Part shown: one piece after another, positions 1-44,676 of the stretch
How the letters are laid out: the number at the start of each line of letters is the position of its first letter
Numbering within the stretch: position 1 is the first letter of the stretch
NCBI GenBank assembly: GCA_030038895.1
Contig: JASHQX010000030.1
Coordinates: 1 to 44,676, forward strand
Direction of reading: 5' to 3'
Source of the DNA: Thermoplasmata archaeon
Lineage (GTDB): Archaea > Thermoplasmatota > Thermoplasmata > Lutacidiplasmatales > UBA184
DNA length: 44,676 nucleotides
Translations under genes and position numbers: made by a program
The notes under the pieces: generated by a model
What the model was told of the DNA's origin: nothing
Seen by the model: the letters and a program-made list of their open reading frames with translations, nothing else
Databases searched by the model: none

Positions 1-2099
1 ACCGCGACGACCCCCTTACCGGAGGCGCGGACGAGCATCGGGTTGATGTCGAGCTCTTGGATCTCCGGCACTTCGACCGCGAGCTGGGAGATCCGCTGGA
101 GTGCCTCCTCGAGCGCCGGCAGATCGCTCGGAGCCTCGCCCCGGACGCCCTTGAGGATCGCGAACGACCTGACCGACTCAATCATCCTCTGGGCGGAGAG
201 CGGACGGAGGGGGGCGAGGCGGAACGTGACGTCCCGCATCACCTCCACGTAGATCCCGCCAAGGCCGAACACAACAATCGGCCCGAACGTCGGATCCCGC
301 TGAACGCCAATCAGGACCTCCTTGGCCCCGCGAATCTCGGTCTCGATCTCGAACCCGTCGATCCGGGCGGTCGGCGCTCTGGCCGCCAGCGACTGGCGCA
401 TCCGGTCCCAAGCGAGGCGGAGGCCGTTCGCGTCCTCGATCCCTACCGTCACCCCCCCGACGTCGGTCTTATGCGAGATGTCCGGGGACGCCACCTTGAG
501 GACGACCGGGTACCCCATCTCGTGCGCCGCGCTCAAGGCTCCTTCGATCGTCGTGACCCGGGTCACGGTGGGAAAGGGTATCCCGTACGCTGTGAGAAGC
601 GATCGCGCGGCGTACTCGGGCAGCACGGAAGTTCCGGCCGAACGGGCCCACTCGAGGGTCGCGGCCACGGCCGGCTGATCCACCGGGAACACCCGTACCG
701 GCGCCCGCGGCCGGGCCCTCCAGGCGCGGTACCGGGCCAGGCTCCCGAGCCCTTGGACCGCCTCCTCCGGAAAGGTGTACGCGGGGACCCCATGCTCCTC
801 GAGGAACGTGACCTCGTTCGAAAGGTCGGTCAGTCCGAAGAGGCACGCGACGACGGCCTTGTCCGTCCGGGACTTGACGGCGAGGACCGCTTGAGCCATC
901 TCGCGGCCGCTTAAGTGCGCGGCCGTGGTCGCGATGAGGACCCCTCCGTCGACCTCGGGCGATGCGAGCAACGTTGCGAAGATCTCTCGGACCGTCTCCG
1001 GGGGGACTTCGGCCGTCATGTCGAGGGGGTTGGAAACCGTGGCAATCGACGGCAGGCGCGGGGTAAGCGCGGCCCGGACCTCTGGCGCGAGTGGGGGCAG
1101 CTCGAGACCGCTGCGGATCGCCGCGTCGGCCGCGACGATCCCCGGACCGCCGGAGTTCGTGAGGATTGCAACTCGCGGCCCGTCGATCTTCAGGTCGCTC
1201 GAAAAGATCTTCGCCGTGCGGAAAAGATCGGCGAGAGTGTCGGCACGTAGGACCCCGGACTGGGCGAAAAGCGAGTCGAAGAGCTGGTCGCGGCCGGATT
1301 GGGCGAGTGACCCCGTGTGGCTCTTCGCGGCCCGCTCCCCCGCCGGGGTACGGCCGCTCTTGATCACGAGGACCGGTTTCATCTCCGTAACCTCCTGCGC
1401 GGTCTCCAGGAAACGGCGGCCGTTCGCGAGGCTCTCGACGTAGAGGAGGATCACCTTGGTCGAGGGGTCCCGTCCGAGAGCGTAGAGGAGATCGTTCTCA
1501 TCCACGCCGGCGCGATTGCCGACCGAAACGAAGCGGGAGAACCCAATGCGCTGGGCTCTGCCGTAGGCGAGGATGCCCGCGCCGAGCGCCCCGCTCTGTG
1601 AGACGAACGCGATGTTGCCGCGGGGGGGTATTCCCTCCGAGAATGTGGCGTTCAGGCCTACGTCCGGGTGAGTGTTAATGATGCCGAAGCAGTTTGGCCC
1701 CACAATCGACATGTGATACTTCGACGCGCGGCGGACTACGTCTTCCTCGAGCGCCGCGCCGGCCTCGCCCACCTCGCGGAACCCCGCGGTGATGATGACG
1801 AGTCCCTTCGTCCCGACCTTCCCGAGCTGGTCGACTAGGTCCGGCACGGTCGGGGCAGGGACGATCACAACCGCGAGTTCGGGCGCCTCCGGCAGCGATT
1901 CCACGTCCGGGTAGCAACGGACACCGGAGACACTCTTGGCGGACCGATTGACGGGATACGCGACCCCCTGGAAGCCGGCCTCCAGGATGTTTCTGAAGAG
2001 GCTGGTACCCACCTTGCCGGGCTTGTTCGACGCGCCGACCACCGCGATCGAAGATGGGCGAAACAGCTCGTTCAGATCAGAGAGGGTCGTGCTGCTCAT
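1..2099 (-). CDS. ADP-forming acetyl-CoA synthetase (NDP-forming acyl-CoA synthetase), fused alpha/beta; C-terminus runs off the window
   Basis: My translation of the minus strand from ATG 2099 gives MSSTTLSDLNELFRPSSIAVVGASNKPGKVGTSLFRNILE... (CoA-binding N-domain). Further in are ...VSQSGALGAGILAY... and an ATP-grasp C-domain ending ...VPEIQELDINPMLVRASGKGVVAV at position 1. No stop is reached, so it is absent from the ORF track. Confidence 0.85.
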   Translation of the reverse strand, partial: MSSTTLSDLNELFRPSSIAVVGASNKPGKVGTSLFRNILEAGFQGVAYPVNRSAKSVSGVRCYPDVESLPEAPELAVVIVPAPTVPDLVDQLGKVGTKGLVIITAGFREVGEAGAALEEDVVRRASKYHMSIVGPNCFGIINTHPDVGLNATFSEGIPPRGNIAFVSQSGALGAGILAYGRAQRIGFSRFVSVGNRAGVDENDLLYALGRDPSTKVILLYVESLANGRRFLETAQEVTEMKPVLVIKSGRTPAGERAAKSHTGSLAQSGRDQLFDSLFAQSGVLRADTLADLFRTAKIFSSDLKIDGPRVAILTNSGGPGIVAADAAIRSGLELPPLAPEVRAALTPRLPSIATVSNPLDMTAEVPPETVREIFATLLASPEVDGGVLIATTAAHLSGREMAQAVLAVKSRTDKAVVACLFGLTDLSNEVTFLEEHGVPAYTFPEEAVQGLGSLARYRAWRARPRAPVRVFPVDQPAVAATLEWARSAGTSVLPEYAARSLLTAYGIPFPTVTRVTTIEGALSAAHEMGYPVVLKVASPDISHKTDVGGVTVGIEDANGLRLAWDRMRQSLAARAPTARIDGFEIETEIRGAKEVLIGVQRDPTFGPIVVFGLGGIYVEVMRDVTFRLAPLRPLSAQRMIESVRSFAILKGVRGEAPSDLPALEEALQRISQLAVEVPEIQELDINPMLVRASGKGVVA

Positions 2100-2137
2100 C
2101 GAAATTTCACAGGACCGTTTTTTGCACGGGCGGCCCG

Positions 2138-2145
2138 TTATATAG
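2138..2145 (+). promoter_or_regulatory. TATA-like box (TTATATAG) in the acd/mrp divergent intergenic region
   Basis: It is the only AT-rich octamer in the 68-nt gap. It ends 23 nt before ATG 2168, which suggests a leaderless mRNA. Being near-palindromic, it could serve both directions. Confidence 0.4.
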
Positions 2146-2167
2146 CCACACCCCCGTTCGATGTCGA

Positions 2168-3052
2168 ATGAACGCCGAACCAGACCCGTCCGGCAGTGTT
2201 CCGGCGTCGATGCCCCCCTCGTCCGGGGCGTCCCGCTCTCGACCGGCCCCGGCGGGCCGCGGGATCCTCCAGCGAATGGACAAAGGGGGCATCCGCCACG
2301 TCGTCGCGGTCGGGAGCGGTAAGGGCGGGGTCGGAAAGTCCTCCGTCACTGCGCTCCTCGCGGTCGAGCTTCGACGCGAGGGCCACTCGGTGGGGGTCCT
2401 CGACGCGGACGTCACGGGCCCGTCGATCCCGAAGCTTTTCGGTCTTACCGGTCCGCTCCAGGATCGCGGCGAAGGGATCGAGCCGGCGGTCTCCCGCTCC
2501 GGGATATCCGTCGTTTCCTCCCAGTTCATGGTCGAGGACGAGCAGACCCCGGTCATCTGGCGGGGGCCGCTCGTGACCCGCCTCATCACCCAGTTCTTCG
2601 GCGGCGTGAACTGGGGAACCCTCGACTACCTTCTCATCGACATGCCGCCGGGGACCAGCGACGTCCCCCTCACCGTCTTCCAGACGATCCCGATCGACGG
2701 GATGCTGTTCGTCCTGACCCCCCAGGACCTCGCCGCGCTCATCGTGAAGAAGGCGATGAACATGGCCCGCGAGCTCCACGTCCCGCTTCTCGGCGTCATC
2801 GACAACATGGCGTGGATCACGTGTCCCCACTGCTCGACACGAATCGAACTCTTCGGTCCGAGCCACGTCGACCGGGTCGGAGAGGAGTACGGTATCCCCG
2901 TTCTCGGGCACCTCCCCGTCGAACCCTCGATCTCGGCCGAATCCGATGCCGGTGAGATCGAGGGCCATCGGGGCCCCGAGCTCACCCGGCTCGCCGAGGC
3001 CTTCGCCCACGCCGTGGACGAGGCTACGAAGGGCTCGGTCTCGATGCTGTAA
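2168..3052 (+). CDS. mrp: Mrp/NBP35/ApbC-family iron-sulfur cluster carrier ATPase
   Basis: Deviant Walker A motif VAVGSGKGGVGKSSVTALLA, a ParA-like fold and a C-terminal CPHC motif. The track ORF starts at 2054 but would overlap acd, so ATG 2168 is preferred (ATG 2276 is an alternative). Confidence 0.85.
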   Translation: MNAEPDPSGSVPASMPPSSGASRSRPAPAGRGILQRMDKGGIRHVVAVGSGKGGVGKSSVTALLAVELRREGHSVGVLDADVTGPSIPKLFGLTGPLQDRGEGIEPAVSRSGISVVSSQFMVEDEQTPVIWRGPLVTRLITQFFGGVNWGTLDYLLIDMPPGTSDVPLTVFQTIPIDGMLFVLTPQDLAALIVKKAMNMARELHVPLLGVIDNMAWITCPHCSTRIELFGPSHVDRVGEEYGIPVLGHLPVEPSISAESDAGEIEGHRGPELTRLAEAFAHAVDEATKGSVSML

Positions 3053-3740
3053 GTCCCCGAAGCTCTCCGAACGTCACCGTTTCGGTCGGCACGCCCCGGC
3101 GCCCGAGGGCGTTCTTGAGACCGGTCACGTGCGCGTCCCCGACCACGGCAGCCATCCGGCCGTACCCGCGCCCCCGCAGCTGGACGAGACGGTCGGCCAT
3201 GTGCTCGTTCCGGTCATCGATGAGGACGCGCGCGAGGGTCGGGCTGGCCTGGCGGAGCTGTTCGGTGTAGTCCGTGGGGGCAACGACGTATCGATCGATC
3301 TCCCGCTCGACGACCCGGGCGGGGACGAATAGCCCGACGAACGCACCGAAGAGCAGCTGGACCCGCTCCTTGAACGGCATCGTTCGAACGAGGTTCACGA
3401 TCGTCGTTCGGAGCGGATCGTCGATCAGGAACAGGGGAAGGTGACGGTCCCGGGCGATCAAAGCCGCGGCCTTCATCTCCGCCCCCGGGGTTCCTCCTCC
3501 GATCTCCGAGCCCAGCCGACGCTGGATCACGCTCCAGAACCGGACGAAGAGAGGACCTGACCTCCGACGCTCGGGACCCCCCGGCGACCGGAGTAGGGCA
3601 TCGGCCCGTTCAACGTCCAGCTCGACCGCCACCCCGTCGAGCGGTCGCTCCCCGAGCACCCTGCGGAGAGGCTCGGTCAGATCGACCACATGGGCAACCC
3701 CCACGAGGAGGATCGGCGACTCGATCGTACTGACGTACAT
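3024..3740 (-). CDS. TraB/PrgY (GumN-like) family protein
   Basis: ILLVGVAHVVDLTEP...DGVAVELDVERADAL at the N-terminus and IDDRNEHMADRL...AAVVGDAHVTGL at the C-terminus are the TraB family hallmarks. There is a 29-nt convergent overlap with mrp. Confidence 0.7.
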   Translation of the reverse strand: MYVSTIESPILLVGVAHVVDLTEPLRRVLGERPLDGVAVELDVERADALLRSPGGPERRRSGPLFVRFWSVIQRRLGSEIGGGTPGAEMKAAALIARDRHLPLFLIDDPLRTTIVNLVRTMPFKERVQLLFGAFVGLFVPARVVEREIDRYVVAPTDYTEQLRQASPTLARVLIDDRNEHMADRLVQLRGRGYGRMAAVVGDAHVTGLKNALGRRGVPTETVTFGELRGLTASRPSPS

Positions 3741-3783
3741 GGTGCGGAGGGCCGGGGGCCGACTAGACTACCCGGAGCAACAC

Positions 3784-3790
3784 CATATAG
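3784..3790 (+). promoter_or_regulatory. TATA-like box (CATATAG)
   Basis: It ends 23 nt upstream of ATG 3813, the same geometry as at 2138. Confidence 0.35.
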
Positions 3791-3812
3791 ACGAACGGGG
3801 TCGCCCGGCCGC

Positions 3813-4115
3813 ATGACGTACATCCTCTTTTCGGTCGGTACGGCGAAACGCACCGAGCTCGATGCGGTTCTGAAGGACGACCTCGTCTCCCGCCAGAGCC
3901 AGAAGGTCCGCGAGGCAAGCGCGATGGGGGGACCGTCGGACACACTCTACGTCCTCATCGAGGGGTCCGAGGCCGCGGTGCGCCGGGCCGAGGAGCTCCT
4001 CACCCCGGTGGGGACGCGACTCCCCGCCTCGGAGGGGGAGGCGCTCTATCGCCGGTTCAAGGACGAGGACGAGGCGGCGTCGGCCGGGATGGGGCTGTTC
4101 TTCACCGAGGGGTGA
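3813..4115 (+). CDS. Small (100 aa) hypothetical protein with an acidic C-terminus followed by a hydrophobic tail
   Basis: MTYILFSVGTAKRTELDAVLKDD...YRRFKDEDEAASAGMGLFFTEG. The internal ATG at 3813 is chosen because the longer ORF (3690) overlaps the traB start and lies upstream of the TATA-like box. Third codon positions are GC-rich. Confidence 0.5.
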   Translation: MTYILFSVGTAKRTELDAVLKDDLVSRQSQKVREASAMGGPSDTLYVLIEGSEAAVRRAEELLTPVGTRLPASEGEALYRRFKDEDEAASAGMGLFFTEG

Positions 4116-4118
4116 AGG

Positions 4119-4910
4119 TCACTCGTTCGTCGGGGCGTGCGACGGCTCGAGGTCCTCCGCCCCTCCGAAGACCCGTTGACAGGACTGGTAGAGCGGCTCG
4201 AGACCGGTCCCCTCCTTTGCCGAGGTCGGCAGGAGACCGACCAGCGGGCCCATCGCCTCGATCGCGCGGAAGAGCTCCGTCGAGAGCTGCACGTCGGGCG
4301 TGGGGGATTCGCTCGTGACGGCATCGTAGAGCCGTCCGGGCTCGTCCGACCAACCGAGCACCTCGGTGAGCTGTTCGGGCGAGAGTGCGTCCGACTTCGC
4401 CAGGAGGTTGACGAGCGGAAGCCGAAATCGGAACTCGAGCGTCGCGCTGAGCATCACAAGGGAGACGAACCCGCCGGGAGTCCGGGCGAGGGACGGATCG
4501 AACAAGAACGCGAGGACCGACCGGTCGCCGCTCAGCGCGTCGACGATCGCCTTCGACGCCTCGCGGAAGGCGAACAGCTCGATCTGGCCTGGGGTGTCGA
4601 CCAGCACGTAGTCCGCCTTCAGCTCCTGGACCGCCTGCTTGACCTCGAAGATCTTGAGGGCGATCATGTCGGCGGCGGCGACCTGCGCCCCGTTGGGTCC
4701 GAGGCCGTACTCCTCCTCGATATCGGCGAGGCGGACCCATTCCCGGATATCGACGTCGATTCCCTCGGCCTCCGATTCCGTCCCGGGGTCGAGGTTGACG
4801 ACCGTCGCGTCGTACCCGGAGGAGCGGACCCATTCGGCAAAGGAACGGCACAGGCTCGTCTTTCCCGCGCCGGCGGTCCCAGTGAAGTAGACGGTCCCCG
4901 GCTCCTCCAT
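4119..4910 (-). CDS. GPN-loop GTPase
   Basis: P-loop FTGTAGAGKTS, GPN motif (YGLGPNGAQV) and LVDTPGQIELF. Confidence 0.85.
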   Translation of the reverse strand: MEEPGTVYFTGTAGAGKTSLCRSFAEWVRSSGYDATVVNLDPGTESEAEGIDVDIREWVRLADIEEEYGLGPNGAQVAAADMIALKIFEVKQAVQELKADYVLVDTPGQIELFAFREASKAIVDALSGDRSVLAFLFDPSLARTPGGFVSLVMLSATLEFRFRLPLVNLLAKSDALSPEQLTEVLGWSDEPGRLYDAVTSESPTPDVQLSTELFRAIEAMGPLVGLLPTSAKEGTGLEPLYQSCQRVFGGAEDLEPSHAPTNE

Positions 4911-5210
4911 CTACCGGGCCCCTGCGGCCGGCCGCCGCGCGTGGAGTTCGGCGCTCAGCTGGTGGAGGAAGCGGGCTTTCGTCGTCCCCGCGCGCTTCGT
5001 CACCTTGACACGTCCGGCGTAGGCCCCGGCGTCCCGGGGGTAGTTCTTGTCGGTCTCGACGACCGCAGTGTAACCGAGTCTTCGCGCGGCTTGGACGATT
5101 TCCTCCGCGGAGAGGTCGGCGACCGATTCCTCGGCCCCGACCCGTCGGCCCGCGGCGCGGGAGCGGCCCCGGCCGAGGTAGGCGGGGTAAACGTAGAAAT
5201 GATCGGGCAT
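4911..5210 (-). CDS. srp19: Signal recognition particle protein SRP19
   Basis: YPAYLGRGRSRAAGRRV...AEEIVQAARRLG...NYPRD...GRVKV matches the SRP19 pattern. Its stop abuts the ATG of the GPN gene (TAGATG). Confidence 0.8.
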   Translation of the reverse strand: MPDHFYVYPAYLGRGRSRAAGRRVGAEESVADLSAEEIVQAARRLGYTAVVETDKNYPRDAGAYAGRVKVTKRAGTTKARFLHQLSAELHARRPAAGAR

Positions 5211-5229
5211 CGGCGGAGCCGGCCCGGGC

Positions 5230-5634
5230 CTATGCGGCGGGGGCCGCGGGGGTCGCGGGGAGCCGGACCCCGTTCAGGACTCCGTCCTGGCCCGGTCGCG
5301 AGCGAACCTTGACGAGGCCGATGTCGGTCTCGAGAATCGCGCCCTTGGTGATGATGTTCCGCTGGACGTAGTTCGGGTTCGCCGGATTCTCCCGCACGGT
5401 GACGATCTTCGCCCGCTGCATCTGGTGGGTGGCGGGGTCGAAGACGTTGATCGTCTGGACGGTCAGGATGCGCAGCTTGAGGTTCGCTCCCCGAACCCGG
5501 TACTTCTTGACGGTCCCAGCTCCGATCGTCGCGGGCTGGAGCTCGCGGGCGATCTCGAAGCGGCGCTTCTTGCGGATTGGTCGCAGCCGGCCACCCGTGC
5601 GCTTGCGGCGGGGCCGACCTTGCCAGATTCCCAT
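5230..5634 (-). CDS. rps8e: 30S ribosomal protein S8e
   Basis: MGIWQGRPRRKRTGGR...ENPANPNYVQRNIITKGAILETDIG...SRPGQDGVLNGV. The internal ATG at 5634 was chosen; the track ORF extends to 5820 as an Arg-rich artefact. Confidence 0.9.
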   Translation of the reverse strand: MGIWQGRPRRKRTGGRLRPIRKKRRFEIARELQPATIGAGTVKKYRVRGANLKLRILTVQTINVFDPATHQMQRAKIVTVRENPANPNYVQRNIITKGAILETDIGLVKVRSRPGQDGVLNGVRLPATPAAPAA

Positions 5635-5669
5635 GGGGTTCCTCGGAGGTGCGGTGCGAGCGAGGTAGC

Positions 5670-5684
5670 GTATTTGAGTTTTTA
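5670..5684 (-). promoter_or_regulatory. A/T-rich TATA-like region upstream of rps8e
   Basis: The minus strand reads TAAAAACTCAAATAC, 36-50 nt upstream of ATG 5634. A GAGG lies 8 nt before the ATG. Confidence 0.3.
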
Positions 5685-6794
5685 CGGCACCGGTCCCGCG
5701 TCGGTCGGACGGACCCTGAGGACGGTCTTCACCCCACCTCGCCTCGGGCTTCCGAACACCTCCGGCGCGGCGTCGAGGGGGAGCCGCGAAGTAATCATCG
5801 ATTCGAGCGCGCCTGGCCACCGCTCCTCGGCGACCGTCATATCCCGTAGGCCGGACTCGAAGTAGGTGCGGTTGGCGTTGACCGATCCCACGATCGCCTG
5901 GTTCCCCAGCACGATATCGCGAAAGAGCTGACCACCGGGGACCGTCGCGGGGGGCTCCCGCTCGTCGGGAATGCCGGTCAGGACGATGACGCCGTTTGGC
6001 CCGAGATGGTCGATGAGAGAGAAGTCCGCTGAGACCGAGCCAGTCGCCTCGATCACGAGGTCGAAACGGGCGCCGTCGAGCGCGTCAAACCCCGTAGCGA
6101 CGTTCACGTGTCGAGCGCCCAGGCGGGCGAGTAGCGGGACGCCCGGGGTGTCGCCGCCGTGCCGGTCGATCGCCGCGACGCGGTAGCCCCGCATCGCGAG
6201 GACGAGCGCAGCGAGCATACCGATCGCCCCGGTGCCGGCGATCAGCGCGGACGGAGCCTCCGTCCGAGGGTGGCCAGGGGTCGGCTCCTTACGGTCCAGC
6301 ACCCGCTGACCCTGGAAGATCGCCTTCTCTACGACGCTCATCGGTTCGAGCAGGACCGCGACCGAGCGAAGCGGGCGCGGCACCTTAACCAGGTACTCGG
6401 GCGACTCGACGTACTCCTCCGTCATGTAACCGTGCGCGCCGTTGATCCCGCACTCGGTGAACCCGCCGGTCTCACAGAAGTCCGATCGGTTGGCGGAGCA
6501 GAACCGGCATCGACCGCATCCCCTTCGTACGGTGGCTACCACTAGGTCGCCAGGTACGAACCCCGCCGTCGAGGGATCGACCGCATGCACCACGCCGAGG
6601 TTCTCGTGACCCAGGATCAGGAACGGTGAGCCTTCCGGTGGTTTTCCGTACTTCCCGTTCACGATGTCGCGGTCCGTGCCGCATACGCCGCATTCGAGCA
6701 CCGTGACCCGGACCGGGCCCGCGGCCCGGGACGGGGCCGGACAATCGATGAGCTCCACCCCCGGCTTCGGCGGACGCACGACGATCGCGCGCAC
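5682..6794 (-). CDS. gdh: Glucose 1-dehydrogenase (archaeal zinc MDR family)
   Basis: (M)RAIVV...GVCGTDRDIVNGKYG...FLILGHENLGVV...VRRGCGRCRFCSANRSDFC...LLEPMSVVEKA...GGVKTVLRV resembles Thermoplasma/Sulfolobus glucose dehydrogenases. GTG start. Confidence 0.7.
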   Translation of the reverse strand: MRAIVVRPPKPGVELIDCPAPSRAAGPVRVTVLECGVCGTDRDIVNGKYGKPPEGSPFLILGHENLGVVHAVDPSTAGFVPGDLVVATVRRGCGRCRFCSANRSDFCETGGFTECGINGAHGYMTEEYVESPEYLVKVPRPLRSVAVLLEPMSVVEKAIFQGQRVLDRKEPTPGHPRTEAPSALIAGTGAIGMLAALVLAMRGYRVAAIDRHGGDTPGVPLLARLGARHVNVATGFDALDGARFDLVIEATGSVSADFSLIDHLGPNGVIVLTGIPDEREPPATVPGGQLFRDIVLGNQAIVGSVNANRTYFESGLRDMTVAEERWPGALESMITSRLPLDAAPEVFGSPRRGGVKTVLRVRPTDAGPVP

Positions 6795-6797
6795 GGC

Positions 6798-7697
6798 TCA
6801 CCGGACTAGGAAGGGAGCAAGCCGCTCTCGGATTCTCGAGAGCCGTTCCCGCACCCCCGCGGCTTCCCCTGGGGTGAGGGGATCATACGGCGCGCGATAG
6901 CCGACCTCCGCCCCGCGAAGTTCCGCGGCGAGGAACTTCATGTTTGAAGGGAACGGAGCCGCGCGTCCAACCTCCACCAGGGCGTTGACGATGGCCTGGC
7001 ATTCGGCCGCCCGCGGGCGGTCCCCTGCCCGGGCCGCCGCAACGAGCTCGATGCAGAGCCGAGGCACGATGTTCGCGATGCCCATCACCGCCCCCGCAGC
7101 GCCGCGGGCGATCGCGTCGCTCGCAAACGCGTCATCGCCGGGAAAGACCGGGAAGCCTCCAGGGGCCCCGGTCAGAAATGATTCGACGCTCGCGAGCGAT
7201 CCCGAGGTGTCCTTCAACCCTGCGAGGATGTGGTCGCGGGCGAGGGCGTGGACGAACGCGGAAGGAAGGGCGTAGCCGACCAGCGACGGGATGTTGTACG
7301 CCAGCAGGGGAATCTCGACCGAACCGTGCAGGGCGTGGTAGTACCGTTCGACCGAGGGCAGCGCCGGATGGAGGTAGAACGGCGGGACCGCCACCACCGC
7401 AGCCGCCCCCGCCCCTTCCGCCGACTCGGCGTACGCGACCGCCTGATGGGTCGAAGGGGCGCCGCACCCCACCCACACATCGGTCGAACCCACGACGCTC
7501 CCGACCACGACGTCGATCAGACGCTCCCGTTCCTCGTCGGTCACCGAGGGGAACTCCCCCAGCGACCCGAGGACAAAGACGTGGTCGACCTTGGCATCCG
7601 CCAACCCACGGGCGAACTTCGCGTTACGGCCGAGGTCGAGCGAACCGTCGTCGGAGAAGAGGGTGGGGACCGGTACCACGAGCCCATCAAGCGTCAT
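6798..7697 (-). CDS. kdgA: DHDPS/NAL-family aldolase, probably 2-keto-3-deoxygluconate aldolase
   Basis: MTLDGLVVPVPTLF...VFVLGSLGEFPS...Schiff-base lysine context GLKDTSG. It lies 3 nt upstream of gdh. The track ORF (to 8369) carries a spurious 224-aa extension antisense to rnhB. Confidence 0.6.
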   Translation of the reverse strand: MTLDGLVVPVPTLFSDDGSLDLGRNAKFARGLADAKVDHVFVLGSLGEFPSVTDEERERLIDVVVGSVVGSTDVWVGCGAPSTHQAVAYAESAEGAGAAAVVAVPPFYLHPALPSVERYYHALHGSVEIPLLAYNIPSLVGYALPSAFVHALARDHILAGLKDTSGSLASVESFLTGAPGGFPVFPGDDAFASDAIARGAAGAVMGIANIVPRLCIELVAAARAGDRPRAAECQAIVNALVEVGRAAPFPSNMKFLAAELRGAEVGYRAPYDPLTPGEAAGVRERLSRIRERLAPFLVR

Positions 7698-7760
7698 GAA
7701 AGGGGCCAGCGGCGGCGGGGTTAAAGAAGGGAGCCGCGGTATGTACGAAAGAGGAGCCCG

Positions 7761-8420
7761 GTGGAGCGGATCCTTGGCCTCGACGAAGCGGGGCGCGGCA
7801 GCGTCGTGGGACCCCTCGTGGTGGGTGGATTCCTCGTGGACCGAGAGCGGATTGACCGGCTCGTCGCAGCGGGGGCCAGGGATTCGAAGGCGCTCGACCC
7901 GGAAGAGCGAGAGCGTATCTTCCTCGAACTGCCGTCGGTCGGGGAGTGCGATGTGATCGTCCTGTGCCCCCGCGAAATCGATCAGTACGTCGCGATCGGG
8001 AAGCTCAACGAGCTCGAGGCCCGAGCGTTCGGAACGCTGGTCGCCCGTTTCGCTCCGGACGAGGTCCACGCGGACGCCTGCGATGCCGATCCCCGTCACT
8101 TCGCCCGCTCTATCGCTCGCTGGGCACGAGCAGGGTGCCGGATCGTTTCGCGCCACCACGCCGACCGCGACGACCCGGTCGTCGGCGCAGCGTCGATCGT
8201 CGCGAAAGTCCGGCGCGACCGGGCGATCGCGCGTCTCCGCCGCCAGTTGGGGGAGGACATCGGCAGCGGCTACCCTTCCGACCCCCGCACGATCGGGTTC
8301 CTTCGGGTCCGGCTCTCCGCGGAGCCTCGGATCCCGGGGTGGGTGCGGGCGTCCTGGGCCACCATGCAAAGGGTTATGCCTCCGCGTCCGGCTCGCACGC
8401 TGGACGAGTTCGATTCATGA
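7761..8420 (+). CDS. rnhB: Ribonuclease HII
   Basis: (M)ERILGLDEAGRGSVVGPLVVGGF... GTG start, preceded by GAGGAG at 5 nt. Confidence 0.9.
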   Translation: MERILGLDEAGRGSVVGPLVVGGFLVDRERIDRLVAAGARDSKALDPEERERIFLELPSVGECDVIVLCPREIDQYVAIGKLNELEARAFGTLVARFAPDEVHADACDADPRHFARSIARWARAGCRIVSRHHADRDDPVVGAASIVAKVRRDRAIARLRRQLGEDIGSGYPSDPRTIGFLRVRLSAEPRIPGWVRASWATMQRVMPPRPARTLDEFDS

Positions 8421-8752
8421 CCGTCGAGGATGCCCTCGCCGCGGTGGTCGACCGGTTCAACCGCCACATCACGCGCAACCGGGCGACCGCGGAGGAGCTG
8501 GACGGGCTCGAGCGCACGATCCAGATCTGCCTCACCGACGGTGGGAGCTACGCGGTCGATCTCAGCGGCGGGCGACTCACGAACCTACGGAGCGGCGCCG
8601 CCAAGAGCCCCGACGTGACGATTACCACCGACACGGCGACGTTTCACGGGCTCGTCAAGAAGGACATCGGCCCGATGAAAGCACTCGTCACCCGACGGCT
8701 CTCGATCGAAGGGAGCCTTGAGGATAAGCTGCTCTTCCGAAAGCTGCTCTGA
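8417..8752 (+). CDS. SCP2 (sterol carrier protein 2-like) domain protein
   Basis: MTVEDALAAVVDRFN...TITTDTATFHGLVKKDIGPMKALVTRRLSIEGSLEDKLLFRKLL. Its ATG overlaps the rnhB stop (ATGA). Confidence 0.7.
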   Translation: MTVEDALAAVVDRFNRHITRNRATAEELDGLERTIQICLTDGGSYAVDLSGGRLTNLRSGAAKSPDVTITTDTATFHGLVKKDIGPMKALVTRRLSIEGSLEDKLLFRKLL

Positions 8753-8794
8753 CGTGCGGCATCGGTTCGCTTGAGCCGGCGTCGCCGGCGTGTC

Positions 8795-9742
8795 TCACGA
8801 AGGACGGGAGGGTTTTCGCGAGACTACGAGGAAGTGCTGGCTCGTCGCAACCACGGCTGGGTCGCCACACGTCGCGAGGTGGAAACTCCACCAGCTCCTC
8901 CACGCGCTCGGGTCGACCCGGGCGAGGCGGTTGACCACACGAATGTGGCCGGCGGCCAAACCTTCGAGGCCCACCGATTCTATGACCTTGAGACGGTGCT
9001 TTCGAAGGAGGCTCCTCAGCTCTTCCGGAGCGAAGAAGTGAGACGGGGCAAACCCCCGGTGGCCATCGTAGTTCCCCGTCCGGAGGATCCGCCAGTGGTG
9101 CGCTGGGTCGGTCCTCAACCCGTCCGGGTGGCGAACCAAGCCGTCGATCAGCTGAGCGTACCGGGAGATCACCGAGACGAAAATCGGGGCGTAGGGCTTC
9201 GCGACGCGACCGAGCTCGTCCAATGCCCCCTCGCGGTCCCGGGCGCGGAGGATATGGTTCAGCGGTCCACCGAGACAGAGCACTGCGTCGAACGACCCCG
9301 ACTCGAACTCCGAGAGATCGGTGATCGACCCGAGAACGAATTCCCGGACCCGATCCGAGACTCCCGCACGACGGGCGTTTCTGCGAGCCTGTTCCAGGAC
9401 TTCCGGAGTGAAGTCGAGGAGGGTGACGTTGAACCCCGCGCGCGCCAGCTCGATCGTGTACCTTCCGGGGCCCCCTCCCGCGTCGAGGACAGTTCCTTTC
9501 GATGGGAGGTACCGTCGGAGGAAGTGAAGGGTCGTTTCGATTTCCAGTTCATGATAAGGGTCCTGGACGAGCCGATGCCACTCGTCGAAGTTCCGGTAAT
9601 AGGCTCGGATCCGGTCGGCCGTGCGGTTCACGGGACGAAGCGAGCTCCCGGGAGCAGAAAGCGCGGGCGGTCGGAACCCTCGGAGCCGGGAGACCTTGGC
9701 ACGATTACGGAAGGAAAATGCACGCGGCGATGCAGACGCCAT
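8795..9742 (-). CDS. Class I SAM-dependent methyltransferase
   Basis: Motif I is VLDAGGGPGRYTIELARAGFNVTLLDF. ATG 9742 overlaps pdaD by 38 nt, so GTG 9631 (VNRTADRIRAYYRNFDEW) is an equally likely start. Confidence 0.75.
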   Translation of the reverse strand: MASASPRAFSFRNRAKVSRLRGFRPPALSAPGSSLRPVNRTADRIRAYYRNFDEWHRLVQDPYHELEIETTLHFLRRYLPSKGTVLDAGGGPGRYTIELARAGFNVTLLDFTPEVLEQARRNARRAGVSDRVREFVLGSITDLSEFESGSFDAVLCLGGPLNHILRARDREGALDELGRVAKPYAPIFVSVISRYAQLIDGLVRHPDGLRTDPAHHWRILRTGNYDGHRGFAPSHFFAPEELRSLLRKHRLKVIESVGLEGLAAGHIRVVNRLARVDPSAWRSWWSFHLATCGDPAVVATSQHFLVVSRKPSRPS

Positions 9743-10205
9743 AGTGGTCCATTGGGATCGATAGCTCCTCGGTCCGGTAGCGGATCCGGCGGAGTTCGAC
9801 CCCGCGGAAGTGCGCGATCTCCTGCATGCGCCACTTCAGGAACTCCTTGAGTGATTTCTGGGTCCCGTGGAGATGACCCTCCGCGACGTATCCGCCCTGG
9901 CCGTCGGTCCGGAACGCGTAGGCAATCCCCGCGCTGATCACCTCGCCCTCGCCGCCGCCGTGGCGGGCGAGAACGCCGTGGGCGATCGCGCCGCGGGGCA
10001 TCGGCTCCCGGTCGACCTGGCGAATCCCGATCGGAAGGACGGAGGAGACGCTCACGAGGTTCTGCTCGCCGATCCCGGCCTGGAGCAGCGCGAGATCGAA
10101 CGCGTTGAGCTCGCTCGTCTTGTTGATCCCCTTTCCGCTCGTCACGAAGAAGCGCGTCGGCACCGGCAGGAGACTCCGCGCGGGGGGCAGGCGAGTGGAC
10201 GGCAC
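9705..10205 (-). CDS. pdaD: Pyruvoyl-dependent arginine decarboxylase
   Basis: FFVTSGKGINKTSELNAFDLALLQAGIGEQNLVSVSSVLP contains the Ser-Ser self-cleavage site. Confidence 0.85.
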   Translation of the reverse strand: MPSTRLPPARSLLPVPTRFFVTSGKGINKTSELNAFDLALLQAGIGEQNLVSVSSVLPIGIRQVDREPMPRGAIAHGVLARHGGGEGEVISAGIAYAFRTDGQGGYVAEGHLHGTQKSLKEFLKWRMQEIAHFRGVELRRIRYRTEELSIPMDHYGVCIAACIFLP

Positions 10206-10255
10206 GATTCGCGGTGATGAGACGGTCTCCTTAAGGTTTGGCGCGGGCGGGGTCG

Positions 10256-10828
10256 CTAGACCATGATCGCGTGGCGCCGACGCATCGAATCTTCGGTCTC
10301 GCCCCGCACCTCGAGCAGCTCGGCGATGATCGCGTCGGTCAGACGAAGACCCGCCGATTCGAAGAGCGTACCGAGGGGCGCGAACGTGAGTCGCTCCGGT
10401 TCGTCGCGGAACTCGATCACGAGGAGGAGCGTCGCGGTATGCGCGAGCTTCGAGCCCGGCCGGCTTGTCAGGACGATCAGTTCGGCTCCCTCACGCCGGA
10501 CGATGTTCGCGGTCTGGATCGACGAGTAGCTCTCGCCCTGGTTCGAGAGGATGAAGACCGCATCCCCGCGGCGGACGATCGGGGTCACGCTCTCGCCGAT
10601 GACGTAGGCGCGCAGCCCGGCCTGGACGAGGCGCATCGCGAACGCGCGTCCGATGATCCCGCTCCGTCCCGCGCCGTAGACGAAGATCTGCGACGCGTTC
10701 GTGAGGATATCGACCGCTCGGTCGATCAGCTTCGGGTCGATCCGCTCGAGCGCGTCCGTCACGCGCTCACCAATGTACCGTTCCGCGCGGACGAAGACCG
10801 AACCGTTAGTGGCGGCGTCCTTGGCCAA
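10256..10828 (-). CDS. SIS-domain protein, 6-phospho-3-hexuloisomerase-like
   Basis: IFVYGAGRSGIIGRAFAMRLVQAGLRAYVIGE...VFILSNQGES. TTG start at 10828; GTG about 10762 is an alternative. Confidence 0.65.
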   Translation of the reverse strand: MAKDAATNGSVFVRAERYIGERVTDALERIDPKLIDRAVDILTNASQIFVYGAGRSGIIGRAFAMRLVQAGLRAYVIGESVTPIVRRGDAVFILSNQGESYSSIQTANIVRREGAELIVLTSRPGSKLAHTATLLLVIEFRDEPERLTFAPLGTLFESAGLRLTDAIIAELLEVRGETEDSMRRRHAIMV

Positions 10829-12026
10829 TCCTTCGCACCTCCTTTCGAGACCGGGACCGAGAGGCCCGCGCGACGAGCGGCCGGGCCAGGCGAACGGGGC
10901 GCTTCGGCGCGGGCCGGGCAGCGGGAGCCGGCCGGCGGGGCGGGACCGGCTTCGGGGGCGGTTTCGCCGCCGGTTTCGCCGCGGGCTTCGCTGAGGGTTT
11001 CGCCGCGGGCGGGGCGTGCTGCTTCGTGTAGCGTCGGGTCAGCGCCCGCTCGTAGAGGAGCTTCATGTACATCGCGTCGTGCTCGAGAAGCGGCGAGCTC
11101 GATATCACCGTCACGTCGTAGTCACGCTCGGCGAGGAGCTCAGCGACCGGGTCGAACCGGACGAGACCGCGCTTGATCGGCGTGAGGCGGAACTCCCCCG
11201 GGCCGTAGAACTCGACCCCGGAGAAGTTGAGGTAGAGCGGGCCGGCGGTCGCCGCGACGAACTGGCGGATCAGTGGCTCGAGCTGGTCGGGGGAATCGAA
11301 CGTCGTCCGCTCGCGCGCGGCGAGGTGCGGCAGGTTGAGGACCGGTACGATCCCCTTCACCCGGCGCGCGAGCTCGAGGACCTCCTCGCGCGAGCCGAAG
11401 ACGTCCGGGTGGCCGCTCGGTTCGACCGCGAGCCGCACCTGACCCTTCGAGGTTCGGTTGAGCCAGTTGGCGAGGTCGCCCGCGATCTCGGTGAGCTCTT
11501 GGATCGAATCGGCGCGCTCGCCCGGACCGAAGAACCCGAGATGCGTGACGGCGAGGCGGGCGCCGAGTCCATCGGCGAGGACCCCGGCCCACTGGATCTG
11601 GCGGGTCGACTGCTCCCGCGCGTCGGCGGAACCGAAAAAGTCCACGTAGTACGGGGCGTGGAGGGTGAGGTCGACGTCGAGCGCGCGCGCGAGGGCCTTC
11701 GTCTGCTGGAGGTCGGCATAGTCTTTCGCGAGGCTCCAGGTAAGGGTCGTCAGCGAGTCGCGTCGCTTGATCGGCGAGGTAAGCGCGGTGAGGGTCGGCT
11801 CTCCACCCTGGTGATCGGCCGGCCCCACGCTCACGACGAGCTGCTGGGCGAGGTCGCGCGAGACGTGGCCGACCTCTTCGTCGAGCGCGAGACGCGTCAG
11901 GGGATTGACTTTGATGAACTGCACCTCCATCGCGGTCAGCCCTAGGTGGTGAACGTCCGCAATTCCATCCCGCAGTGTTCGTCCCTTGCACGAAAGGGGG
12001 ATCCCGGCGGGTCCGAACCGGATCAC
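10806..12026 (-). CDS. Xylose-isomerase-like TIM-barrel protein (endonuclease IV / sugar-phosphate isomerase superfamily) with a basic AKP-repeat tail
   Basis: (M)IRFGPAGIPLSCKGRTLRDGIADVHHLGLTAMEVQF... resembles the archaeal EndoIV-like family. The C-terminal ~70 aa are Lys/Pro/Ala/Arg low complexity. GTG start. Confidence 0.6.
   Translation of the reverse strand: MIRFGPAGIPLSCKGRTLRDGIADVHHLGLTAMEVQFIKVNPLTRLALDEEVGHVSRDLAQQLVVSVGPADHQGGEPTLTALTSPIKRRDSLTTLTWSLAKDYADLQQTKALARALDVDLTLHAPYYVDFFGSADAREQSTRQIQWAGVLADGLGARLAVTHLGFFGPGERADSIQELTEIAGDLANWLNRTSKGQVRLAVEPSGHPDVFGSREEVLELARRVKGIVPVLNLPHLAARERTTFDSPDQLEPLIRQFVAATAGPLYLNFSGVEFYGPGEFRLTPIKRGLVRFDPVAELLAERDYDVTVISSSPLLEHDAMYMKLLYERALTRRYTKQHAPPAAKPSAKPAAKPAAKPPPKPVPPRRPAPAARPAPKRPVRLARPLVARASRSRSRKEVRRIGQGRRH
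10948..11007 (-). repeat. 12-nt tandem repeat (4-5 copies) encoding AKP repeats
   Basis: The + strand reads ggcttcgggggc ggtttcgccgcc ggtttcgccgcg ggcttcgctgag ggtttcgccgcg. It encodes AAKPSAKPAAKPAAKPPPKP in the tail of the 10806..12026 CDS. Confidence 0.85.
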
Positions 12027-12070
12027 GACTAACCAAGCCTCAGAAGGGGGCGGGGGGCTAAACTCTGTAG

Positions 12071-12078
12071 CTATATAG
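12071..12078 (-). promoter_or_regulatory. TATA-like box (CTATATAG, palindromic)
   Basis: It is the only AT-rich element in the 101-nt gap, about 45-50 nt upstream of GTG 12026. Confidence 0.35.
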
Positions 12079-12127
12079 CGAAAGCCGACTCAATCGAGGT
12101 CTCGAGGTTGCGCGGCGGAATCCGAAA

Positions 12128-12724
12128 TTACGGCGGCCGGTACCCCGTTGCGACTAGGTAAATCTCGGACGACGGCTCGCGCGAGGCGGGAGGCTTGGTT
12201 CTCCTCACGCGCTCGAACGACGGCCCGAGCTCGCCTTCGAGCTCTGCGACGAGATCTCCGTCAAAGACTTTCGCGACGAACGTGCCGCCCGGCTTCAAGA
12301 TCGGTCGCGCGAGACGGAACGCGTCCCGGACCAGAGCCACCGAGCGAGCGTGATCGGTCGAGTATGCCCCGCTGATCCGGGGGGACATGTCGGAGAGCAC
12401 CAGATCGAACGATTCCGCGGCGAGGGCACTCGCGAGGCGGGGGTCACCGACCCGGCCGTGGCGGATCTCCACCCCCTCGATCGGCTCGATGGACCGAGGA
12501 TCCACCGCGACCACGCGGCCGCGCGGACCCACGCGGTCCCGGGCCACAAGCGACCAGCCTCCGGGGGCCGCGCCGAGATCCAGCACCTGCGCTCCCGGTC
12601 GGAATAAGTGGAACCGCTCGTTTAGGTAGGCCAACTTGTAGGCTGCGCGCGAGCGCAACCCCTCACGCTGGGCGGCTCGGTAGTACGGGTCGTGGCGCCG
12701 CTCTGCGGCGAAGCGTCGTCCCAT
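12128..12724 (-). CDS. rlmE: 23S rRNA (uridine-2'-O)-methyltransferase, FtsJ/RlmE family
   Basis: RRHDPYYRAAQREGLRSRAAYKLAYLNERF...VLDLGAAPGGWS...VVAVD...VLSDMSP. ATG 12724 was chosen because the track ORF (to 12862) runs through the tRNA-Pro gene. Confidence 0.85.
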   Translation of the reverse strand: MGRRFAAERRHDPYYRAAQREGLRSRAAYKLAYLNERFHLFRPGAQVLDLGAAPGGWSLVARDRVGPRGRVVAVDPRSIEPIEGVEIRHGRVGDPRLASALAAESFDLVLSDMSPRISGAYSTDHARSVALVRDAFRLARPILKPGGTFVAKVFDGDLVAELEGELGPSFERVRRTKPPASREPSSEIYLVATGYRPP

Positions 12725-12785
12725 CTGGGGTGGGAAGGCCCGGCGCGTACATGAGGAACGACCCATCTCAGGTCGTCGGGGGAGA

Positions 12786-12860
12786 TGGGGCCGTCCGAAT
12801 TTGAATCGGAGTCTCTTGCACCCCAAGCAAGAAGGATGGTCCAAGCTACCCCACGGCCCC
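12786..12860 (-). tRNA. tRNA-Pro (anticodon GGG)
   Basis: Hand-folded 75 nt: acceptor GGGGCCG/CGGCCCC, anticodon arm CTTGC-TTGGGGT-GCAAG, T arm TCCGA-TTCAAAT-TCGGA, discriminator A. No CCA is encoded. Confidence 0.9.
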
Positions 12861-12921
12861 ACGCCGCGCCGGTGCGCGCGGACCCGGGGCGGTTAGATAA
12901 GGGTTCTGCCGGCGAGCGGTA

Positions 12922-13104
12922 CTAGTGGACGTAGAGCCAGGTGACGATCCCCACGACGGCGATGATCAGCGTGTTGAGCAGCGCGAGCCAGAAGAACGAC
13001 CAGAGCTCGGCCTTCCCCTCCTTCGGTCCGACGCTCGCCGGGGGGGTCGAGCTGCCCGGGTAGGGAGTGTAGGGCGTGTGGTACGTCTCGGTCTCGGAGC
13101 TCAT
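12922..13104 (-). CDS. Small (60 aa) single-pass membrane protein, hypothetical
   Basis: A Pro/Thr/Tyr-rich N-terminus is followed by one hydrophobic helix, LWSFFWLALLNTLIIAVVGIVTWLYV. Confidence 0.45.
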   Translation of the reverse strand: MSSETETYHTPYTPYPGSSTPPASVGPKEGKAELWSFFWLALLNTLIIAVVGIVTWLYVH

Positions 13105-13160
13105 CGGTCGGAGCGAACGAGCGGACCCGGATACATATCCCCTCGGTTCGTCCCCGCCAC

Positions 13161-13874
13161 CTAGCCCGCGAACCAGGGAAGCCGCGCGGCCGGTCCGCTC
13201 GGTTTCAGGACGAGCAGGTGGAGGTTCGAGCCGGGGTCGCCCGGTGCGTAGCTATCCCGGAGCGCGAGTTGGTAGAGGATGAACAACGCCTCCTCGTCCG
13301 ACTGAACCCCGAGCGAGCGGTGGACGTCGATGCCGAACCGGCTCCGAAGGATTCCGAGGAGCTCCTCGAAATCGATCTGACCCGACCCTTCGGACGACTG
13401 CGCCCGACGGAAGAGACCCGCGACGATCCCTGTCGCGAATCGGAGCACCTCCTTCGGGGAGGCGGGGCGGAGGTGGAAGTGGGGGGGCTCGGCGCCGCGG
13501 TCCGCCGGCGGGACCACTAGGATCGAGACCTCGTGGTCGACCGTCGTTCCCGGGGAGTGGGCGAGACGGGCCCACGCCGCCTCCGCGGCGTCGTCCGTCG
13601 GAACGACGAAGATCGCCCGAGTTGCGTGCGGCCGTCCGGCGGAGAGGCCCTCGACCCACCGGTCAATCCCCTCCGAGATCGTGGTCTCCCCTCCCCGGGG
13701 GAGGAAGACCGGGAACGTCCGGCGCGGTACTCCGGACTCCTGGACCCAGAACGCCGGCTCGACCGGCGCATGGCGCAGGCCGGGCGGCACACGGGAGTAA
13801 CCGAGACGCTTCAGCACGGTCTCGGCGGTCCGAAGTCGGTGGGACGACCCCCCGGCAGGGTCGGATTCGGGCAT
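13161..13874 (-). CDS. Hypothetical protein (237 aa)
   Basis: ATG start and coding-like GC3. I recognise no family motif. The N-terminal AETVLKRLGYSRV...AIFVVPTDDAAEAA is only loosely reminiscent of restriction-endonuclease-like folds. Confidence 0.55.
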   Translation of the reverse strand: MPESDPAGGSSHRLRTAETVLKRLGYSRVPPGLRHAPVEPAFWVQESGVPRRTFPVFLPRGGETTISEGIDRWVEGLSAGRPHATRAIFVVPTDDAAEAAWARLAHSPGTTVDHEVSILVVPPADRGAEPPHFHLRPASPKEVLRFATGIVAGLFRRAQSSEGSGQIDFEELLGILRSRFGIDVHRSLGVQSDEEALFILYQLALRDSYAPGDPGSNLHLLVLKPSGPAARLPWFAG

Positions 13875-13935
13875 TGGCGTGTCTAGGACGGCGTCGCGAG
13901 ATAAGCTCGACGCGTCCCGTTACCCCCGAACGACC

Positions 13936-14871
13936 TCATAGCGGGCCTCGAACCCCCACTCCGAGGAGCGGGGCGTTCGCCGCGATCGCCAAGATTACGA
14001 ACAGTAGGTACGGCCCGGAGTAGATGAATCCCCGCCGCGCCACGCGAGAGCTCACCTCAGTCCAGAGCGGGAGCGTGAGCGCGACGAACCCCGCCCCGAG
14101 CCCGACCAGGGCGAGGAGGACCGGCCAGGCGACCGCCCCGGTCCATCCGAGGAGGAGCGCCGCGGGAACGAGGAGCGCCGCCGAGACGACAACGACCCTT
14201 CCCGAGAGCGCGACATCGTCCATCCGCGGGAGCATCGGGAGGCCCGCGCGCTCGTAGTCGTTCCGGAGCAGGAGCGCAAGGCTCCAGAAGTGCGGGGGAG
14301 TCCAGAGGAAGACAAGGAGCGCGAACGCGAGGACCCCGGGGGTCCAGCTGCCGACGGCCGCGGCCCCTCCGGCGAGCGCGGGGGCGCTCCCGGCAAACCC
14401 GCCGATCACGATGTTCCAGCTCGAGCGGCGCTTGAGCCAGAGGGTGTAGACGACGACGTAGGTGAGCCCGCCGAGGAGGATCGAGAACCCGGTCAGCGGG
14501 TTCAGGAAGACCGTGCCGGCGCCAATCCCGAGGACGAGAAGGGCGAGCCCGAGCGCGAGGACGAGGTCCCCCCGGACGATCCGTTCATCGGGCAGCGGGC
14601 GGTGGCGGGTCCGCTTCATCCGGCGGTCGACGTCCCGGTCGAGGTAGTGGTTGAGCATCGCCGAGCCCGCCGAGGCGGCCGCTCCCGCGCCGACGAGGAT
14701 CGCGAGGCGCACTAGGTCGATCGTGCGGGGATCCGCGAGGAGGAACCCACCCACCGCGACGAGGCAGATGAGGGCGGTGATCCCCGGCTTCGCGAGCTCG
14801 AAGAGGTCCCGGGCGAGGCGTCGGGATGGGAGTTCGGACGCTGCGGCGATGGGTCCGTTGGGAGCGGTCAT
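13936..14871 (-). CDS. ctaB: Protoheme IX farnesyltransferase (heme O synthase)
   Basis: UbiA-family polytopic protein with NHYLDRDVDRRMKRTRHRPLP. Confidence 0.9.
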   Translation of the reverse strand: MTAPNGPIAAASELPSRRLARDLFELAKPGITALICLVAVGGFLLADPRTIDLVRLAILVGAGAAASAGSAMLNHYLDRDVDRRMKRTRHRPLPDERIVRGDLVLALGLALLVLGIGAGTVFLNPLTGFSILLGGLTYVVVYTLWLKRRSSWNIVIGGFAGSAPALAGGAAAVGSWTPGVLAFALLVFLWTPPHFWSLALLLRNDYERAGLPMLPRMDDVALSGRVVVVSAALLVPAALLLGWTGAVAWPVLLALVGLGAGFVALTLPLWTEVSSRVARRGFIYSGPYLLFVILAIAANAPLLGVGVRGPL

Positions 14872-14901
14872 GGGAGCGCCCCGGTCGGGGGAACGGTCCA
14901 G

Positions 14902-15489
14902 CTAGCCATTTCGGGGCTGGCCGAACGGCACCTCCGATTTCGAGGGGGGAACTTCGGGGCGGGGCAGGGCCATGCTCGGTGGGGAGTCGGAGACCTCGCT
15001 GGCCGCGCGGCGGACCCAGGCGACCACACGCGGAGGCAACTCGCGTAGGTTCGCGAGGACCGTAAGGAGGAGAAGGAGTCCGAAGAGCGCGGTCGCGATC
15101 CCGAGGTGGAGGAGGATGAACGGGAGCTCGAGCCCACTCTCGACGACGAGGCCCCCGAGGAGCGCCTCGGTCACGACCAGCGCGAGCGAGCCGAACGAGA
15201 GGCGGAGGAGGACCTTGCGGCCCCGCTCGTAGACGAGCGCGAGCAGCGTTACTACGAGGACCGAGACCGAGAGGAAGAACGCCGCGACGCGGTGGCTCCA
15301 TTCGGCGACCACCCCACCTTGGAACGCGGGAAGGAGGTTCCCGTTCCCGTAGCACGACGGCCAGTCCGGGCACGCGAGTCCGTTCCCGCTCGCCATCACA
15401 TTGCCGCCGAGAAGGATCGTCGTGTAGCAGAGGAGGCACGCCATCGCGGTGGCGACCCGGAAGAGCTCGTGGCCCCGCGTCCGCGCCAT
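14902..15489 (-). CDS. ctaA: Heme A synthase, short 4-helix archaeal type
   Basis: GGNVMASGNGLACPDWPSCYG motif, four hydrophobic helices, His in helices (EWSHRV, ILLHLG). It starts 4 nt after the coxI stop. Confidence 0.8.
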   Translation of the reverse strand: MARTRGHELFRVATAMACLLCYTTILLGGNVMASGNGLACPDWPSCYGNGNLLPAFQGGVVAEWSHRVAAFFLSVSVLVVTLLALVYERGRKVLLRLSFGSLALVVTEALLGGLVVESGLELPFILLHLGIATALFGLLLLLTVLANLRELPPRVVAWVRRAASEVSDSPPSMALPRPEVPPSKSEVPFGQPRNG

Positions 15490-15493
15490 CGGA

Positions 15494-17170
15494 CTACGGC
15501 GCCTCCGTCGGGGTCGCGGTCGGCAACGGGACCGGGACGCGCGCGGGTGCCGGAGCGGCGACCGGCCCGGTCATCTTGACCGAGAGCTCCTCGCCCCACG
15601 GGTCCGGGACCGTGACCGGCTCCCCCCCGTAGTAACTATAGACCATGTTGAACAGGAAGACGAGCTGCCCGATCCCGAGGACGTACGCCCCGAGGGTCGA
15701 GAGGAAGTTGAGCGCCTGGAAGTTCCCGTTCCAGAGATACGTGTAGACCCGGCGGGGCATCCCCTCCGCGCCGAGGATGAACATCGGGAACAGGAGGACG
15801 TTGGTCCCGACGTACGTCATCAAGAAGTGGATCTGGGCGAGCCGCTGGTTGTACCAGCGGCGCGTGATGATCGGGAAATAGAAGTAGATCCCGGCGAAGA
15901 GCGCCATGAGGGTCCCGCCGAGCAGGATGTAGTGGAAGTGCGCCACGACGAAGTACGTGCCGTGGTAGAGGTAGTCGATCGGGATCGACGCGAGCATGAG
16001 GCCGGAGAGGCCGCCGATGACGAAGCCGGTGATGAACGCGACGCAGAACCACATCGGGATCGCCATCCAGACGCGGCCCCCCCACAGGGTCGCGACCCAG
16101 TTGAACGTCTTGACCGCCGACGGGACGGCGATCGCCATCGTCGCGAGCATGAAGACGAACCGGATGTTCGTCGAGATTCCCGTGACGAACATGTGGTGCT
16201 CCCAGACCGCGAAGCTGAGCACCGCGAAGACGCCGAGCGCGATCGCCATCGCGCCGTAGCCGAAGATGTCCTTGCGCGCGAGCTTCGGGAGGATCGTCGA
16301 GACGAGACCGAAGGCCGGCAGCACCATGATGTAGACCTCGGGGTGCGCGAAGAACCAGAAGATGTTCTGGTAGAGCAGCGCGCCGCCGAGCGGAGTGCCG
16401 TTGACCGCGGCGAGGATGTGCGTCCCGAACACGCGGTCGCTCAAGACGAACGTGAGCGCGATCGAGAGGGACGGGAGCGCGAAGATGAGGAGGACCGAGT
16501 TGATCAGGATCGACCAGACGAAGAGCGGCATGTTCCAGTAGTGCACGCCCGGGGCCCGGTGCTTGGTGATCGTGACGAGGAAGTTGATCGCCCCGAGCAT
16601 CGAGGAGACCGTGAGGATGTGTAGGCCGAGGACCCACAGGTCGATCCCGTCCCCCGGGATCTGAACGGAGAGCGGGACGTAGCCGGTCCAGCCGGCGTTA
16701 GCGTTCGAGAGGATCAGGATGACCCCGGCCGGCGGGAGCATCCAGAACGCGATCGCGTTGATCCGCGGGAGCGCCATCTCCCGCGAGCCGATCATCGACG
16801 GGACGAGGAAGTTGCCGAAGCCGGCGAGGACCGGCATGATGAACATGAAGATCATCAGGACCCCGTGCATCGTGAACAGGGTCGAGTAGACGTCCGGGGT
16901 GATCCCAAGGGTCGTCTGGGGGTCGAGGCCGAGGCCCTGCACGAACCCGAGATCCGTCCGGATGAGGGTCGCGTAGATCCCGCCGATGAAGAAGAAGACG
17001 ATCCCGGTGACGATGTACATGATCCCGATCCGCTTGTGATCGGTTGTGAACATCCACGTCTTCATCGTGCGGACGAGCCACGTCCCCTGGTAGGTGAACA
17101 GGTAGACGAGGAACGAGGCGAGCGCGACGATGAGGCTCACTTCGACCACGGGGACCGTGACGTTGGTCAT
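15494..17170 (-). CDS. coxA: Heme-copper oxidase subunit I
   Basis: [14 protein letters not shown]..., [40 protein letters not shown] lies 7 nt before the ATG. Confidence 0.95.
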
Positions 17171-17183
17171 CGCATCCTCCCGG

Positions 17184-17564
17184 TCATCCCGCGATAAGAC
17201 CCCCTAGTATGTACGCGATCGCGGCCGCGGCGATCACGACGATGAGGATCCGGAGGAACCGCGCCTCGGCCTCCTCCGTGATAGGCCCGGGCGGCGTCGG
17301 CTTGAACTTCCGTCCGAGCGGCCACGACCGGTAGGTTCGGTCCACGATGTGTACGATCAGCGCGGCCATCAGAAACATGAGCGCGACCGCGATCCCGAAC
17401 GACTCCTGGGCACCGGGGCTCGTGATCGGCCCGAGCCGGACAGCGTAGACGATCAGCACCGCGATCCCGAGGAGCATCAGGACAGTGACGGCGGTGTAGA
17501 GGTCCAGCACCCGCTCGCGCGCCGCGCGCACGTCCGAGGGAAGGGCGGGGGCGGGGCTACTCAA
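17184..17564 (-). CDS. Membrane protein (about 126 aa, 3 predicted helices), unassigned respiratory-operon component
   Basis: Three hydrophobic segments. TTG start overlapping the upstream stop by 8 nt (GTG starts further in are possible). Confidence 0.55.
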
Positions 17565-17820
17565 AGAGCTCTACCCTCCGCTGGTTCGCGCCCCGGTATC
17601 GGTCGACCCGATAGAGGATCCCGGCGATGAACAGGAATGCGAGGAAGGCCATGGTCCCCCCCGCGGTGGCCACCAGGAGGTACCAGAGGTTCCCGGCGGC
17701 CGCGCCGAGGATGCCGTAGACGAACGTCGCACCGCCCGCGGTCCCGACGATGAGGAAGCCGAGAAGGACTCCCCAGAGGGAGGTGGTGTTCCACTTCGGC
17801 GATGCGGGGGGGCTATTCAC
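17557..17820 (-). CDS. Small membrane protein (about 87 aa, 2 helices), unassigned
   Basis: GTG 17820 overlaps the cytochrome b stop (GTGAATAG). The sequence is WGVLLGFLIVGTAGGATFVYGILGAAAGNLWYLLVATAGGTMAFLAFLFIAGILY. The track start at 17883 would overlap cytochrome b by 70 nt. Confidence 0.5.
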   Translation of the reverse strand: MNSPPASPKWNTTSLWGVLLGFLIVGTAGGATFVYGILGAAAGNLWYLLVATAGGTMAFLAFLFIAGILYRVDRYRGANQRRVELFE

Positions 17821-19162
17821 TGGACTTGACCTCCGACGCCCCGACCGGGGCGGCTGGCGCCGCGGTTGGGAGTGCGTACACACCGAGGAACGGCGTCCCG
17901 CGCGCGGCGAGCCGTTTGAGGTAGTTGCGGCGGTACCGCCAGTAGAAGAGCGCGACCGCGATCCCGGTCACAAGGAAGAGGGGCCCGAGCGTCTCGGCGA
18001 CGAGCATCGGGGCGATCTGCACCCCCGGCGTCTCGCCGCCCCAGACGGTCATCAGAACGAAGAACTCGAGGAAGGACGTAGCGAGCCAGATGAAGAACGG
18101 CCGGTCCCGCGGGTGGGTCCGCTTCGAGCGATCGAGGTACGGCAGGAACAGGAAGTACAGGATCAGGACCGTCGTCACGCCGATCGCGAGGACGGGGGTC
18201 ACGTACTGGAAGTCAACGAACTTGAACAGCCAGAGGAAGTACCAGTCTGGCTCGGTCACGACGCCCGCGGCCGCGAGGTTCCCGACGTACGTGGGAAGGC
18301 TCCACGGCCAGAGCGCCGCAATCCCGAGTAGGAGCCCGACGTAGAGAAGCCCCCACTTCGTAATGTACCAGAAAATGTGGGGCATGAACGGGACGTGGGA
18401 CTTGTCCTCCTTCTCGTTGTACCGCCGACGCTGGGTCGGGTCCGAGGTCGCCGGCGGCGCGATCCCGTGCGACTCGAACAACGCAATGTGAGCGTAGAGG
18501 AGGGCCGCGAGACCGAGCGGGATCAGGAGGACGTGCGCATCGAACATCCGGGAGAGGAGCCCCTGCGCCGTTCCATCCGCGAGGATGAACGGCCCGAGGA
18601 GCGGGCCGATGGTGGGGAGGCGCAGCGCGAGGACAATCCCGACGTTCGTCGCGTTGTAGGAGAGCTGGGTGTACGGAAGGAGGTAGCCGGTGAACCCCAT
18701 CCCGAGGGTCAGGATCATGAGGAGCGTCCCGACCATCCAGGAGAACTCGCGTGGCGCCTTGTACACCCCGAGGTAGTACCCACGGAAGAAGTGGACGAAC
18801 ATGAGAAAGATCATCGCGTAGGCGCCGTAGAGGTGGCTTGTGAGGAGGAGCGAACCCATCGGAACGGAGTGGAGGATGTAGTAGGTCGAGCACCACGCCG
18901 CCGGCGCTGCCGAGTACGCCCCGACGGGCTGTCCGCACGCGGTGAGGGTCGGGGCGGTGCTTGGTTGGTAATAAAGGAGGAGAAGCGCGCCCGAGACGAC
19001 CTGGTAGAGGAACGCGTTCACGACGAACGCGCCGGTCCAGTACGAGGGCTTGAACGTGAACTCCGGCTGCGGGCGGAGCGCCCACTTCTTCATCGAGGTC
19101 CGGTCCTCGACAAAACCCCAGATGCGGTTCAGCGTCCGATTGTACCAGTTCGAGAACCCCAT
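17813..19162 (-). CDS. Cytochrome b (fused b6/subunit IV-like) of a bc-type complex
   Basis: 449 aa and polytopic, with an N-terminus typical of archaeal SoxC/SoxN-like cytochrome b (YWTGAFVVNAFLYQVVSGALLLLYY...). It starts 10 nt after the Rieske stop, with a GGAG in between. Confidence 0.8.
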   Translation of the reverse strand: MGFSNWYNRTLNRIWGFVEDRTSMKKWALRPQPEFTFKPSYWTGAFVVNAFLYQVVSGALLLLYYQPSTAPTLTACGQPVGAYSAAPAAWCSTYYILHSVPMGSLLLTSHLYGAYAMIFLMFVHFFRGYYLGVYKAPREFSWMVGTLLMILTLGMGFTGYLLPYTQLSYNATNVGIVLALRLPTIGPLLGPFILADGTAQGLLSRMFDAHVLLIPLGLAALLYAHIALFESHGIAPPATSDPTQRRRYNEKEDKSHVPFMPHIFWYITKWGLLYVGLLLGIAALWPWSLPTYVGNLAAAGVVTEPDWYFLWLFKFVDFQYVTPVLAIGVTTVLILYFLFLPYLDRSKRTHPRDRPFFIWLATSFLEFFVLMTVWGGETPGVQIAPMLVAETLGPLFLVTGIAVALFYWRYRRNYLKRLAARGTPFLGVYALPTAAPAAPVGASEVKSSE

Positions 19163-19172
19163 CGCCGGACTC

Positions 19173-20000
19173 CTACGTCGGGAAGTTGCACAGGATGACC
19201 GGCGTCTCTTTCACGAGCTGCGAGGTCGCGCCGACCCCGTAGTCGCCCTGAAGGGTGTTGAGGTGCCCATTGACCGGCGGGCTCCCGGGACGCATCCCAT
19301 TCGCGAAGATGTTCCCGGCCGCGTCCGTTTCGAGGAGCACCTGCGGGAGCGGGAGCACGGCCGGCCCGGTCAGGTTCGCGGCCGAGTTCGTGACATCGTA
19401 GGTCGACCCGTGGCACGAGCAGTGGATGTAGAAGGTGTGGCCGCCCGGCGTTTCGGGGCACGTACCGGGCGGATAGAACGCGATCGCGGGTGCGGGGCAC
19501 CCCAGGTGCTGGCAGATCGCGCTGTAGGCGACGATCGACTGGTGCGTCCCGATCCCGTACGGGACGTTCTCGGCGCCGTTCGAGCCGTTCGGCGTCCCGC
19601 TCGCCGGGTAGAGATTGAGTAGGAAGTTCGGCTCGTTCTCGAGCGGGTAGTAAAACAGGTAGAGCTCGCTCGTCTCGACGTTGTACTCGCTCTCGACCTT
19701 CGCGACCGTGAGGGGACTACCGTCGGTGTCGATCAACTGGACCTTGGGATAGCTCGAGATCCCGATCGTGGGGGGCTGGACGAACTGGAGCGTCCCCCCG
19801 ATCAATCCGCCCGCCCCGGCGCCGACGAGGCCGGCGACCGCGAGCAGCTTCAAGACGTTGCGCTTCGTTTCGTCGACCTCCTCGCCGCCGTTCGAGGGCA
19901 GGGAGGCGACCCGCCGAATCCGGCCGACAGGAAAATCGAACCGGGACGAGCGGAACGACGCCATCGGGCAGGTCGCGGCGCAGGCCGGGAAGTTCGGCAT
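19173..20000 (-). CDS. Rieske 2Fe-2S protein
   Basis: Box I CQHLGC and box II CSCHGS. KRNVLKLLAVAGLVGAG is a signal-anchor with a Tat-like KR motif. ATG 20000 overlaps the upstream stop (TGATG). Confidence 0.9.
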   Translation of the reverse strand: MPNFPACAATCPMASFRSSRFDFPVGRIRRVASLPSNGGEEVDETKRNVLKLLAVAGLVGAGAGGLIGGTLQFVQPPTIGISSYPKVQLIDTDGSPLTVAKVESEYNVETSELYLFYYPLENEPNFLLNLYPASGTPNGSNGAENVPYGIGTHQSIVAYSAICQHLGCPAPAIAFYPPGTCPETPGGHTFYIHCSCHGSTYDVTNSAANLTGPAVLPLPQVLLETDAAGNIFANGMRPGSPPVNGHLNTLQGDYGVGATSQLVKETPVILCNFPT

Positions 20001-20185
20001 CACAGCGTCCTCCCCGAGGTCTCGGGCCGGGCGTCGTCGACGCCTTCGGGCGAAGGGACCCGGGCGTCGCCGGGAAGCTCGGCGTTTTCGCTCCCGCGAT
20101 AGACCGCCCAGGTGATCCCGATCCCCATCAGCACGACGAGGATCTCCGTGAGTGTGACGATCTGGTCCGGTGAAAGGCCGCTCAT
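20000..20185 (-). CDS. Small (61 aa) single-pass membrane protein, unassigned
   Basis: MSGLSPDQIVTLTEILVVLMGIGITWAVYRG... ATGA overlap with the upstream gene. The track ORF (to 20488) is an Arg/Pro-rich extension. Confidence 0.5.
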   Translation of the reverse strand: MSGLSPDQIVTLTEILVVLMGIGITWAVYRGSENAELPGDARVPSPEGVDDARPETSGRTL

Positions 20186-20589
20186 CGATACCCTCCGACC
20201 TCGTTCGGCACGACCGGCATCGTCATCGTCCAGGTAGGGACAGGAACGCCCCCGGTCCAGGGCGAGACTGGGGACGGGACCGGCGGGGGGATGGGTGGGG
20301 CGGGAGGGACCGCGGGTGGGACCCGAACGGCCGCCGGGATCCCCCGGCTCTGCGTCGGGATCGGCTCGAGGCCGAGAAGCGCTCCGCGCACGGTGAGCGG
20401 CGTGCCCGGCGGGGGAAGCGGGAGGTCCGCGGCCTTCGCGAACTCCCCGAGGAGCTCCTGCTTCAGGCGCCCCGCGCGCCCGTACCAACGACCGAGCGTC
20501 CGGAGAAGCTGGCCACTGTCCTTGCCGAGCAGGAGGAAGAGCGCCGCGGCCCCGATGATGAGCCAGTCGACGTCGGAGAAGAGCGCCAT
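20182..20589 (-). CDS. TatA/TatB-like Sec-independent translocase component with a Pro-rich tail
   Basis: N-terminal helix DWLIIGAAALFLLLG, then an amphipathic segment LLRTLGRWYGRAGRLKQELLGEF, then a Pro-rich C-terminus. It starts 4 nt after tatC. Confidence 0.6.
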   Translation of the reverse strand: MALFSDVDWLIIGAAALFLLLGKDSGQLLRTLGRWYGRAGRLKQELLGEFAKAADLPLPPPGTPLTVRGALLGLEPIPTQSRGIPAAVRVPPAVPPAPPIPPPVPSPVSPWTGGVPVPTWTMTMPVVPNEVGGYR

Positions 20590-20593
20590 CGGT

Positions 20594-21427
20594 TCAACCG
20601 ACCCCTGCCGCGGCCACCGGGCCGCGACGTTTGGCGCCCAACCGTTCCCAGCGCGCCGCGAAGTACGCCCCGCCGAAATAGAGCCCGATCATCGGCGCCG
20701 CGATGAGGAGCATGGTGATCCCCGAGTTGTCCGGCGTGACGATCATCCCGAAGACGAGCGCGCCAAGAACCGCGGCGCGCCAGTGCTGACGCCAGGTCGA
20801 GGACCGGACGACGCCCATCCGGGTGAGCGCATAGATGAACACCGGCAACTCGAACACAACGCCAAATGCGAGGGAGTAGAGCAGGGCGAAGGTGACGAAG
20901 TCCTGCACTCCGAGGTAGGGCTGGAGGCCCATCGCGGCGACGTACCGGAAGAGGAGGAGGAAGGTGAACGGCGTGAGGATGAGAAGCCCCCCCACGGTCC
21001 CGATCGCGAAGAGGACCGTCGCGGGAATCCCGATCGAGCGCAGGAGCGCCCGCTCGTTGCGTCGGAGCGCGGGAACGAGGAACGCGCCGACCTCGTGGAC
21101 GATCCAGGGCATCCCCACGATCGCGGTGAGGAGCAGCCCGATCTCCATCTGAACCATGACCGAGTCGCCCACCCCCACGTTGAGGAGCTTCACGCCCGGC
21201 GGGAGCATCCACGACACCATCGCGTGGAAGACCTGCGCAGTGACGTTGTAGAACGGGCTGGGCCAGGGGTACACGAACGGAACCGAGTGCCCGAAGACCG
21301 AGACCGTGATCGGGCGTAGCTCGAAGAGAAGCAGGAAACCGAAAATCGAACCGAGGACGAGCGCAATGCGGACTAAGCGGCGTCGGACCTCCCCGAGTAC
21401 CTCGAGGATTCGGCTCAAGTCGCTCAT
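20594..21427 (-). CDS. tatC: Sec-independent protein translocase TatC
   Basis: Six-helix protein with ...LAFGVVFELPVFIYALTRMG... and ...IVTPDNSG... motifs. Confidence 0.85.
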   Translation of the reverse strand: MSDLSRILEVLGEVRRRLVRIALVLGSIFGFLLLFELRPITVSVFGHSVPFVYPWPSPFYNVTAQVFHAMVSWMLPPGVKLLNVGVGDSVMVQMEIGLLLTAIVGMPWIVHEVGAFLVPALRRNERALLRSIGIPATVLFAIGTVGGLLILTPFTFLLLFRYVAAMGLQPYLGVQDFVTFALLYSLAFGVVFELPVFIYALTRMGVVRSSTWRQHWRAAVLGALVFGMIVTPDNSGITMLLIAAPMIGLYFGGAYFAARWERLGAKRRGPVAAAGVG

Positions 21428-21532
21428 CCGCGCCTCCGAAAGCCCTCTCGAGACCCGAGCCGGGCGGGGGCCCGGGCGTACCGAGAATCGATCGAGGCTC
21501 GTCCCTCGGGCATGCCGGGTCGGGGGCCCGGC

Positions 21533-21742
21533 CTAGTGCCCCGGCGGCGTCGGCGTGCTGGCGCCCGCCGCGGCGCGTGCCTGCTCGGCCTTCAGTTCTT
21601 GTTCGCTCTCGAGGCGTCCCTTCTTGAACTCCCCGACCGAGCGGCCCAGGTTGCGGGCCAGCTGCGGGATCTTGCTGGATCCATAGAAGAGGATCCCTGC
21701 CACCACGGCGATGATCAACCAGTCGTCGATGGAGTCGAACAC
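21533..21742 (-). CDS. tatA: Sec-independent protein translocase TatA
   Basis: GTG 21742 is preceded by GGAGGG at 5 nt. (M)FDSIDDWLIIAVVAGILFYGSSKIPQLARNLGRSVGEFKKGRLE... is the classic TatA architecture. The track shows it only as the tail of a 236-aa artefact ORF. Confidence 0.8.
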   Translation of the reverse strand: MFDSIDDWLIIAVVAGILFYGSSKIPQLARNLGRSVGEFKKGRLESEQELKAEQARAAAGASTPTPPGH

Positions 21743-21777
21743 CGTATCCCTCCGCGGTTTCAGCGAGGTGCGGGGGG

Positions 21778-21793
21778 ATATGGAGTTCGTACG
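21778..21793 (-). promoter_or_regulatory. CGTACG core + N6 + ATAT box upstream of the tat-respiratory operon
   Basis: The gene-sense strand reads CGTACG AACTCC ATAT. The ATAT begins 39 nt before GTG 21742. Confidence 0.4.
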
Positions 21794-21846
21794 GGCGGAA
21801 CCGGACGGATACCAACCGTCCGGACCCGGGGTAGATAAAACGCCGG

Positions 21847-22890
21847 TCAGGCGGCCTCGATCAGGACGGTTTCGCTCCCGGCGGCGACCGCCCGGTCGAT
21901 CGCGAGCTCGGCGAGGAGCGAGAGGCACCCCACGCTGCGGGGCAGCCACTGCAGGGTCGAGCGGGACGTCACGCTGCTGGATGTGCGGCGGCCCTTGACG
22001 ACGGTCGTGGCCAGCGTTTCCGAAAAGGAGGTGTTCTGTTGGTACACTTCGCAGGCGTGATCGAGCGAGGGGTGCATCAGCGCTTCCATCACCGCCTTCA
22101 GGTGGCCCTTCATCTCGGGGACGTGGGTCGTGAGCGAATCCCGGACCTCGGCCGGAAGCTTCGGGGCCTCCTCGTAGAGCACCCCGAGCGCCTCGCCGAA
22201 CAGCTGGGCCAGCTCCTCGAGCGCATGGACCGCGACCCGCCACTCGAGAAGCTGGCGCGGGTCAGGGCTGCCGATCCGTCGCGCGAGTGCCCAGTCCCGG
22301 CTCGCGAGGAAGAGCTGGCGGACCAGGAGCGCGAGGACCTTGTTCGCCTCCTCCTCGAGCGTCGCGAGTCGACGGTTGCGCGAGGTGCGCTGGACGATCG
22401 ACTCCATCTCCTCGAGGAACGCGATCAAGATCATCTTCATCCGCTGGACGAGCTGGGGGAGCCCGTACTTCGACGGATCGATGAAGTTCTGAAGGACCAT
22501 CCGGTTCGACTCCTGGGCGACCACGGATACTCCGAGGAGACCGCGAGCCGCTCCGAGGACCTCCTCGACCCGGTCCGGGGCGAGGGGCATGTCCGTGCGT
22601 ACTTCGATCGCGTCGTGCCCGACTCGGTACGCGCCGACGATGAGGCGCTCAAGGACCCCCGGAGTGTCGAACGCGCGGGCTTGTACGAGAAACGGAGCTC
22701 CCGAGGAAGCGGCTCCAGGAACGGGCGCGGGCTTGAGGTAGAGGGCGCCGTCGTCGTTCTGGTCAAAGACGATGAGGTCACCGGGCCGAAGGTTCATCGC
22801 CTCGGCCCACGGTTTCGGCAACGTGACCGCGATCGATGAATGGCCCGCTTTCAGCACCCGTCGCTCCCGATTCGGCGTCCCCCAAGCCAT
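21847..22890 (-). CDS. AbrB/SpoVT-domain + PhoU-domain regulator (archaeal PhoU-like)
   Basis: The N-terminal RVLKAGHSSIAVTLPKPWAEAMNLRPGDLIVF is a SpoVT/AbrB swapped-hairpin motif. The remainder is all-helical with PhoU-like repeats. ATG 22890. Confidence 0.7.
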   Translation of the reverse strand: MAWGTPNRERRVLKAGHSSIAVTLPKPWAEAMNLRPGDLIVFDQNDDGALYLKPAPVPGAASSGAPFLVQARAFDTPGVLERLIVGAYRVGHDAIEVRTDMPLAPDRVEEVLGAARGLLGVSVVAQESNRMVLQNFIDPSKYGLPQLVQRMKMILIAFLEEMESIVQRTSRNRRLATLEEEANKVLALLVRQLFLASRDWALARRIGSPDPRQLLEWRVAVHALEELAQLFGEALGVLYEEAPKLPAEVRDSLTTHVPEMKGHLKAVMEALMHPSLDHACEVYQQNTSFSETLATTVVKGRRTSSSVTSRSTLQWLPRSVGCLSLLAELAIDRAVAAGSETVLIEAA

Positions 22891-22903
22891 CCGAGTTCCC
22901 CCC

Positions 22904-22927
22904 AACCTACTACAAGGTTCGTAGGTT
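22904..22927. promoter_or_regulatory. Inverted repeat AACCTAC-N10-GTAGGTT in the AT-rich promoter region of the AbrB-PhoU gene
   Basis: Perfect 7-nt arms. It lies 14-37 nt upstream of ATG 22890, next to GTTAAAC (a TATA-like box on the minus strand). It contains TTCGTAGG, one mismatch from the TTCGTACG element. Confidence 0.4.
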
Positions 22928-22985
22928 TAACGAGGGGCCCTTTTTGAATGTTTGGTTGAGTTTTTTCCCCGGACCTTTGGGATTG

Positions 22986-23720
22986 TCACCCCGTCGGCGT
23001 GAGCGGAGGCGAGGGAGGATGCGGCGATTCTCCGGGGGTCGGAGGCTCCGCGTACCCGAGGCGTTCGGGTGGCATCTCGAACTCCGAGCCGCGGCGCCGG
23101 CCGACGACGAATCCGAGGACGATCGCGATCACCACCATGCTCACGATCGTCCCGATGATAATGAAGACCGCCGCCCCCGGACCGGTCGCACCGGAGGAGA
23201 CCGTGAGGTTCGCGGGGAGGACCTCGCCGAAGGCGATGAAACCGTACATCCCCGAGGCGAAGTGCCCGGGCTCCTCGCAGACGAACTCGTACCAGCCGAC
23301 CCCCGGCGACGTGAACGTCTTGGTGACCACGTCCCCGGAGCCGGTCACGTTGATGCTGACGAGGGCGCCGTGCGCCGCGAACTCCGCGGGGATGTCGGCG
23401 GACGGCCAGGGGAGGACGGTTCCTTCCAGGTTCAGGATCGAGAACGTGTGGGGAAGCGTGTCGGCGTCCGTGACGGTGACGGTGACCGTGGTGTTGGTCG
23501 CGACCTGCTGGAAGGTGTTGGGGTCGAACATGAACGGCGCGGTCGTCGTGACGTCCACCGTCGTGGTAGTGTCGACATGGGCCGAGGCGGCGCGAGCCTC
23601 CTCGGTCGCGACCCAGCCGCCCCCCACGATGAGCAGCGCTACGCTCACGAGGAGCGTGACCAACGTGCGGGCCCTCCCTCCTCGAATCGACATTCCCATT
23701 CTCGCCGACGCGAATCGCAC
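22986..23720 (-). CDS. Sulfocyanin/halocyanin-like type-1 blue copper protein with a C-terminal membrane anchor
   Basis: Cu ligands are HTF...CEEPGHFASGM. There is an N-terminal signal/anchor and a C-terminal helix AAVFIIIGTIVSMVVIAIVLGFVV. Start is GTG 23720 or ATG 23699. Confidence 0.8.
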   Translation of the reverse strand: MRFASARMGMSIRGGRARTLVTLLVSVALLIVGGGWVATEEARAASAHVDTTTTVDVTTTAPFMFDPNTFQQVATNTTVTVTVTDADTLPHTFSILNLEGTVLPWPSADIPAEFAAHGALVSINVTGSGDVVTKTFTSPGVGWYEFVCEEPGHFASGMYGFIAFGEVLPANLTVSSGATGPGAAVFIIIGTIVSMVVIAIVLGFVVGRRRGSEFEMPPERLGYAEPPTPGESPHPPSPPLTPTG

Positions 23721-23736
23721 GCGGGACGGGTGTGTG

Positions 23737-23760
23737 ATTCAAAGCCCCTCCGTACGTACG
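23737..23760 (-). promoter_or_regulatory. CGTACGTACG + N6 + CTTTGAAT upstream of the sulfocyanin-like gene
   Basis: The gene-sense strand reads CGTACGTACG GAGGGG CTTTGAAT. The box ends 17 nt before GTG 23720. Confidence 0.3.
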
Positions 23761-23806
23761 CCATCCACCCGGCGGGACGGAACCCAGCCCCGCGGGTGGG
23801 CATCAG

Positions 23807-23828
23807 TTCGTACGTGGGGAATATGTAG
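23807..23828 (+). promoter_or_regulatory. TTCGTACG + N6 + ATATGTAG upstream of coxII
   Basis: ttcgtacg tgggga atatgtag. The ATAT begins 30 nt before ATG 23851, giving leaderless geometry. Confidence 0.45.
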
Positions 23829-23850
23829 CCCGATAGGCCCGTCCGGCGCA

Positions 23851-24078
23851 ATGCGCCTTCGCCGGGGTCTCGAGCGTATCCGAGCCTCGCTTCGCCCGGC
23901 CGGTCTCGCCGTGGCCGGCGGGTTTCTATTCGCGTCCTCGAACCTCCAGGAGACGAACGATCTGGTCTGGACGATGGTCGCGATCGGGGTCGCGGGCTCG
24001 ATCGTGACGTTTTCCTTCCTCGTCTACTCGATCTGGCGATTCCGCGACCCCAAGGCGAAGGGACGGCGGCATGGTTAA
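23851..24078 (+). CDS. Oxidase subunit II, N-terminal fragment (TM1)
   Basis: MRLRRGLERIRASLRPAGLAVAGGFLF...LVWTMVAIGVAGSIVTFSFLVYSIWRFRDPKAKGRRHG*. It ends where the HxN..E..WT loop motif of CoxII begins. Confidence 0.6.
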   Translation: MRLRRGLERIRASLRPAGLAVAGGFLFASSNLQETNDLVWTMVAIGVAGSIVTFSFLVYSIWRFRDPKAKGRRHG

Positions 24079-24532
24079 CAAGTACGAGGTTGCCTGGACG
24101 CTCGCGGTCGTCGCGCTCATCGCCGGGGTCAGCGTGTACTCCACAATCCTGCTCTACCAGCTCGACCAGCTTCCGGGCGATCCGACCGAATACGTCGACG
24201 TCACCGGCCACCAGTGGTACTGGGAGTTCTGCTACCCGGTGAACAACACGTGCTTCAACTCGAGCTACGACGCATCGACGAACACCGTCAGCGGCGGGGC
24301 GTTATGGGCGTCCCCGGGCGCGGAGCTCCAGATCAACGTTACGGGCGCGGACGTGATCCACTCATTCAACATCCCACAGCTCGGCGTGCGGATCGACGCG
24401 ATCCCCGGCCGGATGAACCACTTTGCCTTCCAGGTCCCCACCGTCGCAGCGGGAACCAGCTACCTGATCCAGTGCACCGAATTCTGCGGCGAGTTTCACG
24501 GAACGATGCGCTCGTTCCTCATCGTGACCTGA
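24071..24532 (+). CDS. coxB: Oxidase subunit II, TM2 + CuA cupredoxin domain
   Basis: MVNKYEVAWTLAVVALIAG..., GHQWYWEF, VIHSFNIPQLG, and the CuA site CTEFCGEFHGTM. Its ATG overlaps the stop of the preceding fragment (ATGGTTAA). Confidence 0.85.
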   Translation: MVNKYEVAWTLAVVALIAGVSVYSTILLYQLDQLPGDPTEYVDVTGHQWYWEFCYPVNNTCFNSSYDASTNTVSGGALWASPGAELQINVTGADVIHSFNIPQLGVRIDAIPGRMNHFAFQVPTVAAGTSYLIQCTEFCGEFHGTMRSFLIVT

Positions 24533-24588
24533 GCGGTGCCGCGCGGGTCCTCTCTCCCCCGACGGGATCGGCGGTAATCCCGGTGGCC

Positions 24589-25620
24589 TCAGGAGTGGCC
24601 ACCGTGTCCACCGGCGCGCCCTCTACGGGGGAAGCGACCAGTGAACGATGCGATAACCGCGAGGAGGACCCCGATCACGAGAAGCCCGCCGGACCCGGCG
24701 AGTACCCAGGTCTCGACGACCGCGGTGCTAGGGGGCGCCGGCGGGGCCGGGACCGGCACGTTGACGTAGAGGAGCCCGTCCATGCCGCTAGCGAAGTGCC
24801 CGGGGACCTCGCAGATGTACTGGTAGACGCCCGGAGCGGCGAGCGTAAAGTTCGCCCAGACGGAGCTGCCGGCTCCCGCCGGCACCGTCGCGGAGACGAG
24901 AGGGGGGTGGGCGGTGAAGTACGAAGTGAAGTTGGTGGGAGAGAGCGTATAGTTCGACTGAGCGGCGAGTGTGAACGTGTGCCCGAAACTCCCCATGTTC
25001 GTCACTAGGACGTCGACCGACTCGGGGAAGTGGGGCGCGGTGACCGCGAGCTCGTTCGGAACGAACTGGAGGGAGTCGGTCGTGGTCTCGTTGAGCCGGA
25101 CCCCTGGACCCGAGAACGTGACGTTGAGGAACCCGAACATTCCGGCTTGGAACTGGAACGGTACGAGCGAGACGAACTCGAACGAGTCGCCGCCGACCGA
25201 CGCGTTGAGCGAGATGTTCGCGTACGCCTGCTGGCCCGGGGCGACCGAGACGTTCGCGAGCGAGCCGTTTTTGGCGAAGAACGACGAGAGCTCCGCCGGG
25301 GTCCAGGAGGTGTTGAGAATGACCCCCGGGACCTTCGAAACGGTGAACGTGTGGTTGTAGTGGCCGAGGTTATCGAGGTGGACGGTGAGGGTCGAGTTCG
25401 TGGCACCGACGAGCGAGCGGGGCACGAACCGCGGCGTGTCGGTCATGTTTACCGTGACGGTCGAATTGCGGCTCAGGGGGCGGGCGAGCCCGACCGATGG
25501 TGCGGAGGGCAGGTGCGTGATCGCCGCCGCGACGGGAAGGGCCAGCGTCGCAAGGAGCAGGCCCGCGGCCAGCCATGGAGCCGCGCGACGCCACGGTCCG
25601 GGATGTCGGGCCTGGCGCAA
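24589..25620 (-). CDS. Two-domain cupredoxin (degenerate N-domain, intact type-1 Cu C-domain), membrane anchored, sequon-rich
   Basis: Domain 2 has GHTF...YICEVPGHFASGMDG. Domain 1 has NHTF...FVSLVPFQFQAGMFG (Cys to Ser, His to Gln). A C-terminal helix is present. TTG start, preceded by AAGGGGGA. Confidence 0.75.
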   Translation of the reverse strand: MRQARHPGPWRRAAPWLAAGLLLATLALPVAAAITHLPSAPSVGLARPLSRNSTVTVNMTDTPRFVPRSLVGATNSTLTVHLDNLGHYNHTFTVSKVPGVILNTSWTPAELSSFFAKNGSLANVSVAPGQQAYANISLNASVGGDSFEFVSLVPFQFQAGMFGFLNVTFSGPGVRLNETTTDSLQFVPNELAVTAPHFPESVDVLVTNMGSFGHTFTLAAQSNYTLSPTNFTSYFTAHPPLVSATVPAGAGSSVWANFTLAAPGVYQYICEVPGHFASGMDGLLYVNVPVPAPPAPPSTAVVETWVLAGSGGLLVIGVLLAVIASFTGRFPRRGRAGGHGGHS

Positions 25621-25667
25621 GTCGATTCCCCCTTCTTTCGGACACCGACGCGACCTGAGGTGCGTTG

Positions 25668-25685
25668 ATATGCGCGATGTACGAA
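25668..25685 (-). promoter_or_regulatory. TTCGTACA + N6 + ATATCAAC upstream of the two-domain cupredoxin
   Basis: The gene-sense strand reads TTCGTACA TCGCGC ATATCAAC. The ATAT begins 51 nt before TTG 25620. Confidence 0.4.
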
Positions 25686-25716
25686 TCGCCCGCTCTCGCC
25701 GGCCCGCAGGGCAGCG

Positions 25717-26688
25717 TTAACGGTTCGCGAGGCTCCCCGGGTCCCCCGACGCGAGGGGGCGGGGCACCGGCTCGCCCGAGGGAGCCTCGCCTTCCACCGA
25801 GCGGGCGATCCAGGGCCGGAACCTTGGACCTTGGTAGAACCTCCAGTACAGGTAGGTGGACTCGACCCCCATCACAAGGGCCATGAGGCCGCCGAACGCC
25901 GACGCGGCGATCGGGGAAGCCTGGGTGGCCGCGACCGCGATCCCGCCCGCGGTCATCGCGAGGAACGCAGAGGTGAGGCCGACGAAGAACCGCGCCTCCT
26001 CCGGACCGGCCCGTCCGCGGGCGAGGCGACGCACGAGGACGGCGGACACGCCTCCCATCAGCGCCGCCATGAGGATCCCTCCGACAGTGGGGTAGGCGGG
26101 GACCCAGGGGGCGATGACCGCGGCGAGCGTCAGCGCGACGAATCCTCCCTGTTCGGCCCGGGAGATCGGCGCCCAGAGGAGCACGGCGGCCATCACCCCC
26201 GCCATCGACCACAGAAACCACACGGACGTGAGCCCGCCCGCAATGGTGTTCAAAACGGAGAGAGGCGTCGCCGCTCCGCCGTAGGTAAAGAGGACCCCCA
26301 TGAGAACTTCGACGCCGGTGGCATCGACCGCGAGGAGCGCGGGCCAGAGAACGTTCCCCCGCGCGACGCGGCGGTCGTGGAACAGGATGAGCGAGACGAA
26401 CCAGAACCCGGCCGGGGCCATCATCATGAAGTTGAACGCGAGGAGCACGAGCGTCCAGGTCGTCGTCCCGTTCGAGTTCAGGAAGACGTAGAGGAGCGAC
26501 ATCATCAGGACGCTTCCGCCGAAGATCACGCCGAGCCCGAGCGTCAGCTGGGTCAAGAGGGGGGGTCGGCCGTCGGCCGGGAGCACCTTCCCCAGGATGA
26601 AGATCGTGATCCCGACCATCCCGACGGCGATGATCACGTAGGCAAGCGGGTCCGGGGGCATCGCGAGGGGCGGCAGGGGAAGGTCCAT
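25717..26688 (-). CDS. Polytopic membrane protein (323 aa, about 8-9 helices), unknown function
   Basis: Continuous hydrophobic segments and a single His. I recognise no CoxIII or transporter motif. ATAAGAAA lies about 24-31 nt upstream of ATG 26688. Confidence 0.6.
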   Translation of the reverse strand: MDLPLPPLAMPPDPLAYVIIAVGMVGITIFILGKVLPADGRPPLLTQLTLGLGVIFGGSVLMMSLLYVFLNSNGTTTWTLVLLAFNFMMMAPAGFWFVSLILFHDRRVARGNVLWPALLAVDATGVEVLMGVLFTYGGAATPLSVLNTIAGGLTSVWFLWSMAGVMAAVLLWAPISRAEQGGFVALTLAAVIAPWVPAYPTVGGILMAALMGGVSAVLVRRLARGRAGPEEARFFVGLTSAFLAMTAGGIAVAATQASPIAASAFGGLMALVMGVESTYLYWRFYQGPRFRPWIARSVEGEAPSGEPVPRPLASGDPGSLANR

Positions 26689-26770
26689 CGCGACGGCTCG
26701 AGACGGACGGCTTTCTTATGGACCCGGTTACGACCGGATCCCCGGATCCTCGGAGGATCGGTCCGGCCGG

Positions 26771-27613
26771 CTACGGCTCCCCGGACGACTTGCCCGTAAC
26801 CCCCGCGTCGAACCGGCGGATGAGCTGCGTCGTCACCTCGACCAGCGGGTGATGGCTCGTACGGTCGATCTCGATGTCCGAGACCGTGGAGAGATGGTGC
26901 TCGCGTGCGAGGCGCTCGAAGCCGGTCTCGAGGTCGGCGAACTCGTGCGGTCGGTCGCACCTCAGGATGAACGCCTGGAGCTGCGTCAGGCCCATCTCGC
27001 GCGCCGCGAGCGCCCGGTGGTGCCCGTCGACGAGGATCCAGGCATCCCCCTTCTGGAGGACGAGGACCGGCTCGGCGAACCCCCGCTCGATCTCGTAGCG
27101 GCGACCCTCGAGCTCGTCCTCGAAGACCTTCCACTGGGTCGGGGTCAACCGGTCGATCGGGACGAGACCGCGGTGGAATGAGAACGGAAGCCCGTACCGC
27201 TCGCTCAATAGGTGCTTTAGCGTGTCCGCCTTCACCGGCGACGCGCGCTCGAAATGCGAGCGGACGACGTCGATGTTGGCGAGCATCCCGCAGAGGCGGC
27301 CGTCCGCGTCGACGATGGGGAGGTCGCGCAGGCCGAACCGGAACATCACCCGCGCCGCATCGTCGAGCGCGGTATCGGGGGCCGCGGTAATCGTCCCCGG
27401 TCGGATAATCTTCGTGAGGGGGGTCTCGCCCTCCGCTGCGTGGCGGAGGAGCTCCTTCGCGCTGACGAAGCCGACCAGCTTCCCCCGTGCGTCGGTCACG
27501 GGCAGTCCGTGGTGGCGGCTGCGCATCAGGCGGGCGGTCGCCTCGCCTACGGTCGCGGTGTCGCGGACGTGCTCGACCTCGAGCACCATGTAGTCGCGGA
27601 CTCGGACGCTCAT
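26771..27613 (-). CDS. CBS-pair + ParB/Srx-like domain fusion protein
   Basis: Two CBS motifs (HHGLPVTDARGKLVGFVSAKELL; LRDLPIVDADGRLCGMLANIDVV) are followed by ...IDRLTPTQ...PVLVLQKGDAWILVDGHHRALAAREMG (ParB/sulfiredoxin-type DGHHR). ATGA overlap with gmhA. Confidence 0.7.
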   Translation of the reverse strand: MSVRVRDYMVLEVEHVRDTATVGEATARLMRSRHHGLPVTDARGKLVGFVSAKELLRHAAEGETPLTKIIRPGTITAAPDTALDDAARVMFRFGLRDLPIVDADGRLCGMLANIDVVRSHFERASPVKADTLKHLLSERYGLPFSFHRGLVPIDRLTPTQWKVFEDELEGRRYEIERGFAEPVLVLQKGDAWILVDGHHRALAAREMGLTQLQAFILRCDRPHEFADLETGFERLAREHHLSTVSDIEIDRTSHHPLVEVTTQLIRRFDAGVTGKSSGEP

Positions 27614-28215
27614 CGGGGCGGGGCGGGCTGCTCGTCGCGCAGGTACGTGGTGAGCATGTGGCAAACGATCAGATGGAGGTCCTCGGTGTGCTGCATGCTC
27701 TGGGACGGCACGACCACGGGGATGTCAACGAGGTCCTTCAGTTTCCCACCGCCCATCCCCGTGAGGCCGATTGTCGAGAGTCCCATCTCGCGAGCCGTGC
27801 GGACCCCCTCGAGGACGTTCGGGGAGTTCCCGCTCCCCGAGATCGCGACCGCGACGTCCCCCTTCTCCGCGAGCGCGCGCAAGGGACCCGCGAAGACCTT
27901 CGAGTAATCGGTGTCGTTCGCCCAGGCGGTGAGCCCCGGGGTGTTGTCGTTGAGCGCGACGCACTTGAAGCGACCCCCTTTCCCGCGCGGCTCGGTCCCT
28001 CCCGCGACCTTCGCGATGTCGGTGACGAAGTGGGAGGCGGTCGACGCGCTGCCGCCATTGCCGAAGAAGAAGATCGTCCGGTCCTCCGACCGGGCCCGGA
28101 GGAGTATCGGAACGATCCGTTCCATCGCCGAAAGGAGGTAGGGGGCCTCGAGCGTTGCCTCGGCCTCGCGGACGTACCGCTCGACGAACGGCTTCAGGGT
28201 CGAAAGGTCGCTCAT
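27610..28215 (-). CDS. gmhA: SIS-domain phosphoheptose isomerase (GmhA family)
   Basis: IFFFGNGGSASTASHF..., VAVAISGSGNSPNV, LTGMGGGKL, VPSQSMQHTEDLHL. ATG 28215 overlaps the kinase stop (ATGA). Confidence 0.75.
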   Translation of the reverse strand: MSDLSTLKPFVERYVREAEATLEAPYLLSAMERIVPILLRARSEDRTIFFFGNGGSASTASHFVTDIAKVAGGTEPRGKGGRFKCVALNDNTPGLTAWANDTDYSKVFAGPLRALAEKGDVAVAISGSGNSPNVLEGVRTAREMGLSTIGLTGMGGGKLKDLVDIPVVVPSQSMQHTEDLHLIVCHMLTTYLRDEQPAPPR

Positions 28216-29189
28216 CGTCCCACGAACAGGATTCGAGACCCCTCGGGCGTGATCCGCACGGAGAGGCGCCGCATCGGCGACAAGGCGTCCGCTATTTGAC
28301 GGCTCTGCTCGGGCGGGTGGAGGAGGAGGAGGAACCCTCCGCCCCCCGCGCCGGTGATCTTTCCGCCCCACGCGCCGGCGGCGCGCGCCGCGGCGTACTG
28401 CTGGTCGATCGTATCGTTCGAGATCCCATTTGATAATCCGCGCTTCAATCGCCACCCTTCGTCGAGGACGCCGCCGAGGCGTTCCCAGGAACGCGAGGCG
28501 ATGGCGTCGCGGGCGACCGATGCGAGTTCGCGCATCCGCGTGAGCGATTCCCGGTTGACCTCGGTCCGCGCGCTCTGCTGCTTCAGGATCCCTTCTGCGC
28601 GCCGCGTGACACCGGTATAGAAGAGCGACAAATGGTCGCTCAGCGCCTCGCGGTCCGCGGTCGAGAGAGGGATTGGAGCGACCCGGACCGTATCGTCCGG
28701 ACGGAACTCGAAGTACTGAACCCCTCCGAACGCAGCGATGTACTGGTCCTGCTTACCCAGCGTCCCTTTGAGGCGGTCGATCTCGATCCGGCACGCCTCC
28801 TCGGCGAGCTCAGCCGGGTCCTTGAGCTGACCGCGGTACGCGGCGAGTGCGTTGAGCAGCCCCACGGTCACGGTTGACGACGACCCGATGCCCGTCCCCT
28901 CCCCGGGGATGTCGGCGATCGTATGGATCTCGATCGAGTCATGAACGCCGGCGCTACGGAGTGCCTCCCGAACGAGCTCGTTATGGAGCTCCTCGATGTG
29001 GTCGACGTTCTCGGTCCGAGAATACGCCACGCGGATCGAACTGTCGAACTTCTTGTTCACCAGGACGTGGATGTACCGATCGATCGCGGCGTTCGTTACC
29101 GCACCGCCGCCGTACGTGCGGTAGAACGATGGGAGGTCCGTCCCCCCGCCCGCGAAGCTGATCCTGAGCGGGGTGCGGGTGATGATCAT
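28212..29189 (-). CDS. hddA: GHMP-family sugar kinase, D-glycero-D-manno-heptose 7-phosphate kinase (HddA)-like
   Basis: MIITRTPLRISFAGGGTDLPSFY..., GHMP motif IPGEGTGIGSSSTVTVGLLNAL, KITGAGGGGFLLL. Confidence 0.7.
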   Translation of the reverse strand: MIITRTPLRISFAGGGTDLPSFYRTYGGGAVTNAAIDRYIHVLVNKKFDSSIRVAYSRTENVDHIEELHNELVREALRSAGVHDSIEIHTIADIPGEGTGIGSSSTVTVGLLNALAAYRGQLKDPAELAEEACRIEIDRLKGTLGKQDQYIAAFGGVQYFEFRPDDTVRVAPIPLSTADREALSDHLSLFYTGVTRRAEGILKQQSARTEVNRESLTRMRELASVARDAIASRSWERLGGVLDEGWRLKRGLSNGISNDTIDQQYAAARAAGAWGGKITGAGGGGFLLLLHPPEQSRQIADALSPMRRLSVRITPEGSRILFVGR

Positions 29190-29215
29190 CACGCGAAGAG
29201 CGTCGGTCGGCCCTC

Positions 29216-31204
29216 TTAGGTTTTTTCCCTAGAGGGACTTGCCTCGCCGGCCGCCGGAGAACCCGAAACCGGCCGGGTCGAGGGGGACCAGCGGGCCCGG
29301 CGGCCGTAGAACTCGGCCGTGAACCGGGCGAGGTTCTCGATCGGCGTGAGGCCGGGGAGGCTCGAGGCGAACGAAGTGGCCCGCCGGTCGAGGATGATCG
29401 CGATTCCTCGGTCATTTTCGGACCGGATCATCCGGCCGCACGCCTGGAGGATCGACCGCTGGGCGGGGGCCTCGACGGTGTACTGCCAACCACGCCCCGT
29501 TGTCGCATCCAGGAACCTACGGAGAGCCTCCCGCTTCGCGGTCGGCCGGGGGTACGGGATCCCGACGAGGACGACCGCCTCGAGCTCCTCGTCGGGGTAA
29601 TCGATCCCCTCCGCGAGGCGGCCACCGGCGACCCCGAGGAGGATCGTCCCCTCCGGGTCCTTCTTCCATCCCTCGATCGAACGCCAGAGATCCCCGGTCG
29701 GCATCTTGCTGTACTCGATGAAGACGTTCCCGGGGAGTTGCGAGTGGAGCCCCGCTTCGAGGACGCGCTGCAAGAGATCGAAGCTCGGGAAGAAGACCGC
29801 CGTCTTCACCGGAAGGGTCTGGAGGACCTCCACAAGGCGATCCGAGAGCCGGGCGATCGCCCGGGGGTCCCCCCGGAGCTCTTCGAAGCGAGTCGTCACG
29901 CTCGGATCGTAGAGGAACCGCCGGTTCTCCGCCGGGAAGTGCGACGGCACGTCGAGGAGCCGGGTCTCCGGGCCGAGACCGAGGGAGTCGCGGTACTCCT
30001 CGAGCGGGGCGAGGGTCCCGGAAAGGTGGACGGAGAGGTGGCAGTCGAGGACCGGGCGGGCCGGCCCCGAGGCGTCCAACGCGTACGCCTCGAGCGCGGG
30101 GCGCGGCAGCCGCGTCGCGACCTTGACGTACGCCGGGGGCTCGAGCTGGGGCCAGGAGAGCAGCGTGAGCGCGACCGTGTGAACCCACGAGCGGGGGAGC
30201 CGGCGCTCGCGCCGTCGCTCGTCGCGCAGGTTCTCCCCCCACGTGGCGAGCGCGCCGAGCCAGGTGTCGAGCCGGTGGGAGGTTCCGCCGAGCGCGGTCA
30301 GGAGGGCCTCCTCGAAAACCGACGGGGGAAGGACCGCGTCGTCGTCGCGCGCGAGGGCGTGGATCAGCTCCTCGACGGCCGCGCCGACGAGATCGAGGAA
30401 CCGACTCGCGCTCGGTCCGTCAGGAAGCTGGAAATCCCCCCGCTCGGCAATCTCCGCCCGGGCCCGCCGCACCGAGTCCTGCGGGAGCGCGACCGTGGTG
30501 AGCTCGCGAAGGTGGTTCGGAAGGTTGTGCGCTTCGTCGATGACGAGGTCGATCCGGTCGGGGGCGATGCGCATCCAGTCGAACAGGGACCGACGGATGT
30601 GCGGGTGGAAAAAGAACGCGTACGGCGCGGTGACGACGCGAGCGTCGGGCAGGAGTCGTTTCGCGAGCTCGTAGGCACAGAGGTTCTCCTCCCGGGCGTA
30701 CGACTCGAACTCGTGCGGTGTGGGAAGCTTCGACCGGAGCCGCTCCGTGAGGCTGTCGAGGTCTGCTTGGAGCACCCGCGCATAGTAGGGGCACCCGTCC
30801 AGGTCGGCGAGGTCGATCTCCCCTCCCTCGGGGAGGTCAGGCGAGGGGGGGACCGGCGCCTCGCCGCGCATCGCTTGCTCGGTCGCCCGCTTGCGATCCG
30901 CGCACAGTTTGCCATGCTCCTCCGCCGTCGCGCCCTTGATCTCCGCGACGTTTTCGAGGAGGAAGCACCGCCGGGCGCGCCCGGCGAGTCCCACAGCGAG
31001 GACCGGATGGGAGAGTCGGTGGCTGATCGCCCGCGTCTCCTGGAGGACCTGGACCTCCTGAGAGTGCGTCCGCACGAGATAGAGAATCTTGTGATCCGCC
31101 AGCTCGGCGTGCTCGAGCAGTGGGGCAAGAACGGCGACCGTCTTGCCGCTGCCCGTGGGAGCGTTGACGAGAAGCGGGCCCCCCCGTGCGGCGATCGTCC
31201 CCAC
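29216..31204 (-). CDS. xpd: XPD/Rad3-family 4Fe-4S DNA helicase
   Basis: Walker A NAPTGSGKT, DEAH (VIDEAHNL), and four Cys of the FeS domain (RRCFLL, KLCADR, DGCPYY, NLCAYE). The conserved frame continues upstream of GTG 31204 with no canonical start (see findings). Confidence 0.85.
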   Translation of the reverse strand: MGTIAARGGPLLVNAPTGSGKTVAVLAPLLEHAELADHKILYLVRTHSQEVQVLQETRAISHRLSHPVLAVGLAGRARRCFLLENVAEIKGATAEEHGKLCADRKRATEQAMRGEAPVPPSPDLPEGGEIDLADLDGCPYYARVLQADLDSLTERLRSKLPTPHEFESYAREENLCAYELAKRLLPDARVVTAPYAFFFHPHIRRSLFDWMRIAPDRIDLVIDEAHNLPNHLRELTTVALPQDSVRRARAEIAERGDFQLPDGPSASRFLDLVGAAVEELIHALARDDDAVLPPSVFEEALLTALGGTSHRLDTWLGALATWGENLRDERRRERRLPRSWVHTVALTLLSWPQLEPPAYVKVATRLPRPALEAYALDASGPARPVLDCHLSVHLSGTLAPLEEYRDSLGLGPETRLLDVPSHFPAENRRFLYDPSVTTRFEELRGDPRAIARLSDRLVEVLQTLPVKTAVFFPSFDLLQRVLEAGLHSQLPGNVFIEYSKMPTGDLWRSIEGWKKDPEGTILLGVAGGRLAEGIDYPDEELEAVVLVGIPYPRPTAKREALRRFLDATTGRGWQYTVEAPAQRSILQACGRMIRSENDRGIAIILDRRATSFASSLPGLTPIENLARFTAEFYGRRARWSPSTRPVSGSPAAGEASPSREKT

Positions 31205-31534
31205 TTCGCGGAGGATCGCGTCCTGCCCCGGACGGACGCGATACGGAAAGAGGGTCGATCCTTCGGTCGAGGTGGTGAGCGGCGTAGACCCGGGCTCCGG
31301 CCGGGCGAGCCCGTGCCCAGAGCTTTAAGCTGCGCGTTGACAGGAACGCCGGCGGAGGATGGCGGGCCTTCCCTGCTCGCTCGACCATCCTGACCGATGG
31401 CACGGTAGCTTCATGGGCGGGGGCCGGCTCGCATCCGGCTGAGGTCGATCCCTACGGCGTCCGAAACGTCTCACGCGATCGAACGCCAGCCGGCAGCCCC
31501 TCCTCACTTCCTCGCCCGGTACGGGAAGTTCCTC

Positions 31535-31984
31535 GTGGTGGGGCTCACCGGTGTGGTCGTCAACCTCGTCGTCTTCGCGTTCACGCTCGACGCGATCTCC
31601 CCCAGCCCTACGTTCAACTTGGTTCAGAGCCTCCTCCATTTCGCGTCGACCCGCACGGTGAACCCCGTCGACGACTTCGTGGCGAGTGCGGCGGCGTTCG
31701 TCGTCGCGACCCTCTGGAACTTCCTTTTCAACAGCCTCTGGACGTTCCGGACCTCTACCGGGCACCGCCACCCGTTCTCGCACCGTCTCGGCCTATACTA
31801 CGGAGTCTCGCTGGGTTCGCTCGCGGTCAACGAGGCAGTTCTGTACGCTCTCGGCTTCTTCGTACCTCCGCTGATCGGCCAGGCGGTCGGAATCATTGCT
31901 GGTAGCGTGGTCGGCTTCGCCGGAAACTACCGGGTCACCTTCGCCGAGATCCGACCGGAGCCGACGCCGGACGACCCTCCGTAG
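31535..31984 (+). CDS. GtrA-family membrane protein
   Basis: (FLARYGKFL)VVGLTGVVVNLVVF...ATLWNFLFNSLWTFR...GNYRVTF. GTG start. The family-like residues FLARYGKFL lie in frame upstream of any ATG/GTG/TTG. Confidence 0.7.
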   Translation: MVGLTGVVVNLVVFAFTLDAISPSPTFNLVQSLLHFASTRTVNPVDDFVASAAAFVVATLWNFLFNSLWTFRTSTGHRHPFSHRLGLYYGVSLGSLAVNEAVLYALGFFVPPLIGQAVGIIAGSVVGFAGNYRVTFAEIRPEPTPDDPP

Positions 31985-32039
31985 CCCGGACGTCGTTCGC
32001 GTCGCGCCCCCGGACCGGACTCGCCCGGCCGGCCTCCGG

Positions 32040-32357
32040 TTAACCGTAGGCGTACCGGACCCCGTACGGCCCCCGCGGCAGGTTCCAAGTGACCGATCCC
32101 TGGTCGCAGGCGATGTCGCACGCCCCGCACTCCACGCAATCCTCGTACCGGAAGACGAGCCGGCCCTCAATCCGTTCGTAGCACTTGGCCGGGCAGACGA
32201 AGGTGCACCTCGAGTGAGGACATCGGGCGCAGATCTCGGGCTTCGTCGTGATGTGCGCGTGGTCCTTCGAGTCGGTGTTATACCGCAGGGTCCCGAGCCG
32301 CTGCTTGATCTCGATTGCGGCGACTTGCGGTCCTGCGGGAGTTTTGGACTCGGCCAT
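32040..32357 (-). CDS. fixX: FixX-type ferredoxin-like protein
   Basis: ICARCPHSRCTFVCPAKCYE...YEDCVECGACDIACDQGSVTWNLPRGPYGVRYAYG matches the FixX pattern. It starts 11 nt after the mdh stop. Confidence 0.75.
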   Translation of the reverse strand: MAESKTPAGPQVAAIEIKQRLGTLRYNTDSKDHAHITTKPEICARCPHSRCTFVCPAKCYERIEGRLVFRYEDCVECGACDIACDQGSVTWNLPRGPYGVRYAYG

Positions 32358-32368
32358 CGACCCCTCCC

Positions 32369-33316
32369 CTACCCCGGCCCCAGCTTGGAGAGGACTTGAA
32401 GGTCGGCCCGCACGGCCTGGACGCTCGCGGCGAACGCAGCCCGCTCTGCGGGAGTGAGCTCGACCTCGACGATTCGCTCGACGCCTCGGCGTCCGAGGAC
32501 CACCGGCACCCCGACGTAAACCCCCCGTTCGCCGAACTCCCCGTTGAGGTGTGCGGCGGCGGGAAGGAGCCGGTGCTCGTCGTTCGCGACCGCGCGAACG
32601 AGCTCGGCCTGGCTCGCGGTCGGGGCGTAGAAGGCACTTCCGCTTTTCAGGAGGCTGACGATCTCCCCCCCTCCCTGCTTCGTCCGTTCGACGATCGCAC
32701 CGAGGCGTTCGGGCGGGAGTAACCGGGAGAGCGGCACCCCCGAGACGCTGGTGAGAGACAGGATCGGGACCATCGTATCGCCGTGCGTGCCGAGCACGAA
32801 GCCCGTGACGTCGCGCGGGGCGACGTGGAGCGCTTCGGCCACGAACGTGCGGAACCGGGCGGTATCGAGCGTCCCAGACTCACCGAAGACCTGCTGCGGT
32901 GGAAGCTGGCTCACCTCTCGGAAAAAGTAGGTCATCACGTCGACCGGATTCGTGACGACGATTGAGATGGCCCTCGGCGCCTTCGTCCGAACGGCCTCGG
33001 CGTGCCCCCGGACGATCGCCGCATTCTTCTCAAGGAGGTCTGATCGGCTCATGCCGGGCTTGCGGGCGAGACCCGCGGTCTCCACGACCACGTCGGCGCC
33101 CTCGAGCGCGTCGAGCGAGGTGCCGCCTGTCACCTGGGTCGAAAACTCGAGGATCGGCGCAGACTCCTGAATGTCGAGCGCCTTCCCCTGCGGGAGGCCG
33201 TCGATGATGTCGACCAGTGCGACCTCCTCTGCAAGGTCCATCTCGGCGAGGCGCTGGGCGAGCGAACCCCCGATGTTCCCGGCGCCGAGCACAACGACCT
33301 TGTGAAGCGCGCTCAT
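32369..33316 (-). CDS. mdh: Malate dehydrogenase (LDH-like family)
   Basis: MSALHKVVVLGAGNIGGSLA..., ETAGLARKPGMSRSDLL, GTHGDTMVP. GGAGGT lies 4 nt before ATG 33316. The track ORF (to 33580) is an artefact extension. Confidence 0.9.
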   Translation of the reverse strand: MSALHKVVVLGAGNIGGSLAQRLAEMDLAEEVALVDIIDGLPQGKALDIQESAPILEFSTQVTGGTSLDALEGADVVVETAGLARKPGMSRSDLLEKNAAIVRGHAEAVRTKAPRAISIVVTNPVDVMTYFFREVSQLPPQQVFGESGTLDTARFRTFVAEALHVAPRDVTGFVLGTHGDTMVPILSLTSVSGVPLSRLLPPERLGAIVERTKQGGGEIVSLLKSGSAFYAPTASQAELVRAVANDEHRLLPAAAHLNGEFGERGVYVGVPVVLGRRGVERIVEVELTPAERAAFAASVQAVRADLQVLSKLGPG

Positions 33317-33429
33317 CCGACCTCCGGTCGGACCTACCCCTCTCAGGCTTAAGGGTCTCTCCCTCTCTGCGCCAAAGGGGCCTCCGGTCGGCCGAAAGGT
33401 TGATTCGGCTTTTCGCCGTCCTTCGCGAC

Positions 33430-33675
33430 ATGGTCGACGTCGACTCCGTGCTCCTGAGTGTTCAGGAGCGGGACAAGTGGCGGCGCCGGATGGAGCTGCT
33501 CGAGCGCTCGCTCCGGGACGTCCGCGAGCGCCGCCACCGGCTCGAGATCCGGCTGCGGCGCATCCGCAAGGACCTCGCACGCCTCAGGGTTACGGCCGAC
33601 GCCCTCCTCGACCTTGCGCGGAGCCAGGCGCCCCGCAACGTGCAACATGGCCAGGCCACTCTCCCTCTCCGGTAA
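33430..33675 (+). CDS. Small (81 aa) Arg-rich coiled-coil protein, hypothetical
   Basis: MVDVDSVLLSVQERDKWRRRMELLERSLRDVRERRHRLEIRLRRIRKDLARLRV... It shows a heptad-like Leu/Ile spacing and high GC3. Confidence 0.4.
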   Translation: MVDVDSVLLSVQERDKWRRRMELLERSLRDVRERRHRLEIRLRRIRKDLARLRVTADALLDLARSQAPRNVQHGQATLPLR

Positions 33676-33871
33676 GCAGGAGACGCTGCTCGCGACCCAA
33701 CGCGAGATCGCCTCCGAGCTCGTTCGGTTGCGCCGCGAGGAAGAGTACCTGTCCCTCAAGGTGCGGCAGGCCCGCGAGCAGGTCCGCTATTACGAGGGGA
33801 TGCTCGAGCTCCTCCGCCGCGACTGGGGAAAGACGCCCGGTCTCACCGACCTCGTCCGTAGGCTCGGCTGA
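33647..33871 (+). CDS. Small (74 aa) coiled-coil protein, hypothetical
   Basis: MARPLSLSGKQETLLATQREIASELVRLRREEEYLSLKVRQAREQVRYYEGMLELLRRDWG... It overlaps the previous ORF by 29 nt and ends 7 nt before the panE GTG. Confidence 0.4.
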   Translation: MARPLSLSGKQETLLATQREIASELVRLRREEEYLSLKVRQAREQVRYYEGMLELLRRDWGKTPGLTDLVRRLG

Positions 33872-33878
33872 TCCTACC

Positions 33879-34835
33879 GTGAGGATCGCGGTCGTCGGTG
33901 CGGGGGCGGTCGGCTCCCTTTTCGGCGCCGGCCTGGCGCGGGCCGGCCACTCGGTTCTGCTCGTCGGACGCCCGGCCCTTGTCGCGGCCGTCCGGGATCG
34001 CGGTCTGCTGGTCCTCGGCTCCGGGGAGGCGGTCTACCATCTGGACGCAACCTCCCAGATCGAATTCCGAGAGCCATACCCCGAAGCGGCGCTGTTGACC
34101 GTCAAGACGTTCGATCTGGAAAGCGCAGCCGAAAGCGTCGCTCGCGCCCTGCCGCGCCCGGTCCCGCTCCTCCTGCCTCAGAACGGACTCGGCGTCGAGC
34201 GGAAGGCCAGTGCCGCTCTGGTCCGGGGGGGCTGGAACGATCCCACTCCCTGGTCGGTGCGTGCGGTTCATTCGGTCCCGGCCACGCTCGTCGCACCCGG
34301 GGTCGTACGCGTGGCCGGGTCCGGAGAGGTCGTCCTGCCCGACCCCGCCGCGGCCGGGCCGTCCGCGCCCCGGATCGAGCTCTTCCGTGACCTACTTCGA
34401 GCGGCCGGCTTCACAGTCCGAACGCCGTTGGACTTCGAGCGCGAGGTATGGCGGAAGGCGCTCGTCAACGCCGCTATCAATCCCCTCACAGCCGTCCTCG
34501 GCGTCCGGAATGGAGAGTTGCTCGTCGGGGAAACCCGTACCCGGGCCCTTTCACTGCTCACCGAAGCGCGGAGGGCCGCCCAAGCCGCGGGATTTACCTT
34601 CTCAGAAGAGGAGGTGGTCGCAGACTTCGAGCGGGTCGCCCGGGCGACGGCGCAGAATCGCTCGAGCATGCTTCAGGACCTCGACCGGGGCCGCCCGACC
34701 GAGATCGACGCCATCTCGGGCGAAATCCTGCGTGTCGCGTCGGAACGCGGTGTCGACCTCCCCGCGACGCGGGTGATCGTTGACGAGGTTCGTCGCCGGG
34801 TAGAAGAAAGGTCGAGAGGTCCACAACCCTCTTAG
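33879..34835 (+). CDS. panE: 2-dehydropantoate 2-reductase (ketopantoate reductase)
   Basis: (M)RIAVVGAGAVGSLFGAGLARAGHSVLLVGR...NRSSMLQDLDRGRPTEIDAISG. GTG 33879. The track ORF (from 33477) is an extension. Confidence 0.8.
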   Translation: MRIAVVGAGAVGSLFGAGLARAGHSVLLVGRPALVAAVRDRGLLVLGSGEAVYHLDATSQIEFREPYPEAALLTVKTFDLESAAESVARALPRPVPLLLPQNGLGVERKASAALVRGGWNDPTPWSVRAVHSVPATLVAPGVVRVAGSGEVVLPDPAAAGPSAPRIELFRDLLRAAGFTVRTPLDFEREVWRKALVNAAINPLTAVLGVRNGELLVGETRTRALSLLTEARRAAQAAGFTFSEEEVVADFERVARATAQNRSSMLQDLDRGRPTEIDAISGEILRVASERGVDLPATRVIVDEVRRRVEERSRGPQPS

Positions 34836-34858
34836 CGCCCGGGACATCGTTGGATCCG

Positions 34859-36040
34859 ATGACGGCAAAACGCGACGTCGGCTCCGCGCCGGTTCGGGGC
34901 CGCCGGGTCCTCGTCCGGGTCGACTTCAACGTGCCCCAGGACGCGAATGGACAGGTCGCGGACGATCGGCGGATCGTGGAGGCGATGCCGACCCTGAACC
35001 ACCTGCGTGCCTCGGGGGCGCGGACGATTCTCCTGACGCACCTGGGCCGTCCGGGGGGCCACCCGGACCCCCGCTTCTCCCTGCGGCCCGTCGTCCACCG
35101 GTTCAGCGCGATCCTGGGCCAGCCGGTCCCGCTCGCGGAGGATATCATCGGGTACAAGGCCCTCGAGATGTCCGCGCGGCTCGAGAACGGGCAGTTTCTG
35201 ATGCTCGAAAACCTTCGGTTCCATCCTGGCGAGGAGGCGAACGACCCCGGCTTTGCCTCGCAGCTCGCGCACCTCGGCGAGGTCTTCGTCGAGGACGCGT
35301 TCGGCACGGTCCACCGGGCCCATGCTTCGACGGTGGGGGTACCGAGGCGACTCCCGTCGTTCGCCGGGTTCCTCGTCGAGCGGGAGGTCCGTGAGCTCTC
35401 TAGGCTGATCGACGAACCCGAGCGCCCCTACCACGTCGTGCTCGGCGGGGCGAAGGTCGCGGACAAGCTTCCCCTGCTTTCGAGCTTTCTGGGGCGCGCC
35501 GACGCGGTCCTGATCGGGGGGGCGCTCGCCTTTCCGTTTCTTGCTGCCCAAGGGAACCGGCTCGGTGCGACGAAAGTCGAGGCGGGACTCGAGAAGGCGG
35601 TGGACGAGTTCCTCTCGGCCGCCGAAGGAGCCGGGACCGAGATCCTGCTGCCGGAGGACCTCGTGGTGGAGCGATCGGGATCAGCCGGGGTCGAGACGGC
35701 AGGGATCGACCATGTCCCGGCGGATGGGATCGCGCAGGACATCGGGCCGGCGACCCGCGCCCGCTTCGCCGGACGCCTCGCGGAGTCGCACACCGTTTTC
35801 TGGAACGGCCCGCTCGGCCGCGCGGAGGACACCCGCTTCGCCGAAGGGACGCGGGAGGTCCTCGCGCGCCTCGGATCGGTCACCGGCTATCACGTCGCGG
35901 CCGGCGGAGACTCCGCCCGGATCGCCCAGGACCTCGGCGTCACAGGTAGCTTCCAGTTCATCTCGACGGGGGGCGGCGCGGCGCTCGAGTTCGTCCAGGG
36001 GCTCGAGCTGCCTGGCCTGGCCGTCCTCCCCGACGCGTAG
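34859..36040 (+). CDS. pgk: Phosphoglycerate kinase
   Basis: RVLVRVDFNVPQD...ILLTHLGRPGG...FLMLENLRFHPGEE...ISTGGGAALEF. ATG 34859 (TTG 34850 in the track). Confidence 0.9.
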   Translation: MTAKRDVGSAPVRGRRVLVRVDFNVPQDANGQVADDRRIVEAMPTLNHLRASGARTILLTHLGRPGGHPDPRFSLRPVVHRFSAILGQPVPLAEDIIGYKALEMSARLENGQFLMLENLRFHPGEEANDPGFASQLAHLGEVFVEDAFGTVHRAHASTVGVPRRLPSFAGFLVEREVRELSRLIDEPERPYHVVLGGAKVADKLPLLSSFLGRADAVLIGGALAFPFLAAQGNRLGATKVEAGLEKAVDEFLSAAEGAGTEILLPEDLVVERSGSAGVETAGIDHVPADGIAQDIGPATRARFAGRLAESHTVFWNGPLGRAEDTRFAEGTREVLARLGSVTGYHVAAGGDSARIAQDLGVTGSFQFISTGGGAALEFVQGLELPGLAVLPDA

Positions 36041-36419
36041 GGCGCGTTCGGACGCGCGGCCCGGCCCCGGATGCGCCGAGGGTCGATCCGAGGTACGCAA
36101 GGTACCGATCGTTCCCCCGCGGCACGTCGATCTCGACGACCTCGGGGGTCTCGTACGGGTGGGTCCTTTCGAGGAACGCCAGGAGCGCTCCCACCTGCTT
36201 CGGCACGGTCTTGAACAGCACGAGCGACTCCTCGGCGGACTCGAGTTTTCCCCTCCACCAGTAGCGCGATTCGACCGGGACAAAGTTTGCGCACGCCGCG
36301 AGCCGCCGGCCGAGGACCGAGTCGACCGCGCGGCGCGCGGCGGCTCGAGAGGGATACGTCGTCAGGACGAGCCGCATCGGCCCTACCGCCCGGACCGGGT
36401 CGAGCGGGTACGGGCTCAT
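35958..36419 (-). CDS. cutA: Divalent-cation tolerance protein CutA
   Basis: MRLVLTTYPSRAAARRAVDSVLGRRLAACANFVPVESRYWWRGKLE...HPYETPEVVEIDV. ATG 36419 overlaps the polB stop (ATGA). A ~45-aa Arg/Pro/Gly tail overlaps the 3' end of pgk. Confidence 0.75.
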   Translation of the reverse strand: MSPYPLDPVRAVGPMRLVLTTYPSRAAARRAVDSVLGRRLAACANFVPVESRYWWRGKLESAEESLVLFKTVPKQVGALLAFLERTHPYETPEVVEIDVPRGNDRYLAYLGSTLGASGAGPRVRTRPTRRGGRPGQAARAPGRTRAPRRPPSR

Positions 36420-37936
36420 GTCGGGACGGCCGCGAAGGTTGCCGTGCCGGTCGAGAAGTCGCCGGTGAAGAGCCCGAGCGTCGAGAGGTCCACGACCGCG
36501 GCGCGCGCCGGCACGGGGGAGATGTTGCGCATCCGCTGATACTCGGTCTCGGCCTGCCAGGTCGAGGCGTTGAGGAGCAGCACCCCGCGGTACCGGTCGA
36601 CCCCGTAGGTGTGTGCGTGGCCCGTGACGAGGATATCGGGGGCGGGGTCGATCACGAGTCCGTCCCGCGGGAGCGGGGCGAGAGGGGTCCGGTCCCCGTA
36701 GATCGGGGCGAGGTGCCGCATCTGGAGCATCCGCTTCATCACTTCGGTCGGCCGCGCGTAGGACGCCCCGGGGATCGCCGGGATGAGGTCGTCGAAGCTG
36801 CGACCGTGGTACGCCTCCACCACGACGCCTTCGAGGGCGAAGGCGGACGGATTGGCGAGAACGCGGACGTTCGGGGGCAGGTGCGTCGCGAGGCTCGAGG
36901 GAAGCGTCGGCTGGGGCTCGGCCGGGCATACCGCGTCGTGGTTGCCGGGGATCGCGACCACGTTCAGACGCTCGGGAAGCTCGGAAAGCCGCCGGCCGAG
37001 CTCGACGTACTGCTCGACGACGTCGGAGATCGCGAGGTCGCGTTCCTGCCGGGGGTAGACCCCGATCCCGTCGACGAGGTCGCCGGCGATAACGACATGA
37101 TCGATCGACGCGGCGAGCCATGGCTCGGGACCCTGACCGCGGAGGAACTCCGTGAGGGCCTTCCAGGGCTCGAGGAGGAACGATCGAGAGCCCACGTGGA
37201 GGTCGGAGAGGAAGATGGCGCGCCGCCCTCTCGGAGCCCGACCGACCGCGCGGTGCACGGGGATGTCCGGCCGCTCGATATTCACGACCCGGGGAAGGCG
37301 GCCCGCGTCCTTGGCGAACGAAAGGTGGACCCCCACGACCTCGTCGGGGAGGATCGCGACACGCGCGCCGGGCGAGCCTTTCGGAACCAGGACCTCGACG
37401 GATCCGGTGTCGTCGTCGACCGTCAGGATCAGATGATGACGTTGGGGGGTCTCCCGCACGTCGCGGACCATCCCGATGATGGAGGCCCCGCCCTCTGAGG
37501 CCCGAAGGTCCTTGATCGGCCGTAGGTTCGGAAGCTGCGGACGGCCCCTCATGAGCCGGGCGAGGGCACGGTACCGGGAGTGGAAGAGCGCCTGGTATGC
37601 CGCGTGCGGCTGGCTCGCGACCGGGGGCCCGACGAATCCCTCCTGCACGAGTTCGAACGGAGAGGGGCTGGGAAGCGCGTGCCGGGCGAGCTCCGCGGTC
37701 GGCGCGGCCCCGACGGCCGGCGTGCGGCGGAGAGCGAGGACCGCCTCGACCATCTCCCGCGTGACGACGGGCGAGCCGTCCACCGAATTCTCGACCAGCT
37801 CCTGGGACAGTACGAGTGGCTGATGATCGTCGAGAAGGAGCTGGAGAGCACCGGCCTCGACCAGCTTGTGATGCTCTTCGAAGAAGTGGACCAGGTGCTC
37901 GCGCAGATCGCCGGCCACTCTCCTCCTCCGGACCAA
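36416..37936 (-). CDS. polB: DNA polymerase II (PolD) small subunit DP1
   Basis: Calcineurin-like phosphoesterase motifs IFLSDLHVGS, VIAGDLVDGIGVYP, AIPGNHDA and LVTGHAHT, plus an OB-fold region. Start is TTG 37936 or GTG 37918. Confidence 0.85.
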   Translation of the reverse strand: MVRRRRVAGDLREHLVHFFEEHHKLVEAGALQLLLDDHQPLVLSQELVENSVDGSPVVTREMVEAVLALRRTPAVGAAPTAELARHALPSPSPFELVQEGFVGPPVASQPHAAYQALFHSRYRALARLMRGRPQLPNLRPIKDLRASEGGASIIGMVRDVRETPQRHHLILTVDDDTGSVEVLVPKGSPGARVAILPDEVVGVHLSFAKDAGRLPRVVNIERPDIPVHRAVGRAPRGRRAIFLSDLHVGSRSFLLEPWKALTEFLRGQGPEPWLAASIDHVVIAGDLVDGIGVYPRQERDLAISDVVEQYVELGRRLSELPERLNVVAIPGNHDAVCPAEPQPTLPSSLATHLPPNVRVLANPSAFALEGVVVEAYHGRSFDDLIPAIPGASYARPTEVMKRMLQMRHLAPIYGDRTPLAPLPRDGLVIDPAPDILVTGHAHTYGVDRYRGVLLLNASTWQAETEYQRMRNISPVPARAAVVDLSTLGLFTGDFSTGTATFAAVPT

Positions 37937-38046
37937 GACCCGGGAGGCCCCCGAGAGGGCCCGAGCTCGGGTCGCTGGGGCGCGAAGATGTCCCGAGTTA
38001 TTTCAACCTTCGTCGGCCAGCGTGGGTCCGGCGGGCCCGACGGGGC

Positions 38047-38730
38047 TCAGCGGTACGATTCCTTCGCGTACGACGCACCCTTGGGGTACTTCTCTTTCAA
38101 GTGCGCGACAAACGACTCCGGCGTCCGTTCGAGGTGCGCGGCGTACCACTGTACGACCACGTCCTTGAGGATCCGGTGGAGCTCGCCGACGCTGACGGAC
38201 TCCTCGGCAGCATCGTAGAGGACCGCCTGGCTCATCATCCGCATCCAGCCGGAGTAGCGGTGGTAGCTCTCGCCGTCGCACCACTCGAAGATCCCGCGCA
38301 GCCGCGGCTTCCCTTCGGGAGTGCGGTAGTACCAGAACCGCATCGTGAACCCGACCCATCCGGCGGAACGATCGTTGAGCTCAATCGTCTTGACGGCGCC
38401 GAAGTCGAAGTTGTCCTTGAACGTCCATTTCGTCGGATACTCCGCAAATGTCGCGAAGAGGGTCTGAGAGGGGTCGATCGTGAGGTGGACCCCGATGTCC
38501 TCGAACTGGTTGTGGACCTCCCATAGATCCTGCAGGAGGCGGCGGTTGAGCTCGGCGCGCTCGCTCAGGTCCTCCCCGGTCTTGGCCCCGGCGACCTTCT
38601 GCGTGTGCGCGAGCTCGGACTTGAGCGAACTGACGAAGTCGTCGTCCGCGAGCGGCGGCTCCGGCGACGGGGTTCCGGGTTCGGGAACGTCCGCGACCAA
38701 CTCGGCCTTCCGAGCCGTACGACGAGGCAT
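38047..38730 (-). CDS. Hypothetical protein (227 aa), Trp/Tyr-rich globular C-domain
   Basis: MPRRTARKAELVADVPEP... is followed by ...WTFKDNFDFGAVKTIELNDRSAGWVGFTMRFWYYRTPEGKPRLRGIFEWCDGESYHRYSGWMRMM... ATG 38730 with TTAATAC about 35 nt upstream. I recognise no family. Confidence 0.55.
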   Translation of the reverse strand: MPRRTARKAELVADVPEPGTPSPEPPLADDDFVSSLKSELAHTQKVAGAKTGEDLSERAELNRRLLQDLWEVHNQFEDIGVHLTIDPSQTLFATFAEYPTKWTFKDNFDFGAVKTIELNDRSAGWVGFTMRFWYYRTPEGKPRLRGIFEWCDGESYHRYSGWMRMMSQAVLYDAAEESVSVGELHRILKDVVVQWYAAHLERTPESFVAHLKEKYPKGASYAKESYR

Positions 38731-38784
38731 GAGAACAATCCTCGGGGCCGCGTAGAGGGGCCGGGTATTAAGACTGTAGCGGCG

Positions 38785-38831
38785 GAGTGGCGAGAAATCC
38801 CTCGGCGACCGGCGCGCCGGACTCGCCACTT
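38785..38831. repeat. Inverted repeat (9-10 bp arms) enclosing the 12-nt palindrome CCGGCGCGCCGG
   Basis: gagtggcgag (38785-38794) pairs with ctcgccactt (38822-38831). It lies in the 340-nt non-coding gap. Confidence 0.6.
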
Positions 38832-38872
38832 CCCGGCCCGCCCTCCCGCTTAAATACCCTCCCCGGCTCATC

Positions 38873-38915
38873 GGGAGTGGAAAGACCCTCCGGGGACGGA
38901 AGGAGGTTGACTCCC
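38873..38915 (+). ncRNA. Nested stem-loop, candidate structured RNA or 5' leader element
   Basis: GGGAGU-GGAAAGAC-CCUCC-GGGGACGGAA-GGAGG-UUG-ACUCCC, starting about 15 nt downstream of a TTAAATA box (38850-38856). This rests on hand folding only. Confidence 0.2.
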
Positions 38916-39071
38916 GACGTCGCTAGGAGATCCGGAATCACGACTCATGTTCCGCCGCCTCCTCTGTCGTAGGCTCCGCGCATCGTCCGGCGACACCGGG
39001 TCCGCCTAGTTCCTTCCCGGCGACGGGCTCCCGCCCGCGGGTGCTTTCCGTCAACAGGAAACCAAAGAGCC

Positions 39072-40403
39072 ATGACGAACGACCCCAGCGCCGCGAAATA
39101 CGAAGTACGAGCCCGCATCACCGCCGAAGGCGTCATCGACAAGCCAGACGTGGTCGGTGCGGTCTTTGGCCAGACCGAGGGACTGCTCGGCGACGAGCTG
39201 GACCTGAGAGACCTACAGAAATCCGGCCGTATCGGCCGGATCGAGGTCGAGATTGACAGCCGGAAAGGAAAGAGCGAAGGCGAGATCGTCATCCCGTCGT
39301 CGCTAGATCAGGTGGAGACCGCGATTCTCGCCTCCGGCCTCGAGACCGTCGACCGGATCGGTCCCTGTCGCGCCAAGATCGAAGTGATCAGCGTCGACGA
39401 CATCCGCATCACGAAGCGCCAGAAGGTCGTCGAGCGCGCGAAGGAGATCCTCGCCCGGCTCCAGGAGGAGTCGAAGGGCGTCGGCGTGGACCTCACCGAG
39501 GCGGTCCGCAAGGCCGTCCAGGTCGAGGAGATCACGACCTACGGGTCTGAACACCTCCCGGCCGGCCCCAACATCGACCAGGCGGACGCCCTGATCGTCG
39601 TCGAGGGCCGTTCCGACGTGCTGAACCTCCTCCGCTGCGGGATCAAGAACGTCATCGCGGTCGAGGGAACGAGCGTCCCCCAGACCGTGAAGGACCTCTC
39701 CCGCGGGAAGACGGTCACCGCGTTCACCGACGGCGACCGCGCCGGTGAGCTCATCCTCCGCGAGATGCTCCAGACGATGGACCTCGATTTCGTCGCGCGG
39801 GCACCTCGGGGCAGCGAGGTCGAGGAACTGACGCAGAAGCAGCTACTGAAGTGCCTACGGAACAAGATCCCGATCAACCAGTACCTCGAGATGAGCGGGT
39901 TCGAGTCGACCGGCGCGACCCGTGAGCCCCGCGAAGAGCGGAGCGAGGAGGGCGGGGGACGCCCCGACCGACGCGAGGAGCGGGGACCCGGAGGCCGGCG
40001 CGACGAGCGCGAGCGTGAGCGCCCGTTACCGCCGCGCGCGATGCCACCCGCTCCTGCCCCCGCGCCGTCGGCCCCTGCCGCGCCCCTCTCCCCCGAGCTT
40101 CAGCGGTACTTCGATCTCCTCGCGAGCGTCGAGAACGCCTCCAGGACCCTCGTCCTTGGGGAGAACGACGAGGTCGTCGCCGAGACACCCGTGAAGGACA
40201 TGATCGAGACGCTGAGCGGGCTTGCCGTTCCGGCGAAGACCATCGTCTTCGACGGGATTGTCAGCCAGCGCCTCCTCGACGTTGCCCAGGAGAAGGGAAT
40301 CGGACTCGTGGTCGCGACTCGTCTCGGCCCGATTGGGAAGATTCCGGACCAGGTCCGCGTCTACACCAAGGCCGACATCGCCCCCCCGGCCCCGGCGCGG
40401 TAA
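39072..40403 (+). CDS. dnaG: Archaeal DnaG-type primase (Toprim), exosome-associated family
   Basis: KYEVRARITAEGVIDKPDVVGAVFGQTEGLLGDELDLRDLQKSGRIGRIEV..., Toprim ALIVVEGRSDVLNL...AFTDGDRAGE. It contains an Arg/Glu/Pro low-complexity insert. Confidence 0.9.
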   Translation: MTNDPSAAKYEVRARITAEGVIDKPDVVGAVFGQTEGLLGDELDLRDLQKSGRIGRIEVEIDSRKGKSEGEIVIPSSLDQVETAILASGLETVDRIGPCRAKIEVISVDDIRITKRQKVVERAKEILARLQEESKGVGVDLTEAVRKAVQVEEITTYGSEHLPAGPNIDQADALIVVEGRSDVLNLLRCGIKNVIAVEGTSVPQTVKDLSRGKTVTAFTDGDRAGELILREMLQTMDLDFVARAPRGSEVEELTQKQLLKCLRNKIPINQYLEMSGFESTGATREPREERSEEGGGRPDRREERGPGGRRDERERERPLPPRAMPPAPAPAPSAPAAPLSPELQRYFDLLASVENASRTLVLGENDEVVAETPVKDMIETLSGLAVPAKTIVFDGIVSQRLLDVAQEKGIGLVVATRLGPIGKIPDQVRVYTKADIAPPAPAR

Positions 40404-40448
40404 CCGCGTGCTGGCGAGAACTCGAGCCGGCCCCGGGCGCTCCAAGAG

Positions 40449-40456
40449 ACTATAAC
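40449..40456 (+). promoter_or_regulatory. TATA-like box (ACTATAAC)
   Basis: It ends 21 nt before ATG 40477, giving leaderless geometry. Confidence 0.35.
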
Positions 40457-40476
40457 CCGAGGTCTCGCTCACTAGG

Positions 40477-42030
40477 ATGACCGTGGCCGCGTCCGCGCCC
40501 GAAGGCATCCGCCGGGGCCCGACGTCGCTCGACGAGATCGAGACGACGGAGGACATCCCGATCCCGTCCGATCCGCTCCAGCGGGTCATTGGCCAAGAGA
40601 AGGCCGTCGAGATCGCGCGGATCGCGGCCTACCAGCATCGCCACCTCCTCTTGGTTGGTCCTCCGGGCATCGGCAAGTCGATGACCGCCCAGGCGCTCGC
40701 GCTTCACCTCGACCGGCCCCGCACCGAGTTACGGGTCGTCCACAACCCCGAGAACCCCGAACGTCCGAGCATCGAGCTCGCGACACGCGAGGAGGTCTAC
40801 CGCGAGCGGGAGGCCGCCCGCTCGGTCGAGGGCGAGCTGATCCTCCCGACCGAGGCCCCCGCGTCCGTCGCCGAGCGGCTCGGCTACCGGTGTCCGCGGT
40901 GCAGCTTTTACTCCCTGCCCAGCGAGCGGTACTGTCCGAGCTGCGGGAATGTTAAGCAGGTCGTCCCCGGCGTCTCGGGAAGCGGAAATCCATTCCGCGA
41001 CCTCGTCGGCGGGATCCTCGAGCTCACCGTTAGCCCGGGCGGGAACCCGCAAGAGTCCGTTCGGACCACGCGCTTAAGGAATGGCGTCGAGGAGGTAGTG
41101 GCGTACGAGCGGGCCGCTGATCGGATCAAAGTCCTCGACCAGCGGGCACTCGAGCGACGCCGCACACTCCAGCGGGAAAGTCCGCGCAAGGTACTGGTGA
41201 AACTTGACCGAAACTCGTTCGTAATGGCGACCGGGGCGAGCGAGACCGAGCTCCTCGGCGACGTCCGCCACGACCCCTATGGCGGTCATCCCCAGCTCGG
41301 TACGCTCCCGTACGAGCGGGTGATCCCGGGGGCGATACACGAGTCCCACGAGGGCGTCCTTTTCATCGACGAGCTCCCTCACCTCGGGTTCCTCCAGCGC
41401 CACATCCTCACCGCGATGCAGGAGAAGCGGTTCCCGATCTCGGGCCGCAACCCGCAGTCGGGCGGAGCGGCGGTACGCGTCGACGGCGTGCCGTGCGACT
41501 TCATCCTCGTGGCCGCCGCGAACATCCAGGACATCCACCGAATCCTTTCTCCCCTGCGCTCTCGGATCGCCGGGTCGGGCTACGAGGTTCTCCTCGAGAC
41601 CTCGATGCCGGACAACGACGCGAACCGGCTGCGCATCGCCCAGTTCTGCGCGCAGGAGATCGCGGTCGACGGCCGCATCCGGCCGGCGACCCGGGCGGCC
41701 ATCGTCGAGCTGATCAAAGAGGCGCGGCGCCGTGCCGAGGCGCTCGATAGCCGGCGGAACGCGCTCACCCTGCGACTACGCGAGCTCGGAGGACTCATCC
41801 GGACCGCGGGCGATCTCGCGGCAGTCTCGGGCAGCGCGTACCTCGACGCGCGCCATGTCCAGGAGGCCCTCCTCCGGGCGCGGTCGATCGAGGAACAGGT
41901 TCGCGAGGTCTACGGATCTTTCCAAAGTGGCCTCCGGCAGGAGTCGACCGAGGCCCAACGGCAGTCGATGGGCTACTACAACTGGACTGACCACCCTGAC
42001 TCGAATCAGTACCCCGGCGGGTATGGGTGA
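40477..42030 (+). CDS. LonB-type AAA+ ATPase lacking both the protease domain and the membrane anchor, with a zinc-ribbon insertion
   Basis: ETTEDIPIPSDPLQRVIGQEKAVEIARIAAYQHRHLLLVGPPGIGKS, LGDVRHDPYGG, GVLFIDELP, TAMQEKRFPISG, CDFILVAAAN, LRSRI and LTLRLRELGG are collinear with archaeal LonB. CPRC...CPSC lies between Walker A and B. The protein ends about 40 aa after the AAA+ lid. Confidence 0.75.
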   Translation: MTVAASAPEGIRRGPTSLDEIETTEDIPIPSDPLQRVIGQEKAVEIARIAAYQHRHLLLVGPPGIGKSMTAQALALHLDRPRTELRVVHNPENPERPSIELATREEVYREREAARSVEGELILPTEAPASVAERLGYRCPRCSFYSLPSERYCPSCGNVKQVVPGVSGSGNPFRDLVGGILELTVSPGGNPQESVRTTRLRNGVEEVVAYERAADRIKVLDQRALERRRTLQRESPRKVLVKLDRNSFVMATGASETELLGDVRHDPYGGHPQLGTLPYERVIPGAIHESHEGVLFIDELPHLGFLQRHILTAMQEKRFPISGRNPQSGGAAVRVDGVPCDFILVAAANIQDIHRILSPLRSRIAGSGYEVLLETSMPDNDANRLRIAQFCAQEIAVDGRIRPATRAAIVELIKEARRRAEALDSRRNALTLRLRELGGLIRTAGDLAAVSGSAYLDARHVQEALLRARSIEEQVREVYGSFQSGLRQESTEAQRQSMGYYNWTDHPDSNQYPGGYG

Positions 42031-42075
42031 CACGCCCGCTAGGGCTATGTGCCGCGCCCTGGTGGCCGCCGAAGC

Positions 42076-42148
42076 GGGCGCGTAGTCTAGTGGTTATGAC
42101 GTCACCCTGACACGGTGAAGGTCGCCAGTTCGAATCTGGCCGCGCCCA
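42076..42148 (+). tRNA. tRNA-Val (anticodon GAC)
   Basis: Hand-folded 73 nt: acceptor GGGCGCG/CGCGCCC, anticodon arm TCACC-CTGACAC-GGTGA, T arm GCCAG-TTCGAAT-CTGGC, discriminator A. Confidence 0.9.
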
Positions 42149-42215
42149 TCGCTGTCCCGGGGTAGTACCAATTGCCCCGAAAGTGACCCCACCCGTCCCA
42201 CCGTCTGAGTTCGAC

Positions 42216-42533
42216 CTATCCCAATGCTGAGGCGGGGTAGCACCGCAGGAGCCTAGAATGACTCCCCCACCGCTCGGACCGTGGGCTCAATCGCGGCCTG
42301 GCGACCCTCGAGGCTCGCGATGTGGGACCGGATTTTTCCAACCGCCACTTTTCGTAGAGGTCGGCGTGCTCTGAGTGTAGGGACCGAGTGAGGGCGACTT
42401 GCCCCCTGCCCCCACGCTGCGCCTCGGGATTCTCGTGGTACCCGAGTCGCCGCCACACGGCGATGTTCGACCGGCCGGGGTTGGCCCGGAGCTCGTCTTC
42501 GAAGATTCGTTCCGGATTACGGGAGTACGACAC
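42216..42533 (-). CDS. Small hypothetical ORF, possibly frameshifted at an A5 run
   Basis: MSYSRNPERIFEDELRANPGRSNIAVWRRLGYHENPEAQ...DLYEKWRLEK, then low complexity. The alternative frame continues sensibly (IRSHIASLEGRQAAIEPTVRAVGESF). It overlaps the ALDH stop by 17 nt. Confidence 0.25.
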   Translation of the reverse strand: MSYSRNPERIFEDELRANPGRSNIAVWRRLGYHENPEAQRGGRGQVALTRSLHSEHADLYEKWRLEKSGPTSRASRVARPRLSPRSERWGSHSRLLRCYPASALG

Positions 42534-43998
42534 CGTATGCGGCGTCGTCCAAGTCGGTGTGTTCGGGGTTCACGAAGATGTGACGGGTTTGAGTGCATTC
42601 GAGGATCCCCTCCAGTCCCAACTCCCTCCCAATCCCGCTATTCTTGAAACCGCCTCTCGGGGCTGCCGCCGAGAGCATATGGTACTCGTTGACCCAGACC
42701 GTGCCGGCGTCGATCTGGGAAGCCACCCGCTCCGCCCTCGTCAGGTCGCTCGTCCAGACCCCTGCGGCAAGCCCGTACTCCGTGCGGTTGGCGAGCTCGA
42801 TGGCCTCTGACTCCGTTTCGAACTCCATGACGGACAAAACGGGTCCGAAAATCTCCTCTCGCCAGACCTCCTGGTCGTGATGCACCTCCGTCAGAACCGT
42901 GGGAGGATAGAACAGACCACCCGGCGGCGAGAGCACCGACACCTCCTTGCGGAAGTAGACCTTGGCGCCCGCCGCCACTCCCGCCTCCACCATGGTCTCG
43001 ATCTTCCGCTTCTGTTTTTCCGTCGTGATCGCGCTGATATCCGTCTCCATGTCCATCGGATTGCCGGGCCTCATTCTTCCCATCAGCTCGCGCAGCTTGG
43101 CGAGAAACGACTCTCGGATGGACGCCTGCAAGAGGAGCCGACTACCGGACTCGCAGAGTTGCCCTGAGTTCAGATAGATCCCGAAGAGAGCCCCCATGGC
43201 CGCCTGCTCGAGGTCGGCATCCGCGAAGACCACGTTGGGGGACTTCCCTCCCAGTTCCAGGGTGAATTTCTTTAGCCCGGAGGAACCGGCCATGAGTTCC
43301 TGGCCCGTTTTCGTCGAACCGGTGAAGCTGACCATGTTTACGTGCTTGTTCTTAACCAGCGCATCTCCGACGACGGGTCCGTAGCCGGTGACCACGTTGA
43401 CGACGCCGGGCGGGAAACCCACCGCAGCTGTGTCCCGGCCCAGTTCCAGGGCGGTCAGGGGCGTGTAGTGAGATGGTTTGAGGACCACCGCGTTCCCCGC
43501 GAGGAGCGCCGGGGCCAACTTCCAGATCGCCATCAGGAACGGGACGTTCCACGGGGCGATGGACGCGACTACTCCCATCGGAGCGTACTGCACAACGCCA
43601 CGCGTTCCCGGGTACTCGGGGTGCTCGATCTCTCTCTGGAGAGCGAACTCCTTGGTGGTGGCGAAGTATCGAACGTTCTCGATGCCCAAGGGGATGTCCA
43701 AGAGGGTGCTTTGCCGAAGGGTCTTACCAGTGTTCAGCGATTCTAGGAAGGCGTAGGTCTCGGACCGGGACTGAATCCGCTCCACCAGGCGGAGCAAGAG
43801 GTCCTGCCGTTCCTTCAGGGTCGATGTTTTCCACTTTTTCGAGGCTTCCCGGGCCGTCTCGACCGCCTCGTCGGTCTTCTTCGCGTCCGCGTAGGTGACC
43901 GTGGCCACATCACGGCCATCCGCGGGGCTCTTCAGCAGGTGGCCCTCCCCGTCGAAATCCTCCCGCTCCCCGATCCGATTGCCGTATCGCGGCTCCAT
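42517..43998 (-). CDS. NAD(P)+-dependent aldehyde dehydrogenase
   Basis: FTGSTKTGQELM, TLELGGKSPNVVF and catalytic NSGQLCESGSRLL; EEIFGPV. Confidence 0.9.
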   Translation of the reverse strand: MEPRYGNRIGEREDFDGEGHLLKSPADGRDVATVTYADAKKTDEAVETAREASKKWKTSTLKERQDLLLRLVERIQSRSETYAFLESLNTGKTLRQSTLLDIPLGIENVRYFATTKEFALQREIEHPEYPGTRGVVQYAPMGVVASIAPWNVPFLMAIWKLAPALLAGNAVVLKPSHYTPLTALELGRDTAAVGFPPGVVNVVTGYGPVVGDALVKNKHVNMVSFTGSTKTGQELMAGSSGLKKFTLELGGKSPNVVFADADLEQAAMGALFGIYLNSGQLCESGSRLLLQASIRESFLAKLRELMGRMRPGNPMDMETDISAITTEKQKRKIETMVEAGVAAGAKVYFRKEVSVLSPPGGLFYPPTVLTEVHHDQEVWREEIFGPVLSVMEFETESEAIELANRTEYGLAAGVWTSDLTRAERVASQIDAGTVWVNEYHMLSAAAPRGGFKNSGIGRELGLEGILECTQTRHIFVNPEHTDLDDAAYGVVLP

Positions 43999-44676
43999 CT
44001 ACCCGTGACCTCCGTACGCTCTCGTGAGCAGCTCTCGTAGCTCCGTCGTGCCCGAATCGCGAGGATTCATCGCCAACCCCGTCGACTCCGATGCGGAGGC
44101 GACCAACTCCTCAAGGGCGGCAACGTACTCGGCCCTTCCCACGCCGGCCTCGCTCACCGTAGAGGCCTGGCCCATCGCTCGGAACAGGTTCCGCACTGAG
44201 CCTGCGAGTGACTCGGCCCGATACGCCTCTGGAAACAGCGCGTTCAACCGGGCGTATCGGTCTCCGCACACCGGACTGTTGAATTCGATCACGAGAGGAA
44301 GGAAGATGCCCACCGTCTTACCATGAGGTAACTTGAAACGCGCACCCAGGGCGTGACCGAGCGCATGGGCCAGCCCGATCTGCGAGTTCGAGAACGACAG
44401 GCCCGCCATCGAGGCGCCAATGTGCACGTTGGCCCTCAGCTTCCGGTTGGTCGGTTCCGCGAGCACGCCGGGCAAGCTGCCCAGAATGAGCTCCAGTCCT
44501 TTCTCGGAAAACGCGTCCGAAAACGGGTTCCTCCAGGTGCTCACGTAACCTTCGATCGCGTGGGTTATGGCATCGACGGCCGTGTTCTTCGTCTGTTCGG
44601 CCGGGAGAGAGATGACCATATCCGGGTCCAGAACCGCGTAGTCCGGAATGATCTCGGGGGAGGCCAGTTCGTGCTT
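43999..44676 (-). CDS. Iron-containing (group III) alcohol dehydrogenase; N-terminus outside the window
   Basis: ...IIPDYAVLDPDMVISLPAEQTKNTAVDAITHAIEGYVS...GLAHALGHALGARFKLPHGKTVG. The frame is open to the window edge. Its stop abuts the ALDH ATG (TAGATG). Confidence 0.85.
   Translation of the reverse strand, partial: KHELASPEIIPDYAVLDPDMVISLPAEQTKNTAVDAITHAIEGYVSTWRNPFSDAFSEKGLELILGSLPGVLAEPTNRKLRANVHIGASMAGLSFSNSQIGLAHALGHALGARFKLPHGKTVGIFLPLVIEFNSPVCGDRYARLNALFPEAYRAESLAGSVRNLFRAMGQASTVSEAGVGRAEYVAALEELVASASESTGLAMNPRDSGTTELRELLTRAYGGHG

Follow-up and report, generated by a model that had tools for sequence, protein, structure and literature searches.

A conserved aerobic-respiration locus with Tat export genes in a Lutacidiplasmatales-type Thermoplasmata archaeon, probably with a single tatA-ctaB transcription unit and a SoxM-like chain

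Our analysis covered a 44.7-kb stretch of DNA (44,676 nt, hereafter the window) from an uncultured Thermoplasmata archaeon, a relative of Candidatus Lutacidiplasma. Eleven minus-strand open-reading frames are present at 13936-21742, running from tatA to ctaB, and the genes, coordinates and spacings listed in the initial annotation were each confirmed. All but two of the eleven have a GGAGG-type ribosome-binding motif upstream. In the order tatA to ctaB, with the junction to the next gene, the row consists of:

21533..21742 (-): tatA, 69 aa, GTG start, GGAGG upstream, PF02416 E = 1.2e-12; 105 nt to tatC
20594..21427 (-): tatC, 277 aa, PF00902 E = 1.5e-40, whole profile covered; 4 nt to orf135
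20182..20589 (-): orf135, TatA-family paralogue (TatB-like), its tail long and rich in Pro; ATGA overlap with orf61
20000..20185 (-): orf61, single-pass membrane protein whose acidic tail is conserved; translational coupling to Rieske, with a TGATG overlap
19173..20000 (-): Rieske iron-sulphur protein, 275 aa, SoxF/SoxL2-like, PF00355; 10 nt to cytochrome b
17813..19162 (-): cytochrome b, 449 aa, N- and C-terminal parts in a single protein, PF13631, PF00033, PF00032; 8-nt overlap with orf87
17557..17820 (-): orf87, two-helix membrane protein; 8-nt overlap with orf126
17184..17564 (-): orf126, three-helix membrane protein, probable CoxI-associated subunit; 13 nt to coxI
15494..17170 (-): coxI, 558 aa, subunit I of an A-type haem-copper oxidase, with one additional helix at the N-terminus, PF00115 E = 1e-142; 4 nt to ctaA
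14902..15489 (-): ctaA, compact haem A synthase, 195 aa, COX15-CtaA PF02628 E = 3e-16 over half of the profile; 30 nt to ctaB
13936..14871 (-): ctaB, haem O synthase, TIGR01473 252.9 bits (over the 210.3 cut-off), PF01040

On either side of the row lie:

24071..24532 (+): coxII, 153 aa, one TM segment and a CuA domain, PF00116 E = 5e-18, divergent from the row
23851..24078 (+): 75-aa membrane ORF, 8-nt overlap with coxII, contributing the helix missing from CoxII (split subunit II)
22986..23720 (-): blue copper protein (sulfocyanin/rusticyanin-like) with a signal peptide and C-terminal membrane anchor
21847..22905 (-): AbrB-domain protein, 352 aa, PF04014 E = 1e-10, TIGR01439, candidate cluster regulator
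13161..13874 (-): orf237, conserved soluble protein, always following ctaB
12922..13104 (-): orf60, conserved membrane protein with one TM pass, preceded by a TTAAGAA-like box of its own

The row is real and strongly conserved, beyond chance. A synteny comparison, suggested when the row was first annotated, found identical gene order in 59 of 59 related species-representative loci long enough to show it, and relatives show hardly any variation in the stop/start overlaps between orf135 and orf126 (-8 in 60/60 and 58/61, -4 in 53/55). Candidatus Lutacidiplasma silvani (L057) has the same gene order, with 77% identity in CoxI and 52% in orf126, and the window thus represents a further, fairly divergent member of the Lutacidiplasmatales locus. 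In a sister lineage (L066, L067; CoxI 62-64% identity) the flanking genes differ from those of the window, and the order tatA..tatC-orf135-orf61-like-Rieske-cytochrome b-orf87-CoxI-ctaA-ctaB-orf237 is kept. The downstream orf237, present at every locus and also in the sister lineage, has no family match among Pfam and NCBIfam profiles; orf60 carries a conserved PYTP.PG.StP...LW.FFWL motif.

The respiratory genes together look like a chain that dispenses with cytochrome c and is SoxM-like, the latter a comparison already drawn in the initial annotation; this reading fits a Rieske protein nearest to SoxF, an adjacent blue copper protein and the lack of a c-type cytochrome. The Rieske protein has the cluster-binding boxes CQHLGC and CSCHGS; its best solved-structure match is SoxF of Sulfolobus (1jm1, E = 1e-15), and it matches the SoxL2 profile TIGR03171 at E = 1e-38, under the cut-off of that profile. 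Cytochrome b retains the paired histidines His110/His124 and His210/His225, at a b6-like spacing of 14 residues, as well as PDWY at 305, and its best solved-structure matches are to cytochrome b6. The blue copper protein has the type-1 copper ligands HTF...CEEPGHFASGM, a conserved AxA cleavage-type site and a conserved C-terminal TM segment; it matches the sulfocyanin profile TIGR03094 under cut-off (E = 1e-4), PF06525 matches are weak and come from relatives, and its gene sits just outside the row with its own promoter region. CoxI carries the motifs HPEVY, HHM and HFHY and is closest among solved structures to actinobacterial aa3 subunit I (431 bits), the CuA motif of CoxII is CTEFCGEFHGTM, and CtaA carries a CPDWPSC motif. 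Most relatives with full annotation have an ORF called at the position of the one overlapping coxII, at 75-87 aa, with 34 and 122 aa in two. No subunit III gene (cox3) was found nearby, CoxI lacks a subunit III part, and neither orf87 nor orf126 shows detectable similarity to that subunit.

The Tat genes were assigned with good profile support, TatA scoring 57.5 bits against TIGR01411 (cut-off 53.9). The likeness of orf135 to TatA/B, noted initially, was borne out by BLASTP: it shares 46% identity over 41 aa with the TatA of the window (E = 1e-6), the match spanning both the TM and the amphipathic helix, and it is conserved among 54 orthologues, although Pfam returns no match even at E <= 10. 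Its assignment by sequence as a TatA paralogue (TatB-like) is a new detail of the present analysis. From the functions of their families, TatA, TatC and the TatB-like orf135 would export folded, cofactor-loaded proteins, of which the first would be the Rieske protein, encoded three genes downstream, and the neighbouring cupredoxins are probably substrates too. In the Rieske signal anchor the twin-arginine motif takes a KR form in place of RR, within TKRNVLK followed by a hydrophobic stretch; this heptapeptide is kept in >90% of 56 orthologues, as is the longer VDETKRNvLKL. An RR motif is conserved in cup375, and no more than about half of the blue-copper orthologues have one; because of these variants Tat dependence of the Rieske and copper proteins is plausible only.

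Possibly, though we lean against it, the tat genes are the general-purpose Tat system of the cell, with a linkage inherited without dedication and Rieske as one of many substrates. A search confined to the 44.7-kb window found no second tat gene there, the TatA and TatC sequences are ordinary for their families, and at least three different exported metalloproteins are encoded nearby, so that the system is not Rieske-specific. Set against this, more than 50 species have tatC, orf135, orf61 and Rieske in succession with overlaps or gaps of 4 nt, and the linkage persists in the lineage with rearranged flanks, a tightness and persistence expected if co-expression has been selected.

Four short features bear on how the row may be transcribed:

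21832..21838 (-): TATA-like box TTTATCT, candidate promoter of the tatA-ctaB unit
21785..21791 (-): TACGAAC motif (core CGTACGAAC), a candidate operator ~48 nt ahead of the tatA start
23806..23812 (-): TACGAAC motif just 3' of the CTACATATT box in the divergent coxII/copper-protein intergenic region
21424..21513 (-): candidate 29-codon ORF in the tatA-tatC spacer, its stop overlapping the tatC start (ATGA)

Judged from sequence, tatA-ctaB is most likely one transcription unit, with the TTTATCT box ~95 nt upstream of tatA as its candidate promoter and ribosomes that would be handed from gene to gene via overlapping stop/start codons. The box is conserved, as tTTATCt, across 44 aligned abrB-tatA spacers. 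TTATCT occurs in three copies in the window, all intergenic and each upstream of a minus-strand gene; as three copies are about the base-composition expectation, its value lies in position and conservation, not in count. Conserved TATA-like boxes were found only ahead of tatA, orf237 (CTTATCT at 13899-13905, within a conserved gagCTTATCtc that starts ~30 nt before the ATG) and orf60 (a TAAGAA box kept in the spacer). No internal spacer of the row, including tatA-tatC and ctaA-ctaB, holds such a box, nor a conserved AT-rich element, promoter, terminator or T-run, although archaeal promoters may sit inside coding sequence and so escape a search for conserved AT-rich boxes. The initial annotation had placed the translocase, its substrate, the oxidase core and haem synthesis in a single expressed unit; co-expression stands as the best sequence reading, given the overlaps, the GGAGG motifs and the one TATA-like box, whilst CoxII and the copper carrier fall outside. 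An oxidase core lying wholly inside the unit is ruled out by the divergent transcription of the split CoxII.

The TACGAAC motif is common to three promoter regions of the cluster, a new detail of this analysis. Upstream of tatA it lies at -44 to -51 in essentially all loci holding the region, some with a second copy at about -80. Ahead of abrB, a gene conserved directly upstream of tatA, it sits within the palindrome AACCTAC-N10-GTAGGTT, 18 nt before the start in the window (22917-22923) and ~32 nt in most relatives. The coxII/copper-protein intergenic region has the consensus agCTaCATATt.cccgCGTACGAACCG (32 distinct sequences), with 54 TACGAAC matches across loci.

A conserved cluster that is read as at least two transcripts is unlikely in our view, for example with an abundant tatA transcript ending or processed in the 105-nt spacer, or internal promoters before Rieske or coxI. 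The tatA-tatC spacer is the sole long gap, conserved at 103-108 nt, and could contain a processing or attenuation site; in the sister lineage it reaches 500-640 nt and in L067 contains a 202-aa gene, and TatA is usually required in excess over TatC. It also holds the conserved GGCATGCCCGAGG, the ATG of which opens the spacer ORF (19-30 codons, mostly 25-30). In 25 of 43 loci this ORF ends in an overlap with the tatC start; of the 16 further in-frame cases, most end 6 nt before it. The peptide sequence is not conserved. Against separate transcripts, the spacer shows no consensus RNA structure and shares with the other internal spacers the lack of a conserved TATA-like box or T-run, the sole AT-rich patch, before ctaA, is not conserved, and the overlaps from orf135 to orf126 are near-invariant.

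The three small membrane proteins orf61, orf87 and orf126 had been described as lacking a recognisable family, and profile and structure searches agree: none has a Pfam match to E <= 10, orf87 finds no family or solved structure (best E 0.16, chance level), and the AlphaFold2 model of orf126 (3 helices, pLDDT 77) has no Foldseek match. They are nonetheless genuine and conserved, with orthologues in relatives and dN/dS <1 for every small ORF (0.14-0.67, overlapping the 0.09-0.47 of the known genes of the row). With one TM segment, orf61 has the conserved motif AELPG..DD..DTRGRTL (dN/dS 0.14-0.37). For orf87 there are 246 homologues, those among the 120 matches listed being 85-91 aa long, mostly 87-88 aa, and its C-terminal motif ILYRVDRYRG..RR is invariant or nearly so. 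In orf126, which has 357 homologues and only 10 representatives at 50% clustering (1.84 billion proteins), His72 and YR.WPLGR are invariant. Its residues ~10-80, the first two helices, are fused N-terminally to CoxI in seven sister-lineage proteins, a new detail of this analysis which supports orf126 as an oxidase subunit; it very probably binds CoxI. The fused CoxI gave an AlphaFold2 model of too low quality to reveal the packing of these helices. The proposal that the three are supercomplex or assembly subunits is thus strengthened for orf126 by a natural fusion, and orf61 and orf87 stand as real, conserved proteins. That they are instead assembly or insertion factors (e.g. for Rieske escort or haem/copper delivery) is doubtful: their genes occupy junctions of a kind that often hosts assembly genes, the biogenesis genes ctaA/ctaB share the row, and the invariant His and Asp of orf126 helix 2 could transiently bind metal or haem, but the searches revealed no resemblance to a known assembly factor and covalent fusion to CoxI is what a permanent partner would show.

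The initial annotation, partly supported overall, regarded the arrangement as unfamiliar from characterised loci, which does not hold. Sheridan et al. 2022 (Nat Commun 13:4110, PMC9287336) reported it for the Lutacidiplasmatales, an order of soil archaea in which the arrangement is conserved and in a phylum without cytochrome c, with complex IV genes adjoining complex III, haem A/O synthesis, Tat and cupredoxin genes and six unknown proteins, five with TM domains. The row is therefore a known, well-supported arrangement, published in 2022, and no discovery. The content is the same, the count of unknowns agreeing with orf135, orf61, orf87, orf126, orf60 and the soluble orf237; that report (PMC9287336) gives adjacency only, without an operon, overlaps, promoters, the TatA-like orf135, the orf126-CoxI fusion or the shared motif.

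Amongst characterised systems, the locus resembles the SoxM supercomplex of Sulfolobus acidocaldarius (soxEFGHI / soxM) in its SoxF/SoxL2-type Rieske, cytochrome b homologue, blue copper carrier, CuA subunit II, A-type subunit I and lack of a c-type cytochrome. SoxM is a subunit I+III fusion, unlike the 558-aa CoxI here, and in the window CoxII is split, the copper protein scores under the cut-offs for both sulfocyanin and rusticyanin, and the small proteins have no detectable counterpart in the SoxM supercomplex; sox operons are not known to include Tat or haem A/O genes. The actinobacterial bcc-aa3 supercomplex (qcrCAB / ctaCDEF), which provides the closest solved CoxI structures (8hcr, 6adq, 7rh5, about 430 bits), is an obligate Rieske/cytochrome b-oxidase assembly with no soluble carrier, but has a di-haem cytochrome c subunit, CtaE (subunit III) and CtaF, none of them in the window, and its genes are not known to be linked to tat. 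A Tat translocase is co-encoded and co-expressed with its exported substrate in phoD-tatAd-tatCd of Bacillus subtilis and in comparable operons with a translocase beside its substrate, which differ in substrate, domain of life and scale; here the translocase would head an operon for an entire respiratory segment plus cofactor synthesis. In the ba3 oxidase of Thermus thermophilus a separate small protein (IIa) supplies the second helix to a one-TM subunit II, and the 75-aa ORF overlapping the 153-aa CoxII is alike in architecture; ba3 is of the B-family, CoxI here is A-type and the 75-aa protein is twice the length of IIa.

The window carries a conserved aerobic-respiration locus of Lutacidiplasmatales-type Thermoplasmata, and we consider it probable that it combines one tatA-ctaB unit, Tat export and a SoxM-like chain, with orf61, orf87 and orf126 as putative lineage-restricted small membrane proteins of the assembly. 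CtaB and the compact CtaA would make the haem O and haem A needed by CoxI. By homology, Rieske and the b6-like cytochrome b would oxidise quinol and pass electrons, with no c-type cytochrome involved, to the membrane-anchored blue copper protein, from which they would reach the CuA of the split CoxII and then the A1-type CoxI, which would reduce oxygen.

The eleven minus-strand open-reading frames at 13936–21742, in a window of ~68% G+C, have starts, stops and spacings identical to those listed in the initial annotation, and GGAGG-type ribosome-binding motifs are found ahead of nine of the eleven, the three small ORFs of 61, 87 and 126 aa among them. Pfam and NCBIfam were used for the family assignments below, the other four frames being small ORFs which we name by their length in amino acids (orf135 and orf61 between tatC and the Rieske gene, orf87 and orf126 between the cytochrome b and coxI genes).

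Row genes with family assignments, in gene order
tatA, minus strand: PF02416 (E = 1.2e-12); TIGR01411, 57.5 bits against a cut-off of 53.9
tatC, minus strand: PF00902 (E = 1e-40; 139.7 bits against a cut-off of 25.1), full profile covered
Rieske protein, minus strand: PF00355, boxes CQHLGC and CSCHGS intact
cytochrome b, minus strand: 449 aa, N- and C-terminal domains in a single protein
coxI, minus strand: PF00115 (E = 1e-142), 558 aa, with HPEVY, HHM and HFHY
ctaA, minus strand: PF02628, half-length, with a CPDWPSC motif
ctaB, minus strand: haem o synthase, TIGR01473 over its cut-off

The row from tatA to ctaB has the form of a single operon, with all genes on the same strand, short or overlapping junctions, and conservation across species. 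Homologues of orf126 numbered 357, the named ones coming from "Thermoplasmata archaeon" metagenome-assembled genomes, and among genomes chosen singly for each species 59 loci were found, including Candidatus Lutacidiplasma silvani. When the related loci were searched by tblastn with twenty window proteins as queries, an invariant block was found wherever the contig was long enough, in the order coxII (opposite strand), blue copper protein, AbrB-domain gene, tatA, tatC, orf135, orf61, Rieske, cytochrome b, orf87, orf126, coxI, ctaA, ctaB, orf237 and orf60, while the outer genes (a CBS protein, orf332 and ftsJ) were variably present. The junctions themselves are nearly fixed:

Conservation of row junctions among relatives (nt, negative values being overlaps)
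orf87/orf126: -8 in 60 of 60
cytochrome b/orf87: -8 in 58 of 61
orf135/orf61: -4 in 53 of 55
orf61/Rieske: -4 or -1 in 53 of 56
tatA–tatC spacer: mostly 103–108 nt across species

Pairwise dN/dS against six relatives was 0.14–0.37 for orf61, 0.33–0.67 for orf87 (the highest in the row) and 0.21–0.40 for orf126. As tatA and ctaA fall in an overlapping range, the products of the small ORFs are real proteins on which purifying selection acts. Two loci of a sister lineage, L066 and L067, whose CoxI and TatC share 62–64% and 63–65% identity with those of the window, retain the order tatA, tatC, orf135-like, orf61-like, Rieske, cytochrome b, orf87-like, CoxI, ctaA, ctaB and orf237-like despite different flanking genes, thus the linkage of tat and respiratory genes outlasts rearrangement of the neighbourhood.

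Candidate promoters were sought in aligned spacers. A tTTATCt box is conserved ~95 nt upstream of tatA, a CTTATCT box begins ~30 nt ahead of orf237, and orf60 is preceded by a conserved TTAAGAA-like box. The latter two genes always follow ctaB, each with its own TATA-like box:

Genes following ctaB
13161–13874, minus strand: orf237, soluble, without a family match
12922–13104, minus strand: orf60, one helix, with PYTPYPG...LWxFFWL

No conserved TATA-like box was found in the tatA–tatC or ctaA–ctaB spacers, and no conserved box or T-run inside the row. TTATCT occurs three times in the window, each time intergenic and upstream of a minus-strand gene, a count close to that expected from base composition; what speaks for the box is where it lies and that it is conserved. 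The 7.8 kb contain few AT-rich octamers, and those checked were not conserved. An AT-rich stretch within coxI, TATAGTTA, located ~145 nt before ctaA, was rejected as an internal promoter, as the orthologues have GC-ending codons there. A scan with sigma-70 and intrinsic-terminator models, which are uninformative for an archaeon, gave nothing over background, RNAalifold predicted no conserved structure in 18 tatA–tatC spacers, and a search against Rfam gave no RNA family here. An ARAGORN call of tRNA-Pro at 12784–12861 (minus strand), overlapping the 5′ end of ftsJ, is probably false, no Rfam tRNA being present there even at E ≤ 1; a real tRNA-Val is located at 42076–42148 (plus strand). The proposal that the genes from tat to haem synthesis are expressed as one unit is favoured by the conserved junctions and by a TATA-like box that, within the row, is conserved only upstream of tatA, but it does not extend to coxII, which is on the opposite strand. 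The pattern fits, and is not proof of, one tatA–ctaB unit with orf237 and orf60 as separate units.

Within the 105-nt tatA–tatC spacer a conserved ATG (GGCATGCCCGAGG) opens a 29-codon ORF (21424–21513, minus strand) whose stop overlaps the tatC start. Its counterparts in relatives are mostly 25–30 codons long and in most loci end at or overlap the tatC start, with no conservation of sequence, and in the longer spacers of the two sister-lineage loci ORFs of 160 codons (L066, 5211–5693) and 202 codons (L067, 5246–5854) fill the space and also end at tatC. The status of this ORF is uncertain because two of three reading frames end there anyway from the conserved start context; it may serve in coupling, or may simply follow from that context.

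A further conserved element, the heptamer TACGAAC (core CGTACGAAC), clusters at three sites in almost every locus (L001–L063), as well as in L067 and L068:

TACGAAC sites in the window
21785–21791, minus strand: ~48 nt ahead of tatA, joined in some loci by another copy near -80
22917–22923, minus strand: upstream of the AbrB-domain gene, by 18 nt in the window and ~32 nt in most relatives
23806–23812, minus strand: in the divergent coxII/blue-copper region, just after a CTACATATT box

The site ahead of the AbrB-domain gene sits inside a palindrome, AACCTAC-N10-GTAGGTT. Across the loci (1.05 Mb in total) these small regions hold ~125 matches against 72 in the remaining ~1 Mb, the latter being near chance. 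Such concentration at three promoter regions suggests one regulator for the three promoters; TACGAAC is possibly their shared operator, and the cluster-encoded AbrB-domain protein would be the obvious candidate for the regulator.

The components of a Tat translocase, a TatA/E-family protein and TatC, are both encoded in the row. The initial label of orf135 as tatA/B-like proved right: its residues 1–45 align to the window TatA (46% identity over 41 aa, E = 1e-6), the aligned part taking in both the transmembrane helix and the amphipathic one, and the tatA query itself matches orf135 in three loci. Judged from this alignment orf135 is a TatA paralogue, and a candidate TatB. Three proteins are candidate Tat substrates by their N-terminal motifs. 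In nearly all of 56 Rieske orthologues VDETKRNvLKL is followed by a hydrophobic stretch, which fits S/T-R-R-x-F-L-K save for KR in place of RR; cup375, a 375-aa protein with two cupredoxin-like domains (24589–25716, minus strand), has a conserved RR directly before a hydrophobic stretch; and in the blue copper protein (22986–23720, minus strand) RR is found in about half of the orthologues. The Rieske protein also has a conserved extension of ~45 residues before the KR motif (residues 1–45; 19866–20000, minus strand), with C-x4-CP and FPVGQxRRV. The cup375 gene lies directly downstream of one for a 332-aa protein without a family match (25717–26715, minus strand), and the pair is convergent with coxII and found beside the cluster in most relatives.

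The respiratory genes point to a chain related to the archaeal SoxM type. The closest solved structures to CoxI are A-type actinobacterial aa3 oxidases. By their motifs (HPEVY, HHM and HFHY in CoxI, CTEFCGEFHGTM in CoxII) the two proteins have the CuB and haem ligands of an A-family (aa3-type) subunit I and the CuA site of subunit II. CoxII is encoded on the opposite strand in two parts, a 75-aa membrane ORF (23851–24078, plus strand) and a 153-aa one-helix CuA protein (24071–24532, plus strand) overlapping by 8 nt; this split layout is conserved in relatives and recalls subunits IIa and II of Thermus ba3. For the Rieske protein the best solved structure is Sulfolobus SoxF (1jm1, E = 1e-15) and the best NCBIfam model SoxL2 (E = 1e-38, under its cut-off), while the closest solved sequences to cytochrome b are b6 proteins, and it has four haem-ligand histidines, His110/His124 and His210/His225 (b6-like 14-residue spacing), with PDWY. 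A Rieske protein of SoxF type and a homologue of cytochrome b, both characteristic of a SoxM-type chain, are thus encoded, and no c-type cytochrome was found in the window, in keeping with a SoxM-type chain free of one. A candidate for the electron carrier, which in a SoxM-type chain is sulfocyanin (SoxE), is the blue copper protein, a cupredoxin with the ligands for type-1 copper, a signal that looks cleavable and a membrane anchor at its C-terminus; it scores 21.5 bits with the sulfocyanin model (cut-off 168) and 20.6 bits with rusticyanin. SoxM itself consists of subunit I fused to subunit III, whereas the window CoxI (558 aa) is covered by COX1 alone and lacks the subunit III part; no COX3 domain was found in any scanned window ORF, and the oxidase would lack the subunit III of an A-family enzyme. 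The chain, which leads from quinol to oxygen, is best described as SoxM-like and cytochrome-c-free.

The three small membrane proteins at the bc/oxidase junctions had been described as lacking any recognisable family, and this holds: orf61, orf87 and orf126, like orf135, have no Pfam match (E ≤ 10), orf135 has none in NCBIfam either, and for orf87 and orf126 NCBIfam and solved-structure profile searches also gave no family or fold match. The AlphaFold2 model of orf126 (three long helices, pLDDT 77) had no Foldseek match among solved structures. A resemblance of orf87 to mitochondrial COX8B is at chance level (E = 0.16), and the idea that orf87 and orf126 are a split subunit III is unsupported, their profiles matching nothing among solved structures.

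An exhaustive representative search of 1.84 billion proteins returned only ten clusters related to orf126, one of which, P0249, is a CoxI of 770 aa, extended at its N-terminus. With P0249 as query six further fused CoxI proteins were found, giving seven in total (P0249 and P0251–P0256). In all seven, residues ~150–260 align to orf126 residues ~10–80 (40–48% identity, E = 1e-12 to 4e-19), a segment corresponding to helices 1 and 2 of orf126 and including the invariant His72, and the CoxI alignment begins at residue 31 of the window CoxI. The fusion lacks helix 3 of orf126 and the extra N-terminal helix of the window CoxI, omissions which, from the charge distribution, would keep the membrane topology consistent. 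The sister-lineage CoxI thus has an extracytoplasmic beta-rich domain and orf126 helices 1–2 fused in frame to its N-terminus, and is encoded at 10001–12334 in L066 and 10001–12256 in L067. A metagenome scan with the fused protein gave unrelated CoxI genes only (42–44% identity), and an AlphaFold2 model of the fused protein P0251 (pLDDT 63, fused part <55) was uninformative on packing. The fusion supports orf126 as a probable permanent partner of CoxI, and more strongly than any other evidence here. The earlier proposal that the small proteins are candidate supercomplex or assembly subunits gains, in the case of orf126, from this natural fusion.

The initial annotation did not know the arrangement from characterised Sox or bacterial bc1/aa3 loci; it had already been published for Lutacidiplasmatales (Sheridan et al. 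2022, PMC9287336), with the genes of complex IV placed beside those for complex III, haem A and O synthesis, the Tat system, a cupredoxin and six unknown proteins. That paper reports that the locus is conserved within orders and variable between them, that cytochrome c genes are absent from all Thermoplasmatota genomes and that all coxA genes of the phylum belong to subfamily A1; operon structure, subunit roles and regulation are not discussed in it. Of its six "unknown proteins" five have transmembrane domains, a tally in agreement with the five membrane proteins orf135, orf61, orf87, orf126 and orf60 plus the soluble orf237; orf237 and orf60 are probably the fifth and sixth. The observation is confirmed, and its earlier interpretation was reasonable but is only partly supported, for an arrangement already known.

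As a tentative reading, one we consider rather less than probable as a whole, the locus may be a self-contained respiratory module. TatA, the TatB-like protein and TatC would be translationally coupled to their Rieske substrate, and the product would be a cytochrome-c-free, subunit-III-free bc-aa3 supercomplex with four or five lineage-specific small subunits, among them orf126, with its invariant His72, docking on CoxI and perhaps taking the place of subunit III or holding a cofactor. One cluster-encoded AbrB-type regulator would govern three promoters through the shared CGTACGAAC operator.

Because the arrangement is already published, the remaining value lies in testable hypotheses: one tatA–ctaB transcript, new small subunits (one backed by a CoxI fusion), and a shared operator with a candidate regulator for the whole locus. 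They would not overturn the current picture. The arrangement itself shows how abundant uncultured archaea of acid soil and peat assemble a cytochrome-c-free chain for respiring oxygen, and offers a clear example from nature in which a protein-export machine and the complex served by it are encoded together.

Follow-up and report, generated by a model that had tools for sequence, protein, structure and literature searches.

A conserved quasi-palindromic box at respiratory promoters in a Thermoplasmata lineage, the predicted binding site of a dimeric transcription factor

The respiratory genes of an uncultured soil archaeon of the Thermoplasmata raise the question of whether their promoters share a regulatory site, and if so what kind of factor would read it. 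The DNA analyzed (the window) is a stretch of 44,676 nt, in which Pfam matches and conserved synteny place complex IV genes next to those for complex III, haem A/O synthesis, Tat and cupredoxins; the composition of the Lutacidiplasmatales haem-copper oxidase/bc-complex cluster has been described (PMC9287336). Downstream of the tat promoter is a tatA-tatC-Rieske-cytb-coxI-ctaA-ctaB array (13936–21742, minus strand; Pfam matches TatA_B_E, TatC, Rieske, COX15-CtaA, and UbiA), on one strand throughout with small gaps, and syntenic in relatives. The coxII gene is split (23851–24532, plus strand; COX2, PF00116) into a 75-aa transmembrane ORF, with a weak match to the CoxB N-terminus, and a cupredoxin ORF. 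For comparison, 75 archaeal loci (1.23 Mb) were taken from related Thermoplasmata MAGs, several of them published Lutacidiplasmatales genomes; MAGs AcS1-36 and AcS11-62 of the PMC9287336 study are loci L006 and L057.

A first-pass annotation had proposed that four promoters here share a GTAC[G/A] core 6 nt before an AT-rich box. Its four sites all exist: CGTACGAACTCCATAT at tat (21793–21778, minus), TTCGTACGTGGGGAATATGTAG at coxII (23807–23828, plus), CGTACGTACGGAGGGGCTTTGAAT at the sulfocyanin-like gene (23760–23737, minus), and the 22-mer TTCGTACATCGCGCATATCAAC at the two-domain cupredoxin gene, although the last spans 25685–25664 (minus) and does not end at 25668, a small coordinate slip. 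The fixed spacing to the AT box also stands, but the conserved unit is not GTAC[G/A] plus N6. It is an 8-bp quasi-palindrome, GTWCGWAC (GT.CG.AC), with an 8-bp TATA-like box 7 bp farther downstream: the word GTTCGTAC and its mirror forms, at constant distance before the TATA boxes of oxygen-respiration genes, in this organism and in about 70 related species. The N7 layout is exact at the coxII, sulfocyanin-like, and two-domain cupredoxin promoters, with N3 at tat.

The element is real and far above chance. The pattern GTACR-N6-ATAT has three matches in the window, all within the respiratory island, vs. 0.03 expected from 100 dinucleotide shuffles, none of which reached three. TTCGTACR by itself is mildly enriched in the window (5 vs. 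1.64 expected), and the box is absent from the window's other promoters. Over the 75 loci, 207 of 267 TTCGTAC words fall inside four promoter zones that make up 3.9% of the sequence, and an unbiased comparison of 8-mers between these zones and the rest put GTACGAAC/GTTCGTAC at the top (152 vs. 31, 239-fold, in 72 of 75 loci). In its strict form, [GA]TWCGWAC, the site is found in 64/68 tat, 73/74 sulfocyanin/coxII, and 54/56 cupredoxin zones, with a background of 0.1 per kb. Footprinting in relatives, as the first-pass annotation had suggested, shows the element kept upstream of orthologous genes in about 70 species-level genomes: box and TATA-like box are fixed, the N6/N7 spacer varies, and the 5′ flank carries no information. 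Even a lineage whose regulator protein (below) is only 47–50% identical keeps the 8-mer plus N7 at three promoters and N3 at tat.

Could such a pattern be accidental, or promoter DNA copied without function between paralogous cupredoxin genes? Three of the genes downstream of the box do encode cupredoxin-fold proteins, and the pattern was picked after the sequence had been seen. Set against this are the excess of matches over expectation, retention in about 70 species whose neighboring non-coding bases are saturated with changes, and the presence of the element at tat, which is not a cupredoxin gene. The likelihood of chance or copying is accordingly negligible, and the conservation data rule it out. 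A further copy that had been pointed out in the kdgA/rnhB intergenic region, TTCGTACA, is present at 7742–7749, but is conserved in none of 35 related loci and is therefore put down to chance.

The individual promoters are variations on one layout. At coxII, the box GTTCGTAC (23806–23813, plus) is followed by an N7 spacer in the BRE slot (23814–23820), of low information across species with both flanks conserved, and by the TATA-like box ATATGTAG (23821–23828). In relatives the slot at this syntenic position holds GTTCGTAC, GTACGAAC/ATACGAAC, or GTACGTAC. Counting from the first base of the AT box, the small CoxII ORF has its in-frame start codon 27–31 nt downstream (mode 29) in 62 of 65 loci (ATG at 23851 in the window). 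This identifies the AT box as a TATA box and suggests that coxII mRNA is probably leaderless, which would put the 8-mer at about −45 to −38; the original placement of the site, just beyond the BRE slot, fits this geometry. The sulfocyanin-like gene, whose conserved zone is shared with coxII, has the perfect palindrome GTACGTAC (23752–23759, minus) and the TATA-like box CTTTGAAT (23737–23744, minus), with GGCTTTGAAY conserved in all relatives listed; the slot there contains GTACGTAC, GTTCGTAC, or ATACGTAC, then N7, then CTTTGAAY. At the two-domain cupredoxin gene the box is ATTCGTAC (25679–25686, minus), with a variable N7 spacer, and the TATA-like box ATATCAAC (25664–25671, minus) is kept in 44 loci, with a 622-fold enrichment in promoter zones.

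A weaker variant, GTCGTAAC (26727–26734, minus), occupies the same slot at a fifth promoter, that of a membrane-protein gene, followed by N7, ATAAGAAA (26712–26719), and an ATG at 26688, which is at +31. Relatives have GGTCGGTAC, GGTCGGAAC, or GTTCGGAC, then N7, then ATAAGAAA or ATATCAAA; in one, L060, the arrangement is a perfect GTTCGTAC-N7-ATAAACGC.

The tat promoter departs from the rest. Its proximal box GTACGAAC (21785–21792, minus) is merely 3 nt from the ATATC box and lies over the BRE slot, shifted by half a site, so that the GTAC half alone is in register with the other promoters. The AT box is ATATCCCC (21774–21781, minus), with CCATATCG conserved; it is not, as had been thought, the only AT-rich stretch of its intergenic region, there being a T-run at 21831–21842. 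The tatA GTG, preceded by GGAGGG, is at 21742, 39 nt downstream of the AT box. A distal, degenerate site (21806–21813, minus) reads GGTATCC in the window and nnnCGTAC in relatives, which have a second GTAC or CTAC about 19–20 bp upstream of the proximal GTAC, often palindromic (CCGTACCCGTACGG, CCCTACCGGTAGGG).

What would bind such a box? GT.CG.AC is a dyad, fully or semi-palindromic, of a kind suited to a dimer, and its orientation flips in place: GTTCGTAC, GTACGAAC, and GTACGTAC are all found at 8-mer plus N7 in the coxII promoters of different clades, as predicted for a symmetric dimer site. Enrichment in these promoters and conservation together support the idea of a cis-regulatory site shared by respiratory and copper-protein genes, and the element is likely a conserved binding site for a predicted dimeric transcription factor co-regulating the aerobic respiratory chain of this lineage. 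Most likely, a single regulator would dock on it and switch the entire chain as a unit.

A dedicated regulator might not be needed if an alternative basal factor, a TFB or TBP paralog, read the box as an extended core-promoter element. Haloarchaea and Sulfolobus have promoter-specific TFB paralogs (PMC2396416, PMC7289017), the distance from box to TATA-like box is fixed, and the box touches the BRE slot. TFB, however, makes its contacts within 6–7 nt of the TATA box on the upstream side (PMC5512572), while the present box is 8–15 nt upstream; the TFB-BRE contact is polar, which is at odds with a palindrome that flips in place; and the cluster contains no TFB paralog gene. This reading is accordingly very improbable.

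If a dimeric factor does bind here, its position bears on its mode of action. In archaea, an activator usually binds immediately upstream of the BRE, whereas repressors occupy positions inside the promoter or downstream of it (PMC5512572). A symmetric dimer on the 8-mer would adjoin the upstream side of the BRE slot, which TFB occupies, and would touch TFB/TBP. Known archaeal activators bind at this very position, so the geometry suggests an upstream activating sequence as the most likely role of the site, and the factor is probably an activator. Measured against TFB-RF1 sites, the ara-box, and EarA sites, the box is a dyad, is conserved amid diverging flanks, and has a fixed position upstream of the BRE except for N3 at tat. 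It resembles the site of TFB-RF1 (PF1088) of the Thermococcales, with a short palindrome at constant distance just upstream of BRE/TATA, order-wide conservation, and a regulator gene beside its target (PMC5937170). The TFB-RF1 motif, though, is the 13-nt TCTGAANTTCAGA, the regulator is not AbrB-fold, and it acts on an ABC transporter and on its own operon; for TFB-RF1, in vitro work has shown both binding and activation. The ara-box of Sulfolobus arabinose-inducible promoters is likewise a short consensus immediately upstream of BRE/TATA, common to several co-induced promoters, and its factor too was not identified at the time of description (summarized in PMC5512572), but it belongs to a crenarchaeal sugar regulon, has a different sequence, and has been shown by experiment to depend on a weak BRE. 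The EarA sites of the Methanococcus fla promoter differ in being four repeats at a single promoter, for another factor family and an archaellum operon. The BRE slots of the box promoters are GC-rich, as are those of unrelated window promoters and the kdgA promoter, and with no BRE consensus established for the lineage, a weak BRE needing an activator cannot be argued.

The opposite mode of action is that of a repressor operator: a factor on the 8-mer, beside or over the BRE, would block TFB/TBP and keep respiratory genes off until a signal arrives. Here the tat promoter speaks against the activator reading, since its full 8-mer overlaps the BRE slot at N3 (64/68 loci), a position better suited to repression, and steric hindrance inside the promoter is how repressors act (PMC5512572, PMC5937170). 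The candidate regulator described below also has an operator at its own promoter in a repressor-type position. In four of the five promoters, however, the box is outside BRE/TATA at a strict N7, the activator position in every characterized archaeal case cited (PMC5512572, PMC5937170), and simple occlusion would not need so exact a spacing; we regard repression at these promoters as unlikely.

Comparable respiratory switches exist elsewhere. FNR, ArcA, Rex, and ResD are functional analogs in bacteria, each a single factor with sites before several respiratory operons, but their protein families, promoter architectures, and sites are unrelated to those described here. Chlamydomonas CRR1 recognizes GTAC-core copper-response elements before copper-related respiratory or photosynthetic genes; it is a eukaryotic SBP-domain factor, no SBP domain is found in the cluster, and the GTAC likeness is most likely coincidence.

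A candidate trans-acting factor is encoded within the cluster itself (21847–22890, minus), between tatA and the sulfocyanin-like gene in about 70 loci, and between two promoters that carry the motif. Its N-terminus is an AbrB/MazE swapped-hairpin domain (PF04014, E=1.1e-10, above the family cut-off; TIGR01439, 31.1 bits vs. a cut-off of 28.3). Pfam gives no significant PhoU match for the window protein, but in its AlphaFold model (pLDDT about 80–94 in the C-terminal part) the eight best PDB matches to the C-terminal bundle are PhoU structures (probability 1.0, E=0.006–0.04, TM-score on target length 0.47–0.69), and paralogs at 25–33% identity have weak PF01895 matches. At the position of the PhoU-type E/DxxxD metal-binding motif, orthologs have EEEANK or EEEADK, and paralogs EDEVD or ENEADR; the orthologs have an invariant His273/Cys280 pair of their own. 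The same architecture, an N-terminal AbrB swapped hairpin and a C-terminal PhoU-like helical bundle, is found in archaeal SpoVT/AbrB-PhoU regulators such as TK2245 of Thermococcus kodakarensis (PMC7325993; PMC6316755), from which the present orthologs differ by the lack of a significant PhoU sequence match and by His273/Cys280. None of the papers found on that family reports a DNA motif or regulon.

Upstream of the regulator gene is a palindromic operator, AACCTACGAACCTTGTAGTAGGTT (22904–22927, minus; one match vs. zero expected), conserved as CTACG-N5-nGTAR in 68 of 71 loci, 31–36 nt before the ATG; in three loci (L042, L056, L061) a further copy precedes the AT box. The one-mismatch copy of the box that had been noticed here, TTCGTAGG at 22918–22925, does exist, but as part of this distinct CTACG-N5-CGTAG palindrome, which always has CTAC/GTAG and never GTAC. 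Consequently, a different protein may bind either the operator or the box. The AbrB-PhoU-like protein would probably repress its own gene through the palindrome, which covers the promoter and transcription start region.

The location of the gene and the likeness of the two motifs suggest that the AbrB-PhoU-like protein may also be the factor at the box. It is nevertheless quite possible, if short of probable, that the box is a genuine site for some other factor, either one encoded elsewhere or the CBS/ParB-like protein nearby, and that the AbrB-PhoU-like protein regulates only itself. The absence of GTAC from its operator points that way, and its place in the cluster alone says little, since synteny in this region is general, reaching clearly unrelated genes (CBS, SIS, GHMP kinase, helicase); the CBS-domain protein at 26771–27664 is equally syntenic (61 loci), and a protein consisting of CBS domains only is an archaeal activator at a UAS (PMC11705074). 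In favor of the AbrB-PhoU-like protein, the operator half-site GTYCGTAG equals the box at 6–7 of 8 positions in the same 68 of 71 loci; two tandem true GTTCGTAC boxes replace the palindrome before the regulator gene in the divergent lineage L081/L074; both CTAC and GTAC are tolerated at the tat distal site; and a dyad as small as 8 bp would be right for a single AbrB-fold dimer. Bacterial AbrB-family proteins, like AbrB-fold antitoxins, are mostly repressors, which counts against an activator of this type.

The fullest model, which we offer tentatively, is that the AbrB-PhoU-like protein is a master activator of aerobic respiration in Lutacidiplasmatales-type Thermoplasmata, a dimer on GTWCGWAC beside the BRE of five promoters that would control its own gene through the lower-affinity CTAC/GTAG palindrome and sense redox state or metals via His273/Cys280 of its PhoU-like bundle. 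One signal, for which redox state, oxygen, copper, and haem are guesses, would then jointly turn on complexes III and IV with their copper proteins, haem A/O synthesis, and Tat export. We know of no description of such a whole-chain switch for this archaeal group, nor of anything comparable characterized in Thermoplasmatota. If the model is true, a regulon and a DNA motif would for the first time be defined for the AbrB-PhoU family, which is widespread in archaea, and Thermoplasmatota would have their first described regulator of respiration.

Several promoters of the respiratory gene cluster (the island) carry an 8-bp quasi-palindrome, GTWCGWAC (the box), at a fixed, orientation-independent position beside the BRE slot. 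The window has a G+C content of 67%, and genes around the box were called by Pfam and NCBIfam profile searches. On the minus strand are tatA (21742-21533) and tatC (21427-20594); genes for a Rieske protein, cytochrome b, coxI, ctaA, and a UbiA-type ctaB, with small gaps between them; and genes for an AbrB-domain regulator (22890-21847), a sulfocyanin-like protein (23720-22986), a two-domain cupredoxin (25620-24589), and a membrane protein of unknown function (26688-25717). On the plus strand is a split coxII (23851-24532), made up of a 75-aa transmembrane ORF (23851-24078) and a 153-aa cupredoxin ORF (24071-24532). The split form is also kept in related loci, and the overlap, ATGGTTAA, suggests translational coupling of the two ORFs. 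The same cluster composition has been described (PMC9287336), in a study that does not cover regulation and counts the regulator as a protein of unknown function.

A search for CoxII relatives, taking one genome per species, recovered 76 loci in Thermoplasmata MAGs, mainly from soil and peat assemblies, including the Lutacidiplasmatales genomes AcS1-36 and AcS11-62 (PMC9287336). By tblastn, the complete gene order is kept in about 70 of them. The sole non-archaeal CoxII relatives recovered (L077-L080; MAGs of Xanthobacteraceae and other Alphaproteobacteria) are ~40% identical, and lack both the box and the archaeal gene order. A 1-kb contig in an Acidimicrobiales bacterium MAG (L053, JADMIJ010000338.1) carries a Thermoplasmata coxII box and gene at 75% identity, and is probably a binning contaminant. 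In 61 loci the island is adjoined by a gene (26771-27664 in the window) whose product has two CBS domains and weakly matches a ParB-like nuclease; at 65-86% identity, this product is better conserved than the adjoining membrane protein and cupredoxin.

The first-pass annotation had proposed a shared GTAC[G/A] core 6 nt upstream of an AT-rich box at the tat, coxII, cupredoxin, and sulfocyanin promoters. All of the sequences it quoted are found in the window, with one slip: the end of the cupredoxin 22-mer is at 25664, where 25668 had been given. Within the 44.7 kb there are three copies of GTACR-N6-ATAT, all of them inside the island, against an expectation of 0.03 in shuffled sequence. Since this pattern was picked post hoc from the sequence, conservation in relatives is the independent test, and the decisive one. 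The same composite is found at the same syntenic offsets in nearly all related loci. Both promoter enrichment and conservation at orthologous genes, which the annotation had put forward as checks on its motif, are seen. When 8-mers in the promoter zones were compared with the remaining 1.2 Mb, assuming no motif, the top enriched word was GTACGAAC/GTTCGTAC (152 copies vs. 31, or 239-fold, in 72/75 loci); 207 of 267 copies of TTCGTAC in the related loci fall within these zones, which make up 3.9% of the sequence; and the strict site [GA]TWCGWAC is present in 64/68 tat, 73/74 sulfocyanin/coxII, and 54/56 cupredoxin zones, with 0.1 per kb elsewhere. In the site listings, the positions 5′ of the box are uninformative; the box and the TATA-like AT box downstream are fixed, and the 6-7 bases separating them are freely variable at coxII and cupredoxin. 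The box is under strong purifying selection.

The informative loci were those missed by the first regular expression. At coxII, one clade has GTACGAAC-N7-ATA(T/A)G(T/A)A in place of GTTCGTAC-N7-ATATGTAG, so that the reverse complement of the 8-mer fills precisely that slot. The sulfocyanin promoter has GTACGTAC or GTTCGTAC, N7 from CTTTGAAY, and the cupredoxin promoter ATTCGTAC, N7 from ATATCAAC. The unit is therefore the complete quasi-palindrome (dyad GT.CG.AC), N7, and an 8-bp AT box; the GTAC[G/A]-N6 motif first annotated is genuine, as the 3′ half of this longer unit. The membrane-protein gene supplies a fifth promoter, in which the N7 slot before ATAAGAAA is filled by GGTCGGTAC, GGTCGGAAC, or GTTCGGAC and the ATG is at +31; in one locus (L060) the box here is a perfect GTTCGTAC. 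At the tat promoter a complete GTACGAAC lies just 3 nt from ATATC, which leaves the GTAC half alone in register with the other promoters, and ~20 bp further upstream there is another GTAC/CTAC site, degenerate and in many cases palindromic. This distal site is overlapped by an 8-bp inverted repeat, CCGGACGG/CCGTCCGG (21801-21808, 21816-21823), beside a T-run, CGTTTTATC (minus strand, 21831-21842), directly past the regulator stop codon; these features (21801-21842) may serve as a terminator, as an additional operator, or as both.

At coxII, 62 of 65 loci have an in-frame start codon of the small ORF 27-31 nt (mode 29) past the first base of the AT box; in the window (ATG at 23851) it is 30 nt past. 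The same distance is found at the membrane-protein gene and at an unrelated kdgA-like gene, where a conserved ATTAAG TATA-like box lies ~31 nt before the ATG in 35 metagenome relatives (window 7697-7760; L084-L121). Such spacing is what separates a TATA box from the 5′ end of a leaderless mRNA. Transcripts of this type are common in archaea (PMC7289017). By this geometry the AT boxes are probably TATA boxes and the coxII mRNA leaderless, and the kdgA-like gene reads as a clean example of the lineage's general leaderless promoter. At the cupredoxin, sulfocyanin, and tat genes the start codons are further downstream, with a purine-rich stretch before those of cupredoxin and tat, so that these three mRNAs probably carry leaders. 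The BRE is the 6-7 nt immediately 5′ of the TATA box (PMC5512572); N7 is thus the BRE slot, and the 8-mer would fall at about −45 to −38.

Among the other candidate promoters in the window (with TATA-like boxes such as TTCTTTAA, TTAGATAA, GTATTTAA, and ACTATAAC), none has GTWCGWAC at this slot. The kdgA/rnhB intergenic copy recorded in the first pass, TTCGTACA (7742-7749), was rejected as a regulon member: its distance from the kdgA TATA-like box is 14 nt rather than 7, and it is a chance occurrence, absent from 35/35 related metagenome loci in which the ATTAAG box is conserved. An inverted TTCGTAC/GTACGAA pair (CTTCGTAC and GTACGAAC, 31 bp apart, 6523-6561) within a dehydrogenase-like ORF (5682-6794) beside kdgA was also treated as chance, since the background density (31 copies in 1.2 Mb) predicts roughly one exact 8-mer in every 40 kb. 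A restriction-modification explanation of GTAC and CGTACG was discarded because neither word is depleted (162 sites vs. ~135 expected from base composition, and 26 vs. ~15, respectively). So was an RNA element: Rfam searches of 21400-26900 gave nothing but a sub-threshold match to sul1, located within a gene, and the box at coxII is upstream of the predicted transcript.

The box would be bound by a factor acting as a symmetric dimer. In archaea, activator sites are characteristically found right upstream of the BRE, and those of repressors inside the promoter or downstream of it (PMC5512572, PMC5937170). By analogy, the activator-like placement of the box and its exact spacing favor an activator, which would stabilize TFB/TBP and so induce complex III, complex IV, the blue-copper proteins, Tat export, and haem A/O synthesis together. 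A weak BRE was considered as a further pointer and dropped: it is not demonstrable, the BRE slots of unrelated promoters being GC-rich as well, and this counts against the activator reading. A repressor would suit the repressor habit of AbrB-type proteins, and the half-site shift at tat does bring the box over the BRE slot; it is nonetheless unlikely, given that archaeal repressors act within or downstream of promoters, whereas at the promoters other than tat the box is upstream of the BRE slot at an exactly kept spacing. A box in this position could conceivably also be an alternative-TFB element, which we regard as highly improbable.

For the favored activator, the obvious candidate is the regulator encoded within the island. 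A strongly conserved palindrome, AACCTACGRACCTYGTAGTAGGTT, is found 5′ of its gene (window 22904-22927). Of 71 loci, 68 have CTACG-N5-nGTAR at 31-36 nt ahead of the regulator ATG, downstream of the AT boxes and hence where transcription is expected to start; in three loci a further copy lies 5′ of the regulator's AT box. The bottom-strand half-site, GTYCGTAG, agrees with the box at 6-7 of 8 positions, and never reads GTAC. In the most divergent lineage (L074 and L081), whose regulator is 47-50% identical, there is no such palindrome, and 5′ of the regulator gene are two GTTCGTAC boxes in tandem (in L081 at 5842-5859, 10 bp apart, ~150 nt before the gene); the remaining promoters retain the 8-mer and N7, with N3 at tat.

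The regulator has an AbrB/MazE-type domain (Pfam, NCBIfam); its C-terminal two-thirds have no significant Pfam match, and a sequence search of the PDB gave a weak AbrB-fold match only. In the AlphaFold model (mean pLDDT 69, about 80-94 across most of the helical part), the best eight PDB matches are all PhoU or PhoU-like, so that a fold undetected by sequence is seen through predicted structure. Paralogues at 25-33% identity have weak PhoU Pfam matches, and the original "AbrB-PhoU" label thus holds. This architecture is included in archaeal transcription-factor lists, with no motif or regulon given (PMC7325993, PMC6316755). The family has 1711 representatives at E ≤ 0.001, and the orthologue group falls off sharply under 50% identity; since the paralogues (~30% identity) are not beside respiratory or phosphate genes, the family yields no functional lead. 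Residues 272-280 are MHPSLDHAC, a motif that is confined to the orthologue group, where His273 and Cys280 are invariant, and absent from the 25-33%-identity paralogues. As a lead only, these two residues could form a metal or redox sensing site in the PhoU-like bundle.

Cluster position, a related operator at its own gene, and true boxes there in the divergent lineage all point to this protein as the box factor, and the small dyad fits a single AbrB-fold dimer. Guilt by association is weakened by the general synteny across the region. The CBS/ParB-like protein is encoded there too, and an archaeal activator with CBS domains only, a different protein, is known (PMC11705074). On balance the chances that the regulator binds the box seem about even.

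In kind, the box resembles other archaeal upstream regulatory boxes: the TFB-RF1 motif, the Sulfolobus ara-box, and EarA sites. It is new in its particulars, namely sequence, regulon (aerobic respiration), lineage, and candidate factor family. The literature searched gave no earlier description of the box, its 8-mer words returning primer sequences only, and no regulator of aerobic respiration in Thermoplasmatota. The underlying biology is unsurprising in principle. Although the organisms are uncultured, this precise prediction can be checked in vitro, with recombinant protein and synthetic DNA, and in soil and peat metatranscriptomes. Very few archaeal activator sites have been defined so far, and the outcome here is an exact, testable cis-element (an 8-bp dyad with fixed N7 at five promoters), with a candidate factor named from a large, uncharacterized archaeal family. 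It also offers a first view of promoter geometry in this GC-rich order, in which leaderless genes would have the first base of a TATA-like box ~29-31 nt before the start.

Follow-up and report, generated by a model that had tools for sequence, protein, structure and literature searches.

In the usual description, a single polypeptide with a two-helix hairpin forms subunit II of A-type haem–copper oxygen reductases (CoxB/CtaC; PF00116 + PF02790; 1M56/2GSM chain B, 1QLE/1AR1 chain B). A helix encoded apart from subunit II is known from the B-type enzymes: the IIa helix of ba3 oxidases sits where TM1 of A-type subunit II does, is reported to have a polarity opposite to that helix and no sequence similarity to it, carries a PxGT/Trp motif and is 34–41 aa long (PMC3128077). 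In Thermus thermophilus and Aquifex aeolicus this helix (subunit IIa, CbaD) is encoded upstream of a subunit II that consists of one helix and the CuA domain.

Eukaryotes provide another kind of divided subunit II, in which the two-helix membrane part is cut off from the CuA domain. The two complementary genes, cox2a and cox2b, are mitochondrial or nuclear and have been found in chlorophycean algae, apicomplexans and scoliid wasps (PMC5374615, PMC9895450). Their products presumably reassemble. Programmed +1 frameshift sites at a stop codon are known from bacterial prfB (CUU-UGA-C) and from antizyme (UCC-UGA-U), and shifting in prfB is stimulated by a Shine–Dalgarno-like run at a spacing of about 3 nt.

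The locus described here lies in a 44,676-nt stretch of DNA from a Thermoplasmata archaeon (GCA_030038895.1 JASHQX010000030.1:1-44676), called the window below and meant at its full length. It shares the part order of undivided CoxB/CtaC, that is, a signal-like N-terminus, TM1, a basic loop, the motif [H/Y]-x-N...E-x-x-W-T, TM2 and a CuA domain with the pattern H...CxExCxxxHxxM. Unlike CoxB/CtaC, the chain is interrupted in the cytoplasmic TM1–TM2 loop by an 8-nt stop/start overlap, and its two pieces, ORF A and ORF B, occupy two frames. Like cox2a and cox2b they form a complementary pair, but here the genes are adjacent and overlapping in one operon, and the break falls in the TM1–TM2 loop, leaving TM2 on ORF B. 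The literature searched, covering part of the journals, returned papers on IIa and on eukaryotic cox2a/cox2b only and no description of a subunit II divided between TM1 and TM2 in a prokaryote; nor is the split mentioned in those passages of the Lutacidiplasmatales paper (PMC9287336) that term search returned. We propose that the arrangement very probably represents an ancient, selectively maintained fission of coxB/ctaC of an A1-type oxidase, with subunit II made as two polypeptides, in a soil and peat lineage of Thermoplasmata that includes the Lutacidiplasmatales (UBA184).

Gene architecture and genomic context

The earlier note on this DNA had described oxidase subunit II as split in the TM1–TM2 loop into two overlapping ORFs, and every coordinate of that description matches (Table 1). 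Translation returned both the one-helix product closed by a TAA stop and, from an ATG of its own, a second frame with TM2 and the complete CuA domain, which lies in the +1 frame relative to ORF A. The ORF A protein is MRLRRGLERIRASLRPAGLAVAGGFLFASSNLQETNDLVWTMVAIGVAGSIVTFSFLVYSIWRFRDPKAKGRRHG, with the C-terminal end ...SIWRFRDPKAKGRRHG; the ORF B protein reads MVNKYEVAWT...CTEFCGEFHGTM...IVT (terminal segments MVNKYEVAWTLAVV...CTEFCGEFHGTMRSFLIVT). The G+C content of the window is 67.5%.

Table 1. Features of the window discussed in the text; positions are counted from its first nucleotide.
Feature	Position	Strand	Description
ORF A	23851-24078	+	N-terminal piece of oxidase subunit II, 75 aa; ATG 23851, TAA 24076-24078
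ORF B	24071-24532	+	C-terminal piece of subunit II, 153 aa; ATG 24071-24073, TGA 24530-24532
Overlap ATGGTTAA	24071-24078	+	8 nt; contains the ATG of ORF B (24071-24073) and the TAA of ORF A (24076-24078)
TM1 of subunit II	23962-24036	+	ORF A residues ~38-62, LVWTMVAIGVAGSIVTFSFLVYSIW; helix limits by eye; aligns to TM1 of R. sphaeroides subunit II
TM2	24095-24157	+	ORF B residues ~9-29, WTLAVVALIAGVSVYSTILLY; limits by eye
CuA ligand motif	24473-24508	+	C135-T-E137-F-C139-G-E-F-H143-G-T-M146; further His ligand H97 in DVIHSF
Shine–Dalgarno-like AGGGA	24059-24063	+	within ORF A codons K70-G71; 7 nt upstream of ORF B ATG
AT-rich box AATATGTAG	23820-23828	+	putative archaeal TATA element of an ORF A/ORF B transcript, from position and conservation only
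CoxI	15494-17170	-	PF00115, 476 bits
CtaA, short	14902-15489	-	respiratory island
CtaB	13936-14871	-	respiratory island
Cytochrome b	17813-19162	-	respiratory island
Rieske	19173-20003	-	respiratory island
TatC	20594-21427	-	same locus as TatA and an AbrB/MazE-domain protein

Removal of T 24075 or of T 24076 turns the two pieces into one open frame (...RRHGNKYEVAWT... / ...GRRHGNKYEVAWT...). Among solved structures, the aa3-type subunit II of Rhodobacter sphaeroides and that of Paracoccus denitrificans aligned with the joined protein at E 4e-26. The alignment runs through the junction unbroken, the stretch around it being paired as ...lvysiwrfrdpkak..gr.rhgnkyevawtlavv... / ...ILYAVWRFHEKRNKvpARfTHNSPLEIAWTIVPIV.... 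A weak Pfam COX2_TM match spanned both helices of the joined protein at E 0.08, which is below threshold. In the genome itself no single chain carries the canonical hairpin together with the CuA domain, TM1 being encoded by ORF A and TM2 by ORF B. Because the hairpin aligns only when the two products are joined, the pair can be regarded as a divided, non-canonical member of the A-type subunit II family.

The closest solved relatives of CoxI are aa3-type oxidases (E 1e-128 to 1e-104), and the coxA genes of Lutacidiplasmatales are classed as A1 in passages of the paper on that order (PMC9287336). On these two grounds, an A1-type haem–copper oxygen reductase is the best reading of the enzyme. Two cupredoxin genes flank ORF A and ORF B on the opposite strand. 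Respiratory decay was considered as a description of the locus and rejected, since CoxI, CtaA, CtaB, cytochrome b, Rieske and TatA/TatC are all intact.

Conservation of the overlap across Thermoplasmata

To assess the junction in related genomes, 80 GTDB species-representative genomes of Thermoplasmata were fetched; the window brought the set to 81 sequences. Of the 80 genomes, 79 had an 8-nt overlap of this form, with ORF B keeping its own ATG as the earlier note had described; counting the window, the overlap is present in 80/81 sequences. Among the 80 sequences with the overlap, the variant of the window, ATGGTTAA, accounted for 66, followed by ATGGTTAG (7), ATGGTTGA (4), ATGGCTAA (2) and ATGGCTAG (1). 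The exception, L068, reads ACGGTTAG: ACG replaces the ATG of ORF B, GGGAGG precedes it and ORF B is intact after it. In this genome ORF B must be expressed from a near-cognate start or in some other way, unless the ACG is an error; the near-cognate start and an error in the consensus are the simple explanations.

The same ATGGTTAA was present in two assemblies made independently, ENA ERZ27241321 and NCBI GCA_030041595.1, which are about 99% identical to the window and differ from it by scattered SNPs; in one of them, TAT stands in place of the CAT of the window. The best 120 database homologues of the joined protein, drawn from NCBI, ENA, JGI and Logan assemblies of Thermoplasmata, were all 152–163 aa long, covered the ORF B part only and had the same MVN start. 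No fused protein occurred among these 120 or among the 120 listed of the 296 profile matches of ORF A, though gene callers would not predict a frameshift fusion anyway.

The recurrence in 80/81 sequences shows that the split is not a chance arrangement. It also bears on two explanations that the earlier note had listed, a 1-nt sequencing or assembly error and a recent inactivating indel, by which the locus would be a pseudogene in a genome losing respiration. That removing one T yields a single ORF is all that speaks for either. Against them stand the same junction in two assemblies of near-identical strains and in the genomes of 79 other species from many studies, the purifying selection on both ORFs described below, the maintained stop and start, and the intact respiratory genes around the pair. 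Since the same overlap recurs in 80/81 sequences, error and recent indel are effectively excluded, and we assign them a negligible probability. The earlier note had also named an unsplit gene in all relatives combined with respiratory decay as an outcome that would count against fission; the gene proved to be split in the Thermoplasmata genomes examined, and the respiratory genes are intact. On this comparative evidence, the division of subunit II is a real, old and conserved gene fission, shared by the window archaeon and at least 80 related species.

Constraint on the overlapping bases

The stop codon of ORF A alternates between TAA, TAG and TGA, and residue 3 of ORF B follows it (N, S, E or D). 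Because the codon varies in this way while the ORF B residue changes along, it is the stop itself that appears to be under constraint. The start codon of ORF B leaves a comparable trace. In the 80 sequences with the overlap, the frame-A codon preceding Gly is always NAT, namely TAT in 65 and CAT in 15, whereas the ORF B genes themselves seldom use these codons (TAT for only 12% of Tyr, CAT for only 17% of His). The use of NAT despite the rarity of both codons argues that its T is retained for the frame-B ATG, against a strong GC codon bias. These counts also qualify a claim of the earlier note, that skipping one T gives the conserved CoxII loop: the canonical loop is restored, but the residue regarded as its conserved His is Tyr in 65/80 sequences and His in 15/80.

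Of the 80 sequences with the overlap, 77 retain a T at position 5 of the 8-mer (GGT in frame A, GTT in frame B), though GGT and GTT are rare codons; three genomes have GGC instead of GGT. A preference for Val at position 2 of ORF B may be the reason for this retention, an explanation that is admittedly ad hoc. Each position of the 8-mer is under constraint from at least one of the two frames, which would explain why it has stayed fixed across sequences whose ORF B proteins are only ~70% identical.

Expression signals and the recoding alternative

The AT-rich box AATATGTAG starts 31 nt before the ATG of ORF A and was found with at most two mismatches in 73/81 sequences. In 51 of 79 sequences, the first frame-A start codon lies 29–32 nt after the start of the box. 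This is the distance expected of a TATA box if transcription begins at the start codon, which suggests a leaderless or near-leaderless ORF A mRNA. One leaderless bicistronic mRNA probably carries ORF A and ORF B.

Within the tail of ORF A, a second signal precedes the start of ORF B. GGAGG, AGGG, GGGG or a similar run is present at −16 to −5 of the ORF B ATG in 64/81 sequences, the element of the window lying at −12 to −8. It is formed by ORF A codons −6 and −5, which read AAG-GGG, CGG-AGG or similar and create a purine run AGGGG or GGAGG. Where codon −5 of ORF A encodes Arg, it is the rare AGG in 14 of 31 cases, and at codon −4 in 11 of 77, compared with 4 of 268 Arg codons in ORF B. Other genes of the window (coxI, cytochrome b, Rieske and tatC) have GGAGG 5–9 nt before their starts. 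Judged by its position and codon usage, the purine run with its AGG enrichment is the signature of a putative Shine–Dalgarno site for an independently initiated ORF B. The ATG of ORF B lies 5 nt before the stop of ORF A, an anatomy that makes translational coupling of the two most likely.

No conserved RNA structure was detected at the junction: RNAalifold on 39 junctions gave a consensus of −2.09 kcal/mol with negligible covariation, and the single-sequence fold of the window junction was no better than shuffles (z-score 0.29). An Rfam scan of the window returned tRNA only.

These signals also weigh on programmed +1 frameshifting at GGU-UAA-C, which the earlier note had offered as an explanation and which would produce a fused subunit II, either exclusively or beside the two separate products. 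The site shares with prfB and antizyme a sense codon followed by an in-frame stop, a continuation in the +1 frame and, upstream, a purine-rich, Shine–Dalgarno-like run; its likeness to prfB is superficial. The stop at the shift site is conserved in the 0 frame and the +1 relation holds throughout the clade; skipping one T restores the canonical loop, GGT is retained although it is a rare codon, and L068 keeps ORF B intact with no ATG to start it. Yet a frameshift has no need of the +1-frame ATG, which 80/81 sequences preserve against codon bias. The Shine–Dalgarno-like run stands 7 nt before that ATG, a spacing suited to initiation, and about 10 nt before the GGT. Established decoding rules predict poor re-pairing of tRNA-Gly on moving from GGU to GUU. 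The P-site codon, GGC in three genomes, is not slippery, and a stimulatory structure of the RNA is missing from the folds reported above. The absence of fused proteins among the listed homologues points the same way, with the proviso that gene callers would miss one. Considered together with the junctions of more distant relatives (see below), recoding is not needed to explain the locus and is disfavoured; we regard it as very improbable.

In a weaker form of the same idea, the overlap would serve separate initiation and act in addition as a low-efficiency +1 recoding site, yielding fused and separate products, perhaps in a regulated ratio, with L068 relying on the fused route. We give this combination a very slim chance. 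If true, a core respiratory gene would provide a rare archaeal example of programmed +1 frameshifting.

Two conserved halves of an A-type subunit II

ORF B comprises TM2 and a complete periplasmic CuA cupredoxin domain, and it matched Pfam COX2 (PF00116) at 3e-18. Residues H97, C135, E137, C139, H143 and M146 were invariant in a 20-sequence alignment and aligned to the CuA site of solved aa3 oxidases. The Thermus ba3 subunit II matched the joined protein over the CuA end only (6e-06).

ORF A begins with a basic, hydrophobic, signal-like N-terminus (~aa 1–30), which is followed by the segment NLQETNDL, by TM1 and by the basic tail RFRDPKAKGRRHG. No gap interrupts the last ~50 residues in any of the 81 sequences, and their consensus is TNLQxTxPLVWVMxxISVAGAIVTFAFLVYAxWKFRDPxxxxRR[YH]G. 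Entropy at third codon positions is highest in the frame of ORF A itself, and the uncorrected pN/pS of ORF A was 0.58, compared with 0.48 for the TM2 region of ORF B, in agreement with the earlier observation that both halves retain coding character. A Pfam search with ORF A alone returned no match; small homologues numbered 17 in a single-sequence search and 296 in a profile search. The 120 listed of these 296 were all 48–107 aa long, and some of them are called ‘oxidase subunit 2’ by JGI. In annotations, ORF A is often uncalled or labelled hypothetical. By alignment and conservation, ORF A is a conserved predicted protein homologous to A-type TM1. From its basic C-terminal tail, the positive-inside rule predicts an orientation of TM1 with the N-terminus outside and the C-terminus inside.

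One might instead take ORF A for a non-functional or unrelated leftover, with ORF B alone serving as a single-helix subunit II like that of B-type enzymes without IIa. Such a single-helix subunit is known in the B-type, and a Geobacillus ba3 oxidase was reported to be active with subunits I and II only (PMC3128077); moreover, ORF A has no gene call in the source of the window or in the two near-identical assemblies. A leftover would hardly be expected to keep TM1 and the tail free of indels in 81 sequences and to recur in distant split lineages, with a pN/pS like that of TM2. The stop of ORF A is maintained, the conserved AT-rich box stands upstream of ORF A and not of ORF B, and the profile search retrieved 296 small homologues. 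In our judgement this alternative is highly unlikely.

With the B-type subunit IIa, the locus shares a separate helix encoded upstream of a subunit II with one helix and CuA: ORF A is small, has one predicted helix after its signal-like N-terminus and overlaps the start of ORF B. It differs in that the partner subunit I is A-type, and subunit I and the CuA domain match the A-type best. ORF A aligned to A-type TM1, and the tail RFRDPKAKGRRHG implies the canonical N-out/C-in topology; at 75 aa with a signal-like N-terminus, it is also longer than the 34–41 aa of IIa, and it contains no PxGT. Membership of ORF A in the IIa family was therefore rejected on the grounds of the A-type subunit I, the TM1 homology and the inferred orientation, leaving a functional parallel only.

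Other junctions and the origin of the split

In more distant genomes, subunit II genes were found that are split in the same loop but with different junctions. In L081, whose ORF B is 54% identical and whose synteny is the same, an 81-aa TM1 ORF shares the bases TTGA with the next ORF, which has a TTG start and lies in frame +2. The two pieces are separated by a 4-nt spacer in L082 and by a 20-nt spacer containing AGGAG in L083. L084, a genome of 41% GC, has an ATGA overlap and is cut upstream of its H-T-K-L-E motif. The +2 frame, the ATGA and TTGA overlaps and the out-of-frame spacers could not be joined by a +1 shift, nor would any one frameshift rule cover all these junctions, and in such incompatible geometries among related lineages the locus departs further from prfB and antizyme.

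In the sister group (L081 and L082), the loop is split upstream of the conserved His, which implies either that more than one fission took place or that the junctions were remodelled later. Pairwise identities among 150 representative proteins placed the window clade and the P0142/P0143 group as mutual nearest neighbours, and P0226 and P0162 closest to fused proteins. These identities, which are not a phylogeny, together with the cut site of L084, suggest that the TM1–TM2 loop was cut in more than one independent fission.

Fused archaeal relatives read V-H-G-N-R-R-L-E-V-V-W-T (P0242) and H-R-G-N-T-M-L-E-I-G-W-T (P0213) in the loop, and the joined reading of the window, H-G-N-K-Y-E-V-A-W-T, has the same motif and spacing. 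As a reconstruction, we consider it reasonably probable that the split in the window clade arose by insertion of a single T in an ancestral H-G-N loop. In a loop ...R-H-G-N-K-x-E..., a one-base insertion would convert CAT GGN AAC into CAT GGT TAA C; the same insertion would create a stop for the upstream part and place the ATG hidden in CAT-G in frame with the downstream part. Fission would thus be accomplished in one step, and the 8-mer would then be frozen by the dual-frame constraint. The reading that skips one T is accordingly best read as a fossil of the origin of the fission, not as ribosome behaviour.

Discussion

Genuine fission was the remaining explanation proposed in the earlier note, and it draws support from the conserved halves, the preserved stop and ATG and the Shine–Dalgarno-like element, as well as from the coxII genes of relatives, where the note had suggested looking for the same split. 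Under this reading, ORF A would supply the signal-like N-terminus and TM1, and ORF B would supply TM2 and the CuA domain; the two helices would be expected to pack together against subunit I as they do in an undivided subunit II. A single transcript would serve both ORFs, starting from a TATA promoter at the AT-rich box with ORF A leaderless, and ORF B would initiate at its own ATG, aided by the Shine–Dalgarno-like run in the Lys/Arg-Gly/Arg codons of the ORF A tail.

For genome annotation, the result means that marking the 153-aa CoxB as a truncation or a pseudogene would be mistaken. For programs that detect frameshifts or pseudogenes, the split gene can usefully serve as a negative control. 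Passages of the Lutacidiplasmatales paper report unknown membrane proteins at the complex IV locus (PMC9287336), and ORF A probably accounts for one of them.

Where A-type subunit II is one polypeptide in the usual description, here it is encoded by two genes across a whole lineage. The split is carried by abundant archaea of acid soils and peat, and several other lineages have cut the same loop. ORF A would be an A-type counterpart of the separate IIa helix of B-type oxidases, homologous by descent to A-type TM1. The reconstructed origin would provide a clear example of one-step gene fission, in which a single-base insertion delivers the stop and a hidden ATG at once. Besides its use in annotation, the locus may be of value for studies of oxidase assembly and evolution: a separately made TM1 would show that this helix can act in trans, a point relevant to the insertion and assembly of the CuA domain and the helices of subunit II.

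Subunit II junctions across lineages

ORF B, the reading frame encoding TM2 and the CuA domain, begins with ATG at all but one of the 81 junctions compared. The exception is Candidatus Lutacidiplasmatales archaeon GcC5-34 (L068), whose junction reads GGGAGGCGCTACGGTTAGC, with ACG at the expected ORF B start. The rest of ORF B is intact; the nearest upstream ATG in frame B lies at a distance of 105 nt, and the 30 nt downstream of the ACG contain no start codon.

Six genomes (L037, L066, L071, L073, L077 and L078) carry two to three added residues behind the initial MV of ORF B, as in MVRINKLE and MVKINKLE. The 8-nt overlap is retained in all six, with the junctions located about 6–9 nt 5' of the start of the tblastn match. 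Splits in the same loop of subunit II, joined by differing junctions, were also found in four loci of other lineages (L081–L084).

Features of the window and of the fetched loci
Feature	Locus	Position	Strand	Description
Split subunit II	L081	3759-4552		TTGA overlap
Split subunit II	L082	2-860		4-nt spacer, then ~75-aa low-complexity N-tail on CuA piece
Split subunit II	L083	3-1045		20-nt spacer with AGGAG; cupredoxin fused at C-terminus
Split subunit II	L084	1-577		ATGA overlap; 41% GC genome
ORF B junction	L068	2985-3005		ACG at expected start
ORF A region	L085, L086	1094-1500		both ~99% identical to window
ORF A	window	23851-24078		TM1 piece
AT-rich box	window	23820-23828		AATATGTAG, conserved
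Cupredoxin-like	window	22986-23720	-	membrane-anchored
Cupredoxin-like	window	24589-25620	-	membrane-anchored
CtaA homologue	window	14902-15489	-	haem A synthase, 195 aa
Small hydrophobic ORFs	window	17184-17564, 17557-17883	-	126 and 108 aa
237-aa ORF	window	13161-13874	-	no Pfam match
tRNA gene	window	42076-42148	+	sole Rfam match in window

Annotation and upstream region of ORF A

Among the matches listed in the single-sequence and profile searches, there was no 100% self-match of the window's ORF A, which indicates that this TM1-encoding frame is uncalled in its own source. It is likewise uncalled in L085 and L086, and is called in many relatives under the label 'hypothetical protein'. The conserved AT-rich box, likely a TATA element, lies within the 130-nt divergent intergenic region separating ORF A from the minus-strand cupredoxin gene at 22986-23720, the start of which may also use this region.

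Respiratory locus and flanking cupredoxins

The CtaA homologue aligns only to the N-terminal half of a Pfam model of 322 positions and may represent a short, half-size archaeal form. Two small hydrophobic ORFs separate coxI from the cytochrome b gene, and no CoxIII homologue was identified among the scanned window ORFs.

The split coxB is flanked by two cupredoxin-like genes on the opposite strand. The 343-aa protein beside coxB bears many N-x-S/T sequons and a C-terminal hydrophobic anchor. Because c-type cytochromes are described as absent from the archaeon's phylum (PMC9287336), both flanking proteins are probably electron donors to CuA.

Follow-up and report, generated by a model that had tools for sequence, protein, structure and literature searches.

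A co-directional xpd, sugar-kinase, SIS-isomerase, and CBS-ParBc gene block in Thermoplasmata is probably a lineage-specific mixed operon

The GDP-D-glycero-alpha-D-manno-heptose pathway, comprising GmhA, HddA, GmhB, and HddC, has been described in S-layer and capsule clusters of bacteria (Burkholderia WcbL, Campylobacter HddA), and GmhA-type and HddA-type genes lying side by side are typical of heptose clusters. In E. coli, gmhA, gmhB, hldE, and hldD are mutually unlinked, and both unlinked gmhB genes and promiscuous nucleotidyltransferases are commonplace. In the KpsF/GutQ proteins, an SIS domain and a CBS pair are combined in one polypeptide. In the ParB/Srx fold, sulfiredoxin carries its catalytic Cys in the motif G-C-H-R. 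A family with a CBS pair and a ParBc domain has already been named by NCBI, with no function assigned.

Gene order and coupling

The window, the whole 44.7-kb stretch of DNA that was analysed, was read directly and contained, in order on the minus strand, xpd, an HddA-like kinase gene, a GmhA-like SIS isomerase gene, and a CBS-ParB gene. The first gene of this co-directional block, xpd (29216-31204, minus strand), encodes an XPD/Rad3-type helicase with the Pfam domains DEAD_2, HBB, and Helicase_C_2, scoring 218 bits against TIGR00604 rad3, and ends in a TAA stop codon at 29218-29216. It was found 5' of the kinase gene in nearly all related loci of the same clade (in-clade loci). The GHMP sugar kinase gene (28212-29189, minus strand) has two candidate starts, GTG at 29192 and ATG at 29189; the ATG, which gives 325 aa, is the likely one because the orthologues begin with MII(T/S)RTPL. 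The 23-nt gap to xpd given in the sequence-only reading is correct when counted to the GTG, whereas to the ATG named there it is 26 nt. The SIS-domain sugar-phosphate isomerase gene (27610-28215, minus strand; 201 aa) and the gene for the CBS-pair and ParB/Srx-fold protein (26771-27613, minus strand; 280 aa) follow.

Both ATGA overlaps claimed for these three genes were present on the minus strand, one joining the kinase stop TGA to the SIS start ATG (28212-28215) and the other the SIS stop TGA to the CBS-ParB start ATG (27610-27613). Gaps of 0 to 13 nt were frequent at same-strand junctions in the window, and 4-nt ATGA overlaps occurred at these two only, among ∼30. Across 47 related in-clade loci, the SIS/CBS-ParB junction showed an overlap of -4 or -1 nt in 44, and the kinase/SIS junction an overlap of -4 nt in 29, the remainder, except one, having gaps of ≤14 nt. 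Being unique among the window junctions and kept in most of the 47 loci, the overlaps exceed chance packing, and the tight coupling proposed for the triad was thereby confirmed. With PADLOC, the kinase, SIS, and CBS-ParB proteins gave no significant match to any defence-system model, and a defence-system reading of the triad was rejected; xpd gave a generic DinG-like match only.

The kinase and isomerase pair

The kinase contained the Pfam domains GHMP_kinases_N and GHMP_kinases_C. Its best NCBIfam model was HddA (NF049969), which covered residues 1 to 303 and scored 154 bits (cut-off 600), followed by fucokinase as the next-best family at 98 bits. The top PDB sequence matches were WcbL and HddA (4usm, 4n3o, and 3k85; E ∼1e-38). 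The GHMP motifs PgEGTGiGSSS and GAGGGGF recurred in at least 95% of the 50 orthologues compared, and the homologues among the matches listed were in-clade relatives only, with identities of at least 77%.

The isomerase matched Pfam SIS_2 (56 bits) and SIS. Phosphoheptose isomerase models scored 110 bits (NF010546, cut-off 276) and 104 bits (TIGR00441, cut-off 209), above the DiaA model at 67 bits, and PDB searches returned GmhA chains at E values of 1e-25 to 1e-19, with DiaA behind at 7e-18. Residues His62, Asp66, Glu178, and His186 aligned to His64, Glu68, Gln175, and His183 of B. pseudomallei GmhA, which in this numbering we take to be the Zn-binding and catalytic His/Glu/Gln/His tetrad. Asp and Glu are thus found where GmhA has a metal/catalytic Glu and Gln. 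Each of the four residues, and likewise the phosphate loop ISGSGNS, corresponding to the S-x-S-G-x-S pattern of GmhA, recurred in at least 95% of the 49 orthologues compared. A DiaA-like, non-enzymatic SIS protein was rejected, given the higher GmhA scores and the clade-wide fixation of the catalytic-site and phosphate-loop residues.

The two proteins had been read as steps 1 and 2 of heptose activation. HddA and GmhA were indeed the best-matching families, but both matches fell far below the equivalog cut-offs, so the substrates are not secure; because of these scores and the Asp/Glu replacements in the isomerase, heptose is a best guess only. From their sequences, the two proteins are probably a heptose-phosphate (or related sugar-phosphate) isomerase/kinase pair. 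A divergent archaeal subfamily acting on another sugar phosphate is an unlikely reading, though one to be kept in mind: it draws on the shortfall in score (HddA, 154 of 600 bits; GmhA, 104 of 209 bits) and on the change of two of four GmhA metal/catalytic positions (Glu to Asp and Gln to Glu), fixed in the clade. Against it, HddA and GmhA were clearly the top families in full-length alignments, ahead of fucokinase and DiaA, the adjacency of the two families is the typical arrangement of heptose clusters, and the substitutions in the isomerase are conservative, with metal binding still possible.

Domain scanning of ∼45 open reading frames in the window detected no HddC-like NTP-transferase and no GmhB-like HAD phosphatase domain, in agreement with the earlier statement that both enzymes are missing from it. 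The neighbours of the pair were housekeeping genes, with no glycan cluster.

The CBS-ParBc protein, its family, and its neighbourhoods

The predicted fusion of a CBS pair to a ParB/Srx-type domain was upheld. The CBS pair, or Bateman module (27239-27613, minus strand; residues ∼1 to 125 of 280), was detected by Pfam CBS in two stretches (E 4e-19). Foldseek with the full-length model returned CBS-pair matches only, among them CBSX1, CBSX2, MJ0100, and AcuB, and the matched structures hold adenosyl ligands (AMP, ADP, or ATP in AcuB; SAM or MTA in MJ0100). The second CBS domain keeps the pattern G-x-x-(S/T)-x-x-D, with G109, D115, and R118 invariant. The C-terminal domain (26864-27238, minus strand; residues ∼126 to 250) was modelled separately with AlphaFold (AF2), at a pLDDT of 91.4, and then searched with Foldseek. 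It was assigned to ParB/Srx-fold structures, including Atu1540 (2hwj), with a probability of 1.0; the matches were Atu1540, ParB, the Noc CTPase, PadC, sulfiredoxin, SerK, and SbnI, at E values of 1e-5 to 1e-3 and TM scores of 0.4 to 0.5. A profile search of PDB sequences gave ParB (4umk, 1.3e-5), Spo0J (6sdk, 7e-4), and SerK (5x0j, 1.2e-3). In Pfam, the protein reached 17.2 bits for ParBc_2, below the gathering cut-off of 23.6, and some homologues carry a precomputed PF02195 match marked as weak.

Two motifs of this domain were invariant in 22 diverse family members. In P158-T159-Q160 (27134-27142, minus strand), Q160 lines up both with the Gln in the "NPyQPR" box of ParB and with the catalytic Glu of SerK, at position 30. 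D196-G197-H198-H199-R200 (27014-27028, minus strand), a predicted phosphate-binding loop, matches the SerK motif DGHHR residue for residue and aligned with the GERR of ParB. Approximately 60 residues remain past the ParB/Srx core, and the family scan detected no HTH or other DNA-binding domain in the protein. A PDB search found no family member with a solved structure.

At 90% identity, homologues formed between 1,393 and 1,694 clusters, and a search with an 8-sequence alignment gave at least 542 confirmed matches in genome contigs. Members were found in Methanoperedens, Syntrophoarchaeum, Methanobrevibacter ruminantium, Methanomassiliicoccales, and Altiarchaeales; one homologue (P0137) bears a long, lysine-rich C-terminal tail. 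The window protein aligned over its whole length to proteins of several euryarchaeal orders and is, by sequence, a member of this widespread euryarchaeal CBS-ParBc family.

Gene neighbourhoods were compared over flanks of 5 to 10 kb, with GC3-based gene calling on high-GC loci. In none of 39 out-of-clade loci (from Methanomassiliicoccales, Altiarchaeales, Methanoperedens, Syntrophoarchaeum, Methanobrevibacter-type genomes, and others) did a kinase, SIS, or xpd homologue lie within 5 to 6 kb of the CBS-ParBc gene. At least eight different contexts were observed instead, including, with X as CBS-ParBc, gatB-X-hisE; purQ-X-SRP19-methyltransferase, with 4-nt overlaps; DUF123-X-SDR-SufBD; HDAC-X / PEP synthase; a divergent MoxR-DUF58 with PcrB or histone downstream; and a convergent HrcA-WHD+CBS regulator. 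Within the clade, the triad was conserved no better than the surrounding ∼12 kb, the mdh, fer4, cupredoxin, cox2, mazE-like, and tatC flanks being kept across the same loci. Regional synteny was broken in the two most divergent in-clade members: L046 has CBS-ParBc with xpd, kinase, and SIS all missing nearby, and L049 keeps xpd-kinase-SIS with CBS-ParBc 4 kb away. A third locus, L048, has kinase-CBS-ParBc with the SIS gene missing. In divergent in-clade loci, CBS-ParBc was conserved as well as or better than xpd, the kinase, and the SIS protein (in L042, 68% identity against 56, 59, and 53%, respectively), as would suit a core protein under constraints of its own. The linkage, whose lack of conservation in relatives the sequence-only reading had named as refuting its proposal, was thus conserved in none of the 39 loci outside one clade and inside it mirrors whole-region synteny.

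Since the CBS-ParBc family is widespread beside many unrelated genes, an ordinary mixed operon is most likely, rather than a new sugar pathway; the block is, on balance, probably a lineage-specific operon of this kind, in which a sugar-phosphate pair adjoins an independent nucleotide-sensing protein. This reading has to accommodate the SIS/CBS-ParBc overlap in 44 of 47 in-clade loci, which could mean selection for stoichiometric co-expression, and the chance that out-of-clade genomes hold a kinase/isomerase pair beyond the 5- to 10-kb flanks; the heptose assignment within it is likewise just a best guess, given the sub-cut-off scores and the Asp/Glu of the isomerase. The sequence-only reading had instead made CBS-ParBc a ligand-regulated, nucleotide-dependent enzyme acting on the heptose phosphate, a non-orthologous replacement for GmhB and/or HddC. 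The comparison lent this no support, and it must be considered highly improbable: all 39 out-of-clade loci were unlinked, the family occurs in many lineages in diverse, unrelated contexts, and the linkage in the one clade is no stronger than background synteny. Small-molecule kinases do exist within the ParB/Srx fold, SerK and SbnI are structural matches, and SerK shares the exact DGHHR (E 1.2e-3), but an invariant Gln replaces its catalytic Glu30 and its C-terminal substrate domain is missing, with ∼60 residues after the core. The tight coupling of the triad and the lack of GmhB and HddC in the window also favour a replacement enzyme, the latter point being offset by how common unlinked gmhB and promiscuous nucleotidyltransferases are.

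It is distinctly unlikely that CBS-ParBc, bound to the isomerase or to the kinase, gates the flux of sugar phosphates by adenylate or SAM level, as a two-gene equivalent of KpsF/GutQ. The retained -4- or -1-nt overlap (44/47 loci) and the adenosyl ligands of the matched CBS structures would suit such coupling, as would the match of the CBS region to the KpsF/GutQ model TIGR00393, but that match was marginal (E 0.0034) and weaker than generic CBS matches such as IMPDH. The same family, with the same invariant residues, lacks an SIS neighbour in 39 of 39 out-of-clade loci, and elsewhere it forms 4-nt overlaps with unrelated genes; within the clade, L048 keeps it without SIS, and L046 and L049 separate the two. 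A DNA-related alternative, in which CBS-ParBc is a DNA- or chromatin-associated nucleotide sensor, xpd the meaningful neighbour, and the kinase and isomerase bystanders, is weakly founded and similarly improbable. ParB and Noc CTPase domains are among the closest folds, DNA or chromatin genes recur in unrelated contexts (xpd, a histone-fold gene, the GIY-YIG-type family DUF123, and a gene of the histone-deacetylase family), and the lysine-rich tail of P0137 would fit. Set against these are the lack of a detectable HTH or other DNA-binding domain, the many contexts with no DNA theme (gatB/hisE, purQ/SRP19, and SufBD), and L049, in which xpd remains beside the kinase and SIS genes rather than CBS-ParBc; the context sample is also small and consists of plain counts. 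Very doubtful, finally, is a composite in which CBS-ParBc would be a nucleotide-dependent enzyme or switch, conserved in Euryarchaeota, gated by adenylates, and built on a SerK-like DGHHR pocket, recruited here to act on or control the isomerase-kinase product, completing a non-canonical heptose-phosphate route or linking sugar-phosphate metabolism to XPD-dependent DNA transactions.

The proposed operon and its comparison with described systems

In the mixed-operon reading, xpd, the kinase, the isomerase, and CBS-ParBc would form one co-transcribed block in a single clade of uncultured high-GC Thermoplasmata that includes the MAG UBA184. The GmhA-like protein would isomerize a ketose phosphate, judging by its family most likely sedoheptulose-7-P to D-glycero-D-manno-heptose-7-P, and the HddA-like kinase would then phosphorylate C1. 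The remaining phosphatase and nucleotidyltransferase would be expected elsewhere in the genome, as in the unlinked arrangement of E. coli. CBS-ParBc would not be a pathway enzyme but most likely a dimeric switch, its CBS pair sensing an adenosyl ligand and its ParB/Srx domain binding, and perhaps hydrolysing or transferring from, a nucleotide through the DGHHR and PTQ pocket. Because other lineages carry the gene in different mixed operons of housekeeping genes, its place after the isomerase would reflect one ancestral rearrangement and genome compaction, not a pathway in common.

Were the replacement-enzyme proposal true, it would mean a new activity of the ParB/Srx fold and a new archaeal route to activated heptoses. 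The evidence favours an ordinary mixed operon, and a tempting but unsupported pathway prediction is thereby removed. Of value are the widespread, strongly conserved euryarchaeal CBS-ParBc family, with its invariant predicted nucleotide pocket resembling those of SerK and ParB, and the divergent GmhA/HddA pair with its altered metal site, a hint from sequence that wall-less soil archaea may carry out chemistry on heptose or related seven-carbon sugars.

The window shares with the GDP-heptose pathway a GmhA-like SIS isomerase adjoining an HddA-like GHMP kinase, and the enzymes of that pathway are exactly the best sequence and PDB matches of the pair. It differs in having neither GmhB nor HddC within 44.7 kb, in the sub-cut-off scores of both enzymes, in the Asp and Glu that replace Glu68 and Gln175 of GmhA, and in its housekeeping neighbours, in contrast to a glycan-cluster setting. 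In KpsF/GutQ arabinose-5-phosphate isomerases, the SIS domain is followed by the CBS pair, whereas the window has two translationally coupled genes, an SIS protein of the GmhA rather than the KpsF/GutQ subfamily, and a CBS pair placed in a separate, independently distributed ParB/Srx protein.

With SerK (Thermococcus; 5x0b/5x0j) and SbnI (Staphylococcus; 5ujd), CBS-ParBc has the ParB/Srx fold in common, and its DGHHR phosphate-binding motif is the same as in SerK (profile E 1.2e-3, Foldseek E 7e-4). It departs from a free serine kinase in the invariant Gln160, which stands where SerK has its catalytic Glu30, and in having a CBS pair but not the C-terminal domain with which SerK and SbnI bind their substrate. 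The CTP-binding domains of ParB, Noc, and PadC gave the best profile matches (4umk and 6sdk) and were among the best structural ones; the Gln of NPyQPR corresponds to that of PTQ, and the second Arg of GERR to Arg200. The protein differs from a canonical ParB (a CTP-dependent DNA clamp) in that DGHHR replaces the GERRxR motif and the HTH DNA-binding and C-terminal dimerisation domains are absent; TM scores were only 0.4 to 0.5. It differs from sulfiredoxin in that His198 of G-H-H-R stands where the catalytic Cys should be. The NCBI "CBS pair associated ParBc domain-containing protein" family (M. ruminantium homologue P0447) has the same two-part architecture in ∼260 to 280 aa, 36 to 50% identity to the window protein in the C-terminal domain, and the same motifs PTQ, GRxYE, AEP, and DGHHR. 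The window member shows no difference in kind from this family; only its gene context is particular to the clade.

Gene layout and surroundings

The block consists of four co-directional genes on the minus strand, beginning with xpd (29216-31204) and continuing with a GHMP kinase gene (28212-29189), a SIS-domain isomerase gene (27610-28215) and a third gene (26771-27613) for a 280-aa protein, CBS-ParB, that joins a CBS pair to a ParB/Srx-type fold. The xpd stop codon, TAA at 29218-29216, lies 23 nt from an in-frame GTG at 29192 and 26 nt from the ATG at 29189; the ATG was favored as the kinase start because the orthologues begin with MII(T/S)RTPL. Two ATGA overlaps were read in the sequence, the kinase stop overlapping the SIS start at 28215-28212 and the SIS stop overlapping the CBS-ParB start at 27613-27610 (both minus strand). 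They were the only such overlaps among approximately 30 same-strand junctions of the window, in which gaps of 0 to 13 nt between unrelated genes were frequent. NTP-transferase and HAD phosphatase domains were found in none of the scanned ORFs of the window. The surrounding genes were housekeeping and respiratory (PolD small subunit, PGK, MDH, TatC, terminal oxidase, and cytochrome b/Rieske), the G+C content was 66 to 70%, and the nearest relatives of the window proteins were those of uncultured Thermoplasmata MAGs.

Several other features of the window were recorded. An aerobic respiratory gene set at 13936-20003 (minus strand) and 24071-25620, with synteny kept across the clade, includes genes for a UbiA-family prenyltransferase (heme O synthase-like), a CtaA-like protein, COX1, cytochrome b, a Rieske protein, COX2, and a 343-aa cupredoxin/multicopper-like protein. 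A 352-aa protein at 21847-22905 (minus strand), also syntenic throughout the clade, has an N-terminal MazE/AbrB-type (SpoVT-AbrB) domain as its sole domain, the rest matching no family. Another sugar-phosphate isomerase pair, unrelated to the triad of kinase, isomerase and CBS-ParB, comprises a 190-aa protein with a SIS domain of the PF01380 type (10256-10828, minus strand) and, overlapping it by 23 nt, a xylose-isomerase-like TIM-barrel protein (AP_endonuc_2; 10806-12026, minus strand). At 5682-8369 (minus strand), a glucose-dehydrogenase-type gene (Glu_dehyd_C) adjoins a DHDPS/KDG-aldolase-family gene, which hints at a non-phosphorylative Entner-Doudoroff-type route; the true start of the 523-aa aldolase ORF is probably later.

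Kinase and isomerase

Both GHMP domains were present in the kinase. Its best family was HddA, with 154 bits over residues 1 to 303. This score was well ahead of the 98 bits for fucokinase and the 81 bits for mevalonate kinase, but far below the HddA equivalog cutoff of 600. The closest solved relatives were the heptose-7-phosphate kinases WcbL and HddA (E of ∼1e-38). The SIS protein scored 104 to 110 bits against phosphoheptose isomerase models, below their cutoffs of 209 to 276, compared with 67 bits for DiaA, and matched the sequences of GmhA crystal structures with E values of 1e-25 to 1e-19. The zinc and catalytic residues of Burkholderia pseudomallei GmhA, His64, Glu68, Gln175 and His183, aligned with His, Asp, Glu and His of the SIS protein, and the phosphate loop S-G-S-G-N-S was intact. 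These site residues and the GHMP motifs of the kinase were fixed in ≥95% of approximately 50 in-clade orthologues. On the strength of this conservation and the family matches, the two proteins are read as active enzymes of a divergent subfamily, for which the best-supported predicted reaction would be formation of heptose-7-phosphate, followed by phosphorylation at C1. The gene identities proposed in the sequence-only reading, an HddA-like kinase and a GmhA-like isomerase, were supported, and its description of the layout (three genes joined by two ATGA overlaps downstream of xpd, with GmhB and HddC absent from the window) was correct.

Linkage inside and outside the clade

To check the linkage, the window's xpd, kinase and SIS proteins were compared by tblastn with every locus retrieved. 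Within the window's clade, approximately 50 loci, in which CBS-ParB was 63 to 87% identical, had all four genes side by side. Since mdh, a ferredoxin gene, cupredoxin, cox2, the MazE-domain gene, and tatC were retained in those same loci, the triad was no better conserved than the region overall, and its in-clade linkage is explained by descent. Exceptions were also observed within the clade. In one locus (L049), xpd, kinase and SIS were together with CBS-ParB 4 kb downstream; in another (L046), CBS-ParB was present with kinase, SIS and xpd all missing within 6 kb; and in a third (L048; MAG JAJYWS01, 4968-6837), kinase and CBS-ParB were 55 nt apart and the intervening SIS gene was missing, having been lost or moved while its two neighbors remained together. 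Where the in-clade loci diverged more, CBS-ParB was conserved at least as well as xpd, kinase and SIS (at L042, 68% identity compared with 56, 59 and 53%, respectively), consistent with an independent core function.

Outside the clade, homologues of the kinase, SIS and xpd were found in none of 39 loci, even at E values up to 1e-3. Beyond one clade, the linkage thus lacks the conservation in relatives whose absence the sequence-only reading had named as refuting it. In these loci the C-terminal domain was mostly 36 to 50% identical to that of the window protein, and the full-length protein was 43 to 48% identical in the 26 genome loci among them. The contexts were varied: gatB and hisE on either side; a DUF123 gene upstream with SDR and SufBD genes downstream; a histone-deacetylase-family gene upstream with a convergent PEP synthase gene; and a divergent MoxR/DUF58 operon with a PcrB or histone-fold gene downstream. 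In L094 (569-3379), from another archaeal lineage, the order purQ, CBS-ParB, SRP19, THUMP methyltransferase was joined by 4-nt overlaps, and translational coupling of CBS-ParB to unrelated genes is therefore not specific to the window. In Methanoperedens and Syntrophoarchaeum (L083, 6816-7691; L085, 6804-7688), the 3' end of CBS-ParB overlapped a convergent gene for a winged-helix (HrcA/Rrf2-type) plus CBS regulator of ∼291 to 294 aa, the only neighbor common to two named genera. Thus, CBS-ParB occurs repeatedly in tight operons with unrelated housekeeping genes.

The proposal that CBS-ParB replaces GmhB and HddC in a novel heptose pathway was not supported, the linkage being confined to one clade and explained there by descent. 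The genes gmhB and hddC are often unlinked, as in Escherichia coli, and archaeal sugar-1-phosphate nucleotidyltransferases are promiscuous; the absence of gmhB and hddC from the window is therefore no evidence for replacement. The block is therefore read as a mixed operon, combining a probable sugar-phosphate isomerase/kinase pair with a local copy of a conserved, uncharacterized nucleotide-sensing protein. A clade-specific regulatory coupling of CBS-ParB with the SIS enzyme would accord with the SIS/CBS-ParB overlap, kept in 44/47 in-clade loci, and with the SIS-CBS fusions known in KpsF/GutQ; it is considered unlikely. A DNA-linked role for the family, suggested by neighbors such as xpd, histone, DUF123 and HDAC-family genes and by a lysine-rich tail on one homologue, is judged similarly unlikely. 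The kinase and isomerase are divergent HddA-like and GmhA-like enzymes, and the third protein is a member of a known but uncharacterized CBS pair plus ParBc family.

The CBS-ParB family

The interest that the block retains is in this family of conserved but uncharacterized archaeal proteins. Searched exhaustively by its C-terminal domain, the family proved compact, with 37 clusters at 50% identity (E < 1e-10). At 90% clustering it had 1,393 to 1,694 members, and one-genome-per-species data gave at least 542 confirmed hits. Sources included Methanoperedens, Syntrophoarchaeum, Methanomassiliicoccales, Altiarchaeales and Methanobrevibacter ruminantium, the homologue of which is already named “CBS pair associated ParBc domain-containing protein.” Most full-length members were ∼240 to 280 aa long, and their domain begins near residue 120 to 155. 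Other architectures also use the DGHHR-type domain, as it was found in two stretches of P0122 (512 aa) and within the very long proteins P0176 (4,638 aa, four stretches) and P0193 (2,072 aa). In the 346-aa homologue P0137, the last 70 residues form a long Lys/Ala/Thr-rich tail (…KKGAKKPSAGKTGSKKTVAKKTAVKK…) resembling basic nucleic-acid-binding tails.

The CBS pair occupies residues ∼1 to 125 (Pfam E of 4e-19; structural matches to CBSX1/2, MJ0100 and AcuB). By sequence the C-terminal half was marginally ParB-like (ParBc_2, 17 bits), and its profile matched the PDB sequences of ParB (4umk, 1.3e-5), Spo0J (6sdk, 7e-4) and SerK (5x0j, 1.2e-3). Its confident model (pLDDT 91.4) matched the ParB/Srx-fold structures of Atu1540, the ParB and Noc CTPase domains, PadC, pNOB8 ParB-N, sulfiredoxin, SerK and SbnI, with E values of 1e-5 to 1e-3 and TM scores of 0.4 to 0.5, confirming the fold that had been called from the sequence. 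Neither an HTH domain nor a SerK-like C-terminal domain was found after the core, and the protein is outside all characterized subfamilies (ParB clamp, SerK/SbnI and Srx). Invariant residues in 22 diverse members were P158-T159-Q160, R171, E174, E181 and D196-G197-H198-H199-R200. From its conserved G-x-x-S/T-x-x-D motif, the CBS pair may bind an adenosyl ligand, and the DGHHR and PTQ residues would give the ParB/Srx domain a nucleotide-binding pocket. If so, the most likely role is that of a dimeric switch resembling PadC or the N-domain of ParB, and not that of a SerK-type kinase. The DGHHR motif is identical in SerK, but the position of the catalytic Glu30 of SerK is occupied by Q160 in CBS-ParB; in ParB, GERR aligns with DGHHR, and the Gln of the NPyQPR box aligns with Q160.
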